The notes beneath the pieces were generated by a model. The model had not been told where the DNA came from, did not search any database, and saw only the letters and a program-made list of their open reading frames with translations. A DNA stretch of 64,000 nt from positions 32,001-96,000 of IMG/VR virus record IMGVR_UViG_3300025012_000042. The stretch is one strand, 5' to 3'. Position numbers and translations under genes: made by a program. Positions 1 through 64,000 of the stretch are shown piece by piece (within the stretch, counting starts at the first letter, position 1; every line of letters begins with the position of its first letter). The DNA comes from a virus.

Positions 1-2
1 CT

Positions 3-845
3 CTAGGGTGTATAAATTATAAAAGTAGTAAAAACGGAGATATAATTTCACTTATTCAAGAATTTAAGAAAGTCAGTTACAGATCAGCGTTGGAATATAT
101 AATTGATTATTTTAATCTTGATTTAATACCACATAAAAAAATACAATTACCATTTGGAGGATTTTATAAAAAAATAATTCCTCCAACGTCTTTGGATCAA
201 ATAGAGTTAAAAACTTATCCAGAAAGTATTTTAGATGAATATTGTAATAATCCTAATATTAGATTTTTTAATGATAGGATTGACTTAGATATTCAAAAAC
301 AATTCAATATTGGATATGATATATCATCTTTGAGAATCACTATTCCTTGGAGAAGTGCAGAAGGAAAACTGATAGGAATTATTGGTAGATTAAATGAAGA
401 TGTAATAAATGAAGATAGCCCTAAATATTTAGCACTTTTGCCATTCATAAAATCATATAGTTTATATGGATTCAGTGAAAATTATCAGAATTTAGTAGGC
501 CAAACAGTATGGATTTGTGAAGCAGAAAAAAGCGTAATGATTGCTAAAGGTATGAATTTAAATAATGTAATATCTGTAGGCAGTCATAGTATTTCAGCAA
601 TTCAAGTGCAATTAATTAAATCGCTTATGCCTAAAAAAATAATAGTTTCTTTTGATGAAGGAATTGAAAAAGAAAAATTAATTATTGAATGTAGTAAATT
701 TAAAAATAGTTTCCTGAAGTATAATATAGGATATTTTAATTCATCTTGTTTACCTAAATATTCAAAGATGTCCTTGTTTGACTTAGATGATAATAAAAAA
801 ATAATGCAATTAGCAAAGGAGAATATAATTTGGCTAGAGAATTAG
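3..845 (+). CDS. DNA primase (DnaG-like TOPRIM), 5'-truncated by the window
   Basis: Frame open from position 3 (GDIISLIQEFKKVSYRSALEYI, like the end of a primase zinc-binding domain); RITIPW..GKLIGIIGR, ICEAEKS, SFDEG TOPRIM motifs. Confidence 0.85.
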   Translation, partial: LGCINYKSSKNGDIISLIQEFKKVSYRSALEYIIDYFNLDLIPHKKIQLPFGGFYKKIIPPTSLDQIELKTYPESILDEYCNNPNIRFFNDRIDLDIQKQFNIGYDISSLRITIPWRSAEGKLIGIIGRLNEDVINEDSPKYLALLPFIKSYSLYGFSENYQNLVGQTVWICEAEKSVMIAKGMNLNNVISVGSHSISAIQVQLIKSLMPKKIIVSFDEGIEKEKLIIECSKFKNSFLKYNIGYFNSSCLPKYSKMSLFDLDDNKKIMQLAKENIIWLEN

Positions 846-1936
846 AACCAATAGTAAAAAAACTAATAGAAGATGGTAATATCGTTTATAGTTTTAGTAA
901 ATTAGGATCATTCAATCAATGTGAATATGGTTATTATAATACATATATACTTAAAAATAGAGGCATTGATAATATTTATAGTGTTTGCGGAAGTAATATT
1001 CATAATGATTTAGAGCAAATATATAATGGCAAAGAAGTAGATTTGACTAAATCATTAAATAATACACTTTCAGAATTAGATATGCTAGGAGTTAATTTTG
1101 CAAATGATAAAATTAGAAATTCTTGGGTAGCTGATATGGAACATTTTTGCACTAATTTTAGATCACAAGAGGGGTCATATATTACAGAGGAAGGATTTAT
1201 ATTTGAGATTATGCCTAGAGTTTATATTCAAGGATATATTGATATGGTAGAAAAACATGATGAAAATAATATCTCAATTATTGATTTTAAAACAAGTAGT
1301 AAATTTGATAAAAAGAAACTAATTGGAGCAGGTAGACAATTAGTATTATATGGAATAGCAAAGCAAGATAAATATACAATAAATAAAATTGCGTGGTATA
1401 TGCTAAAATATCTTTATGTTTGTTCTAAATTGAAAAATGGAAACATCAATAGAAAAATGTGCAATAGGGGAAAATGGGTTAAGGAAATAGGGACGGATAA
1501 GAATATTAAAGATAAAAAAACTAATACATATAAACTTACTAAAAGTGCTTTAAAGAGAGAATTGGAAGTTTTAGGATGTAAAGATTTTGAGATTGAGATA
1601 TTTATTACTGAAGCAATAAATAATAATAATTTATATAATATGCCAAAAGAGATTCAGGATAAATATTGGCTAGAGGATTGTATTCTTGAATATGAGTTTA
1701 GCGAAGAAACAAAAGATGAGTTTATGGAGTTTGTAAAGTCTACACATGAGAAAATTATTGCTAAAGATGCGGATAATGAAAATGAATGGAAACCTTTAGA
1801 TATTGAGAATGATAATTTTTTCTGTAGTAATTTATGTTCTCATCGAACAAATTGTAAGTATTTATTAGATTTTTATGAGAGATTAAAATTGGGTGTGACA
1901 AAAAAAGATAGCGAATGGGATGAATTATTTGGATAA
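830..1936 (+). CDS. PD-(D/E)XK Cas4/RecB-like exonuclease
   Basis: GYIDMV..IIDFKTS..QLVLY motifs; N-terminal Cys plus C-terminal CSNLCSHRTNC. Confidence 0.8.
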   Translation: MARELEPIVKKLIEDGNIVYSFSKLGSFNQCEYGYYNTYILKNRGIDNIYSVCGSNIHNDLEQIYNGKEVDLTKSLNNTLSELDMLGVNFANDKIRNSWVADMEHFCTNFRSQEGSYITEEGFIFEIMPRVYIQGYIDMVEKHDENNISIIDFKTSSKFDKKKLIGAGRQLVLYGIAKQDKYTINKIAWYMLKYLYVCSKLKNGNINRKMCNRGKWVKEIGTDKNIKDKKTNTYKLTKSALKRELEVLGCKDFEIEIFITEAINNNNLYNMPKEIQDKYWLEDCILEYEFSEETKDEFMEFVKSTHEKIIAKDADNENEWKPLDIENDNFFCSNLCSHRTNCKYLLDFYERLKLGVTKKDSEWDELFG

Positions 1937-1951
1937 GAAGGAGGATAAACA

Positions 1952-2920
1952 ATGAATTGTAGTGTTTGTAATATAGATGAAAAAGACGCTCCAAAATTCT
2001 ATTATAATAGTATATATGGAAATAATTTGTGTAATAAACATTATCTACAATTAAGAAGACACGGTAAAATAACAGATAATACACCAAATACAAAATTAGA
2101 TATATGTGAGGTTTGTGGACATAAAGAAGGATTAAAAAGATGTGGATTAGATGGAGATTTTAAAGGAAAAACATTATGTGGGAAACATTATTCTCAGGTA
2201 TTTGAAAAAGGTATAATATTTGATGCATTACCAACTCATAAAAATATGTTACGAGTATGTGATGTTTGCGGAAAGTTCGAAGGAGAAATAATTTATTGCA
2301 CAAAAACTAATCAGATGCTTTGTAGGAAGCATTATGACCATGTATTTAATTATGGCAAAGTATTAGAGAGAACCATATACGATAAAAATAATTATGTAAT
2401 AAAAGAAGATAATTACGGAAAGTTTGCAGAGATTATATTAAGAGATCAAAAACACGAAGAGATAGCAAGAACTGTAATTGATTATGATTATTTAGAAAAA
2501 GTATTAACAAGAGTATGGGGATATGCTCCCAGTTGGGGATATGTAACCAGTGGTAAAAAAGAGAATTTTGTAATGCTTCAGAATTTCATTATGGATCAAA
2601 AAGGGTTAATTGATCATATTGATAGAAATCCTTTAAACAATAGGGAATATAATTTAATTCCATCAAATAAATCTTTAAATTCATTAAATTGTGGACTTAG
2701 ATCCAATAATAAAAGTGGAGTAACTGGAGTTTCTTTTGATAAAACTCAAGAATTATGGAGGTCGTATATAAATTGGGAAGGAAAAAGATTGGAACTTGGG
2801 TATAAAAATGAAATTGAAGATGCAATTAAACTAAGACTATCAAAAGAAAATGAATTACTAGGCGTATTATCTCCTCAGAAACATTTATTTGAAGAGTATG
2901 GGATTGAGGTGAGGGTTTAA
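1952..2920 (+). CDS. Free-standing HNH endonuclease with three Zn-finger repeats and AP2 domain
   Basis: Three CxxC...LCxKHY repeats; IDHIDRNPLNNREYNL; NKSGVTGVSFDK...W AP2-like tail. Confidence 0.85.
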   Translation: MNCSVCNIDEKDAPKFYYNSIYGNNLCNKHYLQLRRHGKITDNTPNTKLDICEVCGHKEGLKRCGLDGDFKGKTLCGKHYSQVFEKGIIFDALPTHKNMLRVCDVCGKFEGEIIYCTKTNQMLCRKHYDHVFNYGKVLERTIYDKNNYVIKEDNYGKFAEIILRDQKHEEIARTVIDYDYLEKVLTRVWGYAPSWGYVTSGKKENFVMLQNFIMDQKGLIDHIDRNPLNNREYNLIPSNKSLNSLNCGLRSNNKSGVTGVSFDKTQELWRSYINWEGKRLELGYKNEIEDAIKLRLSKENELLGVLSPQKHLFEEYGIEVRV

Positions 2921-5900
2921 TGATATTATTTCAAAACTTCCACCGCCACAGCTCAGACTCGAACATTTTCACAGCCGATAGTGCAATGGTTGTAGAAGAT
3001 TATGCTAAACGAGCAACTGAACTAGGGCATACTATCCTATCTTCATGCGAACATGGATTTCAAGGCAGATACTATGAAGTTTATGAAATGGCAAAAAAAT
3101 ATAATCTTAAATTCATCTTTGGCACAGAAGCATATTGGGTTAAAGATAGATTTGAAAAAGATAGAACTAATGGACATATTTGTATTTTTGCTAAATCAGA
3201 AATCGGCAGAAAGACTATTAATCGTATTCTCTCAGAAGCAAATATTGATGGATATTACTATAAGCCTAGAGTAGATATTGAATTATTATTATCTCTTCCT
3301 CCATCTGAAGTATTTATAAGCACAGCCTGCATCGCCTTTTGGAAATACGATGATATAGAGGATATTATATGGAAATTACATAATCATTTTGGGGATAATT
3401 TTTTCCTTGAGGTACAATATCATCATACAGACATTCAACGTGAAATCAACAAAAGAATACTTGGTTTAGGTTTAAATATCATTATGGGATGTGATTCTCA
3501 CTACATATATCCAGAACAAGCACAAGGTAGAGATGATGTTTTAGAAGCTAGAGGAATAAGATATGAGGGAGAGGAAGGGTGGTTTTTGGACTACCCTGAT
3601 GGTGATACCGCATATCAAAGATTTGCAGATCAAGGAGTATTAAACCATGAACAAATAATGGAAGCAATCGATAATACCAATATTTTTCTTGAATTTGATA
3701 ATATAGAATTTGATAAAAATATTAAACTTCCATCACTTTATCCTGATTTATCTTTAGAAGAAAAAAATAAAATATATACGTCATTATTGACTGAGAAATG
3801 GAAAGAATTCAGTAAAGATATTGATCCAAGCAAACATGAACTATATCTTCAAGAAATTCAGAAAGAAGTTAATATTGTTAGAAATACTGGCATGGTAGAC
3901 TATTTCTTAATGGATTATGAAATTGTTAAACAAGCAATTGCAGATGGAGGTATTATTACAAATAGTGGCCGTGGATCTGGAGTATCCTTCATTACTAATA
4001 CATTATTAGGATTTAGTAAAGTAGATAGAATATCATCGCCTGTAAAACTATACCCTGAAAGATTTATGAGTGAAACAAGAATACTACAGACTAAAAGTTT
4101 ACCTGACTTGGATTTAAATTGTGGTACTCCTGAAATATTTGTTCGAGCACAAGATAAAATTCTTGGAGAAGGCCATGCTTATCCTATGATTGCTTATGGA
4201 AAATTTAAGATTAAATCTGCATTTAAACTATACGCAAAATCACAGAGTATGCCATTTGATGTCGCAAATGAAATCACTAATCAAATTGAAAAATATGAGA
4301 GAGATTTAAAATATGCTGATGAAGATGATAAAGATTTAATTAATGTTTATGATTATGTAGAAGAAAAACACCATGAAATTCTCAAAGGATCAGAGAAATA
4401 CATGGGAATTATTGCTTCTAAATCTGCTCACCCTTGTGGATATCTCTTATATCAGGGAAATATCAAAGAAGATATAGGATTAATCAAATGCAAAAGTGAA
4501 TCAACAAAAAAAGAAGTAGTTACAACTGTAATTGATGGTGCTATTGCTGAAAAATATAAATTCTTGAAGAATGACTTGCTGAAAGTTGATGTTGTTTTAT
4601 TAATTGATAAGGTTTATAAAAGAATTGGAATTAAACCACATACTGTTAATGAATTATTATCTATTATCAAAACAGATAGTAAAACATGGGATATTTATGC
4701 TAAAGGATTAACTATCGGAGTTAATCAAGTAGAAAAGGCATCTACTACACAAAAAGCTATGAGATATAAACCTAGCAATATTTCAGAATTAACTGCTTTT
4801 ATTGCTGCGATAAGACCAGGTTTTAAATCAATGTATCATATTTTTGAATCAAGAAAACATTTTAATTATAATACTCCAAGTTTTGATAAGTTAATTCAAA
4901 CTGAAGAAATGCCATTCTCTTTTGTTTTATATCAAGAAATGACTATGGCTGCATTACAATACGCAGGATTCCCAATGGATGAGAGTTATGGGATATTAAA
5001 AGCTATCAGCAAGAAAAAAGCTGATGTAATTATTCCTCTGAAGGAAAGGTTTATAAATGGATTTAATTTGAATTTAATATTAGAAGAAGGAATTACAGAA
5101 GAGTCAGCATTAGAAAAAAGTGAAAACATCTGGACTATTATTGCCAATTCCGTTCAGTACAGTTTCAATGCATCACATGCTTTAAGTTATTCAATTGACT
5201 CAGCATATTGTGCATATTTAAAAGCTCACTACCCATATGAATTTTATGAAGTTATGTTACAATCTTATTCAGATAAAGGCAATAAAGATAAAGTTGCATT
5301 ATTCAAAAAAGAAATGATAGAGGGGTTTGGCATTTCAGAGGGAGAATATAAATTTGGATTAGACAATACTAGATTCCTAGCTGATAAAGAGAATAAAACT
5401 ATTTATCCAGAAATGCTATCAATTAAATTCTTGAATAAAGAAATGGCTCATACTTTATTAAAATTATCAAAGAAGAAATATGATAGTTTTTATGAATTAT
5501 TACGAAATATCAAAGGAACAAAAGTTAATTCAAGACAACTAGATATTTTAATAAAATTAGATTATTTCAGAGATTTTGCAAATATTAAAAAAATACAAAT
5601 CTTTAATGGATATTATGATTTACTTGGTGATTCTAAGCAAATATCAAAAGAAAAAGCAATTCTATCTGAATTGCCAATGGAATTAATTGAAAAATATTCA
5701 AGAGCAACAGATAAAACTTATGTTGAATTAGATGTGGATAATATTTTATTAGGATTATGGGATAGAATACCTAATGAACCATTGAATATCAGAGATCAAA
5801 TACAAAATGAAATTGAATTATTAGGTTATGCTAAATCAATAAATCCAAACATCTCCCCTAACTATGGCATCATAATTGATATCAACACTAAATACTCCCC

Positions 5901-6132
5901 AATCCCTACTATATATCGTATCAATGATGGAAGTATTGAAACCATTAAGACTGATACAAGAAAATATAAAGCAAATCCATTTCAGCAATTTGATATGATT
6001 AAGACAATCACTAAAGAACCTAGAAACAAAAAGAAGTATATGGGTAAGAATGATAAAGGTAAGGGAATATATGAAACACTAGAAGAAAAAGAAGATATAT
6101 TAACCCAGTGGACGATAGTGACATTTGATTAA
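2920..6132 (+). CDS. dnaE: DNA polymerase III alpha subunit (family C)
   Basis: PHP domain (NFHRHS, CEHG, CDSHY), GRGSG, PDLDL, HPCG, KNDLL, YSFNASHA. Confidence 0.95.
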   Translation: MILFQNFHRHSSDSNIFTADSAMVVEDYAKRATELGHTILSSCEHGFQGRYYEVYEMAKKYNLKFIFGTEAYWVKDRFEKDRTNGHICIFAKSEIGRKTINRILSEANIDGYYYKPRVDIELLLSLPPSEVFISTACIAFWKYDDIEDIIWKLHNHFGDNFFLEVQYHHTDIQREINKRILGLGLNIIMGCDSHYIYPEQAQGRDDVLEARGIRYEGEEGWFLDYPDGDTAYQRFADQGVLNHEQIMEAIDNTNIFLEFDNIEFDKNIKLPSLYPDLSLEEKNKIYTSLLTEKWKEFSKDIDPSKHELYLQEIQKEVNIVRNTGMVDYFLMDYEIVKQAIADGGIITNSGRGSGVSFITNTLLGFSKVDRISSPVKLYPERFMSETRILQTKSLPDLDLNCGTPEIFVRAQDKILGEGHAYPMIAYGKFKIKSAFKLYAKSQSMPFDVANEITNQIEKYERDLKYADEDDKDLINVYDYVEEKHHEILKGSEKYMGIIASKSAHPCGYLLYQGNIKEDIGLIKCKSESTKKEVVTTVIDGAIAEKYKFLKNDLLKVDVVLLIDKVYKRIGIKPHTVNELLSIIKTDSKTWDIYAKGLTIGVNQVEKASTTQKAMRYKPSNISELTAFIAAIRPGFKSMYHIFESRKHFNYNTPSFDKLIQTEEMPFSFVLYQEMTMAALQYAGFPMDESYGILKAISKKKADVIIPLKERFINGFNLNLILEEGITEESALEKSENIWTIIANSVQYSFNASHALSYSIDSAYCAYLKAHYPYEFYEVMLQSYSDKGNKDKVALFKKEMIEGFGISEGEYKFGLDNTRFLADKENKTIYPEMLSIKFLNKEMAHTLLKLSKKKYDSFYELLRNIKGTKVNSRQLDILIKLDYFRDFANIKKIQIFNGYYDLLGDSKQISKEKAILSELPMELIEKYSRATDKTYVELDVDNILLGLWDRIPNEPLNIRDQIQNEIELLGYAKSINPNISPNYGIIIDINTKYSPIPTIYRINDGSIETIKTDTRKYKANPFQQFDMIKTITKEPRNKKKYMGKNDKGKGIYETLEEKEDILTQWTIVTFD

Positions 6133-6153
6133 TTAACTAATAAATAAAATTTC

Positions 6154-6182
6154 TTGACATCTAATTCCCATTATGGTATTAT
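6154..6182 (+). promoter_or_regulatory. sigmaA promoter
   Basis: TTGACA-17-TATTAT with extended TG. Confidence 0.75.
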
Positions 6183-6207
6183 TAATACATAGAGAGGAGG
6201 AAATCTC

Positions 6208-6378
6208 ATGGAAGAACAATATAGCGAAGTTAAAGAAATTAATGATATATGGCTAGAATTAACCAAGTTTTGTGAAAACATGAATTGTCATGATGGTACG
6301 GTTGATGCTAATGATTTGCTTGATAATGCTGAATACGTTAAAAATTTATTAGAAAAATTCTTGGAGTATAATAAATAA
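6208..6378 (+). CDS. Small hypothetical protein (56 aa)
   Basis: GAGGAGG RBS, ATG, downstream of promoter; not in ORF track. Confidence 0.65.
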   Translation: MEEQYSEVKEINDIWLELTKFCENMNCHDGTVDANDLLDNAEYVKNLLEKFLEYNK

Positions 6379-6416
6379 TTTTTCTTGTATATCAAATTAA
6401 GGAGGTGAAAATAAAA

Positions 6417-6563
6417 ATGAATCCCACAAAAATCATCAATCGCATCGACGGTCAATGGACTACATGCTCTTCTCAAGAATACAATTCCCAAGACAAAGCA
6501 AACTTCATGTTCAGCAAAAACAATGACACAACTATCACTACTTATTATAAGAAAATCGGTTAG
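6417..6563 (+). CDS. Small hypothetical protein (48 aa), paralog of 6701-6895
   Basis: AAGGAGGTG RBS; DGQWTTCSSQEYN..DK.N...YYKK shared with next ORF. Confidence 0.7.
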   Translation: MNPTKIINRIDGQWTTCSSQEYNSQDKANFMFSKNNDTTITTYYKKIG

Positions 6564-6700
6564 TACCTATATTCTATTATTCTATAATCTTGACATAATT
6601 AACTTACATAAAGCATAAAATAAATATTAGCAAGGATTTGATCGCTCAGATTATATTATTTACCAATCAAATTCTTGCTAAATCAAAAGAGGTGATACAT

Positions 6701-6895
6701 ATTAAAATTTTACATGGTAGAGATGGCGATTGGATTCAGTGTACTTCTGAAGAGTACAATAATAACTATACAGACAAAGTTAATTATGCATTTATTGTGG
6801 ATCAAGACACTAATAAAGGGCATTATTACAAAAAGGTAACAATCGAAGTATTTGATAAAGAATCAAAGATTAAAAACGAAAGGATGGAAGATTGA
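6701..6895 (+). CDS. Small hypothetical protein, probable ATT start
   Basis: GAGGTGAT RBS before ATT; similarity to 6417 paralog begins here. Confidence 0.6.
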   Translation: MKILHGRDGDWIQCTSEEYNNNYTDKVNYAFIVDQDTNKGHYYKKVTIEVFDKESKIKNERMED

Positions 6896-6898
6896 GTT

Positions 6899-7087
6899 TT
6901 GGCTAATATATCAATGTGTCAATTTATTGATTGTGAAAAATCTTCTAGTTGTTTGAGAATATTAGCACCACCTGATGCAGAGCAAGTTTACATGAAATTC
7001 AAGAATATTTGTGGTGAATTTAACCAATGGAATTGGTACTGGCAAGCACCAGATCATTTTATAGTTAAGAAAGAAGGTGATACATAA
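6899..7087 (+). CDS. Small Cys-rich phage protein
   Basis: MANISMC..C..SSCLR motif. Confidence 0.6.
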   Translation: MANISMCQFIDCEKSSSCLRILAPPDAEQVYMKFKNICGEFNQWNWYWQAPDHFIVKKEGDT

Positions 7088-7338
7088 TTTATATAAATAA
7101 TATTTCTTTACATGGTATTGACTTTCACAAATATGTAGTCATAAAACAAGATGACTTATATAAACATGCATTAGAACAAGATTCTATTGATTTAGCTAGA
7201 ATTATTAAAAATATTAGAATCAGTAGAGTTAAGTTTAATAAGAAGCCTAGTAATCAGTATTTAGTGATTAATATTGATGAACCATATGCAGGTGAGGTTA
7301 TTGAGATTTTGAAGAAGAATAGGCATTGGGATTTGTAG
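7087..7338 (+). CDS. Hypothetical phage protein (83 aa), probable ATT start
   Basis: Open frame KYVVIKQDD...YLVINIDEPYAGEVIEILKKNRHWDL; GAAGGTGAT RBS; no usable canonical start. Confidence 0.6.
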   Translation: MYINNISLHGIDFHKYVVIKQDDLYKHALEQDSIDLARIIKNIRISRVKFNKKPSNQYLVINIDEPYAGEVIEILKKNRHWDL

Positions 7339-7356
7339 GAAGGGAGGTGAGAGCAA

Positions 7357-7509
7357 ATGGATTATATAAATCAAATAATTTTAGAAATAAAAAATGCAAA
7401 AACAGATAATGAAATTAGGAATATTCTATGCGATATTTATGTTTCTACTCAAATGGATTCAAATATTAGAGAAGAATTTGATAATCTATGTTTAGCATTT
7501 TTATCTTAA
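7357..7509 (+). CDS. Small hypothetical protein (50 aa)
   Basis: GGGAGGTG RBS and ATG. Confidence 0.55.
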   Translation: MDYINQIILEIKNAKTDNEIRNILCDIYVSTQMDSNIREEFDNLCLAFLS

Positions 7510-7585
7510 ATTTGTTAGGATAAAATAGAATAATCTGTTTAAGTGATAAATTAGTTATAAAATAAATATATTGGAGGATACATAA

Positions 7586-9898
7586 TTGACTAAAATTAAT
7601 GATAACGCATTAAAACTACTTAAGGAAAAACAATACTTTAAAGATAATGAAAATACTTGGGACGATTTATCTAAAAGAGTCTCAATTGCTATAGCTGAAG
7701 CAGAAACAAATGAAGAAATTAAGAAAGAAGTTCAGAAAGATATTTATGATGCTATGACTAATTTAGATTTTGTTTTTAGCACTCCTTGCTTATTGAATGC
7801 AGATAAGAATAATCCTGGTCAACTAAGTAGTTGTTTTATTGCTGATACAAAAGATAGTATAGAAGAAATATGTAGAACTGATGCTGAGTTTTCAGTTATA
7901 TTCCAACGCAATGGTGGAGTTGGTACAGATTTAAGTGTAATACGTCCTGCTAAAGATATTGTAGAGACATCAAAAGGTTATGCTGGTGGAGTTATCACAT
8001 TTATGGAAAAATATGATTTTACAGCAGATAGAATGACGAGATTTAATCCGTCTAGAAAAGGTGCAATAAAAATAAATCTTAAAACCTTTCACCCTCAAAT
8101 TTTTGACTTTTTACATTGCAAAGATAATAAAGATATTTTAAATAGAATGAACATTAGTATATCATTCACTGATGAATTTATGGAAGCAGTAGTAAGTGAT
8201 TTAGATTGGAATTTAGAATTTCCAGATTATTCTTTCAGCAAAGAAATATATAATCAAGAGTGGGATGGGAATATTGAAAAATGGAAATCAAAAGGTTATC
8301 CAGTTAAAATTTATAAAGTAGTAAAAGCAAGGGATTTATTTAGAGAGTTTTCTGAGTCATCTTGGAAAACAGGTGAGCCAGGCGCGAATTATCAGTCTCG
8401 CATGTCGCTTGATAATATGAATCCTCACTTATCAAGTGAAATATATACTAACCCTTGTTCTGAGTTTTCAAATATTCCATATTCATCTTGCAATCTTGGA
8501 AGTATTAATCTTTTAAATTGTGTGAAAAATAACAAATTCGACTTTAACAAACTTAAATCTTTAACTTCTAAGGCAATTAGATGGTTAGATAATATGATAA
8601 GTGTTAATGTTCTACCACTTAAAAAGATTGATGAAGTTACAAAATTAATAAGGCCAATCGGTCTAGGAATTATGGGATTAGCAGATGCATTTTACATATT
8701 GGGAATTAAATATAATTCATTAGAAGGGTACGAATTGGCAGAACTTATAATTAAAACAATGAAGGAAATTGCCGTAACTACATCTATGGAATTAGTAAAA
8801 GAAAGAGGAGAATATCCTGCATGGGAAGGAAGCAAATGGGAAGAAATTGGAATTAAAATTCATAATAGTTCTTTGTTGTCTATAGCTCCAACAGGATCTA
8901 TTTCTTTTATTGCAGGAGTAAGTGGAGGTTGCGAACCAAACTTTGCTTTAACATTTTCAAGACGTACATATGATGGGAATATTTATTATGTAACTAATCC
9001 AATATTTGAAAATAAATTAAAAGAACTTGGTATTTATTCTATTGAACTTATGGAGAAAATTGAAAAGAATCATGGAAGTTGCCAAGGAATTTTAGAAATT
9101 CCAAAAGATATTCAGGAGATATTCGTTACAGCACATGACCTAACTCCAGAAGAGCATGTAGATATGGTAGAAGTTTTGCAAAAACACGTTGATTTAAGCT
9201 TATCAAAAACAGTTAACTTTTCAAGCAACGCTACAGTTGAAGATATTTACAATATATACATATATGCGTGGAGAAAAGGATTAAAGGGACTAAGTGTCTA
9301 CCGTGATGGTTCAAGAGATAATCAAACATTATCAAGTGGCAATACATTATCAGATGAAATTGCTGAAATAATTGATCGAGGGTATGTTATCAAAGCTCCA
9401 TCAGTGGCAGATAGTAGAACTTATAAATTTGTTAGTGGATGTGGGAATGCGTATGTTACTGTAACTTGGGATGAAAAAGGCAACATTAATCAAACATTTA
9501 CTAATAAAGGAAGTAGTGGTACATGTAAAAGCAATCAAGAAGCAGTATCGAGATTGATTTCACTTTCATTACGTGGTGGTATTCCTATTGATAATATTAT
9601 TGATCAACTAGAAAGTGTGGATATTTGTTCTTCATACACAAATGCTAGAGTTAAAGGAAAACCAGTTAGCAAAGGTGCTAGTTGTCCTCACGCTATTGCT
9701 AATATTCTCAAACAAGCAATAAAGGACGTAGATAATAAGTTTGATAATATAGAATTTAAATTAGAAAATAAGATTGGAAAAGAATTAGTAGAAGTAACTG
9801 TAATTAATAATTCAAGACTATGCCCCGAATGTAAAGAACCATTAATTAGTGACGGTTCATGTATATGCTGTAAGGCTTGTGGATATAGCAAGTGCTAA
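7586..9898 (+). CDS. nrdJ: Class II (B12-dependent) ribonucleotide reductase with TSCPD domain and Zn ribbon
   Basis: SSCF, NPCSE, SCNLGSINL, APTGSIS, VYRDGS; C-terminal SGCG..SCPHA..CPEC..CGYSKC. Confidence 0.92.
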   Translation: MTKINDNALKLLKEKQYFKDNENTWDDLSKRVSIAIAEAETNEEIKKEVQKDIYDAMTNLDFVFSTPCLLNADKNNPGQLSSCFIADTKDSIEEICRTDAEFSVIFQRNGGVGTDLSVIRPAKDIVETSKGYAGGVITFMEKYDFTADRMTRFNPSRKGAIKINLKTFHPQIFDFLHCKDNKDILNRMNISISFTDEFMEAVVSDLDWNLEFPDYSFSKEIYNQEWDGNIEKWKSKGYPVKIYKVVKARDLFREFSESSWKTGEPGANYQSRMSLDNMNPHLSSEIYTNPCSEFSNIPYSSCNLGSINLLNCVKNNKFDFNKLKSLTSKAIRWLDNMISVNVLPLKKIDEVTKLIRPIGLGIMGLADAFYILGIKYNSLEGYELAELIIKTMKEIAVTTSMELVKERGEYPAWEGSKWEEIGIKIHNSSLLSIAPTGSISFIAGVSGGCEPNFALTFSRRTYDGNIYYVTNPIFENKLKELGIYSIELMEKIEKNHGSCQGILEIPKDIQEIFVTAHDLTPEEHVDMVEVLQKHVDLSLSKTVNFSSNATVEDIYNIYIYAWRKGLKGLSVYRDGSRDNQTLSSGNTLSDEIAEIIDRGYVIKAPSVADSRTYKFVSGCGNAYVTVTWDEKGNINQTFTNKGSSGTCKSNQEAVSRLISLSLRGGIPIDNIIDQLESVDICSSYTNARVKGKPVSKGASCPHAIANILKQAIKDVDNKFDNIEFKLENKIGKELVEVTVINNSRLCPECKEPLISDGSCICCKACGYSKC

Positions 9899-9930
9899 TA
9901 AAAAAATTAAATGAAAAGAGGCAAATTAAT

Positions 9931-10317
9931 ATGATGAAGCAACAAGAACAAGTAAAAGAATTTCAGATGGCATTTAATCACCCAATCGCAAATACACCTA
10001 CATTTATGGATAAAAAGAGAGCAGAAGCAAGAATGAGTTGGGTAATAGAAGAGGTAAATGAATTTTTAGAATCAGATAATGTAATTGATCAAGCAGACGC
10101 TTTATGTGACATGCTTTATTTTATTTTAGGAACATCCGTGGAATGCGGTGTGGATTTAGAACCTGTATTTGATATTGTACAAAAAGCAAATATGGCAAAA
10201 CTTTGGCCTGATGGAAAACCTCATTATAGGGAATTAGATGGCAAAGTTGCAAAACCAGATGGATGGCAAGCACCTGAGCCTCAAATTGAAGCAGAAATTA
10301 AAAGACAAATGAAGTGA
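9931..10317 (+). CDS. MazG-like all-alpha NTP pyrophosphatase (dUTPase-like)
   Basis: VKEFQMAF, EEVNEF, DALCDMLY, ANMAK..DGKVAKPDGW. Confidence 0.8.
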   Translation: MMKQQEQVKEFQMAFNHPIANTPTFMDKKRAEARMSWVIEEVNEFLESDNVIDQADALCDMLYFILGTSVECGVDLEPVFDIVQKANMAKLWPDGKPHYRELDGKVAKPDGWQAPEPQIEAEIKRQMK

Positions 10318-10386
10318 TTATTAAATAAATATGGAGAGATTGAAATACATCTCTCCTACCTTCGCAGAAAGGAGTAACAAAACAAA

Positions 10387-10861
10387 ATGCAAATAATAAA
10401 CTGGGATGACTACTTCATGTCAGTAGCATACATATCATCATTACGTAGTAAAGATCCAAATACTCAAGTTGGTGCTTGCATAGTGGACACTAACCATCGA
10501 ATCATATCAACTGGTTATAATGGTATGGTGAATGGATGCAATGATATCGATATGCCTTGGAGAAGATCAAAGGGATTAGATGGAAAATATCTATATGTAG
10601 TACATAGTGGAACTCAATGCCATATTACATGCTAGAATAAATTTAGAAGGGTGTAAAATATATGTAACTTTATTTCCATGTAACGAATGTGTTAAAGCTA
10701 TTATTCAATCTGGAATCAAAGAAATAATATATTTAAATGATAAATATAAAGAAGATGACCAGATAATTTCAGCTAAATTTATGCTTGATATGGTAAATAT
10801 CAATTATAGACAATTAATATCTGATGTAAATATTAAGATAAATTTTAAAAAAGAAGAGTAG
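10387..10861 (+). pseudogene. dCMP deaminase (ComEB-like) split by a +1 frameshift (or sequencing error)
   Basis: RSKDPNTQVGACIV/TGYNG in first frame; ELNAIL..TLFPCNECVKAIIQSG in second; extra G at 10609-10610 within HxE. Confidence 0.85.
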
Positions 10862-10875
10862 AGGATTAATATATC

Positions 10876-12309
10876 ATGTCATTTTATATTTTAACATTGT
10901 CTTTAAAGACTGAAAAATTTCAAGAACATATTTTAAATAAGCATTATGAAAAATATAGAAAGATTTATAATGCTTGTATTGAAGAATTATATAAACGATA
11001 TAATCATATGCGAGAATCAAAAGAATATCAAAGGAATTGCAAATCAGATAGGATAGATAGAAATAAAGTATTTTATGAATTAGATAAAAGGTTTGGATTA
11101 ACAGAATATTCTTTACATTATTTTACAAAACCAATGGCGAAATATTTTAATGTTAATGCCATGATAACCCAAGTAATTCATAAAAGAGCTTTTAAATCTT
11201 TTCGTTTACTAATGCTACACAAAGCAAAAAAGATTAAATATAAATCTTATGGTGAATTAAATTCTATAGAAGGAAAAACGAGTAAAAAGAGTATAATATT
11301 TAGAGATGATAATATATTATTCGCAGGACTTAAAATTCCAGTAATTATTAAAAAAATTGATTATTATAGTCGTATATCATTAAATGATAAAATTAAGTAT
11401 TGCAGAATTAAGCGTGAAGTAATCAAAGGAAAATATCATTATTATGCTCAGTTTATTATTGAAGGTGTTCCTCCTATAAGAATTGATAAAACTACTGGTG
11501 AAATAAAAAATTATGTTAATGACGGGGTTGTAGGTTTAGATATTGGCACTCAAAGTTTAGGTATATGTTCCAAAACAGAAGTTAAATTGCTTGAACTATG
11601 TCCTGAAGTACAGGATATTGAGAAACAGAAGAGAATACTACAAAGAAAAATGGATAGATCAAGGCGTTCAACCAATCCTGATAAATACAATGATAACGGA
11701 ACATATAAAAATAAAAACAATATTAAATGGATTAAATCTAAACACTATATTAAAACCCAAAATGAATTAAAAGAACTATACCGAAAACAAAGAGAAATAA
11801 GAAAACATTCTCATAACAAATTGGCAAATTATATTTTATCATTAGGCAATGATATTAAGGTAGAAACTATGGATTTTGTAGAATTACAAGTTAGAAATTC
11901 TACTATAAGCAAAAATACTGGAAAAATTATTAAAAATAAAAAGTTTGGAAAATCTTTGGAGAATAAAGCACCAGCTATGCTTTTAACAATTTTGGATACT
12001 AAATTAAAATGGTCAAATACACAATTAAATAAAGTAAATACATATAAGGTTAAAGCTAGTCAATATAATCATATAAAGAATACTTATATTAAAAAGAATT
12101 TAAATGAGAGGTGGAACAATTTTGGAGAGTTTAAAATTCAAAGAGACTTATACTCGGAATTTTTAATTATGAATGTAAATGATGATTTAGAAACTATTAA
12201 TAGAGACTTGTGTTTTGAGAAGTTTCAGGAATTTAAAATATTGCACGATATTGAAATTGATAGATTAAGAGGTTTAAAGGAAAATAAAATAATCAAAATT
12301 TTAATTTAA
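10876..12309 (+). CDS. tnpB: TnpB-family RNA-guided endonuclease (IS200/IS605 OrfB-like), solo
   Basis: RuvC-I VGLDIG, RuvC-II KVETM, RuvC-III QRDLYS; LQRKMDRSRR helix; no tnpA nearby. Confidence 0.88.
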   Translation: MSFYILTLSLKTEKFQEHILNKHYEKYRKIYNACIEELYKRYNHMRESKEYQRNCKSDRIDRNKVFYELDKRFGLTEYSLHYFTKPMAKYFNVNAMITQVIHKRAFKSFRLLMLHKAKKIKYKSYGELNSIEGKTSKKSIIFRDDNILFAGLKIPVIIKKIDYYSRISLNDKIKYCRIKREVIKGKYHYYAQFIIEGVPPIRIDKTTGEIKNYVNDGVVGLDIGTQSLGICSKTEVKLLELCPEVQDIEKQKRILQRKMDRSRRSTNPDKYNDNGTYKNKNNIKWIKSKHYIKTQNELKELYRKQREIRKHSHNKLANYILSLGNDIKVETMDFVELQVRNSTISKNTGKIIKNKKFGKSLENKAPAMLLTILDTKLKWSNTQLNKVNTYKVKASQYNHIKNTYIKKNLNERWNNFGEFKIQRDLYSEFLIMNVNDDLETINRDLCFEKFQEFKILHDIEIDRLRGLKENKIIKILI

Positions 12310-12515
12310 AATGAACCAAGTCTAGAATCGGACTTGATGCTATCGTTAATTATTTCATTAGAGATATTGATAGTGAAAGTCTTATGGAAAATGATTAGTG
12401 TTTATATGTGTAATTTATAGATGAGTATAATGCCTATAAATGAGAGTATAAAAGAAATTCATGAGTACATAAGAACCTGCATTCGTGTAGAGGTTCGTAA
12501 CGGGATGCCTAATGA
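12310..12515 (+). ncRNA. Putative TnpB omegaRNA with right-end hairpin and 3' guide
   Basis: Stems CAAGTC/GACTTG, TCTTATG/CATAAGA, TTTATAG/CTATAAA; terminal GAACC-TGCA-TTCG-TGTA-GA-GGTTC (12473-12496) resembling an IS605-type right end. Confidence 0.6.
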
Positions 12516-12587
12516 AATAGATAAAATATTAGGCAATTTTAATACTAAAATTGCAATAAAATTAAATATTGAGGAGTGATATAATAA

Positions 12588-13490
12588 TTGAATTTACTAG
12601 AAAAAATCCATTCCAAAACAGACAACACAATTAAATATATATTCATGACACAAGACAATCTAATCATTGAACTATCTTACATAAATAAAAATGATGGTAA
12701 AGATATTATCTGTGTTCCTTCACAAACTTCTTGTAAAATGAAGTGTAAATTCTGCCATATTACTGATGCTACAGATAAATTAATCAATCGAAATCTAACA
12801 TCACAAGAAATTAAAGATAGCATAGATAATGTTTATAACGACCTAAATTTATCACTCAATCCCAAACCATTACTAATATCTTATATGGGATGTGGTGAAC
12901 CACTATTAAACTATAAACAAGTAAAAGATAGCATGTTATTACTTAGAAATGAATATCAAACCACAAAAGTTCCATTAATTAGATTTGCAATAGCAACATC
13001 ATTACCTGATTTTGCATGGATAAACTTCTTTAATTTAACTAATGAAATACATAAAGAAAAACTACCCGTAAAAATTCATTTGTCTCTACATTATACTATG
13101 GATTCTTTACGAAAAGATTGGATGCCTAATTCCTTATCAATTTTACCATCATTGATTGCATTAGAATATTACAAGAAAATTACTAAAAATTCTGTAGAAA
13201 TTCACTATACTTTGATTAACGGAGTTAATGATACTGAACGAGATGCAATTAGATTGAGTGAGTTTTTAAAATATCGAGATATTCCAGTTAAATTCTTATT
13301 CTACAATGAAAAACCAAGTATTGAATTTCATGCGAGTTCAAAAGAAAAATTGAATATATTTAAGAGATATTTTGATAAGTATAATATTGAATATGAGTAT
13401 TATATCCCTCCAGGTCTTGATGTAGGAGCTAGTTGTGGTCAGTTTTTAATGGATTATTATTTGAAATATAATCTGGTTAAGAGTAATTAA
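12588..13490 (+). CDS. RlmN/Cfr-like radical SAM RNA methyltransferase
   Basis: ICVPSQTSCKMKCKFC (CxxxCxxC), RNLT..EI, MGCGEPL, LSLH, GVND, ASCGQF. Confidence 0.8.
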   Translation: MNLLEKIHSKTDNTIKYIFMTQDNLIIELSYINKNDGKDIICVPSQTSCKMKCKFCHITDATDKLINRNLTSQEIKDSIDNVYNDLNLSLNPKPLLISYMGCGEPLLNYKQVKDSMLLLRNEYQTTKVPLIRFAIATSLPDFAWINFFNLTNEIHKEKLPVKIHLSLHYTMDSLRKDWMPNSLSILPSLIALEYYKKITKNSVEIHYTLINGVNDTERDAIRLSEFLKYRDIPVKFLFYNEKPSIEFHASSKEKLNIFKRYFDKYNIEYEYYIPPGLDVGASCGQFLMDYYLKYNLVKSN

Positions 13491-13528
13491 ATAAACATTT
13501 TAAACTATTATAAAAGAAATAAAGGAGA

Positions 13529-13768
13529 ATGAAATTAATGAAAACATTAAATCCACAAAAATCAGAAGAATTATGGAATGAAATTAAAAACATTGAATAT
13601 CTTGTTTCAAAATTAGGTGGTTGTGTACAAAATCCAGACTTTGTAAATGAAGAAATTGCACAAGAAAATTATGAGATGTTTTACAATGACTATCGAAAAG
13701 TAACTAGTAAATTAGTAAAGCTAAGAGAAGATATATTCTTATTACATGATGAAATCATTGGTGATTAA
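13529..13768 (+). CDS. Hypothetical protein
   Basis: ORF with AAGGAG RBS. Confidence 0.55.
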   Translation: MKLMKTLNPQKSEELWNEIKNIEYLVSKLGGCVQNPDFVNEEIAQENYEMFYNDYRKVTSKLVKLREDIFLLHDEIIGD

Positions 13769-13807
13769 AAGGGATGCTATACAAAATTAGAAAGAAGGAA
13801 TACAATA

Positions 13808-14191
13808 ATGTTAAAAAATAAATACTCTCTCGATAATATTTCCATTGAACCAAACTATACTGACAAATGGACTCACGATGCTCCTAAAGATATTGATTTT
13901 ATTATGCTAAATGAAGTAGAAGGAGATAATTGTCTTAGTTTTGATTTACAACAAGCAAAATTTATTAGAGATTCATTAAATGAAATAATTACATATTATG
14001 AAAACATTCCATCTGTAAACCAATTTGTAGAAGTAACCACTGGTATCTTTAAAGGGTATTTCGGTACAATATTTGACATTGATTCTTGTGATTCTAAAAG
14101 ACCATTAGCAATAAGATTAGATGATAATCCTAATTTTAATGATTGTACTTGTTTTGTGGGTTTTGATGATATTAAGAAATTAAGTAAATAG
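13808..14191 (+). CDS. Hypothetical protein with KOW/SH3-like C-terminus
   Basis: VEVTTGIFKGYFGTI KOW-like motif. Confidence 0.5.
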   Translation: MLKNKYSLDNISIEPNYTDKWTHDAPKDIDFIMLNEVEGDNCLSFDLQQAKFIRDSLNEIITYYENIPSVNQFVEVTTGIFKGYFGTIFDIDSCDSKRPLAIRLDDNPNFNDCTCFVGFDDIKKLSK

Positions 14192-14197
14192 AAAGGA

Positions 14198-14542
14198 GTG
14201 ACCACTATCCAAACATCATACTACGCAAAATATAAAGGAGAAAATGCTGTATCAATTGCATTAAGCAAGCCACAATGGTACAAAAATTGTAGAGAATACA
14301 AAAAACTTGCTCCAAGTTGGGAATTACTAAACAAATACAAAAAAGATAAAGATGTGATATATTACATAGAACATTATTATAAAGATGTTTTAGACAAACT
14401 TGATCCACAACAAGTATATAAAGAATTAGGTGAAAATGCAGTATTGCTTTGTTGGGAGAAAAGTTCTGACTTCTGCCACAGACATATCGTTGCCAAGTGG
14501 TTAGAAGAGAAATTAGGAATTGAAATGGAGGAAATAAAATGA
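14198..14542 (+). CDS. DUF488-family protein
   Basis: TSYYA, KLAPS, LLCWEK..FCHRHIVA. Confidence 0.75.
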   Translation: MTTIQTSYYAKYKGENAVSIALSKPQWYKNCREYKKLAPSWELLNKYKKDKDVIYYIEHYYKDVLDKLDPQQVYKELGENAVLLCWEKSSDFCHRHIVAKWLEEKLGIEMEEIK

Positions 14543-14826
14543 GCCAAAATGATTGGGAAGTTTATGCACCATTACTTAAAAAATTAGAACAATCTCCAAA
14601 AGTAGAAAGAATGCAAACTCAACCAGTAGAAATTCCGATTAAAGTAAAATATAAAAACTATCAAGGAATAACATCAATCAGAAATATTATTCCTCAACAA
14701 GTGCATTACGGCAGTACAGATTATCACAAAGAAAATCAATGGTTAATGGATGTATTTGATGTGGATAAAGATGCTCCAAGAACATATGCAATGATGGATA
14801 TTATTGAATTTATTAAGGAGGATTAA
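14539..14826 (+). CDS. Solo WYL-like domain protein
   Basis: YKNYQGITSIRNIIP...QWLMDVFDVDKDAPRTYAMMDI matches the WYL pattern. Confidence 0.65.
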   Translation: MSQNDWEVYAPLLKKLEQSPKVERMQTQPVEIPIKVKYKNYQGITSIRNIIPQQVHYGSTDYHKENQWLMDVFDVDKDAPRTYAMMDIIEFIKED

Positions 14827-14830
14827 ATTA

Positions 14831-17800
14831 ATGACAGGCAAAGATAAGTTAATCGACTATATACAATTAGAACCTAATTCTCAATTATATAAATTAATTG
14901 GAGTATGCCCAAGTCATATAAATTTAAATGAAAATAAGCACAATAAATGTGGCGAAGGAGAAGACAAATGTTCTGAATGTTGGAAATTAGCACTGGATGA
15001 GGAATTTTAAATGGAAGATAAATTATTATCTCTGAAAAAACAATTTTGTAATTATTATTGTCCTAATAAATCAACAGGAATTAAAGATTATGATGAAGAG
15101 ATTTTAGATAAGCAATTTGTTTGTAAAATTTGTCAGATTTCAGATTACATAACCTTTATCAGAGATGAACTATAACTAAATAAACATAAAATAAAATATC
15201 AGAAGGGATATGAAATTATGGCAAAAAATATAATAGTTTATGGTTCAACAGTAGAAAAATCATTTAATAAACTTCAAGAATTGCTAGACAATATGAATCC
15301 AAATGATATTAAGAAAGTTACAAAAACATCTCCTAATGTTGGTATATTTATTATTGAACTAAATAATGGAGATTATTATAAAGCAATAAGCGCAAGTAAT
15401 AGTGCTAGAGGGTATAAATGGCAATACGCCTATATAGACAGAGATATAAATCAAGAATCACTTGATCATTCTGTATTTTATAATTTCATACCTGAGTATG
15501 GTACTGAGGACTATTGGAATTATGATAGAAATTTTAAAGATTATTATGAGTGGTATTAAATAATAAATAAGATAAAATAAATGACAATGTAAGGAGTGAT
15601 ATAATATGGAATCTTGGAAACATTGTGCTAAAACTTGGTATTCTATTGATATTTCATTACCAATGAAAAATATTAAATCTGTTTCTATTGTAAAATGTAA
15701 AATAAATGATGAAGGTTATTTGTTTAATATTCCTGATAAAGTAAATCCAAATATAACTCCAGAAATGATTAAGAATGGAAAATGGTATGTTTATATTTGG
15801 TCTGATTAAATTACATAAGTTAATGATTTTATGCTAATTAAGAAAGGAAGATAAAAAATGTTTAATGGAACTATAGAAATGAACAATGATTATCATGCTA
15901 TGAGATCAATTGACTCTATTTTTACTATAATGGAAAACTTTAGAAAGAAGTTTGGTCTAGAAATTCTAGATATTAAAAGAGAAACTGAGGCAAAGTTAGA
16001 CAAATTTATATTCGAATTATCACAAACAACAGTTACTTTTTCTTTTGCTTCATTTAATCGAAAGTGTGAAATTATTACATATGATGAATTAGATAAATTT
16101 TGTGAAAGATATAATTATCTAAATTACTATTTAACTGATTTTGATTTTAAAGTTGATGATGAAATTTATTACAATCATAAGATGGGAATTGTTACAGAAA
16201 TTATAGATGATAATTATATTAGTGTAATATTAAATGGAAATGAATCATCTAAAAAAGAATATAAGTGTTGGGGAATGAGATTAAATTAAGGAGTTGATTA
16301 AGTGAAACTCAGAGATTTAATTATTGAATTAGAAAAACTAGACCTTCAGGGCAAAGGAGATTATGAAGTTAAGGTTGTGTTTTGGAGTAATGAAGCAATT
16401 GTAGAAGATGTTTTATATAGTGATGCTTCTAAAGAAATAATACTTTAAAGAACCTATTTGAAAGGAGTTATATATATGAAATCAGATATATTTAAAATCA
16501 AGGAAGAAAATCAAAAGTTAAAAGAAAAAATTAGAATGTTAGAATCAGAGTTAAATATGTATAGAAAAACATTTGAAAACATCAAAAATATATTTAACAA
16601 ATCAGACAAAAATGAATTAAAAACTAGTTTGAAAGTTATCAAATAAATCTATACTCCCTGAAAAGATAAATTTTAATGGAAAGGAATAAAAACACATGAT
16701 CATAAATCAAGAACAATGGATTCTACAAGCAATGGATAAATTCAACTTCAAATTAGTAGAAGAATTCATGAATGAATACAAACTATCTGAACTTGATGCC
16801 AGAAGGGGTTTAGCAGAAATATATTATAAAAATGAATTTGAAGTTGTTTAATCTTTAATTATTATCAATAAAGGAGGAAATACTCATAGATATTCTACTC
16901 TACAACTCCAAAGACGAAATAGTGACCGCATACACCTCTAACAATCCTAATTACCAAAACAATGATCAAATCACTATCAAAGGAAGCAATAAAAACTACA
17001 AAGTAGTTGATATCAATAAGTATCATGTTATGGGAAGAGAACAGCATGTAGCATTGGAATTAAAAGTTATTAAATAAATCATAAGTAATAAATCATAAAA
17101 TAATATAGAAGAAAGGGTGTGAATATTATGGATAAAGACGAACGTGTTACCTGTACAGATTGTGTTAATTGGGATAAATTAAAAAAGAGGTTAGAAAACT
17201 ACTTTAGTTGTAATACTGCACTATGTTTTCGATGTCCTTGTAATAATTGTAGTTGCTATGATCCCACCAGTACCAGAAGATTTGAACATAGGCCAATGTT
17301 TGTAAGAAAAGATTGATGTTGTTACATAAACATAAATTTTCAAAACGAAGTGAAATAAGCAATAGAAAAATACAGTTATTATTTCATTTTGTTAATATTT
17401 ATGAAATAAATAAATAAAAGGAGTGTAATTAATATGAGAAATCATGTAAATATATTAAATAAAGAAATTTTAACAAATGAGGAATTATCTCAAAAACATT
17501 ATGAAAGAATGATGGAATTCTTGATTGCAGATTTTGAAGGTAAAGATTTTAACGAATGCGATGTAATTCTTAGACAGATTATTAAGGTTGCTTATGATCT
17601 ATTAAATGAACCTGATGTTATGAAGTAGAAATGATTTGTGAGCGACAGAATGGCATGTAGGTTGATTTAGAAATTTGTTATGGTGGAATTGTTTATGCAT
17701 GTTTATGAAGGCTGAGACAAGGCAAATTAGAGGAGGAATATATTATGAAAGAATTTGATTTAGAATGGTTTAATTCAAAAACATTGAATAAACAAATATC

Positions 17801-18080
17801 TATTGAATCAGTACATACGGAAGATGGTCTACTTGGAATAAAACTTTTTGATCTAATTGTAAATGATTGTGCATTAGAATCAGCAAAATATTGGAATGGT
17901 TATTTACTTAAAATTAATGATGGAAGTATAAATATTTATTTTAGTGAATGTGAGCAAAGTAAGGCTGAAGAATGTAGCCATGTATTACAAATGTTTAGAG
18001 AAGGAGAATTGGTGGCAGATATTTTATTACCAGATGGAGATTGTTGGGATGATAGGGAAGTAGGGTTTGTTCAGTATTGA
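14831..18080 (+). other. Array of about 13 small co-oriented hypothetical genes (e.g. 14831-15010, 15011-15175, 15218-15559, 15606-15809, 15858-16289, 16476-16646, 16886-17077, 17128-17316, 17434-17628, 17745-18080)
   Basis: Short ORFs, most with strong SD sequences; no recognisable motifs. Confidence 0.6.
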
Positions 18081-18088
18081 TTATTAAA

Positions 18089-18117
18089 TTGACTTTGTGT
18101 ATAAAGTAATATATAAT
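18089..18117 (+). promoter_or_regulatory. sigmaA promoter for thyX operon
   Basis: TTGACT-17-TATAAT. Confidence 0.7.
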
Positions 18118-18157
18118 ATTATTAGTTGGAATACATATAAAATAAATTGTAGAGGAG

Positions 18158-18664
18158 GTGAAAATTATAGCAAAGGGAAAATCATTGTTATCACAAACAT
18201 CAAGTAAACCTAAGAAAGAAAATAAATATGGCGAAGTATCATCTATAGTAAAAGAATATGAATTTAATGTAGATGATAGAGTTGTATTTTTAGGATTGGT
18301 TAGTGACTATAGATGTTTAGAATGTACTGTTGTGAAAAGAACTATGAAAAAGAAGACAACAGATTATTATGTTGTAAAATTCGATGACGGAAAGATTATT
18401 GAATCTGTTGTTTATGGGTTTTTAAGAACTCCTGAACAATATGAATTGGAGTTAGAAGAGCAAAAAAATAAAAAAGAGGATGGTCATAGTGATTTACCTG
18501 AAATTGAGTTAGAAATGATTAAACAAGGGATAGAGAGTCATAAGAACTATCACTCTTGTCTATCGCCATTAAATTTCCACCATATGGATTGTGATTCCTG
18601 TACTTATAAGTCAAAATGTGTATATGAGAATAAATTTGACTATAAAAAAGCAAAGTATAATTAA
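18158..18664 (+). CDS. Hypothetical protein (SH3-like region, C-terminal Cys cluster)
   Basis: ORF; GAGGAGGTG RBS suggests a true start at ATT 18164 or ATA 18167. Confidence 0.55.
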   Translation: MKIIAKGKSLLSQTSSKPKKENKYGEVSSIVKEYEFNVDDRVVFLGLVSDYRCLECTVVKRTMKKKTTDYYVVKFDDGKIIESVVYGFLRTPEQYELELEEQKNKKEDGHSDLPEIELEMIKQGIESHKNYHSCLSPLNFHHMDCDSCTYKSKCVYENKFDYKKAKYN

Positions 18665-18678
18665 GAGAGGAAGATTAT

Positions 18679-19422
18679 ATGCAAGTAACATTATTAAATC
18701 CAGATCAAATTAAAAACATCTTTAAATCATGGGGAGAATTCGCAGCTACTTGCTACGACACACCACAAGAATTTGCTGAAAAAGTAGGGAATTCATGCTA
18801 TCAAGATGAACATTATAGTGGCAGTAGAACTGAATATATTAAGTTCAAAATTGAAGGTGTAGATAGAGGTGTGAGCGAGCAAGTTATGCGTCATGAAATT
18901 GGTGTCAGATATAATTTTATTGACGATAATACATATGATGAAAATCCAATGAATATTGTAAAGAATCTTAAATCTTTTAGATATGTTGATATGGAGAATT
19001 TTGATTATACAATTCCTAAAACAATTGAAAGTATTCCTGAAGCATTAAATAAATATAATAAATTAATGGAGTATATAAATACAGAAAGAATTCAAATTAA
19101 AGATATTCTAGTAAAAAATAATATCAATGAAAAACAAGCAATAGAAGATGCAAATTATTCTCTACCAAGAGCTACAAATACTTCACTTGTTATTGCTTTT
19201 ACATTGGAAGCATTTATTCATTATCTACATAAAAGATTATGTACAAGAACACAATATTTTCATAGACAAATTGCAAAATTAATGAGAAATTCTGTATTAG
19301 AAATATTGCCTCAAGTAAAAGATAGATTAGTGGCACAATGTGAATACTTATTATGGTGTCCAGAGGGTAATAGGTGTTGTGGTAAATATCCTACTAAGGA
19401 AATGTTATTGAAAGGAGAATAA
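18679..19422 (+). CDS. thyX: FAD-dependent thymidylate synthase
   Basis: GVDRGVSEQVMRHE, SFRYV, ANYSLPRA, KRLCTR, CPEG..CG. Confidence 0.85.
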   Translation: MQVTLLNPDQIKNIFKSWGEFAATCYDTPQEFAEKVGNSCYQDEHYSGSRTEYIKFKIEGVDRGVSEQVMRHEIGVRYNFIDDNTYDENPMNIVKNLKSFRYVDMENFDYTIPKTIESIPEALNKYNKLMEYINTERIQIKDILVKNNINEKQAIEDANYSLPRATNTSLVIAFTLEAFIHYLHKRLCTRTQYFHRQIAKLMRNSVLEILPQVKDRLVAQCEYLLWCPEGNRCCGKYPTKEMLLKGE

Positions 19423-19426
19423 ATAA

Positions 19427-19948
19427 GTGGATATAATAATTTTTGGTCAAATGGGTGCAGGTAAAAGCACTGTAGCAAATTACTTAAGAGATAAATATGG
19501 TTACTCTAAATTCTCTCTTGGTGCAAAAATTCACTCTGAATGTGAACTATATAATAAACACGATAGGCAACATATGCAAAAATATGGACAAATGATGCGA
19601 GAAATATTTGGAATTAATATTTGGTGTGATTATGTTAAAAATCAAAGCACCAATACAGATAAAGTAGTTATTGATGACGCTAGACAACTTAATGAATATG
19701 ATTATTTTGAAGGTTTTGGGTATCTAACAGTAGCAGTTATAGCAGACGACAACAAAAGAATAGAAAGACTTAATAAAAGAGTTAATTATGTAATTGATCC
19801 TAATACTTTTAATCACGAAACAGAAGTTCAGGCTAGAGCATGTATTAATAAGTGCAAAATAACTATATATAATAATTCGGATGATTTAAAAGAATTAATA
19901 GAAGCAATTGAATTCAAATTAGGTGAATATTTAGGAGGTAAAATTTAA
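19427..19948 (+). CDS. Deoxynucleoside monophosphate kinase-like P-loop protein
   Basis: GQMGAGKST, IDDARQLNE, HETE. Confidence 0.75.
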   Translation: MDIIIFGQMGAGKSTVANYLRDKYGYSKFSLGAKIHSECELYNKHDRQHMQKYGQMMREIFGINIWCDYVKNQSTNTDKVVIDDARQLNEYDYFEGFGYLTVAVIADDNKRIERLNKRVNYVIDPNTFNHETEVQARACINKCKITIYNNSDDLKELIEAIEFKLGEYLGGKI

Positions 19949-20371
19949 ATGTATACATATCTTGCTGGAGCATTAACCGTACATCATAGAAACAATGAAT
20001 TCTATAAGGCTACAGATTGGAGGGATAAATTAGGTGCTTGGGCCTATGAAAATTCAGTAAAAGTATTTAATCCTTGTATTAATTTTCTAAGAGAAATTAA
20101 TCATACATACGATCCTAAAATTGTGGTTGACCAAAACAATTACTATATTAATAAATGTGACATCTGTATTGTGTGTCTAGATGCTATAGATTATAGCCCT
20201 GGTACTATCTTTGAACTAACTAGATTTAGAGAACTAGGAAAGCCTGTCATTGCCTTTGGAGTTAAACATTGGAGCCCTCATATCAATAGTTGTATTTCAA
20301 ATCAATGTGAGACACTTGATGACGCTATTGAACTAATTGAAAATATGTTTGATCAGGGTAGTTGGGATTAA
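19949..20371 (+). CDS. Nucleoside 2-deoxyribosyltransferase-like protein
   Basis: YLAG, VFNP, SPGTIFEL, GKPVI. Confidence 0.75.
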   Translation: MYTYLAGALTVHHRNNEFYKATDWRDKLGAWAYENSVKVFNPCINFLREINHTYDPKIVVDQNNYYINKCDICIVCLDAIDYSPGTIFELTRFRELGKPVIAFGVKHWSPHINSCISNQCETLDDAIELIENMFDQGSWD

Positions 20372-20421
20372 TACAATACAATAATAAATAAAATACAAAC
20401 ACAAAGGAGATAAGATAAACT

Positions 20422-20859
20422 ATGACATATTACTCAGATATAATTTGTAACCTGTGTCCAAGAATTGAGTCATGTGAATTTCCATGTAATAAATATACTG
20501 ATTATATGCACAACCAATCATTAAAAAATAATAATATTAGCGAGAGATATGAAGATATACATAGTGAATCAATTACAAAAATTTCATATGAATGTGATGA
20601 CATTGAAAATTTTATGGAATTTAGCGTTGGAGATCCAGAATATTTACAAATTTGCAATGGTTTAATTTCTCCAATTCAAGCAATAGATTTTAGTAAATTG
20701 CGTCAATATATGATTGAAAAGAATGAAGAATATTCTAAAGATTATGGGTTGTGTGAAACTTGTCATAGTGAATTACAAGAAATTAAGGAGTCAAGAGGGG
20801 AACACTTTGGTAGAGAAAGTTTTGAAAGAATAATGATTTGTACTCGTTGTGGAGAATAA
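20422..20859 (+). CDS. Hypothetical Zn-binding protein
   Basis: CxxC pairs at both termini. Confidence 0.5.
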   Translation: MTYYSDIICNLCPRIESCEFPCNKYTDYMHNQSLKNNNISERYEDIHSESITKISYECDDIENFMEFSVGDPEYLQICNGLISPIQAIDFSKLRQYMIEKNEEYSKDYGLCETCHSELQEIKESRGEHFGRESFERIMICTRCGE

Positions 20860-20895
20860 TATATAAATTTTAAATTAAGAAAGAAGGAATTAACA

Positions 20896-21249
20896 ATGGC
20901 AAAGATTAAACAATTCTGTAATAAAAACAAAAACAATAAGAATATTAAATATCAAGTGAGATTTGGAGTTAATCTATTTGAAGAAGGCAAATCGGGAGTA
21001 TTTGGAAAACCTACATTTCTTAAAACAATTGAGGAAGCAAAGAAAGAAGTATTTGAGACATATAATACTGCAATTAAAGATATGTTTCCTGATGCAGAAT
21101 GTGGTGAATTAATTATGGTTAGTGATTTAAAATGCGATTGTGGATGTAATTATGAATCTGCTAAGTATGAGGATGGGACTGAGTTGATTGGTAGGATGGA
21201 GATAGAATTTGAGGGAGGAGAAGGGTATGTTGAGATTGTGAAGGGATGA
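20896..21249 (+). CDS. Hypothetical protein
   Basis: ORF with RBS, followed by terminator. Confidence 0.55.
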   Translation: MAKIKQFCNKNKNNKNIKYQVRFGVNLFEEGKSGVFGKPTFLKTIEEAKKEVFETYNTAIKDMFPDAECGELIMVSDLKCDCGCNYESAKYEDGTELIGRMEIEFEGGEGYVEIVKG

Positions 21250-21284
21250 TTAACAAATATAATAATATAATGTTTTAATAAGTT

Positions 21285-21310
21285 AAGGATGCTGAATGGC
21301 ATCCTTCTTT
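21285..21310 (+). terminator. Intrinsic terminator
   Basis: AAGGATGC-TGAATG-GCATCCTT then CTTT. Confidence 0.6.
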
Positions 21311-21340
21311 AAAATTTCTAAATTAATAAATAATATTTGT

Positions 21341-21369
21341 TTGACATATAATATAATTTATGATATAAT
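21341..21369 (+). promoter_or_regulatory. sigmaA promoter
   Basis: TTGACA-17-TATAAT with TG. Confidence 0.8.
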
Positions 21370-21410
21370 ATTAGTGGGTAGGTTTAATATTTATAGAAGG
21401 AGGGTTAGAT

Positions 21411-22946
21411 ATGTTAATTAGTAAAACAGTAATAATTAAATGGCATAATAAGACTAAAAAATGGTATGAGAATAAAGGTTACATATATACTCACAATGGT
21501 GACGAATTTGAAGTTAAAGTGGAAGATTTACAAGATGGATCTCACGCATTGGTAGATGTGCAATGTGACGAATGTGGAGAAATATTAAAGGGAAAGAAAT
21601 GGCAAAGTTACAAAAGACACGTGAAAGAAGATGGTAAATATTATTGTAGTCCATGTGCATCACGATTATATGGGGGAGAAATAACCAGGAAAATAAAACT
21701 GTCAAAAAGTAAATCATTTAAACAATGGTGCTACTTGAATCTTTCAAAAGAATTAGCAATATGGACGTTATCTAGATGGGATTATGAATTAAATATCGAT
21801 AAAGATGGTAACGTAATATTGCCTGATGATGTAAGTTACGGTTCTGACAAAGGGTATTGGTTTAAATGTCTTGATCGTCCTGAACATGGATCAGAATTAA
21901 AGAGCATTCATAGTTTTACAAATGGTCGAGAAAAAAGTATTAATTGCATTAAATGCAATTCAATTTCAATTACACATCCATTGGCTGTTAAATATTTGGC
22001 GAATCCAGAAGACGCATTAAAATATTCTCATAGTTCAATGGTTGAAGTTATTACAAAATGCCCAGAATGTGGTCATGAAAAATCAATGGATATTAACCGT
22101 TTAATAAATAAGGGGTTTAGTTGTTCTGTTTGCTCATCTGGGTATTACCCAGAAAAATTTGTATTTAACATGTTAAAACAATTAAATACAAATTTTCAAA
22201 CACAATTATCTAAAAAAACATTTAAATGGTGCGATAAATATAAATATGACAACTACATAAATAAAATAAATTGTATTATAGAAACTCACGGGATTCAACA
22301 CTATGAAGATTCTACTGGTAATTGGATGAAATTGTGTGAAGTCCAAAAAAATGACAGGAATAAAGAGGAATTGGCTAAAAACAACGATATTGAAAATTAC
22401 ATTGTAATTGATTGTCGTAAGTCAGATATGGAATGGATTAAAAAAAGTATTATGAATTCTGAATTACCCAAGTTGTTAGATTTTAAAGATGATGATGTAA
22501 ATTGGCTAGAATGTCATGAGTATGGTTGTAAAAGCTCTGTAAAATTAGTTTGTATTGAGTGGCATGGCGAAGTTAATAATATTTTAAATATAGAAAATAA
22601 ATTAAAAATAAGTAGAAGTGCGGTAATAAATTACTTGAAACAAGGAACTAAACTAGGATGGTGTATACCTCCCTACAATCCCAAGCAAGAACAAGAAAAA
22701 AGAATTGAATTAATGAAAAAGAAAATTAGTAAAAAGGTAATATGCTTAACTACAAAGGAGATATTTAATAGTATATCGGAAGCGACAATAAAAAATAATT
22801 TACGCAATAGTAGTGGTATATCTCAATGCTGTTTAAACAAAAGGAAATCATCTGGAAAACATTTAGAAACAAATGAACCGTTAAGATGGATGTATCATGA
22901 TGAGTATTTAGAAACACAAAATCAAGAACTTCTCCCATTACAATAA
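21411..22946 (+). CDS. Free-standing Zn-ribbon/Vsr-like (DUF559-type) putative homing endonuclease with NUMOD1-like tail
   Basis: VKVEDL..S..VQCDECG N-terminus, Zn ribbons, YDNYI..IIETHGIQHY, KKVICLTTKEIFNSISEA. Confidence 0.7.
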   Translation: MLISKTVIIKWHNKTKKWYENKGYIYTHNGDEFEVKVEDLQDGSHALVDVQCDECGEILKGKKWQSYKRHVKEDGKYYCSPCASRLYGGEITRKIKLSKSKSFKQWCYLNLSKELAIWTLSRWDYELNIDKDGNVILPDDVSYGSDKGYWFKCLDRPEHGSELKSIHSFTNGREKSINCIKCNSISITHPLAVKYLANPEDALKYSHSSMVEVITKCPECGHEKSMDINRLINKGFSCSVCSSGYYPEKFVFNMLKQLNTNFQTQLSKKTFKWCDKYKYDNYINKINCIIETHGIQHYEDSTGNWMKLCEVQKNDRNKEELAKNNDIENYIVIDCRKSDMEWIKKSIMNSELPKLLDFKDDDVNWLECHEYGCKSSVKLVCIEWHGEVNNILNIENKLKISRSAVINYLKQGTKLGWCIPPYNPKQEQEKRIELMKKKISKKVICLTTKEIFNSISEATIKNNLRNSSGISQCCLNKRKSSGKHLETNEPLRWMYHDEYLETQNQELLPLQ

Positions 22947-23659
22947 TGATAATTAAAGTAAGCACTTTCTCCGGAAACAAAATCTCTAAGTATTTTCTTT
23001 ACAAAACCAAAAGGATTCTTAATATGGAATTTTGCATTGAATAATGTATCTAAAGCACTTTTTAATTGATCTGCATTAGCATTGACCTCTCTTAATATTT
23101 TAGTTACAGTAATTGCAAAATCTGAATCTGGGTCTATCCGAGAATCTCCAAGAGTTTTTATGATAGACCAATCATTTTCTTGATTCCAAAATTCTTCTTT
23201 TACAGGTTCATTTTCTGATTTAACCATACATACATCTTTAAATATTGTTGTATTAGGTGTAATGATAGGGACATCTAGGGAAACTTCTTGGACATCTTGT
23301 CTTTTTTTATCCACAGGTTTAGAGGGGATAGGAACACCTAATAATTTATACAAAACATCTAAATCAATTCTATAGGATTTTCCATGATACCAATCTTTAG
23401 ATTCAAATTGTTTAGATATTAAAACTTTCTTATTCTCTAAATCTTTAATTGCTCTTTGAATTGTCTTAGTAGATTTGTTAAGTTCTAAGGCCCACTGATC
23501 TACTGTCTTATAAACCCATAAGAAACCATCTCTATACTTGGTTGCTCTATTCATCCAATACTTCAAACGCGACAATAATTCTGCTTGGGTCTGCCCAAAA
23601 ACATTAACAACAGTAGGTTGAACAACAATTGGTAATTCATTTTCTAAAATAAGATCCAT
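22922..23659 (-). CDS. Plasmid/phage replication initiator (N-terminal wHTH)
   Basis: LLSRLKYW..DGFLWVYKTVDQWALEL..STKTIQRAIKDLE; adjacent to DnaA-box cluster and ParMR. Confidence 0.75.
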   Translation of the reverse strand: MDLILENELPIVVQPTVVNVFGQTQAELLSRLKYWMNRATKYRDGFLWVYKTVDQWALELNKSTKTIQRAIKDLENKKVLISKQFESKDWYHGKSYRIDLDVLYKLLGVPIPSKPVDKKRQDVQEVSLDVPIITPNTTIFKDVCMVKSENEPVKEEFWNQENDWSIIKTLGDSRIDPDSDFAITVTKILREVNANADQLKSALDTLFNAKFHIKNPFGFVKKILRDFVSGESAYFNYHYCNGRSS

Positions 23660-23744
23660 CTGATTAAAACCTTCTTTCAGCATTTTTCGAATAGCAATGC
23701 TGAAGACTGTTTACAAATTTTTAAAATCATGCTAAAATGACTTA

Positions 23745-23822
23745 AAGAATTTAATACGAGTCTTCGTGGTCTCCTACTAGATGTTGTGTCGGCAAAACTT
23801 AGCATCTAATAGGAGATTTTTC
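23745..23822 (+). ncRNA. Putative antisense RNA I against the rep leader
   Basis: Promoter TTTACA(23710)-17-TAAAAT; long hairpin 23770-23817 with loop GTCGGCAAAAC followed by a T run. Confidence 0.55.
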
Positions 23823-23968
23823 ATTACCTATTCAATTTGATTAATATTAACTCAATAAAAAAGTTAGTAGCACGTACATCTCTGCACCAACTACTAACTT
23901 TGAAATCCTTAATCTAATTTATTATCCAAAGACTTGATTTTCTCACAGTCTTTGTTTATAATAATCTC

Positions 23969-24046
23969 AAGAACTTAAAGCTTAATGTTGGTTCAGAACA
24001 TTTTGCTAGAAAACACTTGATCTTTGCAAGAGGTCAGGTGTTTTTG
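23969..24046 (+). ncRNA. Putative antisense RNA II in the rep leader
   Basis: Promoter TTGATT(23934)-17-TATAAT; hairpin AATGTT/AACATT; terminator AAACACTTGATC..GGTCAGGTGTTTTT. Confidence 0.45.
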
Positions 24047-24090
24047 AATTTATTGAGTTAATTTGATTTTTGATTTGTTAGAGTTATATA

Positions 24091-24209
24091 TTCGACAGGT
24101 TGATACAATTCTCCTTCTAAGAAGAAAAATTATCCACAGGTAATAGTATATATCATAATTTCCTTTGTGGATAGATAGTCTTCGACAAAATTTATCCACA
24201 TGTTGATAA
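24091..24209. promoter_or_regulatory. Putative origin: DnaA boxes interleaved with Spo0A boxes
   Basis: TTATCCACA 24130 and 24192, TGTGGATAG 24166, TGTTGATAA 24201; TTCGACA (0A box) 24091 and 24181. Confidence 0.7.
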
Positions 24210-24237
24210 GTGTTCAGGTCGGACAATAAAACAAAAA

Positions 24238-24281
24238 ATAAGCCACACTCAGATACAATTAAGTATTCTGGTGTGGCTTAT
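24238..24281 (-). terminator. Intrinsic terminator
   Basis: ATAAGCCACAC...GTGTGGCTTAT hairpin with A-tract on its left. Confidence 0.6.
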
Positions 24282-24283
24282 AA

Positions 24284-24583
24284 CTATTTCCTATTAGATT
24301 CAATCATATCTGCTAAAAGTTGCACTCTTTTACTTGCTTCTTTCTTTCCTATACTCTGTTCCCATTCATCATAGGTAGTATTATCTAAATCTAATCCCAT
24401 TATTTTTCTAAACATTTCATGGAGACATTCTGTTAATAAACCACTAACATCTCGATCTGTTTTTTCGGCTACTTCAAACAATACCTTCATTTCTAAACTA
24501 TCAGCAGATAACATAAATTCAGGAAAATCATTGTTTTCGCAATGTACAGGTATGAATTTATACGGTCTACTTTTTAAATCCAC
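24284..24583 (-). CDS. Hypothetical protein
   Basis: ORF with AAGGAG RBS. Confidence 0.55.
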   Translation of the reverse strand: MDLKSRPYKFIPVHCENNDFPEFMLSADSLEMKVLFEVAEKTDRDVSGLLTECLHEMFRKIMGLDLDNTTYDEWEQSIGKKEASKRVQLLADMIESNRK

Positions 24584-24644
24584 TTACTTCAACTCCTTTA
24601 TATAAAATATATTAGCATTGAATATCCTTAAAGTCCACATGCTT

Positions 24645-25466
24645 TCACCTAACATTCACTGGCAACCATATTTTCTCCTTAACCTCTATTCTTTCAATTT
24701 CTCTTTTCATCTCATTAATCCTATTATCGCATTCATCTTTCATTTCTTGTCTCATTACCCTTAATTCCAATACATGACTTTCTCTCAATTCACTAATTTC
24801 CTTAATTCTATCTTGTTTTAACTCAACTAATTGTCCTTCTAAAAACACCGATCTATTCTCTGATTCTTTTAATTGAAGTTGCAAATATTTATTAGAGTCT
24901 TCCATCTCGCCGATAGAAAGTTCCAATTCATCTACCGACCCAATTCTTTTCTTCATCTCATCATTTTCTAATCTTAATGTTTCTATTAAATAATTTGAGT
25001 TATTATGTCCGGCCTCTAATTCAATATTCCTTTTGGATAAAGTCTCCGACTTATCTTCTGCTTCTTTTTTAGCTTTATCAGAATCTTTTTTGCTATTTTC
25101 AGCAATATCAATTCTTTCTCTTAGAGAATCTAAAGTGGTTTTAAAATCATTTGTTAATGTTTGAACTGTCTCCATATGGAATCTTTTCTGATCAGCTTCA
25201 CTCCTGGTAATCTCAGTAAACATTTGAACTATGCGTTCTACATGCTCTTTCATTTTCAACATGTTTGGAGTTATAAGTTCGGATATTCCACCCGATTCTG
25301 ATTCTAATTGATCTTTCTTTAATCTGATTACATCAAGCAATAAGTCTTTTGATGTTAAACCTGTGCGGGTTTGAAGTGAGGCCCATTCATTTTTACCATC
25401 TTCGTTGTCTAATCTGATTGAAAGGGAGGATGGAGATGGTTTTCTAGTATCTTCTGATTCATTCAT
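24645..25466 (-). CDS. Coiled-coil protein with short N-terminal putative DNA-binding region (KfrA-like architecture)
   Basis: SLSIRLD N-terminus then long heptad region; own sigmaA promoter 25565-25593; plasmid context. Confidence 0.5.
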   Translation of the reverse strand: MNESEDTRKPSPSSLSIRLDNEDGKNEWASLQTRTGLTSKDLLLDVIRLKKDQLESESGGISELITPNMLKMKEHVERIVQMFTEITRSEADQKRFHMETVQTLTNDFKTTLDSLRERIDIAENSKKDSDKAKKEAEDKSETLSKRNIELEAGHNNSNYLIETLRLENDEMKKRIGSVDELELSIGEMEDSNKYLQLQLKESENRSVFLEGQLVELKQDRIKEISELRESHVLELRVMRQEMKDECDNRINEMKREIERIEVKEKIWLPVNVR

Positions 25467-25564
25467 GATTTGGTGCCTCCTTTGAGATTATGATAATGTA
25501 TACATTTTAGGTAGTTATAATGGTACGTATACACATGTATACACGTAAACTTTTGTATACATTG

Positions 25565-25678
25565 ATTATAGCATAAAATGGTAAGGTGAGCAAGATGTAT
25601 AAAAATGTGTTGCAAAGTATGGGGTATGACTATATAATATCCATAAAGGTAAATACCCCATACTTTATAGTGGGGTAT
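25565..25678. promoter_or_regulatory. Divergent promoters with ParR operator/parC repeats
   Basis: TTGCAA-17-TATAAT (+) and TTGCTC-17-TATAAT (-); perfect inverted repeat AAAGTATGGGGTAT (25614)/ATACCCCATACTTT (25653) plus TGGGGTAT at 25671. Confidence 0.65.
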
Positions 25679-25698
25679 AATATGAAGGAGGAATATTT

Positions 25699-26550
25699 AT
25701 GGCAATTCAGATCATTCCAATCGACTGTGGACGCAACACTGTAAAGTTATTAAACAATCAATCATTTAGATCTGTGGTTGGAGATTGGCATCATAGGGAA
25801 ATATCTGATAATGAAGAATATGAAGTAATTATCAACGACAAAGAAAAACATTTTGTAGGACAATTGGCACTCGATGAGTCGTTTGCCCCAATCGAGATGA
25901 GTACAACATCAAAGATTCATGAACAGACAAGAGTGCTTTTTTTAACTGGGGTCGGCCTATCCTTAGAGGAAGATGACAGTGATTTATATATTTGCACAGG
26001 TGTACCAGTTGATCAGTTCAATGCCACAACAAAATCTGCATTGGAAAATTTATTATTTGGCAAATACGATATTCAAATTAATGGGGAACATAAAAAATTC
26101 TGTATAAACAATCTAAATATTATACCTGAATCTGTTGCCAGCTTTCAATATGCATTATCGAAAGATGAAAATTTATCAATTGGTAAGAAAAGAATAATTG
26201 ACTTAGGAAGTTTAACCGTGAATTATAGTTCTATGAACGGTAGTAAGTTTGTCACAAGAGATTCTGGAACACTGGCTTTCGGTTCCATTAAACTAAAAGG
26301 GAATCAAATTGATAATTCTCAATATGTTGGAAAGATTGTAGCTGAACTTAGTCAGAGATTCACAGACTACGAAATCTCTGATCGAGTTTTATTAACTGGT
26401 GGAGGAGCATTGCAATTTGGTGATTTATTTAAGAAATATTATCCTAATTGCTCAGTTTTAGATAATTGTGTCTATGCTAATGTAGAAGGTTATCACAGGA
26501 TGGGCGTGAAAAAATGGGCAAAAGCACAGGCGAACTCACAGGTCGAGTAA
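25699..26550 (+). CDS. parM: ParM/StbA actin-like segregation ATPase
   Basis: IDCGRNTVK, TGVP, IPES, IDLGSLT, LTGGGA. Confidence 0.9.
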   Translation: MAIQIIPIDCGRNTVKLLNNQSFRSVVGDWHHREISDNEEYEVIINDKEKHFVGQLALDESFAPIEMSTTSKIHEQTRVLFLTGVGLSLEEDDSDLYICTGVPVDQFNATTKSALENLLFGKYDIQINGEHKKFCINNLNIIPESVASFQYALSKDENLSIGKKRIIDLGSLTVNYSSMNGSKFVTRDSGTLAFGSIKLKGNQIDNSQYVGKIVAELSQRFTDYEISDRVLLTGGGALQFGDLFKKYYPNCSVLDNCVYANVEGYHRMGVKKWAKAQANSQVE

Positions 26551-26765
26551 AAAGAAAAGGTGTTTATTTTAATTTAGACGATGAAGATGAATTATTACTT
26601 TATGAAAAGGCAAACGAGATTAGAAATTTTAGTAAATGGGTTAAGAAGCAATTAGTTAATGATGGGGTCGTAGTTAAAGAGGGAATAAAAGAGACTGTAG
26701 TAGAGCATATTAAGGTTGAAAGAAGGAGAGTAGAAAAGGATGAACTTGACGATATGATGATTTAA
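26514..26765 (+). CDS. ParR-like adaptor
   Basis: Overlaps parM; KGVYFNL..LYE..NFSKWVKKQL RHH-like region; acidic tail. Confidence 0.7.
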   Translation: MGKSTGELTGRVKRKGVYFNLDDEDELLLYEKANEIRNFSKWVKKQLVNDGVVVKEGIKETVVEHIKVERRRVEKDELDDMMI

Positions 26766-26797
26766 AGACATAACTGTAATAGTTGTGTCTTCTTTTT
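26765..26797 (+). terminator. Intrinsic terminator of parMR
   Basis: AAGACATAACT-GTAAT-AGTTGTGTCTT then CTTTTT. Confidence 0.65.
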
Positions 26798-27021
26798 GTT
26801 TAGATAGTATGTAGGAATATAAGGGGTAATGTTTGTGGTAATGGGATAGTATGTAGGAAAATTTATAGGAGAGTATGGGGTATGAAATTAGTCCTGAGAA
26901 ATCAGGGCTTATTCTTTTCCCATTTATTACATTTACTAAAAGTGTAATATTGTACAATCCCTACTCAATAAAGATTAAACATATCATCATTAATCACAAT
27001 CTATCAAAGGAGGATGCAACA

Positions 27022-27282
27022 TTGATTACCGATAAACTCAATAAATCAGAGATTAAAGTTCTTCAAGTTCTTCAAGAATCAAATATCACTAATGATATGA
27101 ATGCTATGAAAATATCAACATTGTCAGAGAAAACTGGATTAAGTTATTTCATTGTAAGAAATATTATCAAGAGTTTTTATATTGCTGGTATCTGTACAAA
27201 AGGACGGAAAGAGGGGAATGGAGAGACATTTTATTTAAGTGAATTATATCAAGAAATTAAGGGAGGAATTATTAATGAGTAA
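27022..27282 (+). CDS. Winged-helix DNA-binding protein
   Basis: AAGGAGG plus TTG; ISTLSEKTGLSYFIVRNIIKSF HTH and wing. Confidence 0.65.
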   Translation: MITDKLNKSEIKVLQVLQESNITNDMNAMKISTLSEKTGLSYFIVRNIIKSFYIAGICTKGRKEGNGETFYLSELYQEIKGGIINE

Positions 27283-27577
27283 ATTATACACAATCCTAAA
27301 ACCAAGTAATTCTATCTATAAGAAAACACAAAAGCGACTTCAAACTGTAACTTTTAATTGTGAAATATGTGCAATTAAATATCCTACGTTTACCGAAAAA
27401 TCTATTATCACAAAAGATATTGATTCTGAACTTATTCATGTTTTAAATTATTGTCCTAAATGTTTACAGAGATTCCCCATTCAATTTAATTTAAATGATA
27501 ATAGTGTTTCTATAGCATGGCCTAGTTGGGATGGTAAGGATGAAGATGGAATTTATCCGAGGAGAATGGAGGGTTAG
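27275..27577 (+). CDS. Zn-ribbon hypothetical protein
   Basis: CEIC...CPKC. Confidence 0.5.
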   Translation: MSKLYTILKPSNSIYKKTQKRLQTVTFNCEICAIKYPTFTEKSIITKDIDSELIHVLNYCPKCLQRFPIQFNLNDNSVSIAWPSWDGKDEDGIYPRRMEG

Positions 27578-27602
27578 AGGTTAGATTAAGGGAGGAATCA
27601 TA

Positions 27603-27890
27603 ATGCAAGCATATTTTACTAAATTTGATAATGATTCTAATTGGGTTAAGGGTGAAGTCGGTAGATTTAGATTTGATGCTAAACTATACAACACTCCATC
27701 TAGATTAGGTATTGATGGTGGAAGGGTTAGTGCGTTAGCAATATTTGAAGGAGAACAGTTTAATCATAATAATTGCGAAGTTCATTATAATCGTGGATGG
27801 GACATTGAACCAAATGAGGATATGATGGATTATTTTGATGCTGTAATGGATTTATTGGAGAATAGTGAGGAAAGGGATTTGGATGAGTAA
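27603..27890 (+). CDS. Conserved Firmicutes mobile-element protein
   Basis: AKLY..PS..GIDGGRVS.L...YNRGWDIEP. Confidence 0.55.
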   Translation: MQAYFTKFDNDSNWVKGEVGRFRFDAKLYNTPSRLGIDGGRVSALAIFEGEQFNHNNCEVHYNRGWDIEPNEDMMDYFDAVMDLLENSEERDLDE

Positions 27891-28125
27891 TGATATTTAC
27901 CTTAAAGTATTGGACTTAGCAGGTTACGAATTAGAATATGGTATTTCATTAGAGACTCAAGTTAGGAATTTGTTTATTGATATGGTAGATGGTGGAATGT
28001 ATTCAGATGTAAGGAATAAAGAGGAAGTAGATGATTTTATTGAGGAAATTGGAATTGATGGAGTGGTTAAGATGTTGGTTAGAAGTATGGAGGGTTATAG
28101 GGAGTTTAAGGTTAAGTATGGTTAA
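27883..28125 (+). CDS. Hypothetical protein
   Basis: Translationally coupled ORF. Confidence 0.5.
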   Translation: MSNDIYLKVLDLAGYELEYGISLETQVRNLFIDMVDGGMYSDVRNKEEVDDFIEEIGIDGVVKMLVRSMEGYREFKVKYG

Positions 28126-28139
28126 GGAGTTAAATTAGT

Positions 28140-28730
28140 ATGAAAAAAACAAAAGGAAAACTAATTCCCAAACTAAGCAAAAAACTATTATTTTCGCTTT
28201 TATTATTAACTTTATTGTCAATACCTCATCCTGCCTCAGCTAAAGGAGAATTGACCACAGAAGAAGCAAAAAGCATTTTAAACATTATTATTAATAAAAC
28301 TTATATATTGCTTACTTCTTCCTCTAATTATATCTATCCAGTAGATGGAATAATCTCAAGTCCTTATGGCACAAGAGAGTCTTCATTAGATGGATTTCAT
28401 TATGGAATTGATATTGCGGTAGTAGAAAATACCCCTGTTCATGCTTCAAATTTTGGCATAGTAATTAAAGCAGAATTTAATGAAATGATTGGAAATGTTG
28501 TGTATATCAATCATTCTGATGGAAAACAGACTGTGTACGCTCACAACAATAAATTATTAGTCAATGTTGGAGATAAAGTAAATCAAAATGATGTAATTGC
28601 TTTTTCTGGAAATACAGGATTACTGTCCAGAGGACCACATGTACATTTTGAAATTCGTACTAATAATGGAACTAATTCATTAAATCCAATGAATTATTTA
28701 CCTGCAAAACAAAATAAACCCCTCAAATGA
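28140..28730 (+). CDS. Secreted M23 peptidase (cell-wall hydrolase)
   Basis: Signal peptide; HYGIDIA, YAHN, GPHVHFEI. Confidence 0.9.
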   Translation: MKKTKGKLIPKLSKKLLFSLLLLTLLSIPHPASAKGELTTEEAKSILNIIINKTYILLTSSSNYIYPVDGIISSPYGTRESSLDGFHYGIDIAVVENTPVHASNFGIVIKAEFNEMIGNVVYINHSDGKQTVYAHNNKLLVNVGDKVNQNDVIAFSGNTGLLSRGPHVHFEIRTNNGTNSLNPMNYLPAKQNKPLK

Positions 28731-28756
28731 GGGGATGAAATGGAGCATATGATTAA

Positions 28757-28858
28757 TTATTGAACTAATTTTCCTAATTGCTGTACTATATCAACTAATT
28801 CGTATGCTCCATATCCCATTAATCCTACTCCAATTACTGTTCCAAATATTAAAAACAT
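28757..28858 (-). CDS. 33-aa membrane peptide
   Basis: AAGGAGTG RBS; MFLIFGTVIGVGLMGYGAYELVDIVQQLGKLVQ. Confidence 0.55.
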   Translation of the reverse strand: MFLIFGTVIGVGLMGYGAYELVDIVQQLGKLVQ

Positions 28859-29103
28859 AAATTTTCACTCCTTTAAATCATATTTTAATGACTATATTGT
28901 TACCAAACTATATGTCGAATATACATGAATTAATGTAAATTTTAAGACAAGAACCCTATATTAACCCCCTATGTTAAGTATAGTACACTCTAAATCCTAC
29001 AGCCCTTTAATACCAATGGTCTTAGAATTGAAAATGTGGGGTCTTCTTATATAAGGAGGCAAGATTTGCCGACTGTTTTAAATTTCAAAGGAGGTTGTTT
29101 ACA

Positions 29104-29355
29104 TTGAATGAATTTTTAAGTTGGTCAACAAAGATTTGTTTGGCTATGACTGCTCTTGGTGGAGGATTGGCTATGCTCATGATAGTATGGTCTGGGATTA
29201 TGGATATAATTGGAAATGGGCAATGGAAGGCACAAGCCAAGGAATTAAAGGAATCGGTAATTAGAGGATGTATTACTATAATCGTTGGGCCTTGGGTTAT
29301 AAAAATTCTTTGGACTATACTCAAAGGAATTTTTCCAACACTTCCTACATTTTAA
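29104..29355 (+). CDS. VirB2/TrbC pilin-like protein
   Basis: Two hydrophobic helices around AQAKELK..I.G; first gene of T4SS-like cluster. Confidence 0.6.
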   Translation: MNEFLSWSTKICLAMTALGGGLAMLMIVWSGIMDIIGNGQWKAQAKELKESVIRGCITIIVGPWVIKILWTILKGIFPTLPTF

Positions 29356-29384
29356 TTATTGCAATTCTAAAGGGGATGATCATA

Positions 29385-30419
29385 ATGCTTACAGTTGGAG
29401 AAGTTGGAGACGCAATTATTGATTTATTTATTAAACCACCATCTCCTGAAACTGTTGATAAAGTAAATGGGGCATTATTTGATGTCCCTACTCCAGAAAC
29501 GATAGAGAGTGTCAATAATGTTTTATTTAATGCGCCTACACCACATGATATTTCTACGGTTAATGGGAGATTAGAACATTTTATTACTGATTCATTAGTA
29601 CAAAACTTTGCACAATTATTTCTTCATACACCTAATGTACTATTAGAAAATCCAACAATATTAGTTTTACACTCATTCTTTTTAAAAATAATTATTGCTT
29701 TTTCATTCGCAGGAATAGTATATTTTGGAATTATGCAAGTCATGAACAAAAGTAGTAAATATCAGACAAATGAATATATTGTAAAAATAGCTCAATCGAT
29801 GGTAATTATAAATATAGTAATTATAGCACTACCAACACTAATAGAAACAACAAACAAATTAACTATAGCAATTCTTTCAATAGGTGGAACAGAAGCAGAG
29901 ATGATAAAGGCTCTAACTCCTCAGTACGGTTTAGGCTTAATCATATTCACACTAATATTTGCTTTAATACTAATCAATCTAATATGGTATTACTTTATGA
30001 GAATGATTTCTATTATGTTTTTAGTTGCTACAGCACCCATATTCTTTTTTCTATGGTTATTTCCTAAACATCAAAATATGAGACAAATATGGATTGATGA
30101 GCTATTGGATAACTTACAAGCACCTATTATTCATGCGATTATTATGGTCATTTGGTTAGGTTTTGAGTCATCTATTTCAAAATCAAATCACGGAGGACTT
30201 TATCACATTATGCTTTGTATAGCAGCAGGTTCATTTATGATTCAAGCACCTAGTTATGTGCAACAATGGATTAGTTATGGACACCAAGCACCTACTCCTA
30301 TTCAAATGTTCAAAGAAATTAAGTATGGATTAAGTCCTAGAAAACTTATCGGTTATGGAGGATTTGGAAGAATGGGAGGAAACATGTTTAGAGGAAGAGG
30401 AACTACAAGAAGGAGGTAA
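29385..30419 (+). CDS. VirB6/TrbL-like polytopic membrane protein
   Basis: 5-6 TM segments; MRMISIMFLVATAPIFF..LFP..W pattern. Confidence 0.65.
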   Translation: MLTVGEVGDAIIDLFIKPPSPETVDKVNGALFDVPTPETIESVNNVLFNAPTPHDISTVNGRLEHFITDSLVQNFAQLFLHTPNVLLENPTILVLHSFFLKIIIAFSFAGIVYFGIMQVMNKSSKYQTNEYIVKIAQSMVIINIVIIALPTLIETTNKLTIAILSIGGTEAEMIKALTPQYGLGLIIFTLIFALILINLIWYYFMRMISIMFLVATAPIFFFLWLFPKHQNMRQIWIDELLDNLQAPIIHAIIMVIWLGFESSISKSNHGGLYHIMLCIAAGSFMIQAPSYVQQWISYGHQAPTPIQMFKEIKYGLSPRKLIGYGGFGRMGGNMFRGRGTTRRR

Positions 30420-30423
30420 TTTA

Positions 30424-30771
30424 ATGTTTAATAATGAGATGTTTGAAACTAATCAAATCATTGAAATGAAGGATGAAATATTCTATGGACTTACAGGCAA
30501 ACAAACAATTTATTTAATATCTGGGATAGTTTTAAGTTTATCTATATTTAATACTGCATTACCTATTATTGCAAAACTATTCATTCTACCAAATATCGGT
30601 ATTCCTACTGCAATTCTAGTTAAAACTGATATTGATCAAGGAATAGTTTCTTTCTTCAAATTTAAGTGGAGAGGGGTGACAAAACAAAATGTTACAATAC
30701 AATCTTTACCCAAAAGCAAATTATCTTTTAGCAACAAAAGAAGAACAAACACTACTCCGATCCAAGTTTAA
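30424..30771 (+). CDS. PrgI/VirB3-like membrane protein
   Basis: EMKDEIFYGLTGKQTIY plus 2 TMs upstream of VirB4. Confidence 0.7.
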   Translation: MFNNEMFETNQIIEMKDEIFYGLTGKQTIYLISGIVLSLSIFNTALPIIAKLFILPNIGIPTAILVKTDIDQGIVSFFKFKWRGVTKQNVTIQSLPKSKLSFSNKRRTNTTPIQV

Positions 30772-32194
30772 ATATCTATTAAATTCTCTAAATGAACCGT
30801 CTAGAATCATTTGTAGAACTGACTCAAATAAATTGAATAAAGACACACAAATCAATGAATCAATTTATCATTTAATAACTAATGCTGATATTTATGAGAA
30901 TTTAAGTAATTCTGGAATAGATTATACTCAAAATAAATGTCCTACATCAAATATTCAAGTAAAAGAACATCGAAAATATATTGCTATTACTGAAAACAAT
31001 GAAAAATATTTTGCTAAATCAATCAAGGTTATCCAATTTCCACAAATGCTTTCTACTGGATTCATAAACAACTTAATGATTTCTGACACTGAAATTGCCC
31101 TTACAATCTTTCCATTGCCACAAGAAGAGGCTGTGAAGACAGTAAAAAAGAGAATTGATACTAATGAAGCAAATGTAAATTGGAAGGTCGTAAAGAACCC
31201 TAATCAAGAGTTTTATGTAGAAGATGAAATTGTACTAAAACTTCAAAAGACTATGGTTGATCTTATGGGTAATGAAGAAAAACTTTGTATGGTTGGATTA
31301 TATATCTTAATTAAAGGACAAACACTTGAACAATTGGAAACAAAAGCAAAACAAATATCAATGCTTTTGGATGGAATGCAAATTAGGTTTAAATTCGCTA
31401 ATTATGAACATTTTAATTGTTTTAAGAATTTTAGAGCATATAAAGAAATTGATTATGTAAATGAGTTAAAAGTATTTTTGACAAGTGTAATTAGTAATTT
31501 TTATCCATTTGTTAGATATGTATCAGGGGATGGAGTTATTATCGGATATGATTATCAAAATTATCAATTGATTAAAATTAATTTTTCAGAACTCTTCAAT
31601 CTGTCATGGTTTATTTTCGGAATTTCAGGAAGTGGAAAGTCATTTGCTGTAAAGAGCATTGTAAAGAAAATATCTAGTCATAAGAAGATTTATATTCTTG
31701 ATATTACTGGTGAATATGCCAAACTAAAATCAAAGAATATTATCATAATATCTAAAGATTTTGAGAAATTTCTATTATACACTGATTTTAAAGATTGCAT
31801 GATTATAATTGATGAAGCATGGGATATTTTAAAAACTGATAAAGTTATTAAAAGAGTAGTAGCAATAGCGAAAGGATATAGAAAGAGGGGAGTAGGTGTT
31901 TTAGTCTGCACTCAAAACATTGCTGATACAAGTAAAGAGGATATTGAATTAATTATTAAAAACTGTGCTAATACTTTAATTCTTCATTTGACTTCACTAG
32001 AACTTCAACATATTAGCGAATACATGAATATACCTCATCATATTATTGATTATCTTTCTAGGATTGAAAAAGGACAAGGGTGGATGACCATAGGAACAAA
32101 GCAATATGCTTTTAGACCAATATTTAGTGATGAAGATTACTTGTTATTCAATACTAATTATGAGGAAATGAAAGGGGTTGGTTATAATGGGTGA
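30689..32194 (+). CDS. Compact VirB4-like ATPase
   Basis: Walker A GISGSGKS, Walker B IIIDEAW, GYRKRG, CTQN, KGQG. Confidence 0.8.
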   Translation: MLQYNLYPKANYLLATKEEQTLLRSKFKYLLNSLNEPSRIICRTDSNKLNKDTQINESIYHLITNADIYENLSNSGIDYTQNKCPTSNIQVKEHRKYIAITENNEKYFAKSIKVIQFPQMLSTGFINNLMISDTEIALTIFPLPQEEAVKTVKKRIDTNEANVNWKVVKNPNQEFYVEDEIVLKLQKTMVDLMGNEEKLCMVGLYILIKGQTLEQLETKAKQISMLLDGMQIRFKFANYEHFNCFKNFRAYKEIDYVNELKVFLTSVISNFYPFVRYVSGDGVIIGYDYQNYQLIKINFSELFNLSWFIFGISGSGKSFAVKSIVKKISSHKKIYILDITGEYAKLKSKNIIIISKDFEKFLLYTDFKDCMIIIDEAWDILKTDKVIKRVVAIAKGYRKRGVGVLVCTQNIADTSKEDIELIIKNCANTLILHLTSLELQHISEYMNIPHHIIDYLSRIEKGQGWMTIGTKQYAFRPIFSDEDYLLFNTNYEEMKGVGYNG

Positions 32195-33884
32195 GAAACT
32201 TAGCAAGATTAAAGATTTGGCAATTAAATCAGGTAAATATTCTGCTTTATATAGTGGAAAATTTATTTTAGGTGGATTAGGTTATGCTGTTCAAATTGCT
32301 TCAAACGGAATATTAGGAATGAGTATTCCAGATTATAAATTGCCTAATTTGAAGTTTGGTGATGATAAAACTTCATTAGGAGATAGAGTAGTTTTAACTC
32401 CTAGCAAATTTCTCCTTAAAGGAAATGGTATAGTGGTTGGTAAGGATTTTAATACAAAGAATGTAATTAGTTATCCAATAGATCATTTTGACGATCTTTG
32501 TAAACATTCTATTTATGTTGGTGCTCCTGGAAGTGGCAAATCAAATTTAGCAGAAAATGTAGCCATTCAAATATCTAAAATTAATAATTTACAAAACTTT
32601 AATACAGCAGGATTTTGTGTTATAGATGTTGCAGATGGGGCCTTGATTGATAATGTTTTATTGTCTATTCCAGAAAATAGATTAGATGATGTAGTTTTAT
32701 TAGACTTCTCTAATAAAGACTTTCTACCAGGAATTAATCTCTTAGAATTTGATGAAAAAGTAGAGAAACAATTTCCACACTTTATTCATGCTGAAATAAT
32801 CTCATTCTTTAAAAAGCGATTTGGTGAACAAATTGGTTTTGCAAGTGAGGATCTTTTATCAAACTCACTCAATGCTATTCTGAAGCAAACAGATTATCCA
32901 AAAACACTTTTAGGAATTATTAAAATGTTAACTGAGGTAGATTATAGAGAACAAATATTAAAATCATTAAGAAAAAACAAAAGAAATGCTTCTGTTGTTA
33001 GATATTGGGATAGATTTGAAGCACAATCACCATCTGTAAAAAGAGATATCGTCAAACCTCTGTTAAACAAGGTTGGCAATCTTACTAATAACGATTATTT
33101 AAAATCTATTATATGTCAAAACAAATCTACCATTGACTTTAGAACAATAATGGATGAAGGCAAAATTCTATTGATTAAAGCTCCTAAAGTTGCAGTTGGT
33201 AAAGTTAATATAGAAATATTAATACCACTAATCCTTTCAAAATTTTGGATATCTGCATTATCAAGATTTGATATTACTGACAAAAACCAAAGAAGACCTT
33301 TTATGCTTTTTCTTGACGAGCCACAAATGTATTTGTCAAATGAAGCAGGAATTGAAGAAATGCTAACAGAATCAAGAAAATACCGACTATGCTCACATTT
33401 TTTCTTTCAGTCTCCAGAACAAACTCAACTTCAATCTGTCATTAGAATGATGTTAGAAGTGCATCCTCAGATTATATCATTTGCTATAGGTAGGGGTGGC
33501 GCACAGACGTTGTTTAAAGAATTTGAAACAGGTGATGAAGAAAAAGATATGTCCATAAGATATACAATTCTTAATCTACCTAAATATCATGCTTTGTGTA
33601 GATTCTTATATAAGAATGAAAAGAGTGTATCTATTATTAAATGTGATCCTCCCACTAAACCTTTGCGAAAAAAAGTACCCGATATTATTACTGAAAATAG
33701 TCAAATGTATTTACGTTCTGTTGATGAAATTATGGAAGAAATTCTTGAATCAGATTATATCCCAGAACCAGATTTTAGTTTAATAGAGGTGAACAATAAT
33801 GAACAGCAAAGATTTAATGTTGAAGAAGTTGACTTTAGGAACAAAGTTTCAAGATTTAACAAACCGAGATTTAGAGATAATTAG
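32187..33884 (+). CDS. Type IV coupling protein-like (VirD4/TrwB) ATPase
   Basis: KHSIYVGAPGSGKS, PGINLLE, STIDFRTIMDEGKILL, LFLDEPQ, ESRKY. Confidence 0.8.
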   Translation: MGEKLSKIKDLAIKSGKYSALYSGKFILGGLGYAVQIASNGILGMSIPDYKLPNLKFGDDKTSLGDRVVLTPSKFLLKGNGIVVGKDFNTKNVISYPIDHFDDLCKHSIYVGAPGSGKSNLAENVAIQISKINNLQNFNTAGFCVIDVADGALIDNVLLSIPENRLDDVVLLDFSNKDFLPGINLLEFDEKVEKQFPHFIHAEIISFFKKRFGEQIGFASEDLLSNSLNAILKQTDYPKTLLGIIKMLTEVDYREQILKSLRKNKRNASVVRYWDRFEAQSPSVKRDIVKPLLNKVGNLTNNDYLKSIICQNKSTIDFRTIMDEGKILLIKAPKVAVGKVNIEILIPLILSKFWISALSRFDITDKNQRRPFMLFLDEPQMYLSNEAGIEEMLTESRKYRLCSHFFFQSPEQTQLQSVIRMMLEVHPQIISFAIGRGGAQTLFKEFETGDEEKDMSIRYTILNLPKYHALCRFLYKNEKSVSIIKCDPPTKPLRKKVPDIITENSQMYLRSVDEIMEEILESDYIPEPDFSLIEVNNNEQQRFNVEEVDFRNKVSRFNKPRFRDN

Positions 33885-34563
33885 AGTTGTTAGAGATTTA
33901 CAAATTGTTTCAAGGAGCCAACTTCAAATTATGTTCTTTCCTACAAAGCAAAGTTTAACTATCTGTAATAGAAGATTAGCCAAAATAGAGAAATTAGGAT
34001 TTATTAATAGAACTCCTATTACTTTGAACGGTGAATCTTTAATTACTGCTGGAAAATTACTTTGTCTAGCAGGAGGTACTTATATGTCTAAATTGCCATC
34101 TGATTACACTCATCAGTTATTGATGAATGAAATTTATGCTTTGTTATTTAGAGAGCAGAATTTGAATCGAATTATCATTAAACAATACAAACCTGAATTT
34201 GTTTATAAATTTAGGGACAAGGATGAAGGTAAGCAATATATTTTAAGGTCTGATATTTTAACTGTATTAGAGAAAAATGGAATGGATACAACTCTATTAT
34301 TTGAGATAGATGCAGGAACAGAAACAAAGAAACAATTAAGAGAAAAGATTAATATTTATGAAAAAGTATCTATGAAAGTAAAGGGATTTCCTCAACTGTT
34401 TTGGTTGGCAAATGACAAGGGATTCAGAAAATTAATTAGTTTGGACAAGACTGTTAATATAGCAAAAGTAGAAGAATTGAGAGAAAATTTTTATTTATGG
34501 ACAAGGTATCCTGATATGAAAAGGACAAGATTAATTCCTGATATTGTTGTTTGGAAAATTTAG
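33799..34563 (+). CDS. Replication-relaxation (Replic_Relax) family protein
   Basis: wHTH LTNRDLEII..QL..CNRRLAKI; HQL; LRSD; FEIDAGTE; KINIY. Confidence 0.8.
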   Translation: MNSKDLMLKKLTLGTKFQDLTNRDLEIIRVVRDLQIVSRSQLQIMFFPTKQSLTICNRRLAKIEKLGFINRTPITLNGESLITAGKLLCLAGGTYMSKLPSDYTHQLLMNEIYALLFREQNLNRIIIKQYKPEFVYKFRDKDEGKQYILRSDILTVLEKNGMDTTLLFEIDAGTETKKQLREKINIYEKVSMKVKGFPQLFWLANDKGFRKLISLDKTVNIAKVEELRENFYLWTRYPDMKRTRLIPDIVVWKI

Positions 34564-34588
34564 ATGAATGAAATGGTGGTGTGATTAG

Positions 34589-34753
34589 ATGGGATTATTA
34601 GGTAATCTGATTAGTAGTTTTAGCAAACCAGAAATTGATGTTGATGAATTAGTAGATTTTATAGCTGAAGGGACACATATTGACAGAGGAATTATTGAAA
34701 TTATTTTAGAGGCAGAAGATATTTATTTGAGAGAAAAAGGGATTATATATTAG
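34589..34753 (+). CDS. Small acidic protein (54 aa)
   Basis: ORF followed by terminator GAGTGATAGGATGTCACTC-TTTT. Confidence 0.5.
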   Translation: MGLLGNLISSFSKPEIDVDELVDFIAEGTHIDRGIIEIILEAEDIYLREKGIIY

Positions 34754-34883
34754 AGGAGTGGGAGTGATAGGATGTCACTCTTTTCTTTTTAGGATTATTT
34801 TCAATAAATTTTATAAAAACTAGCATTAAATATTTGCAATCTCATAAAATATCATATATTATGTGTGAAAGGGTTGATTTTAG

Positions 34884-36584
34884 ATGATTTTTAAATTTGA
34901 TAAAGTTGGAAATATGGAAGATGTTGGAGATGTTGAAGATACTAAATTGGAAGGAGATATTGAAATGGGTAGGAAAAGTAATAAGGATAAGGATAGGTTT
35001 TCTCGAATGGATGTTGGTGTTGTTAATTCGGTGAAAGAAGAGGTTTTAGGGATGGTAAATGAAACTAAAAGTCAGGTGGCAGTTGGATTTAATGAAATTC
35101 TAGATGATGAGGATATGGTTCAACAACATGAGATGGAATTGGTTAAAGAAATGGAATCTGAGAGTGATAAAATTTGGGATAGAGGGAGCAGAGATGGGGT
35201 TGTTGGGGATAGTGTAGGTGATGATGGTGATGGTGAGAGTGATAAATCTGTAATGTCTGATGAAGAATTGAAGGAGAAAATGAGGGAAAGAAATATGGGT
35301 AATGCTAGTAGTTCTGGTGGGATGCCTGCGTTTGGTAGTTTGAGTGAGAGGGTTAAGATGGAGGATGAAAACAATATCAATGATTTTAGTGATGAAGATG
35401 AAACCAATGAACAAAAAAATGAAGCTCAAAGAAAAAAGGATGAATTGGCTAAAAAAAGAGAAGCAAATAAATTGAAGAAAGAATTTAAAGATAGAGAAAA
35501 ACAATTAGCAATGAAAAAAGAAAGTAACGATAAATCATGGTCGTTTGATAATATATCGGTTGTTATGAGAGATGGTATTCCTTATAAGTTTAATTTATCA
35601 TTATCTGCTTTACAATTGGCAGAAATGTATGGAGTGACAGGACAAATTTATTATCAAAAAAGCATTCAAAGGGGTAGTAAAGTTAGTAAAACCAAAGGGG
35701 AAATTCCTCTTATTAATGTGAAGCACAGTAAGGATATTTTGAATTCTCTTTTAGAAAGTGAAAATGTTGATGGAGGAACCATATATTTAAATTATGCAAA
35801 AGAATACTCAACTCCATTACAGTTTAATTCATCTGATAACACTTTATCTGGTCAATTTCCCTTATCCATAAATGACGGAGGTCACAGACTGGAATCCTGT
35901 TTGCTCTGGTATAATAAATTTCGAAAGGATATGGACTCAATTAAAGATCCTAATGATTTTTATTTTTCGGTAAGTATCTTAAATTTAGATCATGAACAGT
36001 CAGAAAATATATTTGTCGAATTAAATTCTCTCGGACTTCCTGTTTCTAAAACTGCTGTAGCTTATCATGATGTGCGAAACATAAATAACGTTATTGCCAA
36101 AAAAGTTATGAATAATTCATTTCTTCGTGGACGTATTGAATTATTTTCAAATAGTTTGAAAAAAACAAGCAATTGCGTAATGACATTTAATACCTTATTA
36201 AAAGGTTGTTCTATGATGTCTCCTGAAACACCTAGTCAAGTAGAAGAAGCAGGGAATTTCTTGTGTTCTTATTTTAATGAGATTATAGAATTATTTCCTA
36301 AAATATATGGCAATGTCTCATCAGAAACAAGACAAATTGAAAAGGCCAATACGTTTATTGGCGAAGTAATGTTCATCCACGCATTGTTCGGTCTTGCAGT
36401 TGAATTACAATTTGTTGCTGATTGGAAAGATAAACTTAAAAAATTGACACAACCAAGTAGTTTTTTGAGTCGAGATAATGACTTATGGATAAGAAATATT
36501 ACTCGTAATGAAGGTAAATTAATCAATACTAGTAAAACTCAAGATTTTGTGAAGGATCAGTTATTGGCGAAGGTTATGGGTTAG
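34884..36584 (+). CDS. DGQHR/DndB-like (ParB/Srx fold) protein with disordered acidic N-terminus
   Basis: IQRG, LSINDGGHRL, IFVELNS..PVSK; own promoter TTGCAA-17-TATTAT at 34834. Confidence 0.7.
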   Translation: MIFKFDKVGNMEDVGDVEDTKLEGDIEMGRKSNKDKDRFSRMDVGVVNSVKEEVLGMVNETKSQVAVGFNEILDDEDMVQQHEMELVKEMESESDKIWDRGSRDGVVGDSVGDDGDGESDKSVMSDEELKEKMRERNMGNASSSGGMPAFGSLSERVKMEDENNINDFSDEDETNEQKNEAQRKKDELAKKREANKLKKEFKDREKQLAMKKESNDKSWSFDNISVVMRDGIPYKFNLSLSALQLAEMYGVTGQIYYQKSIQRGSKVSKTKGEIPLINVKHSKDILNSLLESENVDGGTIYLNYAKEYSTPLQFNSSDNTLSGQFPLSINDGGHRLESCLLWYNKFRKDMDSIKDPNDFYFSVSILNLDHEQSENIFVELNSLGLPVSKTAVAYHDVRNINNVIAKKVMNNSFLRGRIELFSNSLKKTSNCVMTFNTLLKGCSMMSPETPSQVEEAGNFLCSYFNEIIELFPKIYGNVSSETRQIEKANTFIGEVMFIHALFGLAVELQFVADWKDKLKKLTQPSSFLSRDNDLWIRNITRNEGKLINTSKTQDFVKDQLLAKVMG

Positions 36585-36600
36585 TTTTAAAAAATTGTAA

Positions 36601-36638
36601 AAAATAGAGGTATCTACAATTAAAGTAGATACCTCTAT
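36601..36638. terminator. Terminator at the convergence of the two genome arms
   Basis: ATAGAGGTATCTAC-AATTAAA-GTAGATACCTCTAT. Confidence 0.75.
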
Positions 36639-36646
36639 GCTATTTA

Positions 36647-37971
36647 TTAAATATCCAAATGTCTAACCAATCTTAACTCTCCATAATCGTATTCTTTAGT
36701 CCACTTACTTGTAGTAACATTATTATTATCAATGTCAAATACAACCCTGTGAAAATTATCTTTTCCAAATAAATCTTTAGCATATTCTAACATTCCTAAT
36801 AATATTTCATCCGAAGGTAAAAAATCCTTGAGTGATATAATTCTTATTTCTTTCCACCCACTTTTTATTAATCCATAAGAACGTCTTTTTTCCTTTTCTT
36901 CAAAATCATGTTCACTAATTTGACCATGTATAACTCCTAGTCTATGACCACTACCATCCCATTCTATATAAATATCTTCCTCTAATAATCCCACATCAAC
37001 AAAACATTTTCCGTTCGCATAGTAATTTAATTTCCCATTATATAATTTATTTATGTATCTTTGCTGTTTGGAACTTCTTATATTGCCACCTTTATACATG
37101 GATGCCATTTGTTTTTGTTTTATTTCTTCATTTTGCATTACATTTTCAAATCCGTATTTATCTAAATTTGTTTGCTTGATAACTTTTCTAAATTCTGGTG
37201 ACATAAATATATTTTCTACACCATATCTTTCTAAATTTGTATTTTTAGCTTTGTCTTGAAAAATAGGAACTTGCATATAACTTTTTACACCATATTTATC
37301 AAATATATTTTGCGTAAGTTGCTCTTGAAATTCTTCTGACTCAAATAAATATTCAAATCCATATCTATCAAATTAGTTAATTTAATTTTATCTTTAATCT
37401 CTTCTGATTGTATATGCCACTCTACTCCGTATTTATCCATATTTGTAGTTTTAGCTCTGTTCATCATTTCTTCTGACTGCATTAAATACGGAACTCCATA
37501 TCTTTCAATATTTGTAATTTTAGTTTTCTCTTGTATAGATTTTAATTTCATGGGATGATCTACTCCGTATTTATCAATAAAAGTTTCTTTTCTTTTTATC
37601 GAAGTCTCTTGTAATTCGGTTGTATTTTTTACACCATAAGTTAATAAATTACTTTCATTTCTTTTTTCTATTGAACATGCAACACAACAATCATCTTTTA
37701 TTATACCGTTTTCTTTCTTTCTATTATAGTCACTATATGTTGGAGTTAATAAAGTTTCTCTATTCTCTTTTAAACAATAATCACATAAAACTTCAATTCT
37801 TACTATACTTCTAGGTGTTAAATCTTCTACTTTTACCACTATCTTAGTACCACGTTTAACTACTGATTTACCTTTTTTAGTTATATATCTTGGAATATAA
37901 TATTCCAAATCTTCATAATGTTTTATATTATTTCCCGTCAACCCTACCTCAACCTCTTTTGTTATTAACAT
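36647..37971 (-). pseudogene. Vsr/DUF559-like putative homing endonuclease with TNxxxYG repeats, frameshifted near 37371
   Basis: Adding 1 nt at AAT TT GAT AGA joins 37285-38001 and 36647-37276 (..DRYGFEYLFESEEFQEQLTQNIFDKYGVKSYMQVP..); VDV..IEWDGSGH. Confidence 0.8.
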
Positions 37972-38090
37972 AAATACACCTATCCTTTCTTTTTGCCACA
38001 AGAAACAAATGGGAATAGACCTTATATCGGCAAAATATAAAGTCTATTAATTACACTTATTAATTTTCGAACATCAATAAGAAACCATGA
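37972..38090 (-). ncRNA. Structured leader RNA, copy A
   Basis: AUGGUU-P2(UUCGAA)-GUAAUU-P3-CCCAUUU; loop UUUUGCC pairs with GGCAAAA next to the SD. Confidence 0.65.
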
Positions 38091-38458
38091 AACTATTTAA
38101 CTAACCCCAAACAAAACAAAAAAGAGCCTCAAACAGCTCTTCAAAACTAAAAATACTAAATTCTAACTAATTTACACTCCAAAACCCAACTCCCAACAAT
38201 TCCCACCTCTACAACCCTTGCTACAAACCACTTTTAAATCCACTATTTCAAACAAAATAAAAACATACTTTTATTGGATAATATTATTTTATTTATATAT
38301 TTATTTCAATTCATTTATTACTCTCATCCTCATCCCCTCAAATCATAAAAATCATCATCACTTATATCTTCTTGCATTTGATGAATTATTCTTTTAACTT
38401 CTTTTGACAAAATAAAAGAGAGTCAAACTAACGACTCTCAAAATAAAAATTATTAAAT

Positions 38459-38680
38459 TTATTTGCCTTCCCAAGAACTAACGTCATAGCAATCTTTAAA
38501 AACTCTTCCTTTATTGGTATTATTATATGAATCATCCATTACAATACCATCTTTAACTTCAATATAATAATCTCCATATCCATTAATAAATTGTTCTCTA
38601 TTAAAATCACCGATAAAGTAATACCATTTTTCTTCCTCTTCAATCCATACCATAATATAAACGATGCTTTCTTGTGACAT
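38459..38680 (-). CDS. Hypothetical protein with own promoter and terminator
   Basis: AGGAGG RBS; TTGTAA-17-TATTAT; GAGAGTC/GACTCTC hairpin. Confidence 0.6.
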   Translation of the reverse strand: MSQESIVYIMVWIEEEEKWYYFIGDFNREQFINGYGDYYIEVKDGIVMDDSYNNTNKGRVFKDCYDVSSWEGK

Positions 38681-38782
38681 AAATAAAACCTCCTATATAT
38701 CTTTTATTTATTTGTAATTATAATATCACAATATGTATAGATTTACAAGTTATTATAAAAATTTTATTTATTGCTTTATGAT

Positions 38783-39397
38783 CTAGGCAACTAAAGTATG
38801 TAATTTAGGATAAGAACATATATTATATTTCAACTTCTGCAATAATTCATTTTTTCTCCTTTTACCATTACAATTAAAATATATGTATCTATGCTTCCTT
38901 GGCCTATCCACTAGCATTGTATCTTCTTTATCTTCATGAGCGTGTCTATTATGTTTTATAGTAGATCCATCAATTTTAACTCTGTTTGTTCTCTTTGCAG
39001 TTAGTCCAGTGTATATCCAATTAGTAGCCTGATATACATAACCTACATGACCTTGTTCTGGCTCAGAGTAAGATACTATTATTTCTCTATCTAATAGTTT
39101 AATAGTATTACCTATTAAGAAACTTTCACCATTCTTTGGAACTTTATCATCAACCCATAACCGAGTTAATTCATATACATTTAATTCTTCTTCTCTTCCA
39201 CATATTCCTCTACAAACATTTGGACTAGCAGGTATTCCATATATAATTACACCCACTAAATTATCTGTAAGTATTTCAAATAAACCAAATGCAAATACAC
39301 AAGATGCTTTTCTATGTAGATAATGTTTCTCAATAATTATATCTATAGCTAATTTATATGGAATTTGTTTTATGTAATAATTATCTTTTATGCTCAT
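38783..39397 (-). CDS. Mom-family (GNAT-fold) adenine-modifying enzyme
   Basis: KHYLHR, ELTRLW, KNGES, IVSYSE..GHVGYVYQATNWIYTG. Confidence 0.8.
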   Translation of the reverse strand: MSIKDNYYIKQIPYKLAIDIIIEKHYLHRKASCVFAFGLFEILTDNLVGVIIYGIPASPNVCRGICGREEELNVYELTRLWVDDKVPKNGESFLIGNTIKLLDREIIVSYSEPEQGHVGYVYQATNWIYTGLTAKRTNRVKIDGSTIKHNRHAHEDKEDTMLVDRPRKHRYIYFNCNGKRRKNELLQKLKYNICSYPKLHTLVA

Positions 39398-39529
39398 TTA
39401 ATCCTCCTTTTATTTATGAAAATAGATTGTTTTCCCACAATTTTTAATCAAACATAATATTATCACCTCACTTTGCAATAATTATACATCGTGAGGCAAT
39501 AAATGTAAAGGAATATTTTATTTATTAGT

Positions 39530-40513
39530 TTATAACTCATCTTCGTAATCATAGTCTTCTTCGCTATCATGTTGCTCAATAATATTAAGTTCCAATAATG
39601 CTTTATTATATTTGTCTATACTAATATTAGTAATTCCTAAGTCTTCATTGATTTGCTTGAGAGAAAATGGAATTTTCAGGGACTTTACACATTTTAAATA
39701 TGAATAATATAAAAACAATTTATGATTATTAATTTTATCAACTGTTGTTTGATTTAATATTTTATTTTTCTCTGAATCGTAAAGGATAAAATAATTATTG
39801 TTTAAGTTAATTTCTAATGAACATTCAAGTCTATCATTTATTCTTGCTTTATTAAAATCTTTATCTGACTTAATAATTTTGCTTGCTTGAATATTGCACA
39901 ATATATCTTTAAATCTATCAATAGATTCATCTTTTCTTGAATTACACATAAATCCACAGTCTGAAATCATATCCTTTAGACGAAATTTTATTATATTTCT
40001 CCTATTTTGATTCATATATAAAAAATCTAAAATATATAGAGTTTTATAGTCATTATTATTATTTTTCAATATACTTGATTTACCATTAACATAAAAAAGT
40101 TCATTTGGGATTTTAGATAGATAATCCTGTTTTGATTTCAATGAATCAATTCTAAATATATTATTACGAGCACCTTTCTTTAATTTGTACCCTCCTCCAC
40201 CGCCAGAAGATATATTGTAATAATGACTATCCTCTACGGCATTGTGGTTTTTAATTGAATCAATTTCTAATTTATTGAGTTCTTCTTTGGAATATGCAAT
40301 AGCAATTATTTCTCTATTAAAATTTTCTTTATTATGTTTAAATACTGCTATTTTTAAAAGAGATCCACTTCCTAAATATGTTCTCCAATCATTGGTTAAC
40401 TTCTTTTGACCAATATACTTTCTATTATTAATTTGATTTGTTGTTATGTAAATGAATCCATATGGTTTTATGACTTCTAACTCTTCAATACTATATATCT
40501 TTTCCTCTAACAT
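39530..40513 (-). CDS. GIY-YIG domain fused to a C-terminal HTH-type domain
   Basis: YGFIYITTN..KYIGQK..YLGSG..YYNIS.GG; LKQINEDLGITNISIDKYNKAL HTH. Confidence 0.7.
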   Translation of the reverse strand: MLEEKIYSIEELEVIKPYGFIYITTNQINNRKYIGQKKLTNDWRTYLGSGSLLKIAVFKHNKENFNREIIAIAYSKEELNKLEIDSIKNHNAVEDSHYYNISSGGGGGYKLKKGARNNIFRIDSLKSKQDYLSKIPNELFYVNGKSSILKNNNNDYKTLYILDFLYMNQNRRNIIKFRLKDMISDCGFMCNSRKDESIDRFKDILCNIQASKIIKSDKDFNKARINDRLECSLEINLNNNYFILYDSEKNKILNQTTVDKINNHKLFLYYSYLKCVKSLKIPFSLKQINEDLGITNISIDKYNKALLELNIIEQHDSEEDYDYEDEL

Positions 40514-40720
40514 AATTTAATACATCTCCCTTATATCGTTATTTACATATTTCTTCCAAAATTTGGGCGTGTCAAAACTTTACATAATATATTATTTTAC
40601 TCTTACGTTGCGTAACCTCGTTCCCTACGTAACCCCGAAGGTGTCTCTTAATCCATTACCACTATTACTATTGGTTAAAGTATTATAAGAGGGATAAAGA
40701 TTAAGAGATAATATAAAATA

Positions 40721-42307
40721 TTAAACAGTAACAATATTATTATTTTTATAATCCATTAAATCCTCATAGAATCTTCTTCCGCATAGAGATTTTATTTCTT
40801 TATTCTCAAAATTATTTATAATACAATTATTAAATGATTCTATGTAATTATCTCCCTCATTAAATTCAAAACATTTTTCTTCTTCAACATCCTTATCCTC
40901 TATAATATTCAAAGTTATTTTATATTTATTTGGCTCTTTCATGTATTTATGTTCTATTGGAGTATTTCTAGAAACAATTTCTATAAAACTATTTTCTGAT
41001 AGTTGATTAACTATTTTTATTAATGTCACTCTTGATAAATTTGTGGCTTGTTCCATTAAACTATACGGAAAATAAAATATGCCAGATTTCTTAGCATATC
41101 TCTTGCTATGTATAAGCATTGAGTATAATACCAGTTTATTATTTTTACCACTTGCTTTAAGGATTTCTTTAATTTCTTCATATGTAATCTTTACTGTTTT
41201 TACTCCACCAACAAGATTAAACTCATGAGTATAAACATATTCAACAATATTATCTATATCTTTTAAAACATTATTCCATTTTGTTGTGTAGCAATTTTTA
41301 TCCTGCTGATTCATCCATTCTGTAATCCACTCTTTACAATCCTCCCTAGATACCTCTAAATGCTTATAATATTTCGTGATGTTTATTAACGACTTCCATC
41401 TCATTCCTGTCTGAGTTAACCCTTTTTCTATTAAGTCTTCTATTGCTTCTATAGTTATTTTTTCATCAACATTCTGATCATATTGGGGCAATGGATTGTG
41501 AGCATTTTTTGTTTCTTTATAGTCTTCTATATTCTTTGTACTAACATCTTCTTCCTCAATATCAAATATTTTATCAAGAATAAGTCTAAATAATATATTA
41601 TCCATCTTCTTAATTTTAGTTATATGTAATGGATCTTTGATTCTTCTTAACCCCTTACTATAATCACAGAAATAGCAATAATTGTTTTTATCAATTTTAT
41701 TATTGAAATTAATACCTAAAGGAAGTTTTACGCCTTGCTTATTAGTTGGTCTAAATTCTACTTTACCAAAATTCTCTCCATCAATGATTAAATCTTCTTT
41801 TTCTTTTAAACTCTCTTTATCTAATACATATTTATGAAATTTCTTTAGCAGATTTACTTCAATTGGTGAATCGAAAAACAACTCTATATGATAACCCTTA
41901 CCTCCTGAGAAGCTAATATTAATAAAATCATAATCTATGCCAACATCTTGTAAAACATGAACTATTTTATCGACAACCCATTTTGCCTTTTCTATGTTTT
42001 TCCTTTTCTCTTCTTTATCAGTTTTATCTTTTTGTCCTATATCAATATCAAAAGTTATAAACTTGCTATCTTCAACACCTTTCATATCCCTAGCAAAAAC
42101 ACCTATAGTTTTAATTCCATCAATGTGATTTTTAACTATAGAATCTGTCAACATTGGCCCATTTGTTTTTTCTGGATAATCCTTATAATAATGAATTGAA
42201 ACATAATTATCCTTTTTCTCACTCCATATAAGATATTTAAATCTTTGTAATATGTATAAATCATTAATTGCTTTGACAATTTCCTCTTTCTCTGGATTTA
42301 TTAGCAT
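40721..42307 (-). CDS. Archaeo-eukaryotic primase (TOTE-like) replication protein with C-terminal HTH
   Basis: TFDID (motif I), SFSGGKGYH (II), EFRP..GVKLPLG (III); LSRVTLIKIVNQL HTH. Confidence 0.8.
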   Translation of the reverse strand: MLINPEKEEIVKAINDLYILQRFKYLIWSEKKDNYVSIHYYKDYPEKTNGPMLTDSIVKNHIDGIKTIGVFARDMKGVEDSKFITFDIDIGQKDKTDKEEKRKNIEKAKWVVDKIVHVLQDVGIDYDFINISFSGGKGYHIELFFDSPIEVNLLKKFHKYVLDKESLKEKEDLIIDGENFGKVEFRPTNKQGVKLPLGINFNNKIDKNNYCYFCDYSKGLRRIKDPLHITKIKKMDNILFRLILDKIFDIEEEDVSTKNIEDYKETKNAHNPLPQYDQNVDEKITIEAIEDLIEKGLTQTGMRWKSLINITKYYKHLEVSREDCKEWITEWMNQQDKNCYTTKWNNVLKDIDNIVEYVYTHEFNLVGGVKTVKITYEEIKEILKASGKNNKLVLYSMLIHSKRYAKKSGIFYFPYSLMEQATNLSRVTLIKIVNQLSENSFIEIVSRNTPIEHKYMKEPNKYKITLNIIEDKDVEEEKCFEFNEGDNYIESFNNCIINNFENKEIKSLCGRRFYEDLMDYKNNNIVTV

Positions 42308-42347
42308 TATAAATCAATCTCCTTTATATCGGTAATATTAAATTAAA

Positions 42348-42536
42348 TTATTTATCCTTTTTGCACCATTCTCTAAAAGCTTTTTGAAGTTCATCTGTAT
42401 TAAGGAATTGAACATATAAGTCACCTTTTGAACCAAAATCAATTTTTAGTGGCACAATTCCTTTACTGAAATAAAATTCATATTGAAACTTATTATAAAT
42501 GAAAGCGTACTTTTTCTCTGCAATGGCATTTGTCAT
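42348..42536 (-). CDS. Small protein, paralog of 44522-44725
   Basis: YxxxYxxxQxxFYxSKG shared; promoter TTGACA-17-TATAAT at 42603-42631. Confidence 0.65.
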   Translation of the reverse strand: MTNAIAEKKYAFIYNKFQYEFYFSKGIVPLKIDFGSKGDLYVQFLNTDELQKAFREWCKKDK

Positions 42537-42699
42537 TATAGATCAATCCCCTTTTCTATTTGTATGTAGATAATTTTATTTATTAGTTTCCTCCTTGTGA
42601 TAATTATACTACACTTATGAATACTTGTCAAATAAATTTATTTATTAATTTACTAATAGGATAGGCTCTCTATCTGTACATAATTAAATTGGACAAGTT

Positions 42700-42960
42700 T
42701 TACCAACCCAAATCATCATCAATTACATCTGTTTTCTTACCCTTCACAAATTTAGGTTTCCAATAATCATCCTCTTGACATTCCTCTTCATCATCCCAAC
42801 CTTCACCAAGATTATAAAAATTATCTAAACACAAATGTCTAAATTTCTCATATAATTCATTTGCTATGACCTTTTCATGTTCAGTTTCATATTGTGAATC
42901 ATGTAATACTTTAATCAATAAATCTAATTTTTCCTCATTTAGTCGCAAAAATCTATGCAT
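42700..42960 (-). CDS. Hypothetical protein
   Basis: ORF with AAGGAG RBS. Confidence 0.55.
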   Translation of the reverse strand: MHRFLRLNEEKLDLLIKVLHDSQYETEHEKVIANELYEKFRHLCLDNFYNLGEGWDDEEECQEDDYWKPKFVKGKKTDVIDDDLGW

Positions 42961-43054
42961 TGTTTAATCTCCTTTATTTTTTTAATTATTTAAGGAGTCA
43001 TCCGTGATGGACAACTCCTTAAATTAAGTAATATTCATTCACCAACCATTCACA

Positions 43055-43261
43055 TTAATCAAAACTAAATTCAGCATCATCTTCAAATATTTTATTATAT
43101 AATTCAGTTAAACCAATTGTATAAGTGTCTACAATTTCATCATTATCATTTATAATGTGAACATTGAAGGTGTGAGTTGAGTTATCAATTTCCATATTAA
43201 CAAAGTAATCCTCATTTATTTTTAGTAGTAATTTTATTTCTTCAATTCTTGATTTCTTCAT
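43055..43261 (-). CDS. Hypothetical protein
   Basis: ORF with AAGGAGG RBS. Confidence 0.55.
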   Translation of the reverse strand: MKKSRIEEIKLLLKINEDYFVNMEIDNSTHTFNVHIINDNDEIVDTYTIGLTELYNKIFEDDAEFSFD

Positions 43262-43291
43262 GTTATATTCCTCCTTAAAATTATGTATTAT

Positions 43292-44455
43292 TTAATCTAC
43301 GTTCTTTATACAAATATAAATACGTCCTTCACCATATGATTTTACTGTCTTATTTCTTTCAAGTATCACTTTATCAACAATTTTATCGTCCTCTAAATAA
43401 TCTCTCGTTATTACTTGATCTAAAATACTCTTCGTAAAATTCTGTAGGTCAAATCTATCTAAACAATCATATTTAAGAAATACCACAATTGGAACATTCC
43501 AATCAATGTTTAAATCTTCTTTATTTAATAATTGATGTGAAGGGAAATTTCTAATCCAATTATTATATGTATTAGTTTTAACCATAATATTCTTGCCAGT
43601 ATAATCACTTACAACTGTCTCATACATATAATTCTCAGAAAGAGGATGGGTGTCTAAAACCATATATTCTGATAAAGAAGGATTTAATATTGCAATTGCA
43701 TTCTCTAATTTAGATAATTCCTCATTCTTCTCATTAATTAATTTTCCTTGATTGTTTATTATTCTGGTTTTGTAGGCCATTCTGCCTCCACTAATCTTTA
43801 ATCTTAATGACTCCTTATCTTCTTTTATAATCTTAATCAAATCATCACATATTGTTATAAGGGCTAGGTACTTGCTATCACCACTATATATTTCTATCCT
43901 ATCTTTTAATCCTTGTTCAATGTTTTTCATTACTTTTACCCTAAAATCTGTATCCCTAGATTTATATTTATAGAACTCTTTTACATCTTGATATGTATTA
44001 TGTATTAGTTCAATATTCTCTGTTTTAAAAGTATTCTTTAACTTGGGTAGTGAATACTTAGTTAGTTTATTAATTTGCTCTTCTGAAGCATTATCAATGA
44101 TATATCCACCATTTCTATTTATTGAAGGTAAAACTTCTGATGTTACCCATTTTCTAAATGCTTTACATTTGTCTGTTCTAGCCTCAAGCATAAAATCATA
44201 CAGCATTTCTTCGTTTAAATAAGTTAGTCCGTTATGGACTAATGGCACTATACCTGCGTTTTCAATGTTTTTATCAACTCTATCTTTTCTACATTGAATA
44301 TAAACTTTACCTTTTACTGTATTGGTTTTTGTGTGACCTAAAGCTATACCTGTGGAGTACAATTCGAACAAAACATTCCCATTTTCATCTGTAATAATTC
44401 CTACATTTGTTCCCTCAAAGTTATTTACCAAAGCTAATACATTATTATTTTCCAT
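43292..44455 (-). CDS. BRO-N/antirepressor domain fused to a RusA-like C-terminal domain
   Basis: AFRKWVTSEVLPSINRNGGY; PLSENYMY..FDLQNFTKSILD..EDDKIV. Confidence 0.65.
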   Translation of the reverse strand: MENNNVLALVNNFEGTNVGIITDENGNVLFELYSTGIALGHTKTNTVKGKVYIQCRKDRVDKNIENAGIVPLVHNGLTYLNEEMLYDFMLEARTDKCKAFRKWVTSEVLPSINRNGGYIIDNASEEQINKLTKYSLPKLKNTFKTENIELIHNTYQDVKEFYKYKSRDTDFRVKVMKNIEQGLKDRIEIYSGDSKYLALITICDDLIKIIKEDKESLRLKISGGRMAYKTRIINNQGKLINEKNEELSKLENAIAILNPSLSEYMVLDTHPLSENYMYETVVSDYTGKNIMVKTNTYNNWIRNFPSHQLLNKEDLNIDWNVPIVVFLKYDCLDRFDLQNFTKSILDQVITRDYLEDDKIVDKVILERNKTVKSYGEGRIYICIKNVD

Positions 44456-44521
44456 TATATTTTTCCTTCTTTCTTTAATTTTATTTCCTTATTTCATTAA
44501 ATACCTAATATCAAACCATTT

Positions 44522-44707
44522 TTATCTTTGATAATTTTTCCACAGTTCGTAAACGTCTGCTGTCTCTTTCCTATCAAATTTATGCCACATCTTTTTTGTT
44601 GCGTAATGAACTCCTACATCCTTAACCATTTTTCCTTTAGAAATATAGAATTGTACTTGGACAAGATCATATAAGTAAACATATTTATCCTTTGGATCAA
44701 TTTCCAT
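44522..44707 (-). CDS. Small protein, paralog of 42348-42536
   Basis: GGGAGGTGAG RBS; shared motif. Confidence 0.6.
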   Translation of the reverse strand: MEIDPKDKYVYLYDLVQVQFYISKGKMVKDVGVHYATKKMWHKFDRKETADVYELWKNYQR

Positions 44708-45048
44708 CCTCTCACCTCCCTTCAATAAAATTAATTTTGGACATAATAATAGAGAGGAAATTTATTCTCATAAATTCCTCTCAAAACAATCTCAACCATA
44801 CCTTTAAAATTAGCATTTTAAATTAATTACACCCAATGTGACCTTAGTGAACTAACTCTTAAAAAATGTAAATTCCAACCTCTAAAAAACCCAATCATAT
44901 CAACACTTTCAGGCCGCACAATAATCTAATATCCACAGAAAGGACTCTCTAAGCTGTTCAAATTGATGCTATGTAAGTATATATGGTAGAGACTTTTCTA
45001 AACGCTTAGAGAGCGATTATATTTGTGATATTATTAATTATAATTTAA

Positions 45049-45234
45049 TTAAAATTTATCTCCATCACTAGGATTATTAAGAATCCCAAATCCAGTTAAA
45101 GCTACAAGAATTAAATTAACCAATTCATCAGCTTGAGGAATTTCATATCCAATATAAGTCTTACTAACAAACGTTACAAGTGAAGCAACTGAGAGCCACA
45201 ATCCCCATGATTTGAATCTGTTTTGATTTTGCAT
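45049..45234 (-). CDS. Holin
   Basis: QNRFKSWGLW, 2 TMs, GILNNP. Confidence 0.85.
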   Translation of the reverse strand: MQNQNRFKSWGLWLSVASLVTFVSKTYIGYEIPQADELVNLILVALTGFGILNNPSDGDKF

Positions 45235-45256
45235 TATTATTTCCTTCTTTCTTTTA

Positions 45257-45733
45257 TTATTTTATTGAAATGCCATACTTCACAGCCACAACTGAAGTTA
45301 TTAGTAAACTTACAATCCCTATAATTTTCAATGCCATGCTCAAATTATTATGTAATTTTATCTTTTTTATTTCAGTATTGCTAATTATTTCTTGTTTTTT
45401 TATTTCAGTATTACCTGTTGAATTACCTATAGCTATTTGACTTATTGTATTAATTAAGAGATTAGAAGTTTGTAGATTTTGCAATGTTGTATTTTCTACT
45501 CTAGCAAGAGTATTGTCCAGAGAATTAAATCTGGTCTCGTAGGAGATGTCCTTTAACTCAAGTTCATGGAGTTTTTCACTATGATTAATAATTTTATCAG
45601 AAAGTCCATGAATTTTTTCTTCGTGTTGAGTTGTTTTTGTTTGTAAATCTATAATTTTTCCTGAATGACTCTCAAGGACTTCTTTTATTTCATTTTCATC
45701 CACTTCCAACACCTCCATAATTATATTTTCCAT
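45257..45733 (-). CDS. Coiled-coil protein with C-terminal TM (XhlA/hemolysin-like lysis accessory)
   Basis: Between endolysin and holin; heptads plus one TM. Confidence 0.55.
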   Translation of the reverse strand: MENIIMEVLEVDENEIKEVLESHSGKIIDLQTKTTQHEEKIHGLSDKIINHSEKLHELELKDISYETRFNSLDNTLARVENTTLQNLQTSNLLINTISQIAIGNSTGNTEIKKQEIISNTEIKKIKLHNNLSMALKIIGIVSLLITSVVAVKYGISIK

Positions 45734-45938
45734 TTGACATTTGCCCCTTTCTGATGTATTATTAATCAAGGTTGCATCTCTAGTACAGATGTACTCCTAG
45801 ACAAGCTACAGAAATTGGGCAATTTTTCTGTACTTGTCGCTACATATGACAACTGAAAATAAATAATATTTATAAAGAATTAATAAATTAGATCAGAAGA
45901 GATGTAAAAATAAATTTACACCTCTAATTTGAGTTTGT

Positions 45939-46784
45939 TTATTTTCCTTGCAAATACTGATGAACTTTGTTTGCCGTATCGTATTTATCATTTCCACTCA
46001 GAAGCAACTCGTTTTTATGTCCAGTTTTTGAACCACCTACTACAATCAGTTTCTTACTATTCATAGCACCTTTGGGAACACTTTTATCAGCAGGTCTAAT
46101 AAAAATAGCACAATTGCCATTCTTTTCTGCTACATCAGTTCCACTCCAATAATCCTCTTTTGAATATAAAAGTACACAAACATCTAACATGTCATTCACT
46201 CCTTGATTATTATTTGTTGATTGAATAGTCTTTTCTGTCACATATTCCAAACCAAGATATTGTTGTATGCCTTTTACAATAGAAATTGCACATTTTCTCT
46301 GAAATTCAGGACTTGCCAACAATTTTTCTTCTGTAGGATTACTTATGAATGGTAATTCTACTAAACAACTAGGACATTTGGTGTATTTATTTACATATAA
46401 ATCAGTAACCTTAATCCCTCTATTTGTTAGTCCTGTATCTGAAATTAAATTTGATTGAATTGCTTTTGCTAATTTTTCTGCATCTGCCCCCAAAGCAGAC
46501 ACATGGGTTTCGATTCCATGAGCAGTTTTATCAGAATGGCTATTATTGTGTATAGATACAAACCATTCTGAATTAAAATTATCTGATGAATCAACAACTG
46601 CCCATAAATCGCCATTCTGAATAGCATTAATATTATGACCTAATCTTTGTAATTCTGAGACAACAATTGTTCCTACTGCTTTTACAACATCTGATTCTTT
46701 AAGTCCTGATGCTCCTATTGCCCCTGGATCAAATGTACCATTAGATTTTTTACCATGACCAAAATTTATAGTTCCTCTTGACAT
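45939..46784 (-). CDS. Endolysin, N-acetylmuramoyl-L-alanine amidase (Amidase_3) with C-terminal wall-binding domain
   Basis: GHG..DPGA..E, SIHNNS, LVELPFISN; LIVVGG..LSGNDKYDT. Confidence 0.9.
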   Translation of the reverse strand: MSRGTINFGHGKKSNGTFDPGAIGASGLKESDVVKAVGTIVVSELQRLGHNINAIQNGDLWAVVDSSDNFNSEWFVSIHNNSHSDKTAHGIETHVSALGADAEKLAKAIQSNLISDTGLTNRGIKVTDLYVNKYTKCPSCLVELPFISNPTEEKLLASPEFQRKCAISIVKGIQQYLGLEYVTEKTIQSTNNNQGVNDMLDVCVLLYSKEDYWSGTDVAEKNGNCAIFIRPADKSVPKGAMNSKKLIVVGGSKTGHKNELLLSGNDKYDTANKVHQYLQGK

Positions 46785-46861
46785 TGTTTCATTTCACCTT
46801 TCTTTACAATATGAAATAAAGTCACATTTAAGCGACAATTATTTTATATTTAATTAATTAT

Positions 46862-47338
46862 TTAATAACTTCCAACAAATTTTAGCCTCTCTGAGTTAAT
46901 TACCTCTTTTGGCGAAGGATATCTTTTCTTTACTAATCTCATTCCATTTGCTTCAGAATATGAATCATTAACCAACTCACTGCAAACATCACTATTTCTA
47001 TCCCTGATTCTAAATCTAAATTTAAATATTTGTCTCAAAAACATAAAAATTAATAAACCATAATCGTACTTATCTCCAACTTTTGATATAGCATAATCAC
47101 AGATTTGTTGACGTTGAATATCTGTTAAATCACAGGTATAGATATCTAAATAATTTTTATATTTGTCTATATTACAATATTGAATACCATTCCAGTCTGC
47201 TTCTACAAACACTGAATTACCAATATAAAGACATAAATGAGAATAATTAGAATTTGTTAATTTCTTAACTATTTTTGATATTGGATTTTTACCTTTATAT
47301 GCTAATATATCTCCTTTTTTTATATCATTAATGTCCAT
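46862..47338 (-). CDS. Permuted papain-like NlpC/P60 (YiiX/YebB-like) protein
   Basis: KGDIL, YSHLCLY, YDY, CSELV. Confidence 0.8.
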   Translation of the reverse strand: MDINDIKKGDILAYKGKNPISKIVKKLTNSNYSHLCLYIGNSVFVEADWNGIQYCNIDKYKNYLDIYTCDLTDIQRQQICDYAISKVGDKYDYGLLIFMFLRQIFKFRFRIRDRNSDVCSELVNDSYSEANGMRLVKKRYPSPKEVINSERLKFVGSY

Positions 47339-47340
47339 AA

Positions 47341-47676
47341 TTATAACCCATTCATTTTTGCTAAATATAATTGTCTCAAGTCATTGTTTAACTTCTTCAA
47401 TTCAATAATTCCTCCGACTTTCCAATATTCATAAGGAGACTCTATTAAATTCAAGTCAATACTAGACTGTTCTAAAATCGTACTCAATATATTTAATTTA
47501 GTTTGTAATTGAGGTGTAATAGATTCTGGGGGAAGAATTGCTACAACATCTTTTAGAATTAATGAAATGATATCTGTATAATACTCTAAAAAACTTATAT
47601 TTTTACTTAATGCGCCTGATCTTTTAATTAAATCATTCTCTACTATTGACCATAAATCAGTATTATTTTCACTCAT
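47341..47676 (-). CDS. Hypothetical tail-associated protein
   Basis: Coupled ORF. Confidence 0.5.
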   Translation of the reverse strand: MSENNTDLWSIVENDLIKRSGALSKNISFLEYYTDIISLILKDVVAILPPESITPQLQTKLNILSTILEQSSIDLNLIESPYEYWKVGGIIELKKLNNDLRQLYLAKMNGL

Positions 47677-48533
47677 CAGCACAACCCTCCTAAACAATAG
47701 AGTTCTAAGTTTTTATTAGTAGGATTTGATACACTGATTGTTATTTTGTCTGTTTGGGTTGGAAGTTTGACTCTATTATTTTCGACTAAAGTATCATTAA
47801 CTTTAAAAACTAAACCATCATGTGATTCTGTATATAATTCTATGATAGTTGTAAATTTAGGAAGTTGGATTATTGGAGTAGCGACACTTCCGTTAGGCAT
47901 AATTGAAATGAATCCATCACCAATGCTACAATTAGATAGAATTAAATCGTTGCCCAAAAAATCTTCATCCATATATACGATGCTTGTTAATGAATTATTA
48001 TTTATTGATTGTTTCTTTGCTTCTAGGATTTCATAATAATCAAAATTCATATATCCATTTTCTAATGTATAAGTTTTACCAACCATCTGATCAATCATCA
48101 CAGGTTCTAATTTTACAATAGTCTTAGGAACATTAGCTACATTTGTTATTTCTTGATATACAGGAATTTGAACTTCTTCTTGAACAATGCTCCCATCCTC
48201 TTGAATCACATCTTGTAATTCTGTAATATATTCATCTGACGCTATGCGATATGTTACAGTTTGTTCATCCCATTCTATTACTTTTTCTGATTCAATGGTT
48301 TCATCAAATACTTCAACTTTATTGCCGAATTCATCAGTAGTGATTTGGATATTATCTTTGTATAAATACTGGTTATTTTCATTGACTTTCTGGATTTTTT
48401 CATTTGTTGGTTCTGATATTGTTTTGTTGAGATTGATGGAGAATGGAAGAAGGACTGAATATTCGAAATTTAATTTTTCTCTGTCGATTCCTGTAATTTT
48501 GTTGGATGAGCGATTTAATAATATTGTTTTCAT
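47676..48533 (-). CDS. Hypothetical tail-associated protein
   Basis: AAGGAGG RBS; position after tail fibre. Confidence 0.55.
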   Translation of the reverse strand: MKTILLNRSSNKITGIDREKLNFEYSVLLPFSINLNKTISEPTNEKIQKVNENNQYLYKDNIQITTDEFGNKVEVFDETIESEKVIEWDEQTVTYRIASDEYITELQDVIQEDGSIVQEEVQIPVYQEITNVANVPKTIVKLEPVMIDQMVGKTYTLENGYMNFDYYEILEAKKQSINNNSLTSIVYMDEDFLGNDLILSNCSIGDGFISIMPNGSVATPIIQLPKFTTIIELYTESHDGLVFKVNDTLVENNRVKLPTQTDKITISVSNPTNKNLELYCLGGLC

Positions 48534-48571
48534 TAAGATTTGTTGCCTCCTTTATATTTAGTTTAGTTTTG

Positions 48572-49591
48572 TTATTTACTTGTTAATGTGGGCAATAAAA
48601 TAGAACTATCGGTTTGGATTGATAGTTCTAAATTATGTAGTATTTCTTGAATTTTAGTATCGACTAATTTTTTAAATTCTTTTACCTTATTTGTTTTATA
48701 CGGTATTCTAGTTATTTTTATACCATTATCCTCACAATACTTATTTTTAATATTATCCTTTCTAATTCTATCTAAATACCCTTCTTTTCCACCAAAATAA
48801 TCAATAATTTTCCCGTGTTGCTCTCCATCTATTTCTACAACTTCATTTAATTCAGGTATGTAAAAATCGAATTTTAACAATGCTTTATCTTTACATTCCT
48901 TAAACTTCTTTTCGGATTTATACAATATACCATTTAAAATCAACGCATTTTCAAATATTTTGTTTCCATTTGATTTAGAAAAATAAGGGTGTCCACTTCC
49001 TCCATTAATAAAACAATCAGCAGTTTGAGTAAATGTTGAGTTTATATTAACTGGCAAGTTACCTTTATAAATCCATTGATAATCTGATTTAAGTTTATCG
49101 TATTCTGTGCTTATTATCTCATAATCTGGTCTGAATAATTTGCAAAATAACCGTATGTTATCCAATGCAAATTTATTATATTGAAAAGGAGAAGGACAAG
49201 AATTTTTTCTTTTAATATTTGAGATAGATACTTGAACCTTAAATCCATATTTATCATGACACCATATAGATTTGTCAACATTTTTCCAATCATCTATATT
49301 TATCATTTTATATCCTCGTTCATCCAAAAAAGAATACGCTAATTCATTTGTCCAATTAGTTAGTCCATTTTTATCGCAATAACATTGTTTACATAGAAAT
49401 CCTTTTTTAAAACTATTCCATAACACCCAAGATTCCTTATGATTGTTGTTTGGACATTTTATTAGTGCCCATAATTCTTTTTGATATGATTTTTGTATCC
49501 ATTTAATATCTAATACTTTATATTCCATGCATTCAGACTTACTTTCGCAAAATGTATTCATTGAATCTACATTCCATTTCTTTTTACCCAT
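48572..49591 (-). CDS. Vsr/DUF559-like putative homing endonuclease
   Basis: Zn motifs; EKKFKEC..LKFDFYIP..VEIDGEQH..KDNIKNKYC..ITRIPY. Confidence 0.8.
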   Translation of the reverse strand: MGKKKWNVDSMNTFCESKSECMEYKVLDIKWIQKSYQKELWALIKCPNNNHKESWVLWNSFKKGFLCKQCYCDKNGLTNWTNELAYSFLDERGYKMINIDDWKNVDKSIWCHDKYGFKVQVSISNIKRKNSCPSPFQYNKFALDNIRLFCKLFRPDYEIISTEYDKLKSDYQWIYKGNLPVNINSTFTQTADCFINGGSGHPYFSKSNGNKIFENALILNGILYKSEKKFKECKDKALLKFDFYIPELNEVVEIDGEQHGKIIDYFGGKEGYLDRIRKDNIKNKYCEDNGIKITRIPYKTNKVKEFKKLVDTKIQEILHNLELSIQTDSSILLPTLTSK

Positions 49592-49703
49592 TATTCTCAT
49601 TCCTTTCTGACAAAAGTTTTAGGAAATGGGAAAAGAGCCAATGTGTCAGCACAGCTCTTTTAATTACCTTTGTAATGCTTCGAATCACTACAAAGAACCA
49701 TAT
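49592..49703 (-). ncRNA. Structured leader RNA, copy B
   Basis: Same conserved blocks as copy A with compensatory stem changes; loop CUGACA pairs with UGUCAG overlapping the SD. Confidence 0.65.
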
Positions 49704-49717
49704 TTAATTATAGATTA

Positions 49718-52700
49718 TTAAGTAGTAATTAATTTATTAGTTGCTTTATCTACAAAACCTTGTATTGTCAATCCATTTGTTTTAAATGTGGTTGGCGTAA
49801 TAACTCCTGAACGAACTAAGCCATTATCCATCTTAATCAAAGGATTTCCAGTTAAACTGACTAAAAATATTTGCCCTGTATTATCGGTATTTAACACACC
49901 GTTTGTTACAAGTTTACTAAAGACAAGTAAATAAAGTTGAGAATTATACATGACAAGCCATCTACCAATTCCTACCATTGGTTTTGATATAGCAGTTAAT
50001 CCATACTGTTTGGTGTAATTATTTGTAAATCCACCAGTGTTCAAATTAACCAATGCACCTGTATTTAGGTTGATACTCTCTTCGGCGAATCCTAATTGAG
50101 ATATTCCGAATTCACCATAAAGAGAAGTAGAATCTTGACCAATTTTATATGTCAAACCAGACCAAGGATGATTACCAAATTTCCCACCTACAGACGAAGA
50201 AATATCACAAATTACCCAATTTGAAAGTTCCCTAACAATTGTTACGTCTGTACTTGAAGTAATAGGTGAAGGACTAGGCACATACTCACTATATGTTGTT
50301 AGGTTATACTCGTTACTCCAATTAAATAAAGTCTGCATTTCCTTTGTTTGTTTATTGATAACCATTACATTCGCAAGTCCAGAATCTCTTCTCAAACTTT
50401 TAGGAATCAAAATATCATATCCACTAGGATACATACCTGAAGCCAAACTTAAATCCAAACTACAATAATCAACAAAAATTGTACTTGCAGTTTCATCACT
50501 TGCAGCAGAGTGTATTAAGAAATGAACCCAACCAGAACTATCTATCATATTTGCAATAGAAACAGATGCACTGCCACCACTAATTTTTGTTACAGCACTA
50601 GTTGTATTTACAGAACCAATAGTAGTAAATGTTAGGGCAACACTATTCCATACTGCAAATGTAGCACTATTTCCTCCACTTGCTAATGAACCATATGTCC
50701 ATACATTTCCAACAATAGTTCCTAGATTGGATTTCAAATATGCAACTTTGTCTATGGCACTTATAGAACCATATTTTTGCTCGAACTCAGATATGGCATT
50801 GTAAGAAATAATATATCCTGCACCTTTACCACTTGTTGAAGTCGCATATGAAGATAATGTGGCATCAAGTTTGGATAACCCACTATAATTATAAGCACCA
50901 CTTGTTGATTCAATTTCTGTTCCAGTTCCAGGAACAAATTCTGTATTACGACTTGCAATTGTGCCTTCTTTATACCTGATTATATTTGGATTGGAAGCAA
51001 CATCGCCTTTTAATTTTGAAGCGAAGTCATCAGAAAGGACAATACTTGATGAAGTACCTATAGAATTTTCCGAGCAAATCACGATTTTATCGGAGAATTT
51101 GATGTCTAATGATGCGTAATCTACGTTGATGACGGATGGGGTTATTCCGTCCGATGCGTCTGCGTAGGCAATAGCGTAAATCGTACCAGTGGGCGAAATG
51201 TAACTAGGAGAAATAGTAAGAGTTGTAAGAGTTGGCGTACTTTGAGTATTGGTCACTGCTGTAGCAAAAGCAGCACTCGTATAATAACTAACACTTGCTT
51301 TATTACCTGTTGGACTTGAACCATGACAGTAAACTTTACAAGTCATGGTACTAATATTATTTTTCATCCACGTTGCTTTTTCAGCAGTGGTTTTAGCAGG
51401 AATTTTACATCCTAATTTCCGTTCAACAATTTTAATCACATCTAGTATAAGAGGAACTTGTGCTCTCTTTCCGTTTTCAGAAGTTGTGACAGTATAACTT
51501 ATTCCATCCTGTGTTTTGATTTTATCAATATCCGTCTGCGAAGATACTTCAATTATAGTCGTATTTGCAGGAACACTCAAAGGACTTGAACTATCGAACC
51601 ATGCCGCAAAGATAACGTTACATTGGCCTTGAGTTGGTTCGTTTCCTGCACCGAATGTAGCGGTTAGATTTATAACAATAATATTGTCAACATAATAAGT
51701 TGACCAAGCAGAAGCTCTAGAATCTCCAATCTCCAATAAGGTACTCGTGGTCGTAGCTGTGATAATTGATGATACTTTTTGCAGGGTAGGGGAATAGGCA
51801 TAGGCATCTGTTCCTTGTCCAAACTTTAAATATATTTTTGAAGATACATCAGTCTCAATATCCGCTGAGACATAATATTTATTACCTGTAATAGTTGTTT
51901 TTAGTTGTGATATAGAGGCGAACTGTGCTGTTGCTAATTTGCTCGCTCTACCATCCACTATAGCTGTAATATTACTCCATCCAGTAGTCCCATTAGTGAA
52001 ATCGCCATTCGTTACAATATTTGTTGCCGTTCCATCAGGATATGGAAACTCTAATATATTACTTTCACAGTCATATAGCTTATTCGGATTCTCCCAAGTC
52101 CTACCGCTAACCTTACTAGCAAAATCACTCGTAATTGTCTGATTTGCATAAGGTAATCTAAACCCTGCTTCACCCATCAGAGTAGTTGTGGTAGGTACAC
52201 TCAATGCAGGTTGACCTGCTGACATAATCATTGAGTAATCAATCTGTAAATCTTGATTTGTTAAACTAGCATTAGTTCCTAGTTTAAACGTAGCAACATT
52301 TCCAAACATTCCAGTCCAAGGAGTAACTGCATCGCCTACCACTTCTGTTTTAGTTGTTCCATTCATGTAATAAACTTTTGGAACTGAACTAGTAGCAGTT
52401 GCCTCCATAGCAACAACTTGATATTTACTTAAAGCTATTCCAATTGTTTCAGTGAAAGTTAATTTCTTATTTGTAGCATCTACTCCACCAGTATTAATTA
52501 TTTTAGTAGCTAAGACTGTTCCTAAAACTCTATCAACAAGTTTTACAGTATCTCCATCTGAATATAAAGTTGTATCAACAATATCAAAATATGCTGATGT
52601 GTCTGTGGATAAAGCGTCTTTTACTAATGTAGATTTAGCAGTATCAGTATCAAAAACACCAGAAATTAATTCCCCTGCCATACCAGTAATTGTGACAGTA

Positions 52701-55246
52701 TCTCCTGCACTCCATGTCGAAGGAGTACCAATTACTACGCGATTCACACCACGACTATTGCCAGTATTTGTCGCTTTAACAATAGAATTGACGGTTTGTG
52801 TCATTTGTGCTTCCGATGAAATGCGTCTTTGGTCGGTGTATGCTGGCATGATGATTGCATCACCTGAGATGAAGTCGGGAGGGATATTAGGGAAAATGGA
52901 GCCACGGTCAATGTTGGAGATTGAGATGTCTGATAAAATTGAATTATTATATTCAGCAACACTATCCCTAGGTCTATTTATACTCACAACGGCATTGGAG
53001 ATATCTACTACAGCAGTTAATGTTGAAGTTGAAGTATAAAATTTACTATTTTTATAGACGTCTGCAGATGTTCCAGTTCTAACAAAACGTAAATGTAGGG
53101 GAAATTCACTATTTGAAACGGAAATAGAAAGACCTGTTGTGCTACTGGGACCACAAAGTTTTAACGAACCTGCTGTAGTTCTTGTTTCAAGGGTACATAT
53201 CCCATCTACGTTTAATATATCATTGAAAGTATCCCATCGTAGCCCTGCATAATCTTTAATCCATAGATCAATAGTGTAAGTTTTATTTGCAGATATCTGC
53301 AGTGTAGTGTTATATCTTAGTCTTCCATTATAACCTGAACCTGTAACCGTTGGAGCAAATACTCCCGCCGTTGTTTCAGCAGGACTCCCACCAACCTCCG
53401 CAACAGTCGTCCCATCCAAACTAGCATAAAACACAGTGTTAGCATCAACCTCTGTCTTAGGTATACCATGATGCACAGTCAGCATTTTCTTCAGCGAAAG
53501 TTCTCCACGCTTGAACTGATCATCTGCTTTTTTGAGGAGGTAGTCATAATTATATTGGGATTTTGTTTCGTGGCGAAGGTCTGTGATGTCGCGTGAGTCG
53601 ATTACGTTGGAGTAGAGGGATTGTGGATGGTCTGAGAGTAAGCATAACGAGTAAGAAGCAAATACATTCCAAACATTAGGTGCGGTAATAGCCTCTATTG
53701 TCATTAAGTTAGCACTATCAATACTTATAATTTTTGCGATATATATTATACTTGCATCATTGTTTCTATATACAATATCACCCACTTTAAACAATGAAGT
53801 GTTTGATATTTGAACTTGATTGCGAACCCCGATAGCGGTAAACGCAAAAGATGAAGCAGTTACAGATGATTGAACATAACCCCTCGCCCCATTCGGATTA
53901 CTCGGACTGAAACCCGATGAATTCCGTCTTTGATTGGCGCAGATTCCAACTCCGTACACGTACCCGTCGAATGTCAAAAGTGCATTCTTAGCAGTTGTTG
54001 AACCGTCCCCAGATTTAAAAATTCCTTTGTCCACTGAATCTAAAGCAAAAGTATAAGTTGTATTAGCTGAATTTCCTCCCCATGCTTTTACATTTACAGT
54101 GTCATTTACACCTTCAGGATAAGTTGTGATATTTACACCTGATTGTGTTCTGAATCTATAGCTTAAGGTATAACCATTTCCATTTTGAGGAAACCAAAAT
54201 TCAAGGAATACTAAGTCTGTTCTCTTGCTTGTGGTTGGAGGTGCATCAAATGTCACGACAGTTTGTGGTACTGAAACTTCATATCCATTAATCGAATAAG
54301 TATCAGCAGGGACAGTAATTGAATTTAAATTAGTTGTTGAACCAGTGACAAATGGAAGAGGTCTTAAGCAACCTGAATGTCTTTGATTACGAATTATATC
54401 TGCTTTTGCTTTGTCGATATCATTAAGGGACGCAGTATTAGGAACACCACTAAGATTAAATTGATACCATAAAACCCAAGCAGTTCCATTCCATCTCCAA
54501 TGACCATTTTTTGTAGTATCTGAATCAGAAGTTACATGCCAACTATCACCTAATACATTACCAGATGAAGGAAGCAAAGCATAGGTTGTTTTAATTCCTT
54601 TGGGATTGGTATATGTATTATTATTTATTGTTGTAACCGTATTATTAGCTAAAGTCGTTGCATTTTGTGCATTTATAATAGCCGTTGTGGTGTTATTTGT
54701 TGCAGTTATTGCACCTTGCCTAGCAACCTCAGTTTCAGCAATTTTATTTGTTGCTTCTGCTATTTTGTTGTTTACATCTGAATTCCATTGAGTTGAATCA
54801 TCATTATATTGAGCTTGTATGTCTAATAATTTAGCATCAATTACTGTGATTTGATTAGAACTTAAAATTCCTTCACCATTATCAATTGAAGCTGTAACAG
54901 TAAAATTAAATTGTGCTGTGCTTAATTTCTTACCTGACACATCTGAAAAACTAATTTCTGCCTTTACTATTCCCACTGCTGCCAAAGTTTGAGATTTTAA
55001 TATACATTCTATTTTACCATTTGTGGCATCAAGCGTGGAAACTCCTGAAGAAACATCTTGTAAAACTAACGTTTGGTCAGATTTTAAAAATGCAAATGTG
55101 ACAACTTGATCAGTCAGATTTACTGGTACTCCTTGATTACAAATCATAAATTCTAATACTGATGTATCTATATCATTCTGAACAAATTTTATATTTGTAA
55201 ATGAACTTTGCTTAAAATCTAATATCAGGGAATATCTATTTTCCAT
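49718..55246 (-). CDS. BppU-like baseplate/tail-fibre receptor-binding protein
   Basis: IKFVQNDIDTSVLEF..GKIE BppU N-terminus; coiled coil; LamG-like and CBM-like regions; duplicated DFASK..NPN module. Confidence 0.8.
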   Translation of the reverse strand: MENRYSLILDFKQSSFTNIKFVQNDIDTSVLEFMICNQGVPVNLTDQVVTFAFLKSDQTLVLQDVSSGVSTLDATNGKIECILKSQTLAAVGIVKAEISFSDVSGKKLSTAQFNFTVTASIDNGEGILSSNQITVIDAKLLDIQAQYNDDSTQWNSDVNNKIAEATNKIAETEVARQGAITATNNTTTAIINAQNATTLANNTVTTINNNTYTNPKGIKTTYALLPSSGNVLGDSWHVTSDSDTTKNGHWRWNGTAWVLWYQFNLSGVPNTASLNDIDKAKADIIRNQRHSGCLRPLPFVTGSTTNLNSITVPADTYSINGYEVSVPQTVVTFDAPPTTSKRTDLVFLEFWFPQNGNGYTLSYRFRTQSGVNITTYPEGVNDTVNVKAWGGNSANTTYTFALDSVDKGIFKSGDGSTTAKNALLTFDGYVYGVGICANQRRNSSGFSPSNPNGARGYVQSSVTASSFAFTAIGVRNQVQISNTSLFKVGDIVYRNNDASIIYIAKIISIDSANLMTIEAITAPNVWNVFASYSLCLLSDHPQSLYSNVIDSRDITDLRHETKSQYNYDYLLKKADDQFKRGELSLKKMLTVHHGIPKTEVDANTVFYASLDGTTVAEVGGSPAETTAGVFAPTVTGSGYNGRLRYNTTLQISANKTYTIDLWIKDYAGLRWDTFNDILNVDGICTLETRTTAGSLKLCGPSSTTGLSISVSNSEFPLHLRFVRTGTSADVYKNSKFYTSTSTLTAVVDISNAVVSINRPRDSVAEYNNSILSDISISNIDRGSIFPNIPPDFISGDAIIMPAYTDQRRISSEAQMTQTVNSIVKATNTGNSRGVNRVVIGTPSTWSAGDTVTITGMAGELISGVFDTDTAKSTLVKDALSTDTSAYFDIVDTTLYSDGDTVKLVDRVLGTVLATKIINTGGVDATNKKLTFTETIGIALSKYQVVAMEATATSSVPKVYYMNGTTKTEVVGDAVTPWTGMFGNVATFKLGTNASLTNQDLQIDYSMIMSAGQPALSVPTTTTLMGEAGFRLPYANQTITSDFASKVSGRTWENPNKLYDCESNILEFPYPDGTATNIVTNGDFTNGTTGWSNITAIVDGRASKLATAQFASISQLKTTITGNKYYVSADIETDVSSKIYLKFGQGTDAYAYSPTLQKVSSIITATTTSTLLEIGDSRASAWSTYYVDNIIVINLTATFGAGNEPTQGQCNVIFAAWFDSSSPLSVPANTTIIEVSSQTDIDKIKTQDGISYTVTTSENGKRAQVPLILDVIKIVERKLGCKIPAKTTAEKATWMKNNISTMTCKVYCHGSSPTGNKASVSYYTSAAFATAVTNTQSTPTLTTLTISPSYISPTGTIYAIAYADASDGITPSVINVDYASLDIKFSDKIVICSENSIGTSSSIVLSDDFASKLKGDVASNPNIIRYKEGTIASRNTEFVPGTGTEIESTSGAYNYSGLSKLDATLSSYATSTSGKGAGYIISYNAISEFEQKYGSISAIDKVAYLKSNLGTIVGNVWTYGSLASGGNSATFAVWNSVALTFTTIGSVNTTSAVTKISGGSASVSIANMIDSSGWVHFLIHSAASDETASTIFVDYCSLDLSLASGMYPSGYDILIPKSLRRDSGLANVMVINKQTKEMQTLFNWSNEYNLTTYSEYVPSPSPITSSTDVTIVRELSNWVICDISSSVGGKFGNHPWSGLTYKIGQDSTSLYGEFGISQLGFAEESINLNTGALVNLNTGGFTNNYTKQYGLTAISKPMVGIGRWLVMYNSQLYLLVFSKLVTNGVLNTDNTGQIFLVSLTGNPLIKMDNGLVRSGVITPTTFKTNGLTIQGFVDKATNKLITT

Positions 55247-55258
55247 AATAATCCTCCT

Positions 55259-56191
55259 TTAAACAGAAGAAGAACTATTTTCTAGTTCTTCTTCGAATTT
55301 TATATAAGTAACTCTTTTTAATTTTCCATAATCAAATTCATTGTGGAATTGCGATGTTATTATTAATCCATTATCAATATCAAATTTTATCCAAGAATGT
55401 CCAGTATTTAGATATTTTATTGCGTATTTATAAATGTCAATAATTATTTCTTTGCTAGGAAGATTATCTTTTAAAGATATTATTCTTATTTCTTTCCAAC
55501 CTTTATTATTTAATGCATATGATCTTTTTATTTCTTTATTTTTAAATTCTTGCTCTGTTTGATATCCTCTTTGTACTAATAAATTATGACCTCCACCGTC
55601 ATATTCTATGTAAATTTTATCTTCTAAAAAAGCAATATCTAAAAAGAAATAAGACTGAAGATAATTTAATTCACCTCCAAGAACATTTGAAATATACTGT
55701 TGGCCACGACTTAAAGGAGCCGTACCATTTCGATATAAAGACATCAATCTCTTTTTATTAATTTCCTCAGTGTGTAAAAAATAACCTATCCCATTATATT
55801 TTTCTTCAAAAGTTTTACTTATTTTATCACTTACTGATTTCAATTTAGTAGGAATATTCACTCCATAACGAAGCATATTACTTTCCTCCCTTTTTAAAAC
55901 AATACAATCAACACAACAATCTTTATGTATTATTCCATTTTTATTTTTATTGGAATAACTATCAAATGTTTGAGTATATTCTTTTCCACAATAATCACAT
56001 ATAAAATTAACTTGTATGTTACTATACTCAGATAAGTCTAATACATCAACCATTATTTTTGCATCTTTTGGTATATGAAATCTATTTCGTTTATCTAATC
56101 TTCTAGGTATTTCATACCCTTTTTCTTCATAATATCTAATTGTTCTCCCTCTTAACCCTACCTCTACTTCTTGTGGTAATACTAACGCCAA
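55259..56191 (-). CDS. Vsr/DUF559-like putative homing endonuclease, paralog of 36647-37971
   Basis: EVEVGL..YYEEKGYEIPR..CDYCG; LDIA..IEYDGGGH..GWKEIRIISLKD.LPS. Confidence 0.8.
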   Translation of the reverse strand: MALVLPQEVEVGLRGRTIRYYEEKGYEIPRRLDKRNRFHIPKDAKIMVDVLDLSEYSNIQVNFICDYCGKEYTQTFDSYSNKNKNGIIHKDCCVDCIVLKREESNMLRYGVNIPTKLKSVSDKISKTFEEKYNGIGYFLHTEEINKKRLMSLYRNGTAPLSRGQQYISNVLGGELNYLQSYFFLDIAFLEDKIYIEYDGGGHNLLVQRGYQTEQEFKNKEIKRSYALNNKGWKEIRIISLKDNLPSKEIIIDIYKYAIKYLNTGHSWIKFDIDNGLIITSQFHNEFDYGKLKRVTYIKFEEELENSSSSV

Positions 56192-56380
56192 ACTAAATCC
56201 CTCCTTAAGATTACCTCCCATATAAATACAAACAATAAGAAAGCAAGCAGAAACACACTATGGGAGGAAAGTTAAATGTGTTTTCAGATATCATCTGCCT
56301 ACTTACTAAAATAGACATACAAAAGAAGAGGTTAAAATCACCTTTCCCTCTCACCTTTTATTCTTCTTTTAACACAAAAT

Positions 56381-56412
56381 AAAAAGACTCCAATTAATTT
56401 GAAGTCTTTTTT
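56381..56412. terminator. Bidirectional terminator after moron
   Basis: AAAAGACT(C)CAA..TTG(A)AGTCTTTT flanked by A/T runs. Confidence 0.6.
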
Positions 56413-56424
56413 CTAATCCTTATA

Positions 56425-57120
56425 TTAATCCCTTAATCCAACCAATCTTTGCATTAGCACAATCACATCTTTGATATTCAATTTATTGTCAGGAAAAATA
56501 GATGCCATATTCACCAAATTAATTTCATTCTCTTTTTTCAATCCAACTAAATACTGTAATCCTGCTACCGCATCTGAAATACCAACAACTGAATCATCTT
56601 TAATAATTTTTCCTCTTTGAAATTTTAAATTATCTTGTTCGGGCAATATAATTGAATTTGAATTTTTGTCTTTCAGATTAATGAATTTTACAGTAACATT
56701 AACTTGTGCATTTGATGAATTACTAATTGACATTGGAATAAATACTAATTTTTGAACTGATAATGTTTCTGTATTTGAACCAGAAATTATTACTTTTCCA
56801 GAAACACTATCAATAGTTTGACTGAATTGTTCAAAATTTGATTCATTTAAAACATCCAAAACCTCAATCTCAGTAGAACAAAAATCTAATTCAATATCAT
56901 AATTAGAAAGTGAATTTTCTGGATCAATATTATCTAATCCAATATATAATCCTACGCCATTTTCATTACTCCCTTGTTCTATTGAAATTGATGGTTTAGA
57001 TTGAACTTCTACATTAATGATTTCAAATTGACTTTCAGTATCAGCTAATGCGTTATTAGTTATTAATAGCAGTATCATCATAGAAACTAATACAAACAAT
57101 GATAATCTTCTCAACATCAT
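56425..57120 (-). CDS. Secreted cohesin-like plus dockerin-like protein
   Basis: Signal peptide; YDIELDF..EVLDV cohesin-like; RGKI..ISDAVAGLQYLVG..NIKDVIVLMQRLVG dockerin-like duplication. Confidence 0.6.
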   Translation of the reverse strand: MMLRRLSLFVLVSMMILLLITNNALADTESQFEIINVEVQSKPSISIEQGSNENGVGLYIGLDNIDPENSLSNYDIELDFCSTEIEVLDVLNESNFEQFSQTIDSVSGKVIISGSNTETLSVQKLVFIPMSISNSSNAQVNVTVKFINLKDKNSNSIILPEQDNLKFQRGKIIKDDSVVGISDAVAGLQYLVGLKKENEINLVNMASIFPDNKLNIKDVIVLMQRLVGLRD

Positions 57121-57124
57121 CACA

Positions 57125-57937
57125 CTAATTATCAACATATTTCAAATTTATCCATTTTGGATTAGTGAGAATATTTCCTTCCAAATCCTTCAAAGTATCC
57201 TTAATAATAATATGATATTTTTTAGATGTTAAATAAGAAGAATTGTTTTCTACTGTGAAAGATTTTTTATCATCAGATACAGTTATATTATAATCTGTAA
57301 GTTGTTTAAGATCATATGGAACATTATTATTGCCAAAACCAAAATTTAACTGAGACTCGTACAATAAAATCGATTGTGTTGTAATTGTTGTTGGATCAAC
57401 TTCTTCAGATAAAGAAATTTTTACAAAATCATCGCTTCTTTCAATAATTAATTCTTGGTCACTAAAATAACTATAATTAGATGGGAAAACATGGAATGTG
57501 AAATCTGTAAATGTTCTCTCTGTTGAAATTCCTGCAATGTCAGTGGCAATTATTTTATTCAAAGTCCAAGTACCAATATCACTGTCATTAAATAGTCTGG
57601 TGAACTTCCATCGAGAAAGAAGAAATTCGCTTGATGGATTGATTATTTCGTTTCCATTTGGTGTACTGAATTCAAGTGAAACACTTTCCACAGGTGACAT
57701 ACTATTATAGTCAACCCACACTTGCATTTCAAACGATTCTCCAGATTTTGCAAAAGAATCTATTCCCCTTCCTAGAAATGAACCACTTCCACTTGTAATC
57801 GTTGGAGCGTTTCTATCACTATTCGGTATCACAAGAACTTCTATTATAGAAAAATTTAAAGTTTCCTCTCCATGTACCAATGGAGCACTTGAAAATAAAA
57901 ATAGGAACATTGTTAGCAAAGTCATTACTTTTCTCAT
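57125..57937 (-). CDS. Secreted Ig-like (Big_5-type) protein
   Basis: Signal peptide; DRNAPTI, GTWTL..ATDIAG; SEEVDPTTI..IIKDTLKDLEGNIL. Confidence 0.65.
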   Translation of the reverse strand: MRKVMTLLTMFLFLFSSAPLVHGEETLNFSIIEVLVIPNSDRNAPTITSGSGSFLGRGIDSFAKSGESFEMQVWVDYNSMSPVESVSLEFSTPNGNEIINPSSEFLLSRWKFTRLFNDSDIGTWTLNKIIATDIAGISTERTFTDFTFHVFPSNYSYFSDQELIIERSDDFVKISLSEEVDPTTITTQSILLYESQLNFGFGNNNVPYDLKQLTDYNITVSDDKKSFTVENNSSYLTSKKYHIIIKDTLKDLEGNILTNPKWINLKYVDN

Positions 57938-58052
57938 TGTATTTTCCTCCTCTTACTATTTTTGTCTTATCTAATAATTAGTATATAGCAATAAAGGAGG
58001 ATTTACAATGAAAAATAATGATTTATTTAGTAATGTTATGTTGAAAGTTACT

Positions 58053-58187
58053 TTATTTTTCTAAAATTAACAAAACAACCTCTCTCAAATTATCCAACTT
58101 AGGGATATCTTCTTTTGAATATTTATTATTTTTATTTTTAATTAAATTAATCCAAATTTTTACTAAACCACTTTCACTGTTAAACAT
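58053..58187 (-). CDS. Small CD1375/XkdX-like tail-associated protein (44 aa)
   Basis: MFNSESGLVKIWINLI..EDIPKLDNLREVV; GGAGGA RBS. Confidence 0.6.
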   Translation of the reverse strand: MFNSESGLVKIWINLIKNKNNKYSKEDIPKLDNLREVVLLILEK

Positions 58188-58594
58188 TATAAAATTCCTC
58201 CAGTTATATTAGAAAATGATATACTTAATTCAGCAATGGCATTCTGTGTTTCAATATTTTGTTGCTCTTGCCGTGCTGAAATAATTGACATTTCAGCAAT
58301 TGCTGAATACAAGGATGCGTTTTCTTGTTCGAGTTTTTCAATTTTCTTTTGTAAAGACGTTTTAATTTTCTTGCTTTTTAATTCCTCGTCTGTCATTTTT
58401 ATAATTGTGTTATTAATTATTTTATAATGATTAATATTCCCATTTGGAACATCTTCATCATTAATATAAATTCCTGACAGTCTTTCAAGGGCAGAAGAAT
58501 TATTTTGATAAATGTTTTCAATTTTTTGGTCTCCCGAAAACTTGGCTTGAATTTGTCTCGTTGATTTTTCATAAATTATTAGCACTAATTTCAC
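58187..58594 (-). CDS. Tail-fibre chaperone-like (XkdW-like) protein
   Basis: LIIYEKST..; C-terminal coiled coil NAIAELS; position. Confidence 0.55.
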   Translation of the reverse strand: MKLVLIIYEKSTRQIQAKFSGDQKIENIYQNNSSALERLSGIYINDEDVPNGNINHYKIINNTIIKMTDEELKSKKIKTSLQKKIEKLEQENASLYSAIAEMSIISARQEQQNIETQNAIAELSISFSNITGGIL

Positions 58595-58598
58595 CTCT

Positions 58599-61500
58599 CT
58601 ATAAAACAGTTATAAGCAAAAATTCTATACCTTGATAGTAATACCCTTCAAACGATTCATATGCTGTACAATAACCTCTCACTTGGACTTTAGCCAAACT
58701 TACATCAGTAGATACTATTGTTAAAGTTGTGTAAGAATAAGCAGCATCTACCCCCAAAGGGAGTTGCATAGCAGTAGTAGATAAAAAGCATTTAAAGGCT
58801 TTATTTCTAAACCTAACTGGTAGGTCGATATATAATCCATTTTCCCAAACTAATTTTGCTGCAGCTTCTTCAGCGTCCGTCCAATCTAGATCAACCCATG
58901 CAACACCTAACCCTATAGTTGAGCCGGATATTATATGGGTTTCATATTGATAAGGAATTGTTTCACCATCCACTAATCTCTCTAACCCATTTGCAGTTAA
59001 TTGTGTATGACCACCTCCTGCTGAATCAGAATGACTTGCTCTTATACCATACAGCCCAGTTGCAAATTCGCCCATATTAACAACTTCTGTAGAAGTTCCA
59101 TTCTTAACCTGAATACCATTTTGAGTAATATATGTGCTATTATAACTAGTATCAGGTTGAAGAGAATTACCTGCTTGATCTTTCACGGTTGAGGCAGATA
59201 CTCCATCAATAGTGCCAGTTACATCTCCACCAAAAGCAACAGTAGATGAAGGTTGGTAAGGATTTTCTCCTTCATAAACAGATTTAATAATAGAAGAAGA
59301 TAAAAATCCAGATACATTAATATCTTGATCGACTATTCTATATGCTTTAATACCAAAAGTATAATATTTATTTGATGGAATTCCATGTAAAATAAATGCT
59401 CTTTTTTCAGGTGTTACATAAAATACTTGTTCGCTTGCAACAGTTGTTCCAAATGTATAAGAAAAGTTTACATCTGATTGATAAACATAAACAATAAACC
59501 CATCAATATCGTAGGCATCACCTGTACCAGTAAAATCCCATTCAAAACTAATATTTGCCGAACCATCTGTATTAATAGTATGATCTATTGATGTTCCATC
59601 GTTTGCAATTATAGGGTTAGCAGGTGTTGTTGACTTTCTATCATTTCTACCATCAAAATTTATAGTTGCAGTTTGAACAGTTTCGGCAGTTTGTGTACCA
59701 ACATTATCAGTATTTATTGCATTTCCACCTTGAGAATCAGATGTGGCAAAATTAAATTCTACATTTCCTGATGGAAGAGTATTGTTTAAGCCACTAAATT
59801 TATTCCATGCTTGATTTGCTACTGTATCGTCAGTATATCTTACTTTTAAAACCCAATTACTTTCTAAATATGAAGTATTGTTAGAATTTGATGTTAAAAT
59901 CTCACCTTGTGAGTATAATGAATGGACAATATCACTTTCTAATATCCATAAATCATCTTTCTGATAACTTGTAGGTTTTAAAGTGTATATAGTCTTTTTA
60001 CCATCAATAGTGTCAAAAATGTCTTTAGGTATTTCTTGTTGTGACCACTTATAATCAAAATTACTTCCATTCACAGTTTTAGTATAAATATAAGTCTTTT
60101 TAATAGTTGGAGTAGAATCATACCATAAGTCAGTTACAAATTTATTATAATCACTGTTATCGGGGACATTGACATATTCAGGATGTGGCATTATGGTTTG
60201 ATAAAATGTATCTGCTTTCCCATCAATCAGACCTTCAAGAGTAGTTTTATCAGTAGGATAAATTACATTAACAAATTCGTTCGTACTAATCTCTTCGTTA
60301 GTTGCTATTCTTATCGATACCCTATCAAAGATAATGTCTTTTGTTGCTGTTGTATCAATAGAGTAACTATTTGCCATTACATATCCAGTCATTCCAGTCC
60401 ATCCACTTAAATTATCATGTGGTCTAGTGACTAAAGTTCTAACAGTATACCATTTCCCTAAAGTTGGACTTAAAACATAGTCTGATAATTTAATAGTTGC
60501 ATGATACGGCGTTGACATACCTATCCAGTTAATTAAAATTCCTGCACCTGTCAAAGCACCACTAACCAACATAAAATCAATTTCAATAACTAAATATTTG
60601 TGATTGGCTATATTAGAAACATAGGCTGAAGAATCCATAGCCATTCCAGCTTGCGCAGTACCTATATTCCAACGACAGGCATAACTTCCATTAATTTTAA
60701 GAGTTGTTTCTCTTGTTGGGCCAGAATAAGAACTCCATGCACTAAATCCAACAGGATAATTACTAGATGCAAGCCAATTAGAAAAATTAGGATTAGTGCT
60801 TAGTAATCCAACTGTATCATTAAGTATAGATGACGTTGCTGAACTTGAATTTAAACTAAAAGATGTTGAAACATTATTCCATTTGTCTCTAACTTTTAAT
60901 TTATAAGTATAAGTTGTAGGAATGTCTACAGGAGGATCATAATCAATAAAATAACCTTGCGAAGCACCACTTCCTGCTACAGATGCTATTTTTGTTGCTG
61001 AACCATCACTCCAAGTTGAACCCGAACATCTCCATATTTCATAGATTAAACCTTGTTCTGATATTTCAGTCCATGTAACCTTTATGGCTCCAAATTGACT
61101 AGTGGTAGTCGGGTTAGGAGGAGTAGGGGCTGTATTATCTACAGCAATACTATTTTGAGCAGAAGTTAAACTACTTTCCATTCCACTATAATCTATAGCC
61201 GAAACTTTATAATAATATATTTGGGCAGGTTTTAAATATGGATCAGTATATTGACGCGAGGTTGTTTCAGCAATTACATAATAATTTATATTATTCAAAC
61301 TACGATAAATTCTATATTTTTCTACATCTGTAGATGTACTCGCTGTCCAAGAAATTGTTATTCTTCCATCATAATCTGGAGTCAATGTTAAATTTGTTGG
61401 AGTATTAGGGACAAAAGCATCAGCAGGTTTATAAATATTAGTATTAGGAGCAGAAGATATGGTATATAAACTTGACAAACCAATAATATCTACTGCTTTT

Positions 61501-63998
61501 ACTCTATATCTATAATTAGCTAAAGTTGTGGTAGATGCAGAAATATTATATTCTGTGTAATTGTTTGTATTTATATTAAATATTGTTGGATAAGTAGAAC
61601 CACTATCTGTAGATTTTTCTAGTATATAGCCTACCACATCATTACTAGAACTTTTATCCCAAGTAATATCTATACGCCCTAACCTTGCAATAGCAGAAAT
61701 ACTTATTGGAGCAGAAGGAATATTAGTATTGTTGGCAGTACATGATTTCCATTCTAATTCTGGTAACTCGGATTCATTTCCGACTTTATTATAAGCAGAA
61801 ACATAATACCAATAAGATACTTGATGCTGTACAGTTTTGTCTATAAATGATAATATATCTTGAGTTGCGGTTCCTACAATAAACTTATCTGTACCTGTTG
61901 CAGAAGTTGCTCTCCAAATGTAATAACCTGCAATTCCTGAACCATTATCAGTAAAGCCACTCCAACTTATAGTTATTGTCCCATCTGCATTTGCTACTGG
62001 AATTCCTACTGTACCAACCGTAGGGATTGTAGTATTCATTACATTTAATAAGTTTTTCTTTGCTGTATAATAATTTGAAAAATTAGTTCTAAAAGTTTCT
62101 CCATTAATATCGGAAGTAGCAGTTAAACTAAACAATAAAGCAGTAGTATTAGGAGAAATTATAGATGTATTGAGATAAGCATCTAAATCATTATATTTTT
62201 CATCATATATCGTATAAACGTCTTCCATAAGAATTCCATAAGTATTAGCTTGATTATCTAATATTGATTTTTCTGCTACAATTGCATCCCACTGTAATTT
62301 AACTGATTGTTTTTCTGAAGCTGATAATTTAGAATCACTAGAAATATCTTCTAGTGATTGACCAACACTTGTATTTGTCCAATCGGTCAGTAAATAAGTC
62401 TCTCCACTTATTTTTGAGGTAGTACATTTTTTTAAAACACCACCCGTATCCCATAAATCCCCTTCATCATAAGGTGGGGTAGGATAATCAGGATCTTGTT
62501 GATAAAATACCCTACGTTTGTGATCTGTCGCTATATCATATGCTTCATTTGCTTTTTGCAATGCTTCTGTAATTGCACTATCAGTAATTAAACTCCAAGA
62601 ATATAAATTTACATTATAAATAAACCTATATCCATATCCTGTTAAATTATTATAGAATACATCACCTAAATGATTATCTCTTTGAGCAGTTGTATTCCAA
62701 TCGCTTGAAGGAACATTATATATAATTACTTGATTAGCAGTTAATTCTACACCGATTGCTTCTGTTAGTGTAATAGTTTTGTTTACACTATCTACACCAT
62801 CAGTAGCAATTATTTTTGTTACTATTAATATATCTGTAGTTTCGGTTTTACCATAAAAACTAATAGACATTCCATCTGATAAACCAAGTACATTATCTAG
62901 ATGAATTATTGTGTCTGAAGTTAATGTGGTTGTTGTAACTGTTGCATAAATTGGAGTATAGTCATAAAACCAAGTTGAAACGCTGCCATCTATTAAACCA
63001 AGAAGATAATCGTAATCTGTATTACGTGTAGCAATTGTAGAAAAGGTATTGTCTGCGTATATTTTTGCTGAGTCAATGGCATTTTGTTCTGCTGAATTCC
63101 AGTTGGAAGTTGAAGTTTGGTTAATTTGGGATTCTGGAAGACCTTCAACAATTTCCAACGAACCTCCTTTAATTCTAATTCCTCTTTTTTCAGTTTCTCC
63201 ATCCATATATTTTCCAATTTCAACGACTGGATTTTCAGTACCATCATATACATCAATACCATCGAAAAGCCCCGAATTGGCGATCACAGTTTTACCCCAC
63301 AAAACACTAGCATTAACACCGTCTGGAGTAATTCCAGTGCTGGCAGTTTGCCAACCATCTTTAGTTAGGGCAATAATGTTATTTATAATTCTTAATTGTT
63401 CTGGAGAAACTATACCATTATCGTCTATTTCTTTTAACCAGATTCCTCTTTTATCAATTATTTGAGATTGATTTTTTGAAGCTAGTATCTTTTTTAATGT
63501 GGCATCAATATTTTCATTTCTAAGTTCAGTTATTACACTTGGGTTTACTTTATTATCCCAATCTACTTTATTCATACTTAAAGTCGTTGAAGAAGTTATG
63601 GCATTACTAATTAAATCTTTGAAATAAATATTAGGATCATCAATAGAATCTTTATTACTAAAAGATAGCACTAGAGAATTATCTTTTGGTTTATACGTAT
63701 ACCCTATTAATCTGACCCAAATATCAATTTCAAATTTAGAAAATTCTACGTTTACGATATCTCCTAATACAAGCTTACTCCAATCATGTTGACATTCTAC
63801 AATCTGTAAAAAATCAATTATTTCAATGTCAAATATTAATGGAGGGGTACATAATTTCAATAATTTTTTCTTACCTTCTTCTAATAATTCACTCGAATCT
63901 GTATAATTAGAATCATGCCATGTAGTCTCCTTAATAAAATTATCAAATTCTTCAACTAAAGCTTCTGTATTAATATAATTAGAAATATCAATACTATT
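58599..63998 (-). CDS. Large tail spike/host-specificity protein with FN3 repeats (5' end beyond window)
   Basis: Frame open to window edge; LVLGDIV..RLIGY; ALTKDGW..TGITPDG; four FN3 repeats; CBM-like domain. Confidence 0.85.
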   Translation of the reverse strand, partial: NSIDISNYINTEALVEEFDNFIKETTWHDSNYTDSSELLEEGKKKLLKLCTPPLIFDIEIIDFLQIVECQHDWSKLVLGDIVNVEFSKFEIDIWVRLIGYTYKPKDNSLVLSFSNKDSIDDPNIYFKDLISNAITSSTTLSMNKVDWDNKVNPSVITELRNENIDATLKKILASKNQSQIIDKRGIWLKEIDDNGIVSPEQLRIINNIIALTKDGWQTASTGITPDGVNASVLWGKTVIANSGLFDGIDVYDGTENPVVEIGKYMDGETEKRGIRIKGGSLEIVEGLPESQINQTSTSNWNSAEQNAIDSAKIYADNTFSTIATRNTDYDYLLGLIDGSVSTWFYDYTPIYATVTTTTLTSDTIIHLDNVLGLSDGMSISFYGKTETTDILIVTKIIATDGVDSVNKTITLTEAIGVELTANQVIIYNVPSSDWNTTAQRDNHLGDVFYNNLTGYGYRFIYNVNLYSWSLITDSAITEALQKANEAYDIATDHKRRVFYQQDPDYPTPPYDEGDLWDTGGVLKKCTTSKISGETYLLTDWTNTSVGQSLEDISSDSKLSASEKQSVKLQWDAIVAEKSILDNQANTYGILMEDVYTIYDEKYNDLDAYLNTSIISPNTTALLFSLTATSDINGETFRTNFSNYYTAKKNLLNVMNTTIPTVGTVGIPVANADGTITISWSGFTDNGSGIAGYYIWRATSATGTDKFIVGTATQDILSFIDKTVQHQVSYWYYVSAYNKVGNESELPELEWKSCTANNTNIPSAPISISAIARLGRIDITWDKSSSNDVVGYILEKSTDSGSTYPTIFNINTNNYTEYNISASTTTLANYRYRVKAVDIIGLSSLYTISSAPNTNIYKPADAFVPNTPTNLTLTPDYDGRITISWTASTSTDVEKYRIYRSLNNINYYVIAETTSRQYTDPYLKPAQIYYYKVSAIDYSGMESSLTSAQNSIAVDNTAPTPPNPTTTSQFGAIKVTWTEISEQGLIYEIWRCSGSTWSDGSATKIASVAGSGASQGYFIDYDPPVDIPTTYTYKLKVRDKWNNVSTSFSLNSSSATSSILNDTVGLLSTNPNFSNWLASSNYPVGFSAWSSYSGPTRETTLKINGSYACRWNIGTAQAGMAMDSSAYVSNIANHKYLVIEIDFMLVSGALTGAGILINWIGMSTPYHATIKLSDYVLSPTLGKWYTVRTLVTRPHDNLSGWTGMTGYVMANSYSIDTTATKDIIFDRVSIRIATNEEISTNEFVNVIYPTDKTTLEGLIDGKADTFYQTIMPHPEYVNVPDNSDYNKFVTDLWYDSTPTIKKTYIYTKTVNGSNFDYKWSQQEIPKDIFDTIDGKKTIYTLKPTSYQKDDLWILESDIVHSLYSQGEILTSNSNNTSYLESNWVLKVRYTDDTVANQAWNKFSGLNNTLPSGNVEFNFATSDSQGGNAINTDNVGTQTAETVQTATINFDGRNDRKSTTPANPIIANDGTSIDHTINTDGSANISFEWDFTGTGDAYDIDGFIVYVYQSDVNFSYTFGTTVASEQVFYVTPEKRAFILHGIPSNKYYTFGIKAYRIVDQDINVSGFLSSSIIKSVYEGENPYQPSSTVAFGGDVTGTIDGVSASTVKDQAGNSLQPDTSYNSTYITQNGIQVKNGTSTEVVNMGEFATGLYGIRASHSDSAGGGHTQLTANGLERLVDGETIPYQYETHIISGSTIGLGVAWVDLDWTDAEEAAAKLVWENGLYIDLPVRFRNKAFKCFLSTTAMQLPLGVDAAYSYTTLTIVSTDVSLAKVQVRGYCTAYESFEGYYYQGIEFLLITVL

Positions 63999-64000
63999 TC

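Follow-up and report, generated by a model that had tools for sequence, protein, structure and literature searches.

Phages and conjugative elements are treated in reviews as separate routes of horizontal transfer (PMC12282955). Conjugative T4SSs of monoderm bacteria of the CD1110/CD1112/CD1115 type, including that of C. botulinum pCDC3875, comprise a hydrolase, VirB6-like, PrgI/VirB3-like and VirB4 proteins, a coupling protein and a relaxase. The same component classes are found in the monoderm conjugative T4SSs of pLS20, ICEBs1 and pCW3 (Tcp). In the mobilisation modules of IMEs, which integrate by a serine recombinase and borrow the channel of a helper, a VirD4-type coupling ATPase is followed by a MOB_C (PF13814) relaxase, and PF13814 corresponds to the MOB_C relaxases of CONJscan, whose partners in mobilisable elements are coupling proteins of the VirD4 type (PMC5357655). 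Among phages, phage G, a 498-kb myovirus of a spore-forming host, encodes TraC-like and TraD-like ATPases that are not structural proteins, because they are absent from the virion proteome, and whose function was described as 'entirely unknown', these two being the only components of its module recognised in that study (PMC12484599). A reduced module that combines pilin-like TM and actin-like proteins with a coupling-type ATPase of 850-910 aa, homologous to that described below, and an adjacent Replic_Relax gene is carried by CP-51 (gp90-gp97), siphophages of B. pumilus (PMC9658697) and 0105phi7-2 (gp33), which are devoid of VirB4-, VirB6- and VirB3-like genes.

Here we describe a locus where, in contrast to IMEs, a coupling ATPase and a relaxase-like gene in the same order are joined to their own VirB2/3/4/6-like set, and which, unlike the monoderm systems, resides in a tailed phage. 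It was analysed within a window of 64,000 nt (positions 32,001 to 96,000 of IMGVR_UViG_3300025012_000042), to which all coordinates refer (Table 1). An operon at 29.1-34.8 kb, together with an M23 gene at 28.1 kb, in all likelihood constitutes a functional, stripped-down T4SS module of the monoderm type that is an integral and long-standing part of the phage lineage, and it is well supported as the most complete version known so far of a module recurring in phages of endospore-forming Bacillota. Its counterparts in phage G are gp155 for the VirB4-like ATPase, gp156 for the coupling ATPase and gp153 (TrbL_4) for the 383-aa TM protein, with gp150 (T4SS_pilin/TrbC) and gp146 (Replic_Relax) belonging to shared classes. 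However, the proteins of both phages are just 23-27% identical, the relaxase gene of phage G is located apart from its cluster on the opposite strand, its coupling ATPase (825 aa) contains an extra N-terminal region with a TM segment, and the phage G cluster showed no M23 gene.

Table 1. Features of the T4SS-type locus and of the cassette upstream of it (window positions)
Position	Strand	Feature	Evidence or remark
22922..23683	-	Rep-like initiator (DnaD/O-like), 253 aa	phrog_6493 7.9e-18; phrog_428, phrog_9773 ~5e-10
23684..24283		origin-like non-coding region	DnaA boxes, four in 80 bp (24130-24209); two Spo0A-type boxes
24645..25466	-	coiled-coil protein, 273 aa	weak SMC-like match only; travels with Rep cassette
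25495..25680		parC-like repeats and parM promoter	GTATACA motifs ~10 bp apart
25699..26550	+	ParM-type actin-like segregation protein (ALP)	PF17989 ALP_N 4.5e-21; phrog_691 partition protein 5e-47
26514..26765	+	candidate ParR, 83 aa	RHH-like by eye; position and sequence
26875..28125	+	four small soluble ORFs (135/112/95/86 aa) before M23 gene	partly kept in relatives
28140..28730	+	M23 (LytM) peptidoglycan endopeptidase	PF01551 3.2e-29; N-terminal hydrophobic signal/anchor
28757..28858	-	hydrophobic peptide, 33 aa	divergent to T4SS-like operon; conserved in four of four lineages
28905..29060		conserved non-coding block with sigma-A-like operon promoter (29028-29055)	alignment of relatives
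29095..29355	+	VirB2/T4SS-pilin-like 2-TM protein, 86 aa	PF18895 0.0027 (below Pfam cut-off); phrog_3528 2e-6
29268..30419	+	VirB6/TrbL-like polytopic protein, 383 aa, ~6 TM	NF045890 pLS20_p028 2.7e-4
30355..30771	+	PrgI/VirB3-like 2-TM protein	PF12666 2.7e-4 (below cut-off); topology
30689..32194	+	short VirB4-like ATPase, 501 aa	NF045971 (CD1110 family) 1.7e-30; NF045975 (Mbov_0397 VirB4) 8.3e-29
32178..33884	+	TrwB/VirD4-type coupling-protein-like ATPase, 568 aa	phrog_5156 2e-72
33799..34563	+	Replic_Relax (MOB_C-type, PD-(D/E)XK-like), N-terminal wHTH	PF13814 2e-9, 38.3 bits (cut-off 25.3)
34589..34782	+	conserved 54-aa ORF and operon terminator (34760-34782)	

Phage context and the upstream cassette

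The window belongs to an IMG/VR contig that is linear, 112,820 bp long and 63% complete according to CheckV. It stems from a large tailed phage, so far uncultured, whose low-GC host probably forms spores, and which is from a lineage of uncultured siphophages of about 180-230 kb whose low-GC host is probably clostridial. As claimed in the original prediction, which was made from the sequence of the window, genes of a tailed phage are located on the same molecule; we identified those for DnaE, RNR, ThyX, an AEP primase-like protein and a helicase, and the T4SS/Rep region is flanked by tail, lysis and DNA-metabolism genes, with the tape-measure protein, Dit, BppU and an Amidase_3 endolysin being encoded on the replicon that carries the module. 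A search for head and packaging genes (terminase, portal, capsid) on this 63% contig returned none, and a TerL-like ORF was found in complete relatives. The relatives are independent IMG/VR assemblies from other samples (L004, L005/G001, L009/G002 and L010), representing four diverged lineages, of which G001 and G002 are records of 227-230 kb rated complete.

The locus stems from a single metagenomic contig and its VirB4 is unusually short, which could be taken as signs of an assembly chimera between phage and plasmid, or of a conjugative element that was captured and is now decaying. Both are refuted by the operon being found at identical junctions in all of these relatives, with a zinc-finger gene upstream and a DndB-like gene downstream as constant flanks in independent assemblies, including the two rated complete, and by purifying selection on all module genes (dN/dS 0.02-0.36 at dS up to ~1 or more). 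Since, in addition, the GC content is uniform across the region and every gene is intact, we consider an artefact exceedingly improbable. Similarly, the view of the module as a one-off capture from a plasmid has to be abandoned in light of the homologous sets of Bacillus phage G and the SPO1-like CP-51, the latter being reduced.

Next to the cluster, we recovered the predicted Rep/ori/ParMR module in the form of plasmid-type replication and partition elements, namely a Rep-like gene, a cluster of DnaA boxes, an ALP/ParM gene and parC-like repeats. The non-coding region preceding the Rep-like gene, in which TGTCGAA, a perfect Spo0A-type box, occurs at 24091 and 24181, may act as replication origin, and the parC-like repeats, where a perfect 14-nt inverted repeat overlies the parM promoter, as centromere. 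The 83-aa ORF downstream of parM, which is followed by a terminator at 26765-26791, would then encode ParR; neither this protein nor the Rep-like protein shows a match in Pfam. The Rep cassette is variable among relatives. L004 contains copies of the Rep-like (72% identical) and coiled-coil (91% identical) proteins, whereas searches of G001 and G002 revealed neither a Rep of this type nor a close ParM, whose spot is occupied by a divergent actin-like gene. An actin-like gene is always located just upstream of the module. No integrase was found in G000 or in the complete relative G001, and no repressor gene was identified. Large low-GC genomes of the siphophage type with their own DnaE (37-40% identical) are also found in the phage-plasmids c-st of Clostridium and the 130-kb plasmid-phages of C. 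difficile, which, unlike the present phage, show no match to the VirB4-like or coupling ATPase. Both are maintained extrachromosomally. Of the predicted conjugative phage-plasmid, we therefore retain the T4SS module and the Rep/ParMRC-like cassette inside a tailed-phage genome. Its status as phage-plasmid is weakened by the contig being a 63% fragment, by the gene content of the complete relatives and by a search for bacterial genomes holding the element as plasmid, which found none.

The vicinity of the module to Rep, origin and ALP, which is seen in several phages, is also compatible with an accessory role in replication or segregation inside one cell, where Replic_Relax would be a nicking initiator, the coupling-type ATPase would pump or anchor phage DNA in concert with the actin-like system, and the membrane proteins would be only a tether. 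Replication initiation by nicking is the label of its PHROG (phrog_9381) and the RefSeq annotation of phage G gp146, and Replic_Relax and FtsK-like genes have been treated as companions of segregation systems (PMC9658697). Yet, such a role, which we regard as distinctly unlikely, would leave unexplained why a secreted wall hydrolase, VirB2-, VirB3- and VirB6-like proteins and a VirB4-like ATPase are kept in one operon under purifying selection, in a phage that already has DnaE, helicase and primase. VirB4, moreover, is a hallmark of trans-envelope T4SSs.

Components of the T4SS-type operon

The cluster of T4SS and relaxase genes noted in the original prediction is present at 28.1-34.8 kb, with profile matches to T4SS families, and the genes of its operon are co-oriented, overlap by 17-86 nt, are translationally coupled and end at a single terminator. 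Upstream, the M23 endopeptidase (dN/dS 0.14-0.21), either secreted or anchored, is a candidate for a VirB1-type wall hydrolase, a role that in monoderm T4SSs is instead assigned to SLT or NlpC/P60 enzymes. In the VirB2-like gene (dN/dS 0.04-0.16), the true start is perhaps at 29104, and in the VirB6/TrbL-like gene probably near 29379. Although the VirB6-like protein shows no direct match in Pfam, 20 of its 49 remote homologues belong to PF19597 (TrbL_4) and 3 to PF04610 (TrbL/VirB6), and its homologue gp153 of phage G matches TrbL_4 at 1.8e-11. An alignment places the conserved start of the PrgI-like protein at M24 (30424). Its gene is located between those of the VirB6-like and VirB4-like proteins, an order that is shared with the canonical clostridial T4SS on pCDC3875 and that supports the assignment as T4SS. 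The TM topologies of the module proteins are as expected, and in case of the VirB2- and VirB3-like proteins topology and gene order both fit. As predicted, and in contrast to monoderm T4SSs, a VirB8-like component (TcpC/PrgL/NTF2-like) did not match any ORF between 26.8 and 34.8 kb, and TM segments are missing from all four small ORFs that separate parR from the M23 gene, one of which encodes a DUF7678 protein (27603-27890; PF24726 1.5e-18).

The region between the M23 gene and the operon harbours the gene of a 33-aa peptide with its own RBS and terminator and a conserved non-coding block with TGTCGAA at 28913 and a tandem CCCTAT(A/G)TTAA. This block, a 23-mer of which is unique within the window, is a candidate for either a regulatory site or an oriT; our search for an oriT identified none and yielded only the conserved part at 28905-29010.

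With 501 aa, the VirB4-like ATPase is as short as predicted, compared to about 800 aa in monoderm conjugative T4SSs. Its Walker A (GISGSGKS) and Walker B motifs are intact, as are those of the coupling-like ATPase, both in accordance with the initial description. It further matches TIGR00929 (3.6e-7) and, among known structures, VirB4 (4ag5, 7e-6) rather than HerA (0.18-0.32), and its best match in phages is gp155 of phage G. By CONJscan-style criteria it belongs to the VirB4 family at the superfamily level only, its scores being below the equivalog cut-offs of both NF045971 and NF045975; an assignment as CD1110-family VirB4 equivalog of NCBIfam was rejected (106 bits where 325 are required, covering model positions 177-462 of 752). 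Judged by its sequence, the protein is a divergent, shortened relative of the CD1110 family.

The coupling-like ATPase itself has no match in Pfam and no clear N-terminal TM domain. Its homologues (E 1e-46 to 1e-37) carry the T4CP domains PF10412, PF02534 and PF12696, which relates it to TrwB (PF10412), whereas a relationship to the CD1115-type proteins of monoderm systems was not detected. A structural model (pLDDT 77) resembles TrwB (Z 24.4, 376 residues aligned), the C-terminal domain of VirB4 (Z 26.3) and, as top match, DndH-C (Z 27.2). By CONJscan-style criteria the protein qualifies as type IV coupling protein of the VirD4/TrwB family. As to the grouping of the ATPases, the VirB4-like protein is placed with VirB4 and not with HerA or FtsK, and the fold of the coupling-like ATPase is not separable from DndH or HerA. 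The Replic_Relax protein (dN/dS 0.02-0.15), whose PF13814 score qualifies it as relaxase in a CONJscan-style classification, is a candidate relaxase or nickase with conserved H, D and ExD..TE motifs that are common to phage G gp146 and CP-51 gp90.

The similarity to DndH-C and the DndB-like gene directly downstream of the module, together with weak matches to CedB (1.7e-13) and CedD (3.4e-4) of the archaeal DNA import system Ced, raise the question of whether this T4SS-like machine might serve a task other than the export of the phage's own genome, such as effector or toxin secretion, superinfection exclusion, Ced-like DNA import or DndH/HerA-related defence or counter-defence. T4SSs are indeed known to secrete proteins. 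However, DNA is indicated as the substrate by a relaxase gene that is translationally coupled to that of the coupling ATPase, the sequences of the ATPases fall with those of VirB4 and T4CP and not with HerA, and the DndB-like gene, which forms its own transcription unit beyond the terminator, evolves unlike the module (25-38% identity, dN/dS 0.3-0.5), which makes such tasks improbable.

Substrate and destination of the predicted machine

The module is most likely a relaxase-primed machine for DNA export, whose recipient would be either a neighbouring cell or the forespore. In the mechanism that we propose, the Replic_Relax (MOB_C-like) nuclease would bind circular phage DNA at a cognate site and nick it, and this DNA could be a plasmid-like form maintained by the adjacent Rep/DnaA-box/ParMRC cassette. 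The relaxase-DNA complex would be picked up by the TrwB-type coupling ATPase and sent outward through a channel of VirB6/TrbL-, VirB3- and VirB2-like proteins, powered by the short VirB4-like ATPase, with the M23 endopeptidase opening the cell wall. The phage genome would in this way enter an adjoining cell in a conjugation-like manner that does not require a virion, a second route that could be useful within chains of cells or where receptor-based resistance has to be bypassed. We consider virion-independent spread of the phage possible, and this mechanism as a whole plausible, at somewhat less than even likelihood.

Several observations argue against this mechanism. These include the missing VirB8-like component, the coupling ATPase without a clear TM anchor, VirB2- and VirB3-like assignments under Pfam cut-offs and a VirB4-like protein far under equivalog cut-offs, as well as a fragmentary contig, complete relatives that lack the Rep cassette and no host genome found to carry the element as a plasmid. 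Moreover, reduced sets (pilin-like, ALP, coupling ATPase, Replic_Relax) occur in SPO1-like Herelleviridae such as CP-51, and for SPO1-like phages, which are described as strictly virulent in a subfamily-wide study (PMC4528723), plasmid-style conjugation is hard to picture. In view of the homologous sets in phage G and CP-51, classical conjugation is therefore neither the sole nor clearly the best reading.

The distribution of the coupling-ATPase family, which includes SPO1-like phages, directs attention to sporulation. The 130 phage records listed belong nearly all to phages of spore formers, with 119 from phages of Bacillus, five of Geobacillus, two of Lysinibacillus and one of Brevibacillus, and none from phages of non-sporulating Bacillota. 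The same machine might carry phage DNA through the septum of the sporulating cell or through the engulfment membranes into the forespore, or hold it at the pole, so that the phage would be trapped in the spore and escape the doomed mother cell, with the actin-like filament positioning its DNA. An ALP gene adjoins the module in CP-51 and G001 as well as in the window, three of the five perfect Spo0A-type boxes in 64 kb fall into the origin region and the conserved block preceding the operon, sporulation genes are numerous in phage G (PMC12484599), and phage FtsK/SpoIIIE-like genes have been speculatively tied to sporulation in reviews (PMC4113786). However, TGTCGAA is not enriched in the window (5 found, 3.6 expected) and the positions of the boxes were singled out post hoc, a search of G000, G001 and G002 found no SASP gene, and a sigma factor in G002 only, and the restriction to phages of spore formers could reflect gene flow among related phages. 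We view such a sporulation-linked transfer as unlikely.

Returning to the export of phage DNA from the cell, a broader and doubtful generalisation would hold that the genomes of large phages infecting endospore-forming Bacillota have a route that needs no virion, via a relaxase-primed minimal T4SS, leading either to chain neighbours or from mother cell to forespore, coordinated by the adjacent actin-like filament and possibly controlled by Spo0A. Such a route would exist in a 'self-transmissible' version with VirB4, VirB6, VirB3 and hydrolase, as in the present phage and phage G, and in a 'mobilisable' version, represented by SPO1-like phages, that is confined to coupling ATPase and relaxase.

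If correct, a tailed phage with a working DNA-export T4SS would blur the division between phages and conjugation, and it could account for spread past receptor-based resistance or for persistence via spores. It would also provide a function for the 'FtsK/SpoIIIE-like', 'TraC/TraD-like' and Replic_Relax genes, which are unexplained annotations in many Bacillus phages, and the homologous sets in cultivable phages (G, CP-51 and SPO1 relatives) make the idea directly testable.

A T4SS-like operon adjoining a plasmid-like cassette

The genes that the original prediction had named for a plasmid-like cassette and a T4SS-like cluster are all present. The cassette comprises a Rep-like initiator, an origin-like non-coding stretch that contains two perfect TGTCGAA boxes and, clustered within 80 bp, four DnaA boxes, a coiled-coil protein of 273 residues, GTATACA repeats at a spacing of about 10 bp together with a perfect 14-nt inverted repeat across a promoter, a ParM-type actin-like protein and an 83-residue ParR candidate with a terminator at its end. 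Four small soluble ORFs lie between the latter and the gene of a signal-anchored M23 endopeptidase, which is separated by 365 bp from an operon of overlapping genes closed by a terminator. Within this operon, the VirB6-like, PrgI-like and VirB4-like genes follow the order of a canonical clostridial conjugation locus, and the Walker A and B motifs are intact in both ATPases. The module would work in a similar manner as a monoderm conjugative T4SS, from which it differs in a VirB4-like protein outside the CD1110 VirB4 equivalog, in the absence of a VirB8-like part, as had been proposed, in the use of an M23 hydrolase and in a TrwB-like coupling ATPase without clear anchor.

Features of the module, its surroundings and related loci (window positions unless another record is named)
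Feature	Position	Strand	Match
TnpB/OrfB_IS605-like gene	10876-12309		2.7e-4
DUF488 protein	14198-14542		
Nucleoside 2-deoxyribosyltransferase-like protein	19949-20371		
Rep-like initiator	22922-23683	-	phrog_6493, 8e-18
TGTCGAA sites, origin-like region	24091, 24181		
ParM-type actin-like protein			PF17989, 4.5e-21; phrog_691, 5e-47
M23 endopeptidase			PF01551, 3e-29
33-aa peptide	28757-28858	-	
TGTCGAA site, conserved block upstream of operon	28913		
Operon gene 1, 2-TM pilin-like protein			PF18895, 0.0027
Operon gene 2, polytopic protein, ~6 TM segments	29268-30419		
Operon gene 3, 2-TM PrgI-like protein			PF12666, 2.7e-4
Operon gene 4, VirB4-like ATPase, 501 aa	30689-32194		NCBIfam CD1110 family, 1.7e-30; Mbov_0397 VirB4, 8e-29; PDB 4ag5, 7e-6
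Operon gene 5, ATPase, 568 aa	32178-33884		phrog_5156, 2e-72
Operon gene 6, Replic_Relax protein	33799-34563		PF13814, 2e-9
Operon gene 7, conserved ORF, 54 aa			
Operon terminator	34760-34782		
566-aa protein, C-terminal DndB-like domain	34884-36584	+	PF14072, 8.6e-21
Strong bidirectional terminator	36604-36638		
Two tandem DUF7487 genes	36647-38001	-	3e-10 and 1e-17
Mom-family protein	38783-39397	-	2.6e-41
Transposase	108086-109555 of the full contig (G000)	-	phrog_506, 6e-54
Actin-like protein of G001, 322 aa	L005:4472-5440		PF17989, 1.4e-6
DnaA_N-domain protein of G001	L005:1622-2593	-	PF11638, 8e-12
Plasmid cassette, TrbC/VirB2 and 800-aa coupling ATPase homologue	L003 (NZ_CP022406), 7583-10383		

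An assignment of the first ATPase to the HerA/FtsK packaging or defence proteins, which the original prediction had considered as an alternative, is ruled out by its sequence. No Pfam family matches the second ATPase itself, and more than 1,400 of its homologues carry PF10412 (TrwB_AAD_bind), PF02534 and PF12696, which are domains of type IV coupling proteins. In an alignment of its AlphaFold model (pLDDT 77) to solved structures, DndH-C (Z 27.2), the C-terminal domain of VirB4 (26.3), HerA (24.5) and TrwB (24.4, with 376 residues the longest alignment) ranked within about 3 Z units of one another (Foldseek, VIA), with DotL at 23.6. The predicted fold thus places the protein in the VirB4/VirD4/HerA clade, which it cannot split, and since the fold alone cannot decide, the proposed coupling-protein type is based on the sequence homologues. 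PDB sequence searches with the coupling ATPase and the relaxase returned nothing significant. The polytopic protein appears linked to VirB6/TrbL in two ways, by its remote homologues from exhaustive HMMER searches, of which 20 of 49 contain PF19597 (TrbL_4) and 3 of 49 PF04610, and by its homology to gp153 of phage G, itself a TrbL_4 protein at 1.8e-11. The relaxase family PF13814 corresponds to the MOB_C class, whose members in mobilisable elements are found paired with coupling proteins of the VirD4 type (PMC5357655). In the phage protein, whose AlphaFold model (pLDDT 51) was left out of the analysis, the H, D and ExD..TE positions presumed to be catalytic are shared even with the homologues of phage G and CP-51.

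Divergent to the operon lies the gene of a hydrophobic 33-residue peptide, which has an RBS, a promoter (TCGACA-16-TATAGT) and a terminator of its own and has been retained across all four diverged lineages; a TGTCGAA box overlaps its -35 element. The Spo0A-box-like TGTCGAA sequence is found as perfect site at three positions of the region (see table), that upstream of the operon being perfect in three of four relatives.

Conservation of the module and its genomic setting

The module is carried by seven IMG/VR loci. In four of them, the 139-kb contig L004, G001 (L005, 230 kb) and G002 (L009, 227 kb), both rated complete, and the locus L010, it is embedded in the same flanks, with a zinc-finger gene upstream and a DndB-like gene downstream. 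The concern of the original prediction that the arrangement might reflect an assembly chimera is dispelled by these junctions, which match in independent assemblies. Module proteins are 69% to 99% identical to those of relatives and, since the values differ gene by gene, with 99% for the relaxase and 79% for the coupling ATPase in the comparison to L004, their sequences indicate recombination among relatives. The dN/dS values of 0.02-0.36 in all module genes, at a dS reaching about 1 or more, and the uniform GC content across the region rule out a decaying remnant or a recent capture. Distant VirB4 matches in other viral contigs (L040-L045) are not accompanied by the rest of the module, and a 48%-identical relative (P0014) was not located in IMG/VR.

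The adjoining cassette is more variable. Rep, the coiled-coil protein and ParM are all kept in L004. G001 and G002 lack a homologue of the window Rep, a close ParM and a ParA, and no tyrosine or serine recombinase was found in G001. The Rep/ParM cassette is replaced in the complete 230-kb relative, where a very divergent actin-like protein (22% identical to the window ParM) is encoded at the identical position immediately upstream of the module, with a gene for a DnaA_N-domain protein nearby. It is therefore the linkage of an actin-like segregation gene with the T4SS-like module that is conserved, not that of a particular replicon.

In every case the DndB-like gene directly follows the module and forms a transcription unit of its own. 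Its rate of evolution is high (25-38% identity among relatives, dN/dS 0.3-0.5), and it may serve in DNA modification or counter-defence. Further downstream, the bidirectional terminator adjoining the DUF7487 pair marks the switch between the genome arms.

The window covers positions 32001-96000 of a single contig of 112,820 bp (29% GC), which lacks terminal repeats and is classified as linear in IMG/VR and as 63% complete by CheckV. Its left arm (+ strand) encodes a PD-(D/E)XK nuclease, DnaE, a class II RNR, a TnpB-like protein residing within the nucleotide-metabolism operon, a radical-SAM protein, ThyX and a dNMP kinase, its right arm (- strand) Mom, a GIY-YIG endonuclease, an AEP primase-like protein, Bro-N/RusA and an Amidase_3 endolysin, along with a BppU-type baseplate protein of 1842 residues, Dit and a tape-measure protein of 1996 residues. 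A transposase gene is located close to the right contig end. Capsid, portal and terminase genes, tRNA genes and genes for SASP or a sigma factor were not found on the contig, nor was a repressor among ten additional ORFs of the window scanned with Pfam; a TerL-like ORF is carried by the complete relatives. The co-occurrence of Mom, DUF488 and a 2-deoxyribosyltransferase-like protein with ThyX and RNR is a hint of possible base modification in the phage DNA. Among deposited genomes, those closest by DnaE are a 176-kb gut phage, Geobacillus virus E3, Lactococcus 949-group phages, Clostridium phage c-st and 130-kb C. difficile plasmid-phages, while the endolysin has relatives in phages of Clostridium, Paenibacillus, Bacillus and Moorella, and on account of both proteins the host is probably a low-GC spore former.

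Homologous modules in phages, plasmids and cells

The best database match of the VirB4-like ATPase is gp155 of Bacillus phage G, whose neighbour gp156 is homologous to the coupling ATPase. The same phage contains further parts in gp153 (TrbL_4), gp150 (T4SS_pilin/TrbC) and gp146 (Replic_Relax, 4e-25). A re-annotation of phage G from 2025 described gp155 as TraC-like and gp156 as TraD-like, found both missing from the virion proteome and considered the function of such proteins in phages as 'entirely unknown' (PMC12484599). Homologues of the coupling ATPase were detected in 130 phage records, nearly all from Bacillus, Geobacillus, Lysinibacillus and Brevibacillus, including Herelleviridae of the SPO1 and CP-51 groups. 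CP-51 encodes the Replic_Relax protein gp90 (1.9e-18) after the ATPase gp91, ahead of which lie the actin-like gp96 and the weakly pilin-like gp97. In Bacillus pumilus siphophages, TrbC/VirB2, Replic_Relax and FtsK/SpoIIIE-like genes occur together and were read as relics of plasmid maintenance (PMC9658697).

On large plasmids of C. botulinum and C. sporogenes, the coupling ATPase family adjoins a TrbC/VirB2 gene; in L003, a C. sporogenes plasmid, this two-gene cassette is remote from any other T4SS gene within the 19 kb shown. A close-relative scan with the coupling ATPase revealed no host or plasmid copy among 185,579 species genomes, the nearest cellular relatives being found in Patescibacteria which, as other distant matches, show 27-35% identity. 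The module region had no megablast match in phage and plasmid collections.

Proposed role in DNA transfer

To our knowledge, a VirB4 ATPase that occurs together with VirB3/VirB6-like partners, a coupling ATPase and a relaxase has only one known role, the relaxase-primed transfer of DNA across the envelope, for which reason the operon most likely constitutes a minimal DNA-export machine with the phage's own DNA as substrate. If the operon served replication or segregation inside the cell only, the wall hydrolase and the membrane components would be left unexplained. In the proposed export by a minimal T4SS-like machine, the relaxase would prime the phage DNA for its passage across the envelope. 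The recipient could be a neighbouring cell, as suggested in the original prediction, which fits the plasmid-like cassette and the missing integrase and is a poorer fit to SPO1-like phages containing a reduced set of genes. With coupling protein and relaxase only, the latter would be comparable to mobilisable elements.

The near-exclusive occurrence of the coupling ATPase in phages of endospore formers, the conserved actin-like neighbour and the sporulation genes of phage G (PMC12484599) suggest, as a different explanation and a lead only, a possible link to sporulation, where DNA would be transferred or anchored towards the forespore. The same is suggested by the perfect TGTCGAA boxes that lie within the origin region and within the conserved block ahead of the operon and make up three of only five sites in 64 kb; the total count of such sites is not enriched, and their position was picked out post hoc.

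Earlier work had noted the pair of ATPases in phage G as well as scattered 'FtsK-like' and Replic_Relax genes, and our literature search found no Bacillus or Clostridium phage for which a full T4SS-type operon including a relaxase is described. The T4SS-type module described here is real, conserved and experimentally approachable.

Follow-up and report, generated by a model that had tools for sequence, protein, structure and literature searches.

Homing endonucleases must be expressed without harm to the genome that carries them, and, to our knowledge, how their expression is kept safe outside the T-even phages is largely unknown. The T-even endonuclease genes I-TevI, I-TevII, I-TevIII, segB and mobE (the last from Aeh1) are preceded by RNA structures that sequester the ribosome-binding site (RBS; PMC2988022). 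These structures resemble the leader described here in being cis-acting, in lying in the leader of a phage homing-endonuclease gene and – as predicted for our leader – in burying the SD on read-through polycistronic transcripts; in both cases the presumed effect is that a nuclease with the potential to do harm is made late or in small amounts. The T-even elements are, however, single gene-specific hairpins with a late promoter within the 5' arm (PMC2988022), whereas no embedded promoter is evident here, and the present leader represents a conserved family of ~110 nt with a three-way junction, a loop–loop pseudoknot and a self-complementary loop, placed before many unrelated endonuclease genes. 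By analogy, the leader would work like the T-even RBS-sequestering structures, yet it is not a member of that set.

Pseudoknots that decide access to the SD are also familiar from riboswitches in which the SD is part of the aptamer, such as SAM-II/V, preQ1-II and guanidine-III. In these, too, the loop of a hairpin base-pairs with sequence further 3', at the RBS; the leader differs in having no Rfam aptamer match, in junctions that vary across its classes and in targeting selfish nucleases rather than metabolic genes. Its other loop recalls the HIV-1 DIS, a symmetric kissing-loop dimerisation site with a palindromic core flanked by purines. As in the DIS, and in the L9.3 loop of OLE and the L21a loop of GOLLD, the core of this apical loop varies yet stays self-complementary, including its two central nucleotides, and in class 1 (one of two sequence classes discussed below) a 6-nt core is flanked by purines, as in the DIS. 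The predicted dimer loop lies here in a short mRNA leader, in contrast to the viral genome or the large non-coding RNAs that contain those three.

Two further systems place a structured RNA before a nuclease gene. HEARO, or omega RNA, is a guide RNA of 200–300 nt bound by IscB, a protein with a RuvC domain; it, too, is encoded on a mobile element, directly before the gene of an HNH-type nuclease. Unlike HEARO, the leader is found before many nucleases that are unrelated (GIY-YIG, HNH, Vsr-like), binds its own RBS by base pairing and has no Rfam model; the downstream genes encode DUF4379, GIY-YIG, HNH, NUMOD3 and DUF7487 proteins, and not an IscB or TnpB partner containing RuvC. The second system is the lariat-capping ribozyme GIR1, which is reported to precede the I-DirI homing endonuclease ORF and is a group-I-like ribozyme of ~190 nt in a eukaryotic twin-ribozyme intron (PMC2219692). 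Like the leader, GIR1 is a structured RNA that contains a pseudoknot, lies immediately 5' to the ORF of a homing endonuclease and contributes to the expression of that ORF; the leader, by comparison, has no sequence or Rfam similarity to it and gives no evidence of catalysis.

The leader is a real family of structured RNAs, uncatalogued and linked to homing-endonuclease genes of phages, and it appears to be a portable solution, common to unrelated nuclease genes of uncultured phages of the Gram-positive type. Searched with Rfam 15 at gathering score, the whole stretch of DNA analysed here produced no match; at E up to 10, nothing fell on the motif at either of its two loci, and at E up to 1 nothing was found at eight other loci that carry copies. 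An initial annotation, made by reading the letters of this DNA, had recognised no matching Rfam family, and the searches of the stretch and of the eight further loci agree with it. In the literature, too, we found no description of such a leader, although the bulk catalogue of Fremin et al. (2023) – 8495 unnamed RNA candidates from IMG/VR (PMC10690425) – could include it.

Two leader copies in a groundwater phage

The window, by which we mean the whole analysed stretch of 64,000 nt, comprises positions 32,001 to 96,000 of the IMG/VR virus record IMGVR_UViG_3300025012_000042, which is 112,820 bp long and was assembled from groundwater metagenomes. Its sequence identifies the source virus as a tailed phage, large and of the low-GC Gram-positive type; the DnaE proteins of Geobacillus phage E3, the Lactococcus 949 group and Clostridium phage c-st share 40–46% identity with its own.

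Two copies of the leader lie on the minus strand of the window, so that the coordinates of their parts decrease from 5' to 3'. Copy A (37969..38088) runs from AUGGUU, starting at 38088, to the AUG (37971–37969) of endonuclease A, and copy B (49589..49701) from AUGGUU, starting at 49701, to the AUG (49591–49589) of endonuclease B. Both belong to class 1, for which the covariance model R1 scores A at 81.9 bits (E ~1e-11) and B at 91.6 bits; the class 2 model, R2, cross-matches copy B at 29 bits. The observation of the leader is confirmed and lies far above chance: the window contains two occurrences of the sub-pattern TTCGAA-N8-16-GTAATTAA, for which 0.02 would be expected by chance. The two minus-strand copies had been located correctly in the initial annotation, down to their sequences, and every pairing proposed there holds – P1, P2 and the loop contacts UUUUGCC/GGCAAAA in A and CUGACA/UGUCAG in B – as does the presence of AUGGUU, GUAAUU and CCCAUUU in both copies.

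In copy A, the 5' arm of P0, UGG (38085..38087, minus strand, like all parts of both copies), pairs with CCA at 38012–38010. The P1 hairpin (38056..38081) has 9 bp and the loop G-UUCGAA-A (38072–38065), with its core UUCGAA at 38071–38066; it is followed by junction J1/2, UGUAAUU (38049..38055), whose class 1 consensus, GUAAUUAA, is invariant across the class 1 alignments. Next comes the P2 hairpin (38014..38048), whose apical UUUUGCC (38035–38029) pairs with 37997–37991 in a duplex of −7.0 kcal/mol. That partner, GGCAAAA (37997–37991), is held in the loop of the P3 hairpin, UUUCUU/AAGAAA (37986..38005), and the 3' arm of P3 enters a purine-rich SD region with AAAGGA at 37988–37983 and AGGUG at 37981–37977. 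Copy B is built in the same way: its P1 hairpin (49668..49695) has 10 bp and the loop A-UUCGAA-G (49685–49678; core UUCGAA, 49684–49679), and the loop CUGACA (49649–49644) of its P2 hairpin (49631..49661) pairs with UGUCAG (49612–49607) in a duplex of −6.3 kcal/mol. In its P3 (49600..49625), UUCCU (49625–49621) pairs with AGGAA (49604–49600), covering the SD AAAGGA (49606–49601), and UGUCAG is again in the loop. The arms themselves differ between the copies: for P1 they are CUUAUUGAU/AUUAAUAAG in A and CUUUGUAGUG/CAUUACAAAG in B, and for P2 AAUAGAC.../...GUCUAUU in A and AAAAGAGC.../...GCUCUUUU in B.

The two copies have different surroundings. About 30 nt upstream of leader A there is a terminator-like hairpin with a U-run (38121..38142, minus strand), part of a block common to the IMG/VR sequence L004, in which positions 3013–3223 are 91.5% identical to the terminator and leader A. 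Leader B follows a tail-fibre ORF of 1842 aa, the stop codon of which is 17 nt before the leader, with no terminator between.

A family of leaders in uncultured phages

Pattern scans of IMG/VR followed by searches with the two covariance models, R1 (class 1) and R2 (class 2), recovered at least 46 distinct copies of the leader, each ~110 nt long, in uncultured phages; in the class 2 scan and in a fifth pattern scan P1 was left unconstrained.

By sequence, the IMG/VR set divides into two classes. The layout of class 1, to which A and B belong, is AUGGUU – P1 – GUAAUUAA – P2 – CCCAUU – P3/SD, and that of class 2 is AGAUAGGU – P1 – ACUGAUAAGA – P2 – UCUUCUUUUAU – site 1 – SD, its third junction including CUUUUAU where class 1 has CCCAUU. 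A third type occurs elsewhere in the same genome as A and B (positions 107464–107590 of the genome, outside the window): it has the same architecture almost without the junction sequence, and an HNH-like ORF lies downstream. Since R1 and R2 cross-match between the classes – R1 also finds class 2 copies – and one copy (L108:8801) is intermediate, we treat class 1 and class 2 as homologous. Leaders of both classes co-occur on single phage contigs. Two further candidate leaders in the genome of A and B, before genes other than endonucleases, are different folds that have in common with the family only a loop paired to the RBS.

Outside IMG/VR, megablast and blastn searches of GenBank phages, for which both loci and typical leaders of class 1 and of class 2 served as queries, returned nothing or short chance matches. 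In three complete phages with related endonucleases or DnaE (Clostridioides pCD1602_4, ES-S-0173-01 and MT835469), R1 and R2 gave only matches at E 0.25–0.7 that do not have the fold. Two strict patterns run on representative bacterial genomes hit 0 and 9 stretches, none of them a real copy (best R2 score, 21.6 bits). Among the relatives of one endonuclease there was no R1 match; one of these relatives has a class 2 leader, and others have different leaders.

A fold supported by covariation

The leaders share an architecture in which a closing helix (P0) and two hairpins (P1 and P2) surround a three-way junction; the apical loop of P1 has a self-complementary core of 4–8 nt, and the P2 loop pairs with the 6–7 nt immediately 5' of the SD. 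In an alignment of 36 sequences fitted to R1, and hence favouring the structure, 92.9% of the cells in the helices are paired, against 68.1% after shuffling. The covariation score of the same 36 sequences is 0.675, against 0.214 in shuffled data, with none of 500 shuffles as high, and pairing falls to ~46% when the 3' partners are slid by 1 to 3 columns. The same picture emerges from 14 sequences aligned independently with MAFFT. Changes on both sides are seen for 10/10 pairs of P1, 10/12 of P2, 4/6 of the helix that joins the P2 loop to its 3' target and 5/5 of P3; class 2 is 100% paired.

The P0 helix (UGG/CCA), a closing helix additional to the pairings proposed in the initial annotation, is 98% paired and changes from G–C to A–U in three sequences; its class 2 counterpart is AUAG/UUAU. 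The junctions contain ~20 class-invariant nucleotides. Across the helices, G–U pairs outnumber A–C combinations by 128 to 39, which assigns the fold to the sense strand, that is, to the mRNA. The claim from which this analysis began – a structured RNA recognisable by covariation – is therefore borne out, for the fold by the shuffle test on 36 sequences and for the strand by the ratio of 128 to 39.

The P2 loop and the ribosome-binding site

At least six contiguous pairs can form between the P2 loop and the leader's own 3' region in 30 of 32 class 1 copies, compared with 9.8% of the cross-combinations in which the loop of one class 1 leader is set against the 3' region of another. At least 14 different complementary loop/site sequences occur, among them CCUAUA/UAUAGG, CCGAUUA/UAAUCGG, CCACUA/UAGUGG, UUCUGAU/AUCAGAA, UUUUGCC/GGCAAAA and CUGACA/UGUCAG. 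In every copy the target site lies ~10–20 nt past P0 and abuts or overlaps the SD, and this fixed position of the leader before the SD supports the cis-regulatory role that had been proposed for it.

When the 3' part of class 1 leaders is folded alone, the target comes to lie in the loop of the small P3 hairpin, with a pyrimidine-rich anti-SD as the 5' arm and the SD as the 3' arm. P3 is an addition to the pairing scheme first drawn up, placing the target segment in a hairpin loop. The anti-SD arm co-varies with the SD (UCUCU/GGAGA, UUUCUU/AAGAAA, UUCCU/AGGAA, CUUUUU/AAAAGG), so that the SD of class 1 is found inside a leader helix, as in the T-even type: it forms the 3' arm of P3, in which five of five pairs covary. 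The computed energy of P3 alone is −3 to −6 kcal/mol, and that of the loop–loop helix about −6 to −7 kcal/mol. In leaders of class 2 and of the third type an anti-SD-like sequence (UCCUUUC, UCCUUGU, ACACUCC) forms the P2 loop itself and matches two sites, an upstream one and the real SD.

The P1 loop and probable dimerisation

The loop of P1 is self-complementary, with at least three contiguous pairs across its apex, in 41 of 46 copies, and two further copies have an off-centre UCAUGA; the corresponding count for P2 loops is 0/46. Ten distinct self-complementary hexamers, with the centres CG, GC or AU, make up the cores (UUCGAA, UUGCAA, UUAUAA, UAGCUA, UCAUGA, UAAUUA, UGAUCA, UGCGCA, UCGCGA and UGCGCG), alongside GGCC, and the UGCGCG core is self-complementary only if G–U pairs are allowed. 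The central nucleotides are adjacent and unable to pair within one hairpin, so that their covariation (CG, GC, AU) implies pairing between two molecules – an argument already made for the symmetric kissing loops OLE L9.3 and GOLLD L21a (bioRxiv 10.1101/2024.12.08.627333). The leader shares the signature of such loops, a self-complementary core with a covarying central pair. At the locus orthologous to copy B in three related phages, P2 and P3 are almost unchanged, and the P1 arms are entirely different and again enclose a palindromic loop, which shows selection on the form of P1, not on its sequence.

Given a P1 apical loop that is self-complementary in essentially all copies, P1 is most likely the site at which two leaders pair, and RNA homodimerisation through this hairpin probably takes place in vivo. 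Computed energies for the P1 loop–loop duplex range from −0.4 to −8.3 kcal/mol; by the same kind of calculation, an extended P1 duplex is 9–11 kcal/mol more stable than two hairpins and would give a continuous helix of ~26–28 bp. The family combines a kissing contact between loop and RBS with a self-complementary loop, the latter predicting dimerisation of mRNA leaders, which would be unusual for bacterial or phage mRNA.

Two other ideas about this loop did not survive. The initial annotation had called UUCGAA 'T-loop-like', which is wrong: the T-arm register of GUUCGAAA would break the stem, and the loop varies as a palindrome with at least ten interchangeable cores. Nor is there support for P1 loops being kept distinct within a genome, as orthogonal pairing would have it; A and B, two copies in L003 and two in G005 all share UUCGAA.

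Genes and transcripts behind the leader

Endonuclease A (36647..37971, minus strand), which matches DUF7487 and phrog_12131, a family annotated as 'homing endonuclease', is represented by two ORFs, 37971–37285 and 37276–36647. A tblastn comparison with the intact homologue of 430 aa in L004 locates a change of frame near 37370, so this gene copy is broken. Endonuclease B (48572..49591, minus strand) has 339 aa, matches phrog_559 and phrog_9084 and has a Vsr/DUF559-like C-terminus. The initial annotation had credited both ORFs with a DUF559-type motif as their only common feature; BLASTP of A against B finds no significant similarity.

All but one of the 39 downstream ORFs that were scanned are endonuclease-like, the exception lying behind a decayed copy without either loop feature. 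Pfam tallies are 14 for DUF4379 (a treble-clef domain), 5 each for GIY-YIG and CapR, 3–4 for HNH and 4 each for NUMOD3 and DUF7487, and PHROG tallies are 21 for phrog_559, 13 for phrog_12131 and 11 for phrog_681. The nuclease families behind the leader – DUF4379/Vsr-like, GIY-YIG, HNH and DUF7487 – are unrelated to one another. Tabulating the downstream genes in this way thus upholds the proposal that the RNA accompanies nucleases, and does so for many endonuclease families; autoregulation by the nuclease, also proposed, becomes unlikely because at least four unrelated nuclease architectures share the leader. The leader is absent from two other endonuclease genes within the window, one of which possesses a strong sigma-A-type promoter of its own.

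Several copies, including A, stand directly behind a terminator with no recognisable promoter between. We considered an internal sigma-70 promoter and discarded it: sigma-70-like sites in the leaders are no commoner than in shuffled sequence, although sigma-70 may not be the phage's late-promoter type. Between the tail-fibre gene and leader B, we found no terminator or convincing promoter; leader B is therefore probably part of a polycistronic late transcript, on which control must be translational.

Mechanism and alternative explanations

We favour, with a probability of roughly 0.7, the view that these RNAs are a family of cis-acting 5' leaders specific to phage homing-endonuclease genes that limit or gate translation initiation. 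The three-way junction of P0, P1 and P2 would position P2 for contact with the RBS. In class 1, the weak P3 that masks the SD would then be locked by the kissing helix of the P2 loop; in class 2 and the third type, the P2 loop itself would cover the SD, with the upstream site acting as a decoy; and two leaders would pair through their P1 loops. Judged from such sequence patterns, the fold probably lowers translation, and a trigger, if there is one, would act by opening it. Since P3 is weak alone and copy A has a second SD-like element, AGGUG, outside P3, repression may be partial. A three-way junction, ~20 invariant nucleotides and a dimerising loop also exceed what a simple brake needs, so masking of the SD may not be the only role of the fold.

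There is room for a regulated switch in the conserved junctions, in a P3 of marginal stability and in class 2 having two sites, and the junction could be a new aptamer or ribozyme core. A switch gated by a ligand or a protein, with the junction binding a metabolite or a phage or host protein and so controlling access of the P2 loop to the RBS, would restrict the endonuclease to a particular cell or infection state. It could draw on the junctions being invariant within each class (AUGGUU, GUAAUUAA and CCCAUU in class 1; AGAUAGGU, ACUGAUAAGA and UCUUCUUUUAU in class 2), on an SD-masking helix that, in the way pseudoknot riboswitches operate, is marginal unless the loop–loop helix forms and on two class 2 sites competing for one loop, a possible two-state design. 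We nonetheless regard such gating as unlikely. The junctions differ between class 1 and class 2 and are almost absent from the third type, all within the same phages, which leaves no common binding pocket and argues against a single conserved pocket for a ligand; no ligand-binding core is conserved across all representatives, the controlled genes have no metabolic theme and no Rfam aptamer matches. A dimerising RNA switch, in which self-pairing of P1 would reorganise the junction or create an RNase III site and thereby decide whether the P2 loop locks the RBS, is a similarly doubtful proposition. Pairing through P1 would in that case track transcript concentration, and hence phage genome copy number or the stage of infection, and the leader would be an RNA-only, concentration-sensing timer for selfish nuclease genes.

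In hammerhead ribozymes of type III, a three-way junction is surrounded by a CUGAUGA box, a GAAA strand and a UH cleavage site, and J1/2 of class 2, CUGAUAAGA, resembles that box. The compact junction of the leader, its invariant unpaired nucleotides and its pseudoknot could likewise suit an RNA that cleaves itself, or is processed, to free the endonuclease message from the upstream transcript in the manner of GIR1, which is reported directly before an endonuclease ORF (PMC2219692); alternatively, the P1 dimer helix of ~26–28 bp might be a substrate for RNase III. We give this very little credence. A hammerhead reading of the class 2 CUGAUAA was rejected, as the GAAA strand is missing, class 1 has GUAAUUAA and Rfam gives no hammerhead match; more broadly, no ribozyme family of Rfam gives a match with the E threshold raised to 10, the invariant nucleotides are not the same in the classes and translational control accounts better for the tight register with the SD. 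Hardly less improbable is an element acting at the level of DNA – a module of homology or recombination for the exchange of endonuclease ORFs, or else a promoter or operator – to which the RNA fold would be secondary. Homology does cover the leader and stop at the start codon at both loci, and P1 is a DNA palindrome in most copies, but recombination within the leader is compatible with an RNA function. Moreover, the helices are kept through G–U pairs, which would be A–C mismatches on the opposite strand, the UGCGCG core is self-complementary only as RNA, the freely varying arm sequences make a sequence-specific DNA-binding protein unlikely and the sigma-70-like sites are at the level of shuffled sequence. 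Improbable, too, is a stabiliser of the Bacillus 5' kind, in which a structured 5' domain and an SD-like decoy would protect the message from 5' exonucleolytic decay. The SD-like first site upstream of the real SD in class 2 and the third type would fit such a function, as would the Gram-positive type of the phages suggested by their DnaE; in class 1, however, it is the real SD that forms the 3' arm of P3 and changes together with the anti-SD arm, which speaks for masking and not protection, and leader B is internal to a polycistronic region rather than at a 5' end. The riboswitch, ribozyme and DNA-level readings are thus less likely than a translational brake.

As leaders that limit or gate translation initiation, these RNAs would offer a compact model of translational gating by RNA alone. 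They could also serve as an annotation marker for mobile nuclease cassettes and, possibly, as a modular part for the synthetic control of toxic genes.

The leader as a boundary of gene exchange

The relatives of both loci show where homology begins and ends around the leader. A relative of locus A shares the terminator and the leader at 91.5%, continues with a different N-terminal endonuclease domain and becomes homologous again in the C-terminal two-thirds. At locus B, homology with the relatives ends at the start codon and resumes just past the stop codon. Breaking off at start codons in this way, homology marks the leader as a stable 5' boundary for the exchange of nuclease ORFs or domains.

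Exchange of genes and domains downstream of the leaders

At locus B, the interval that separates the tail-fibre gene from the gene following it (window 48555-49761, minus strand) holds a leader followed by an endonuclease ORF both here and in the related phage contigs L257, L259 and L256 – with a differing ORF in each case, and with no empty allele between the two flanking genes seen in this comparison. The locus B leader is ~88% identical to those of the three relatives over P2 and P3, but the P1 arms differ by wholesale replacement. A frame change near 37370, recognised by comparison with an intact 430-aa homologue (contig L004:3225-4517), disrupts endonuclease A (window 36647-37971, minus strand); over the first ~150 residues the two proteins also have different N-terminal domain types, which places the start of a domain swap directly after the leader.

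The leader is absent upstream of a 511-aa endonuclease gene (ORF 21411-22946; region 21343-21440, plus strand), which has a near-consensus promoter (TTGACA-17-TATAAT), and of a GIY-YIG endonuclease gene (ORF 39530-40513; region 40513-40730, minus strand).

Related architectures and other elements

A third-type leader lies outside the window (genome G000:C1:107464-107590, minus strand), upstream of an HNH-like ORF. Its P0 is GCAACA/UGUUGC, its P1 loop reads A-UUGCAA-U and it has nearly no junction nucleotides; GGAGUGU occurs twice, each copy matched by the P2 loop UACACUCC, and the second is the Shine-Dalgarno (SD) sequence.

Hairpin loops complementary to the ribosome-binding site (RBS) are also found in minus-strand leaders at window 45741-45853 (loop/RBS UUGCCC/GGGCAA) and 56214-56304 (CCUCCCAUA/UAUGGGAGG), neither of which matches R1 or R2, the covariance models of leader classes 1 and 2. 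Their downstream genes, a holin-like 170-aa ORF in one case and ORF 56221-55259 in the other, are not endonucleases. The late genes of this phage may make general use of RBS masking by a hairpin loop.

At gene junctions across ~15.7-48.7 kb of the genome there are imperfect palindromes of the form UCCU-AAGAAA-N6-UUUC-AAGGA (e.g. G000:C1 15740, 17021, 27112 and 48655), an element distinct from P1 whose arms look like an anti-SD/SD pair. A 477-aa ORF (window 10876-12309, plus strand) matches phrog_506, 'transposase', and is located among nucleotide-metabolism genes.
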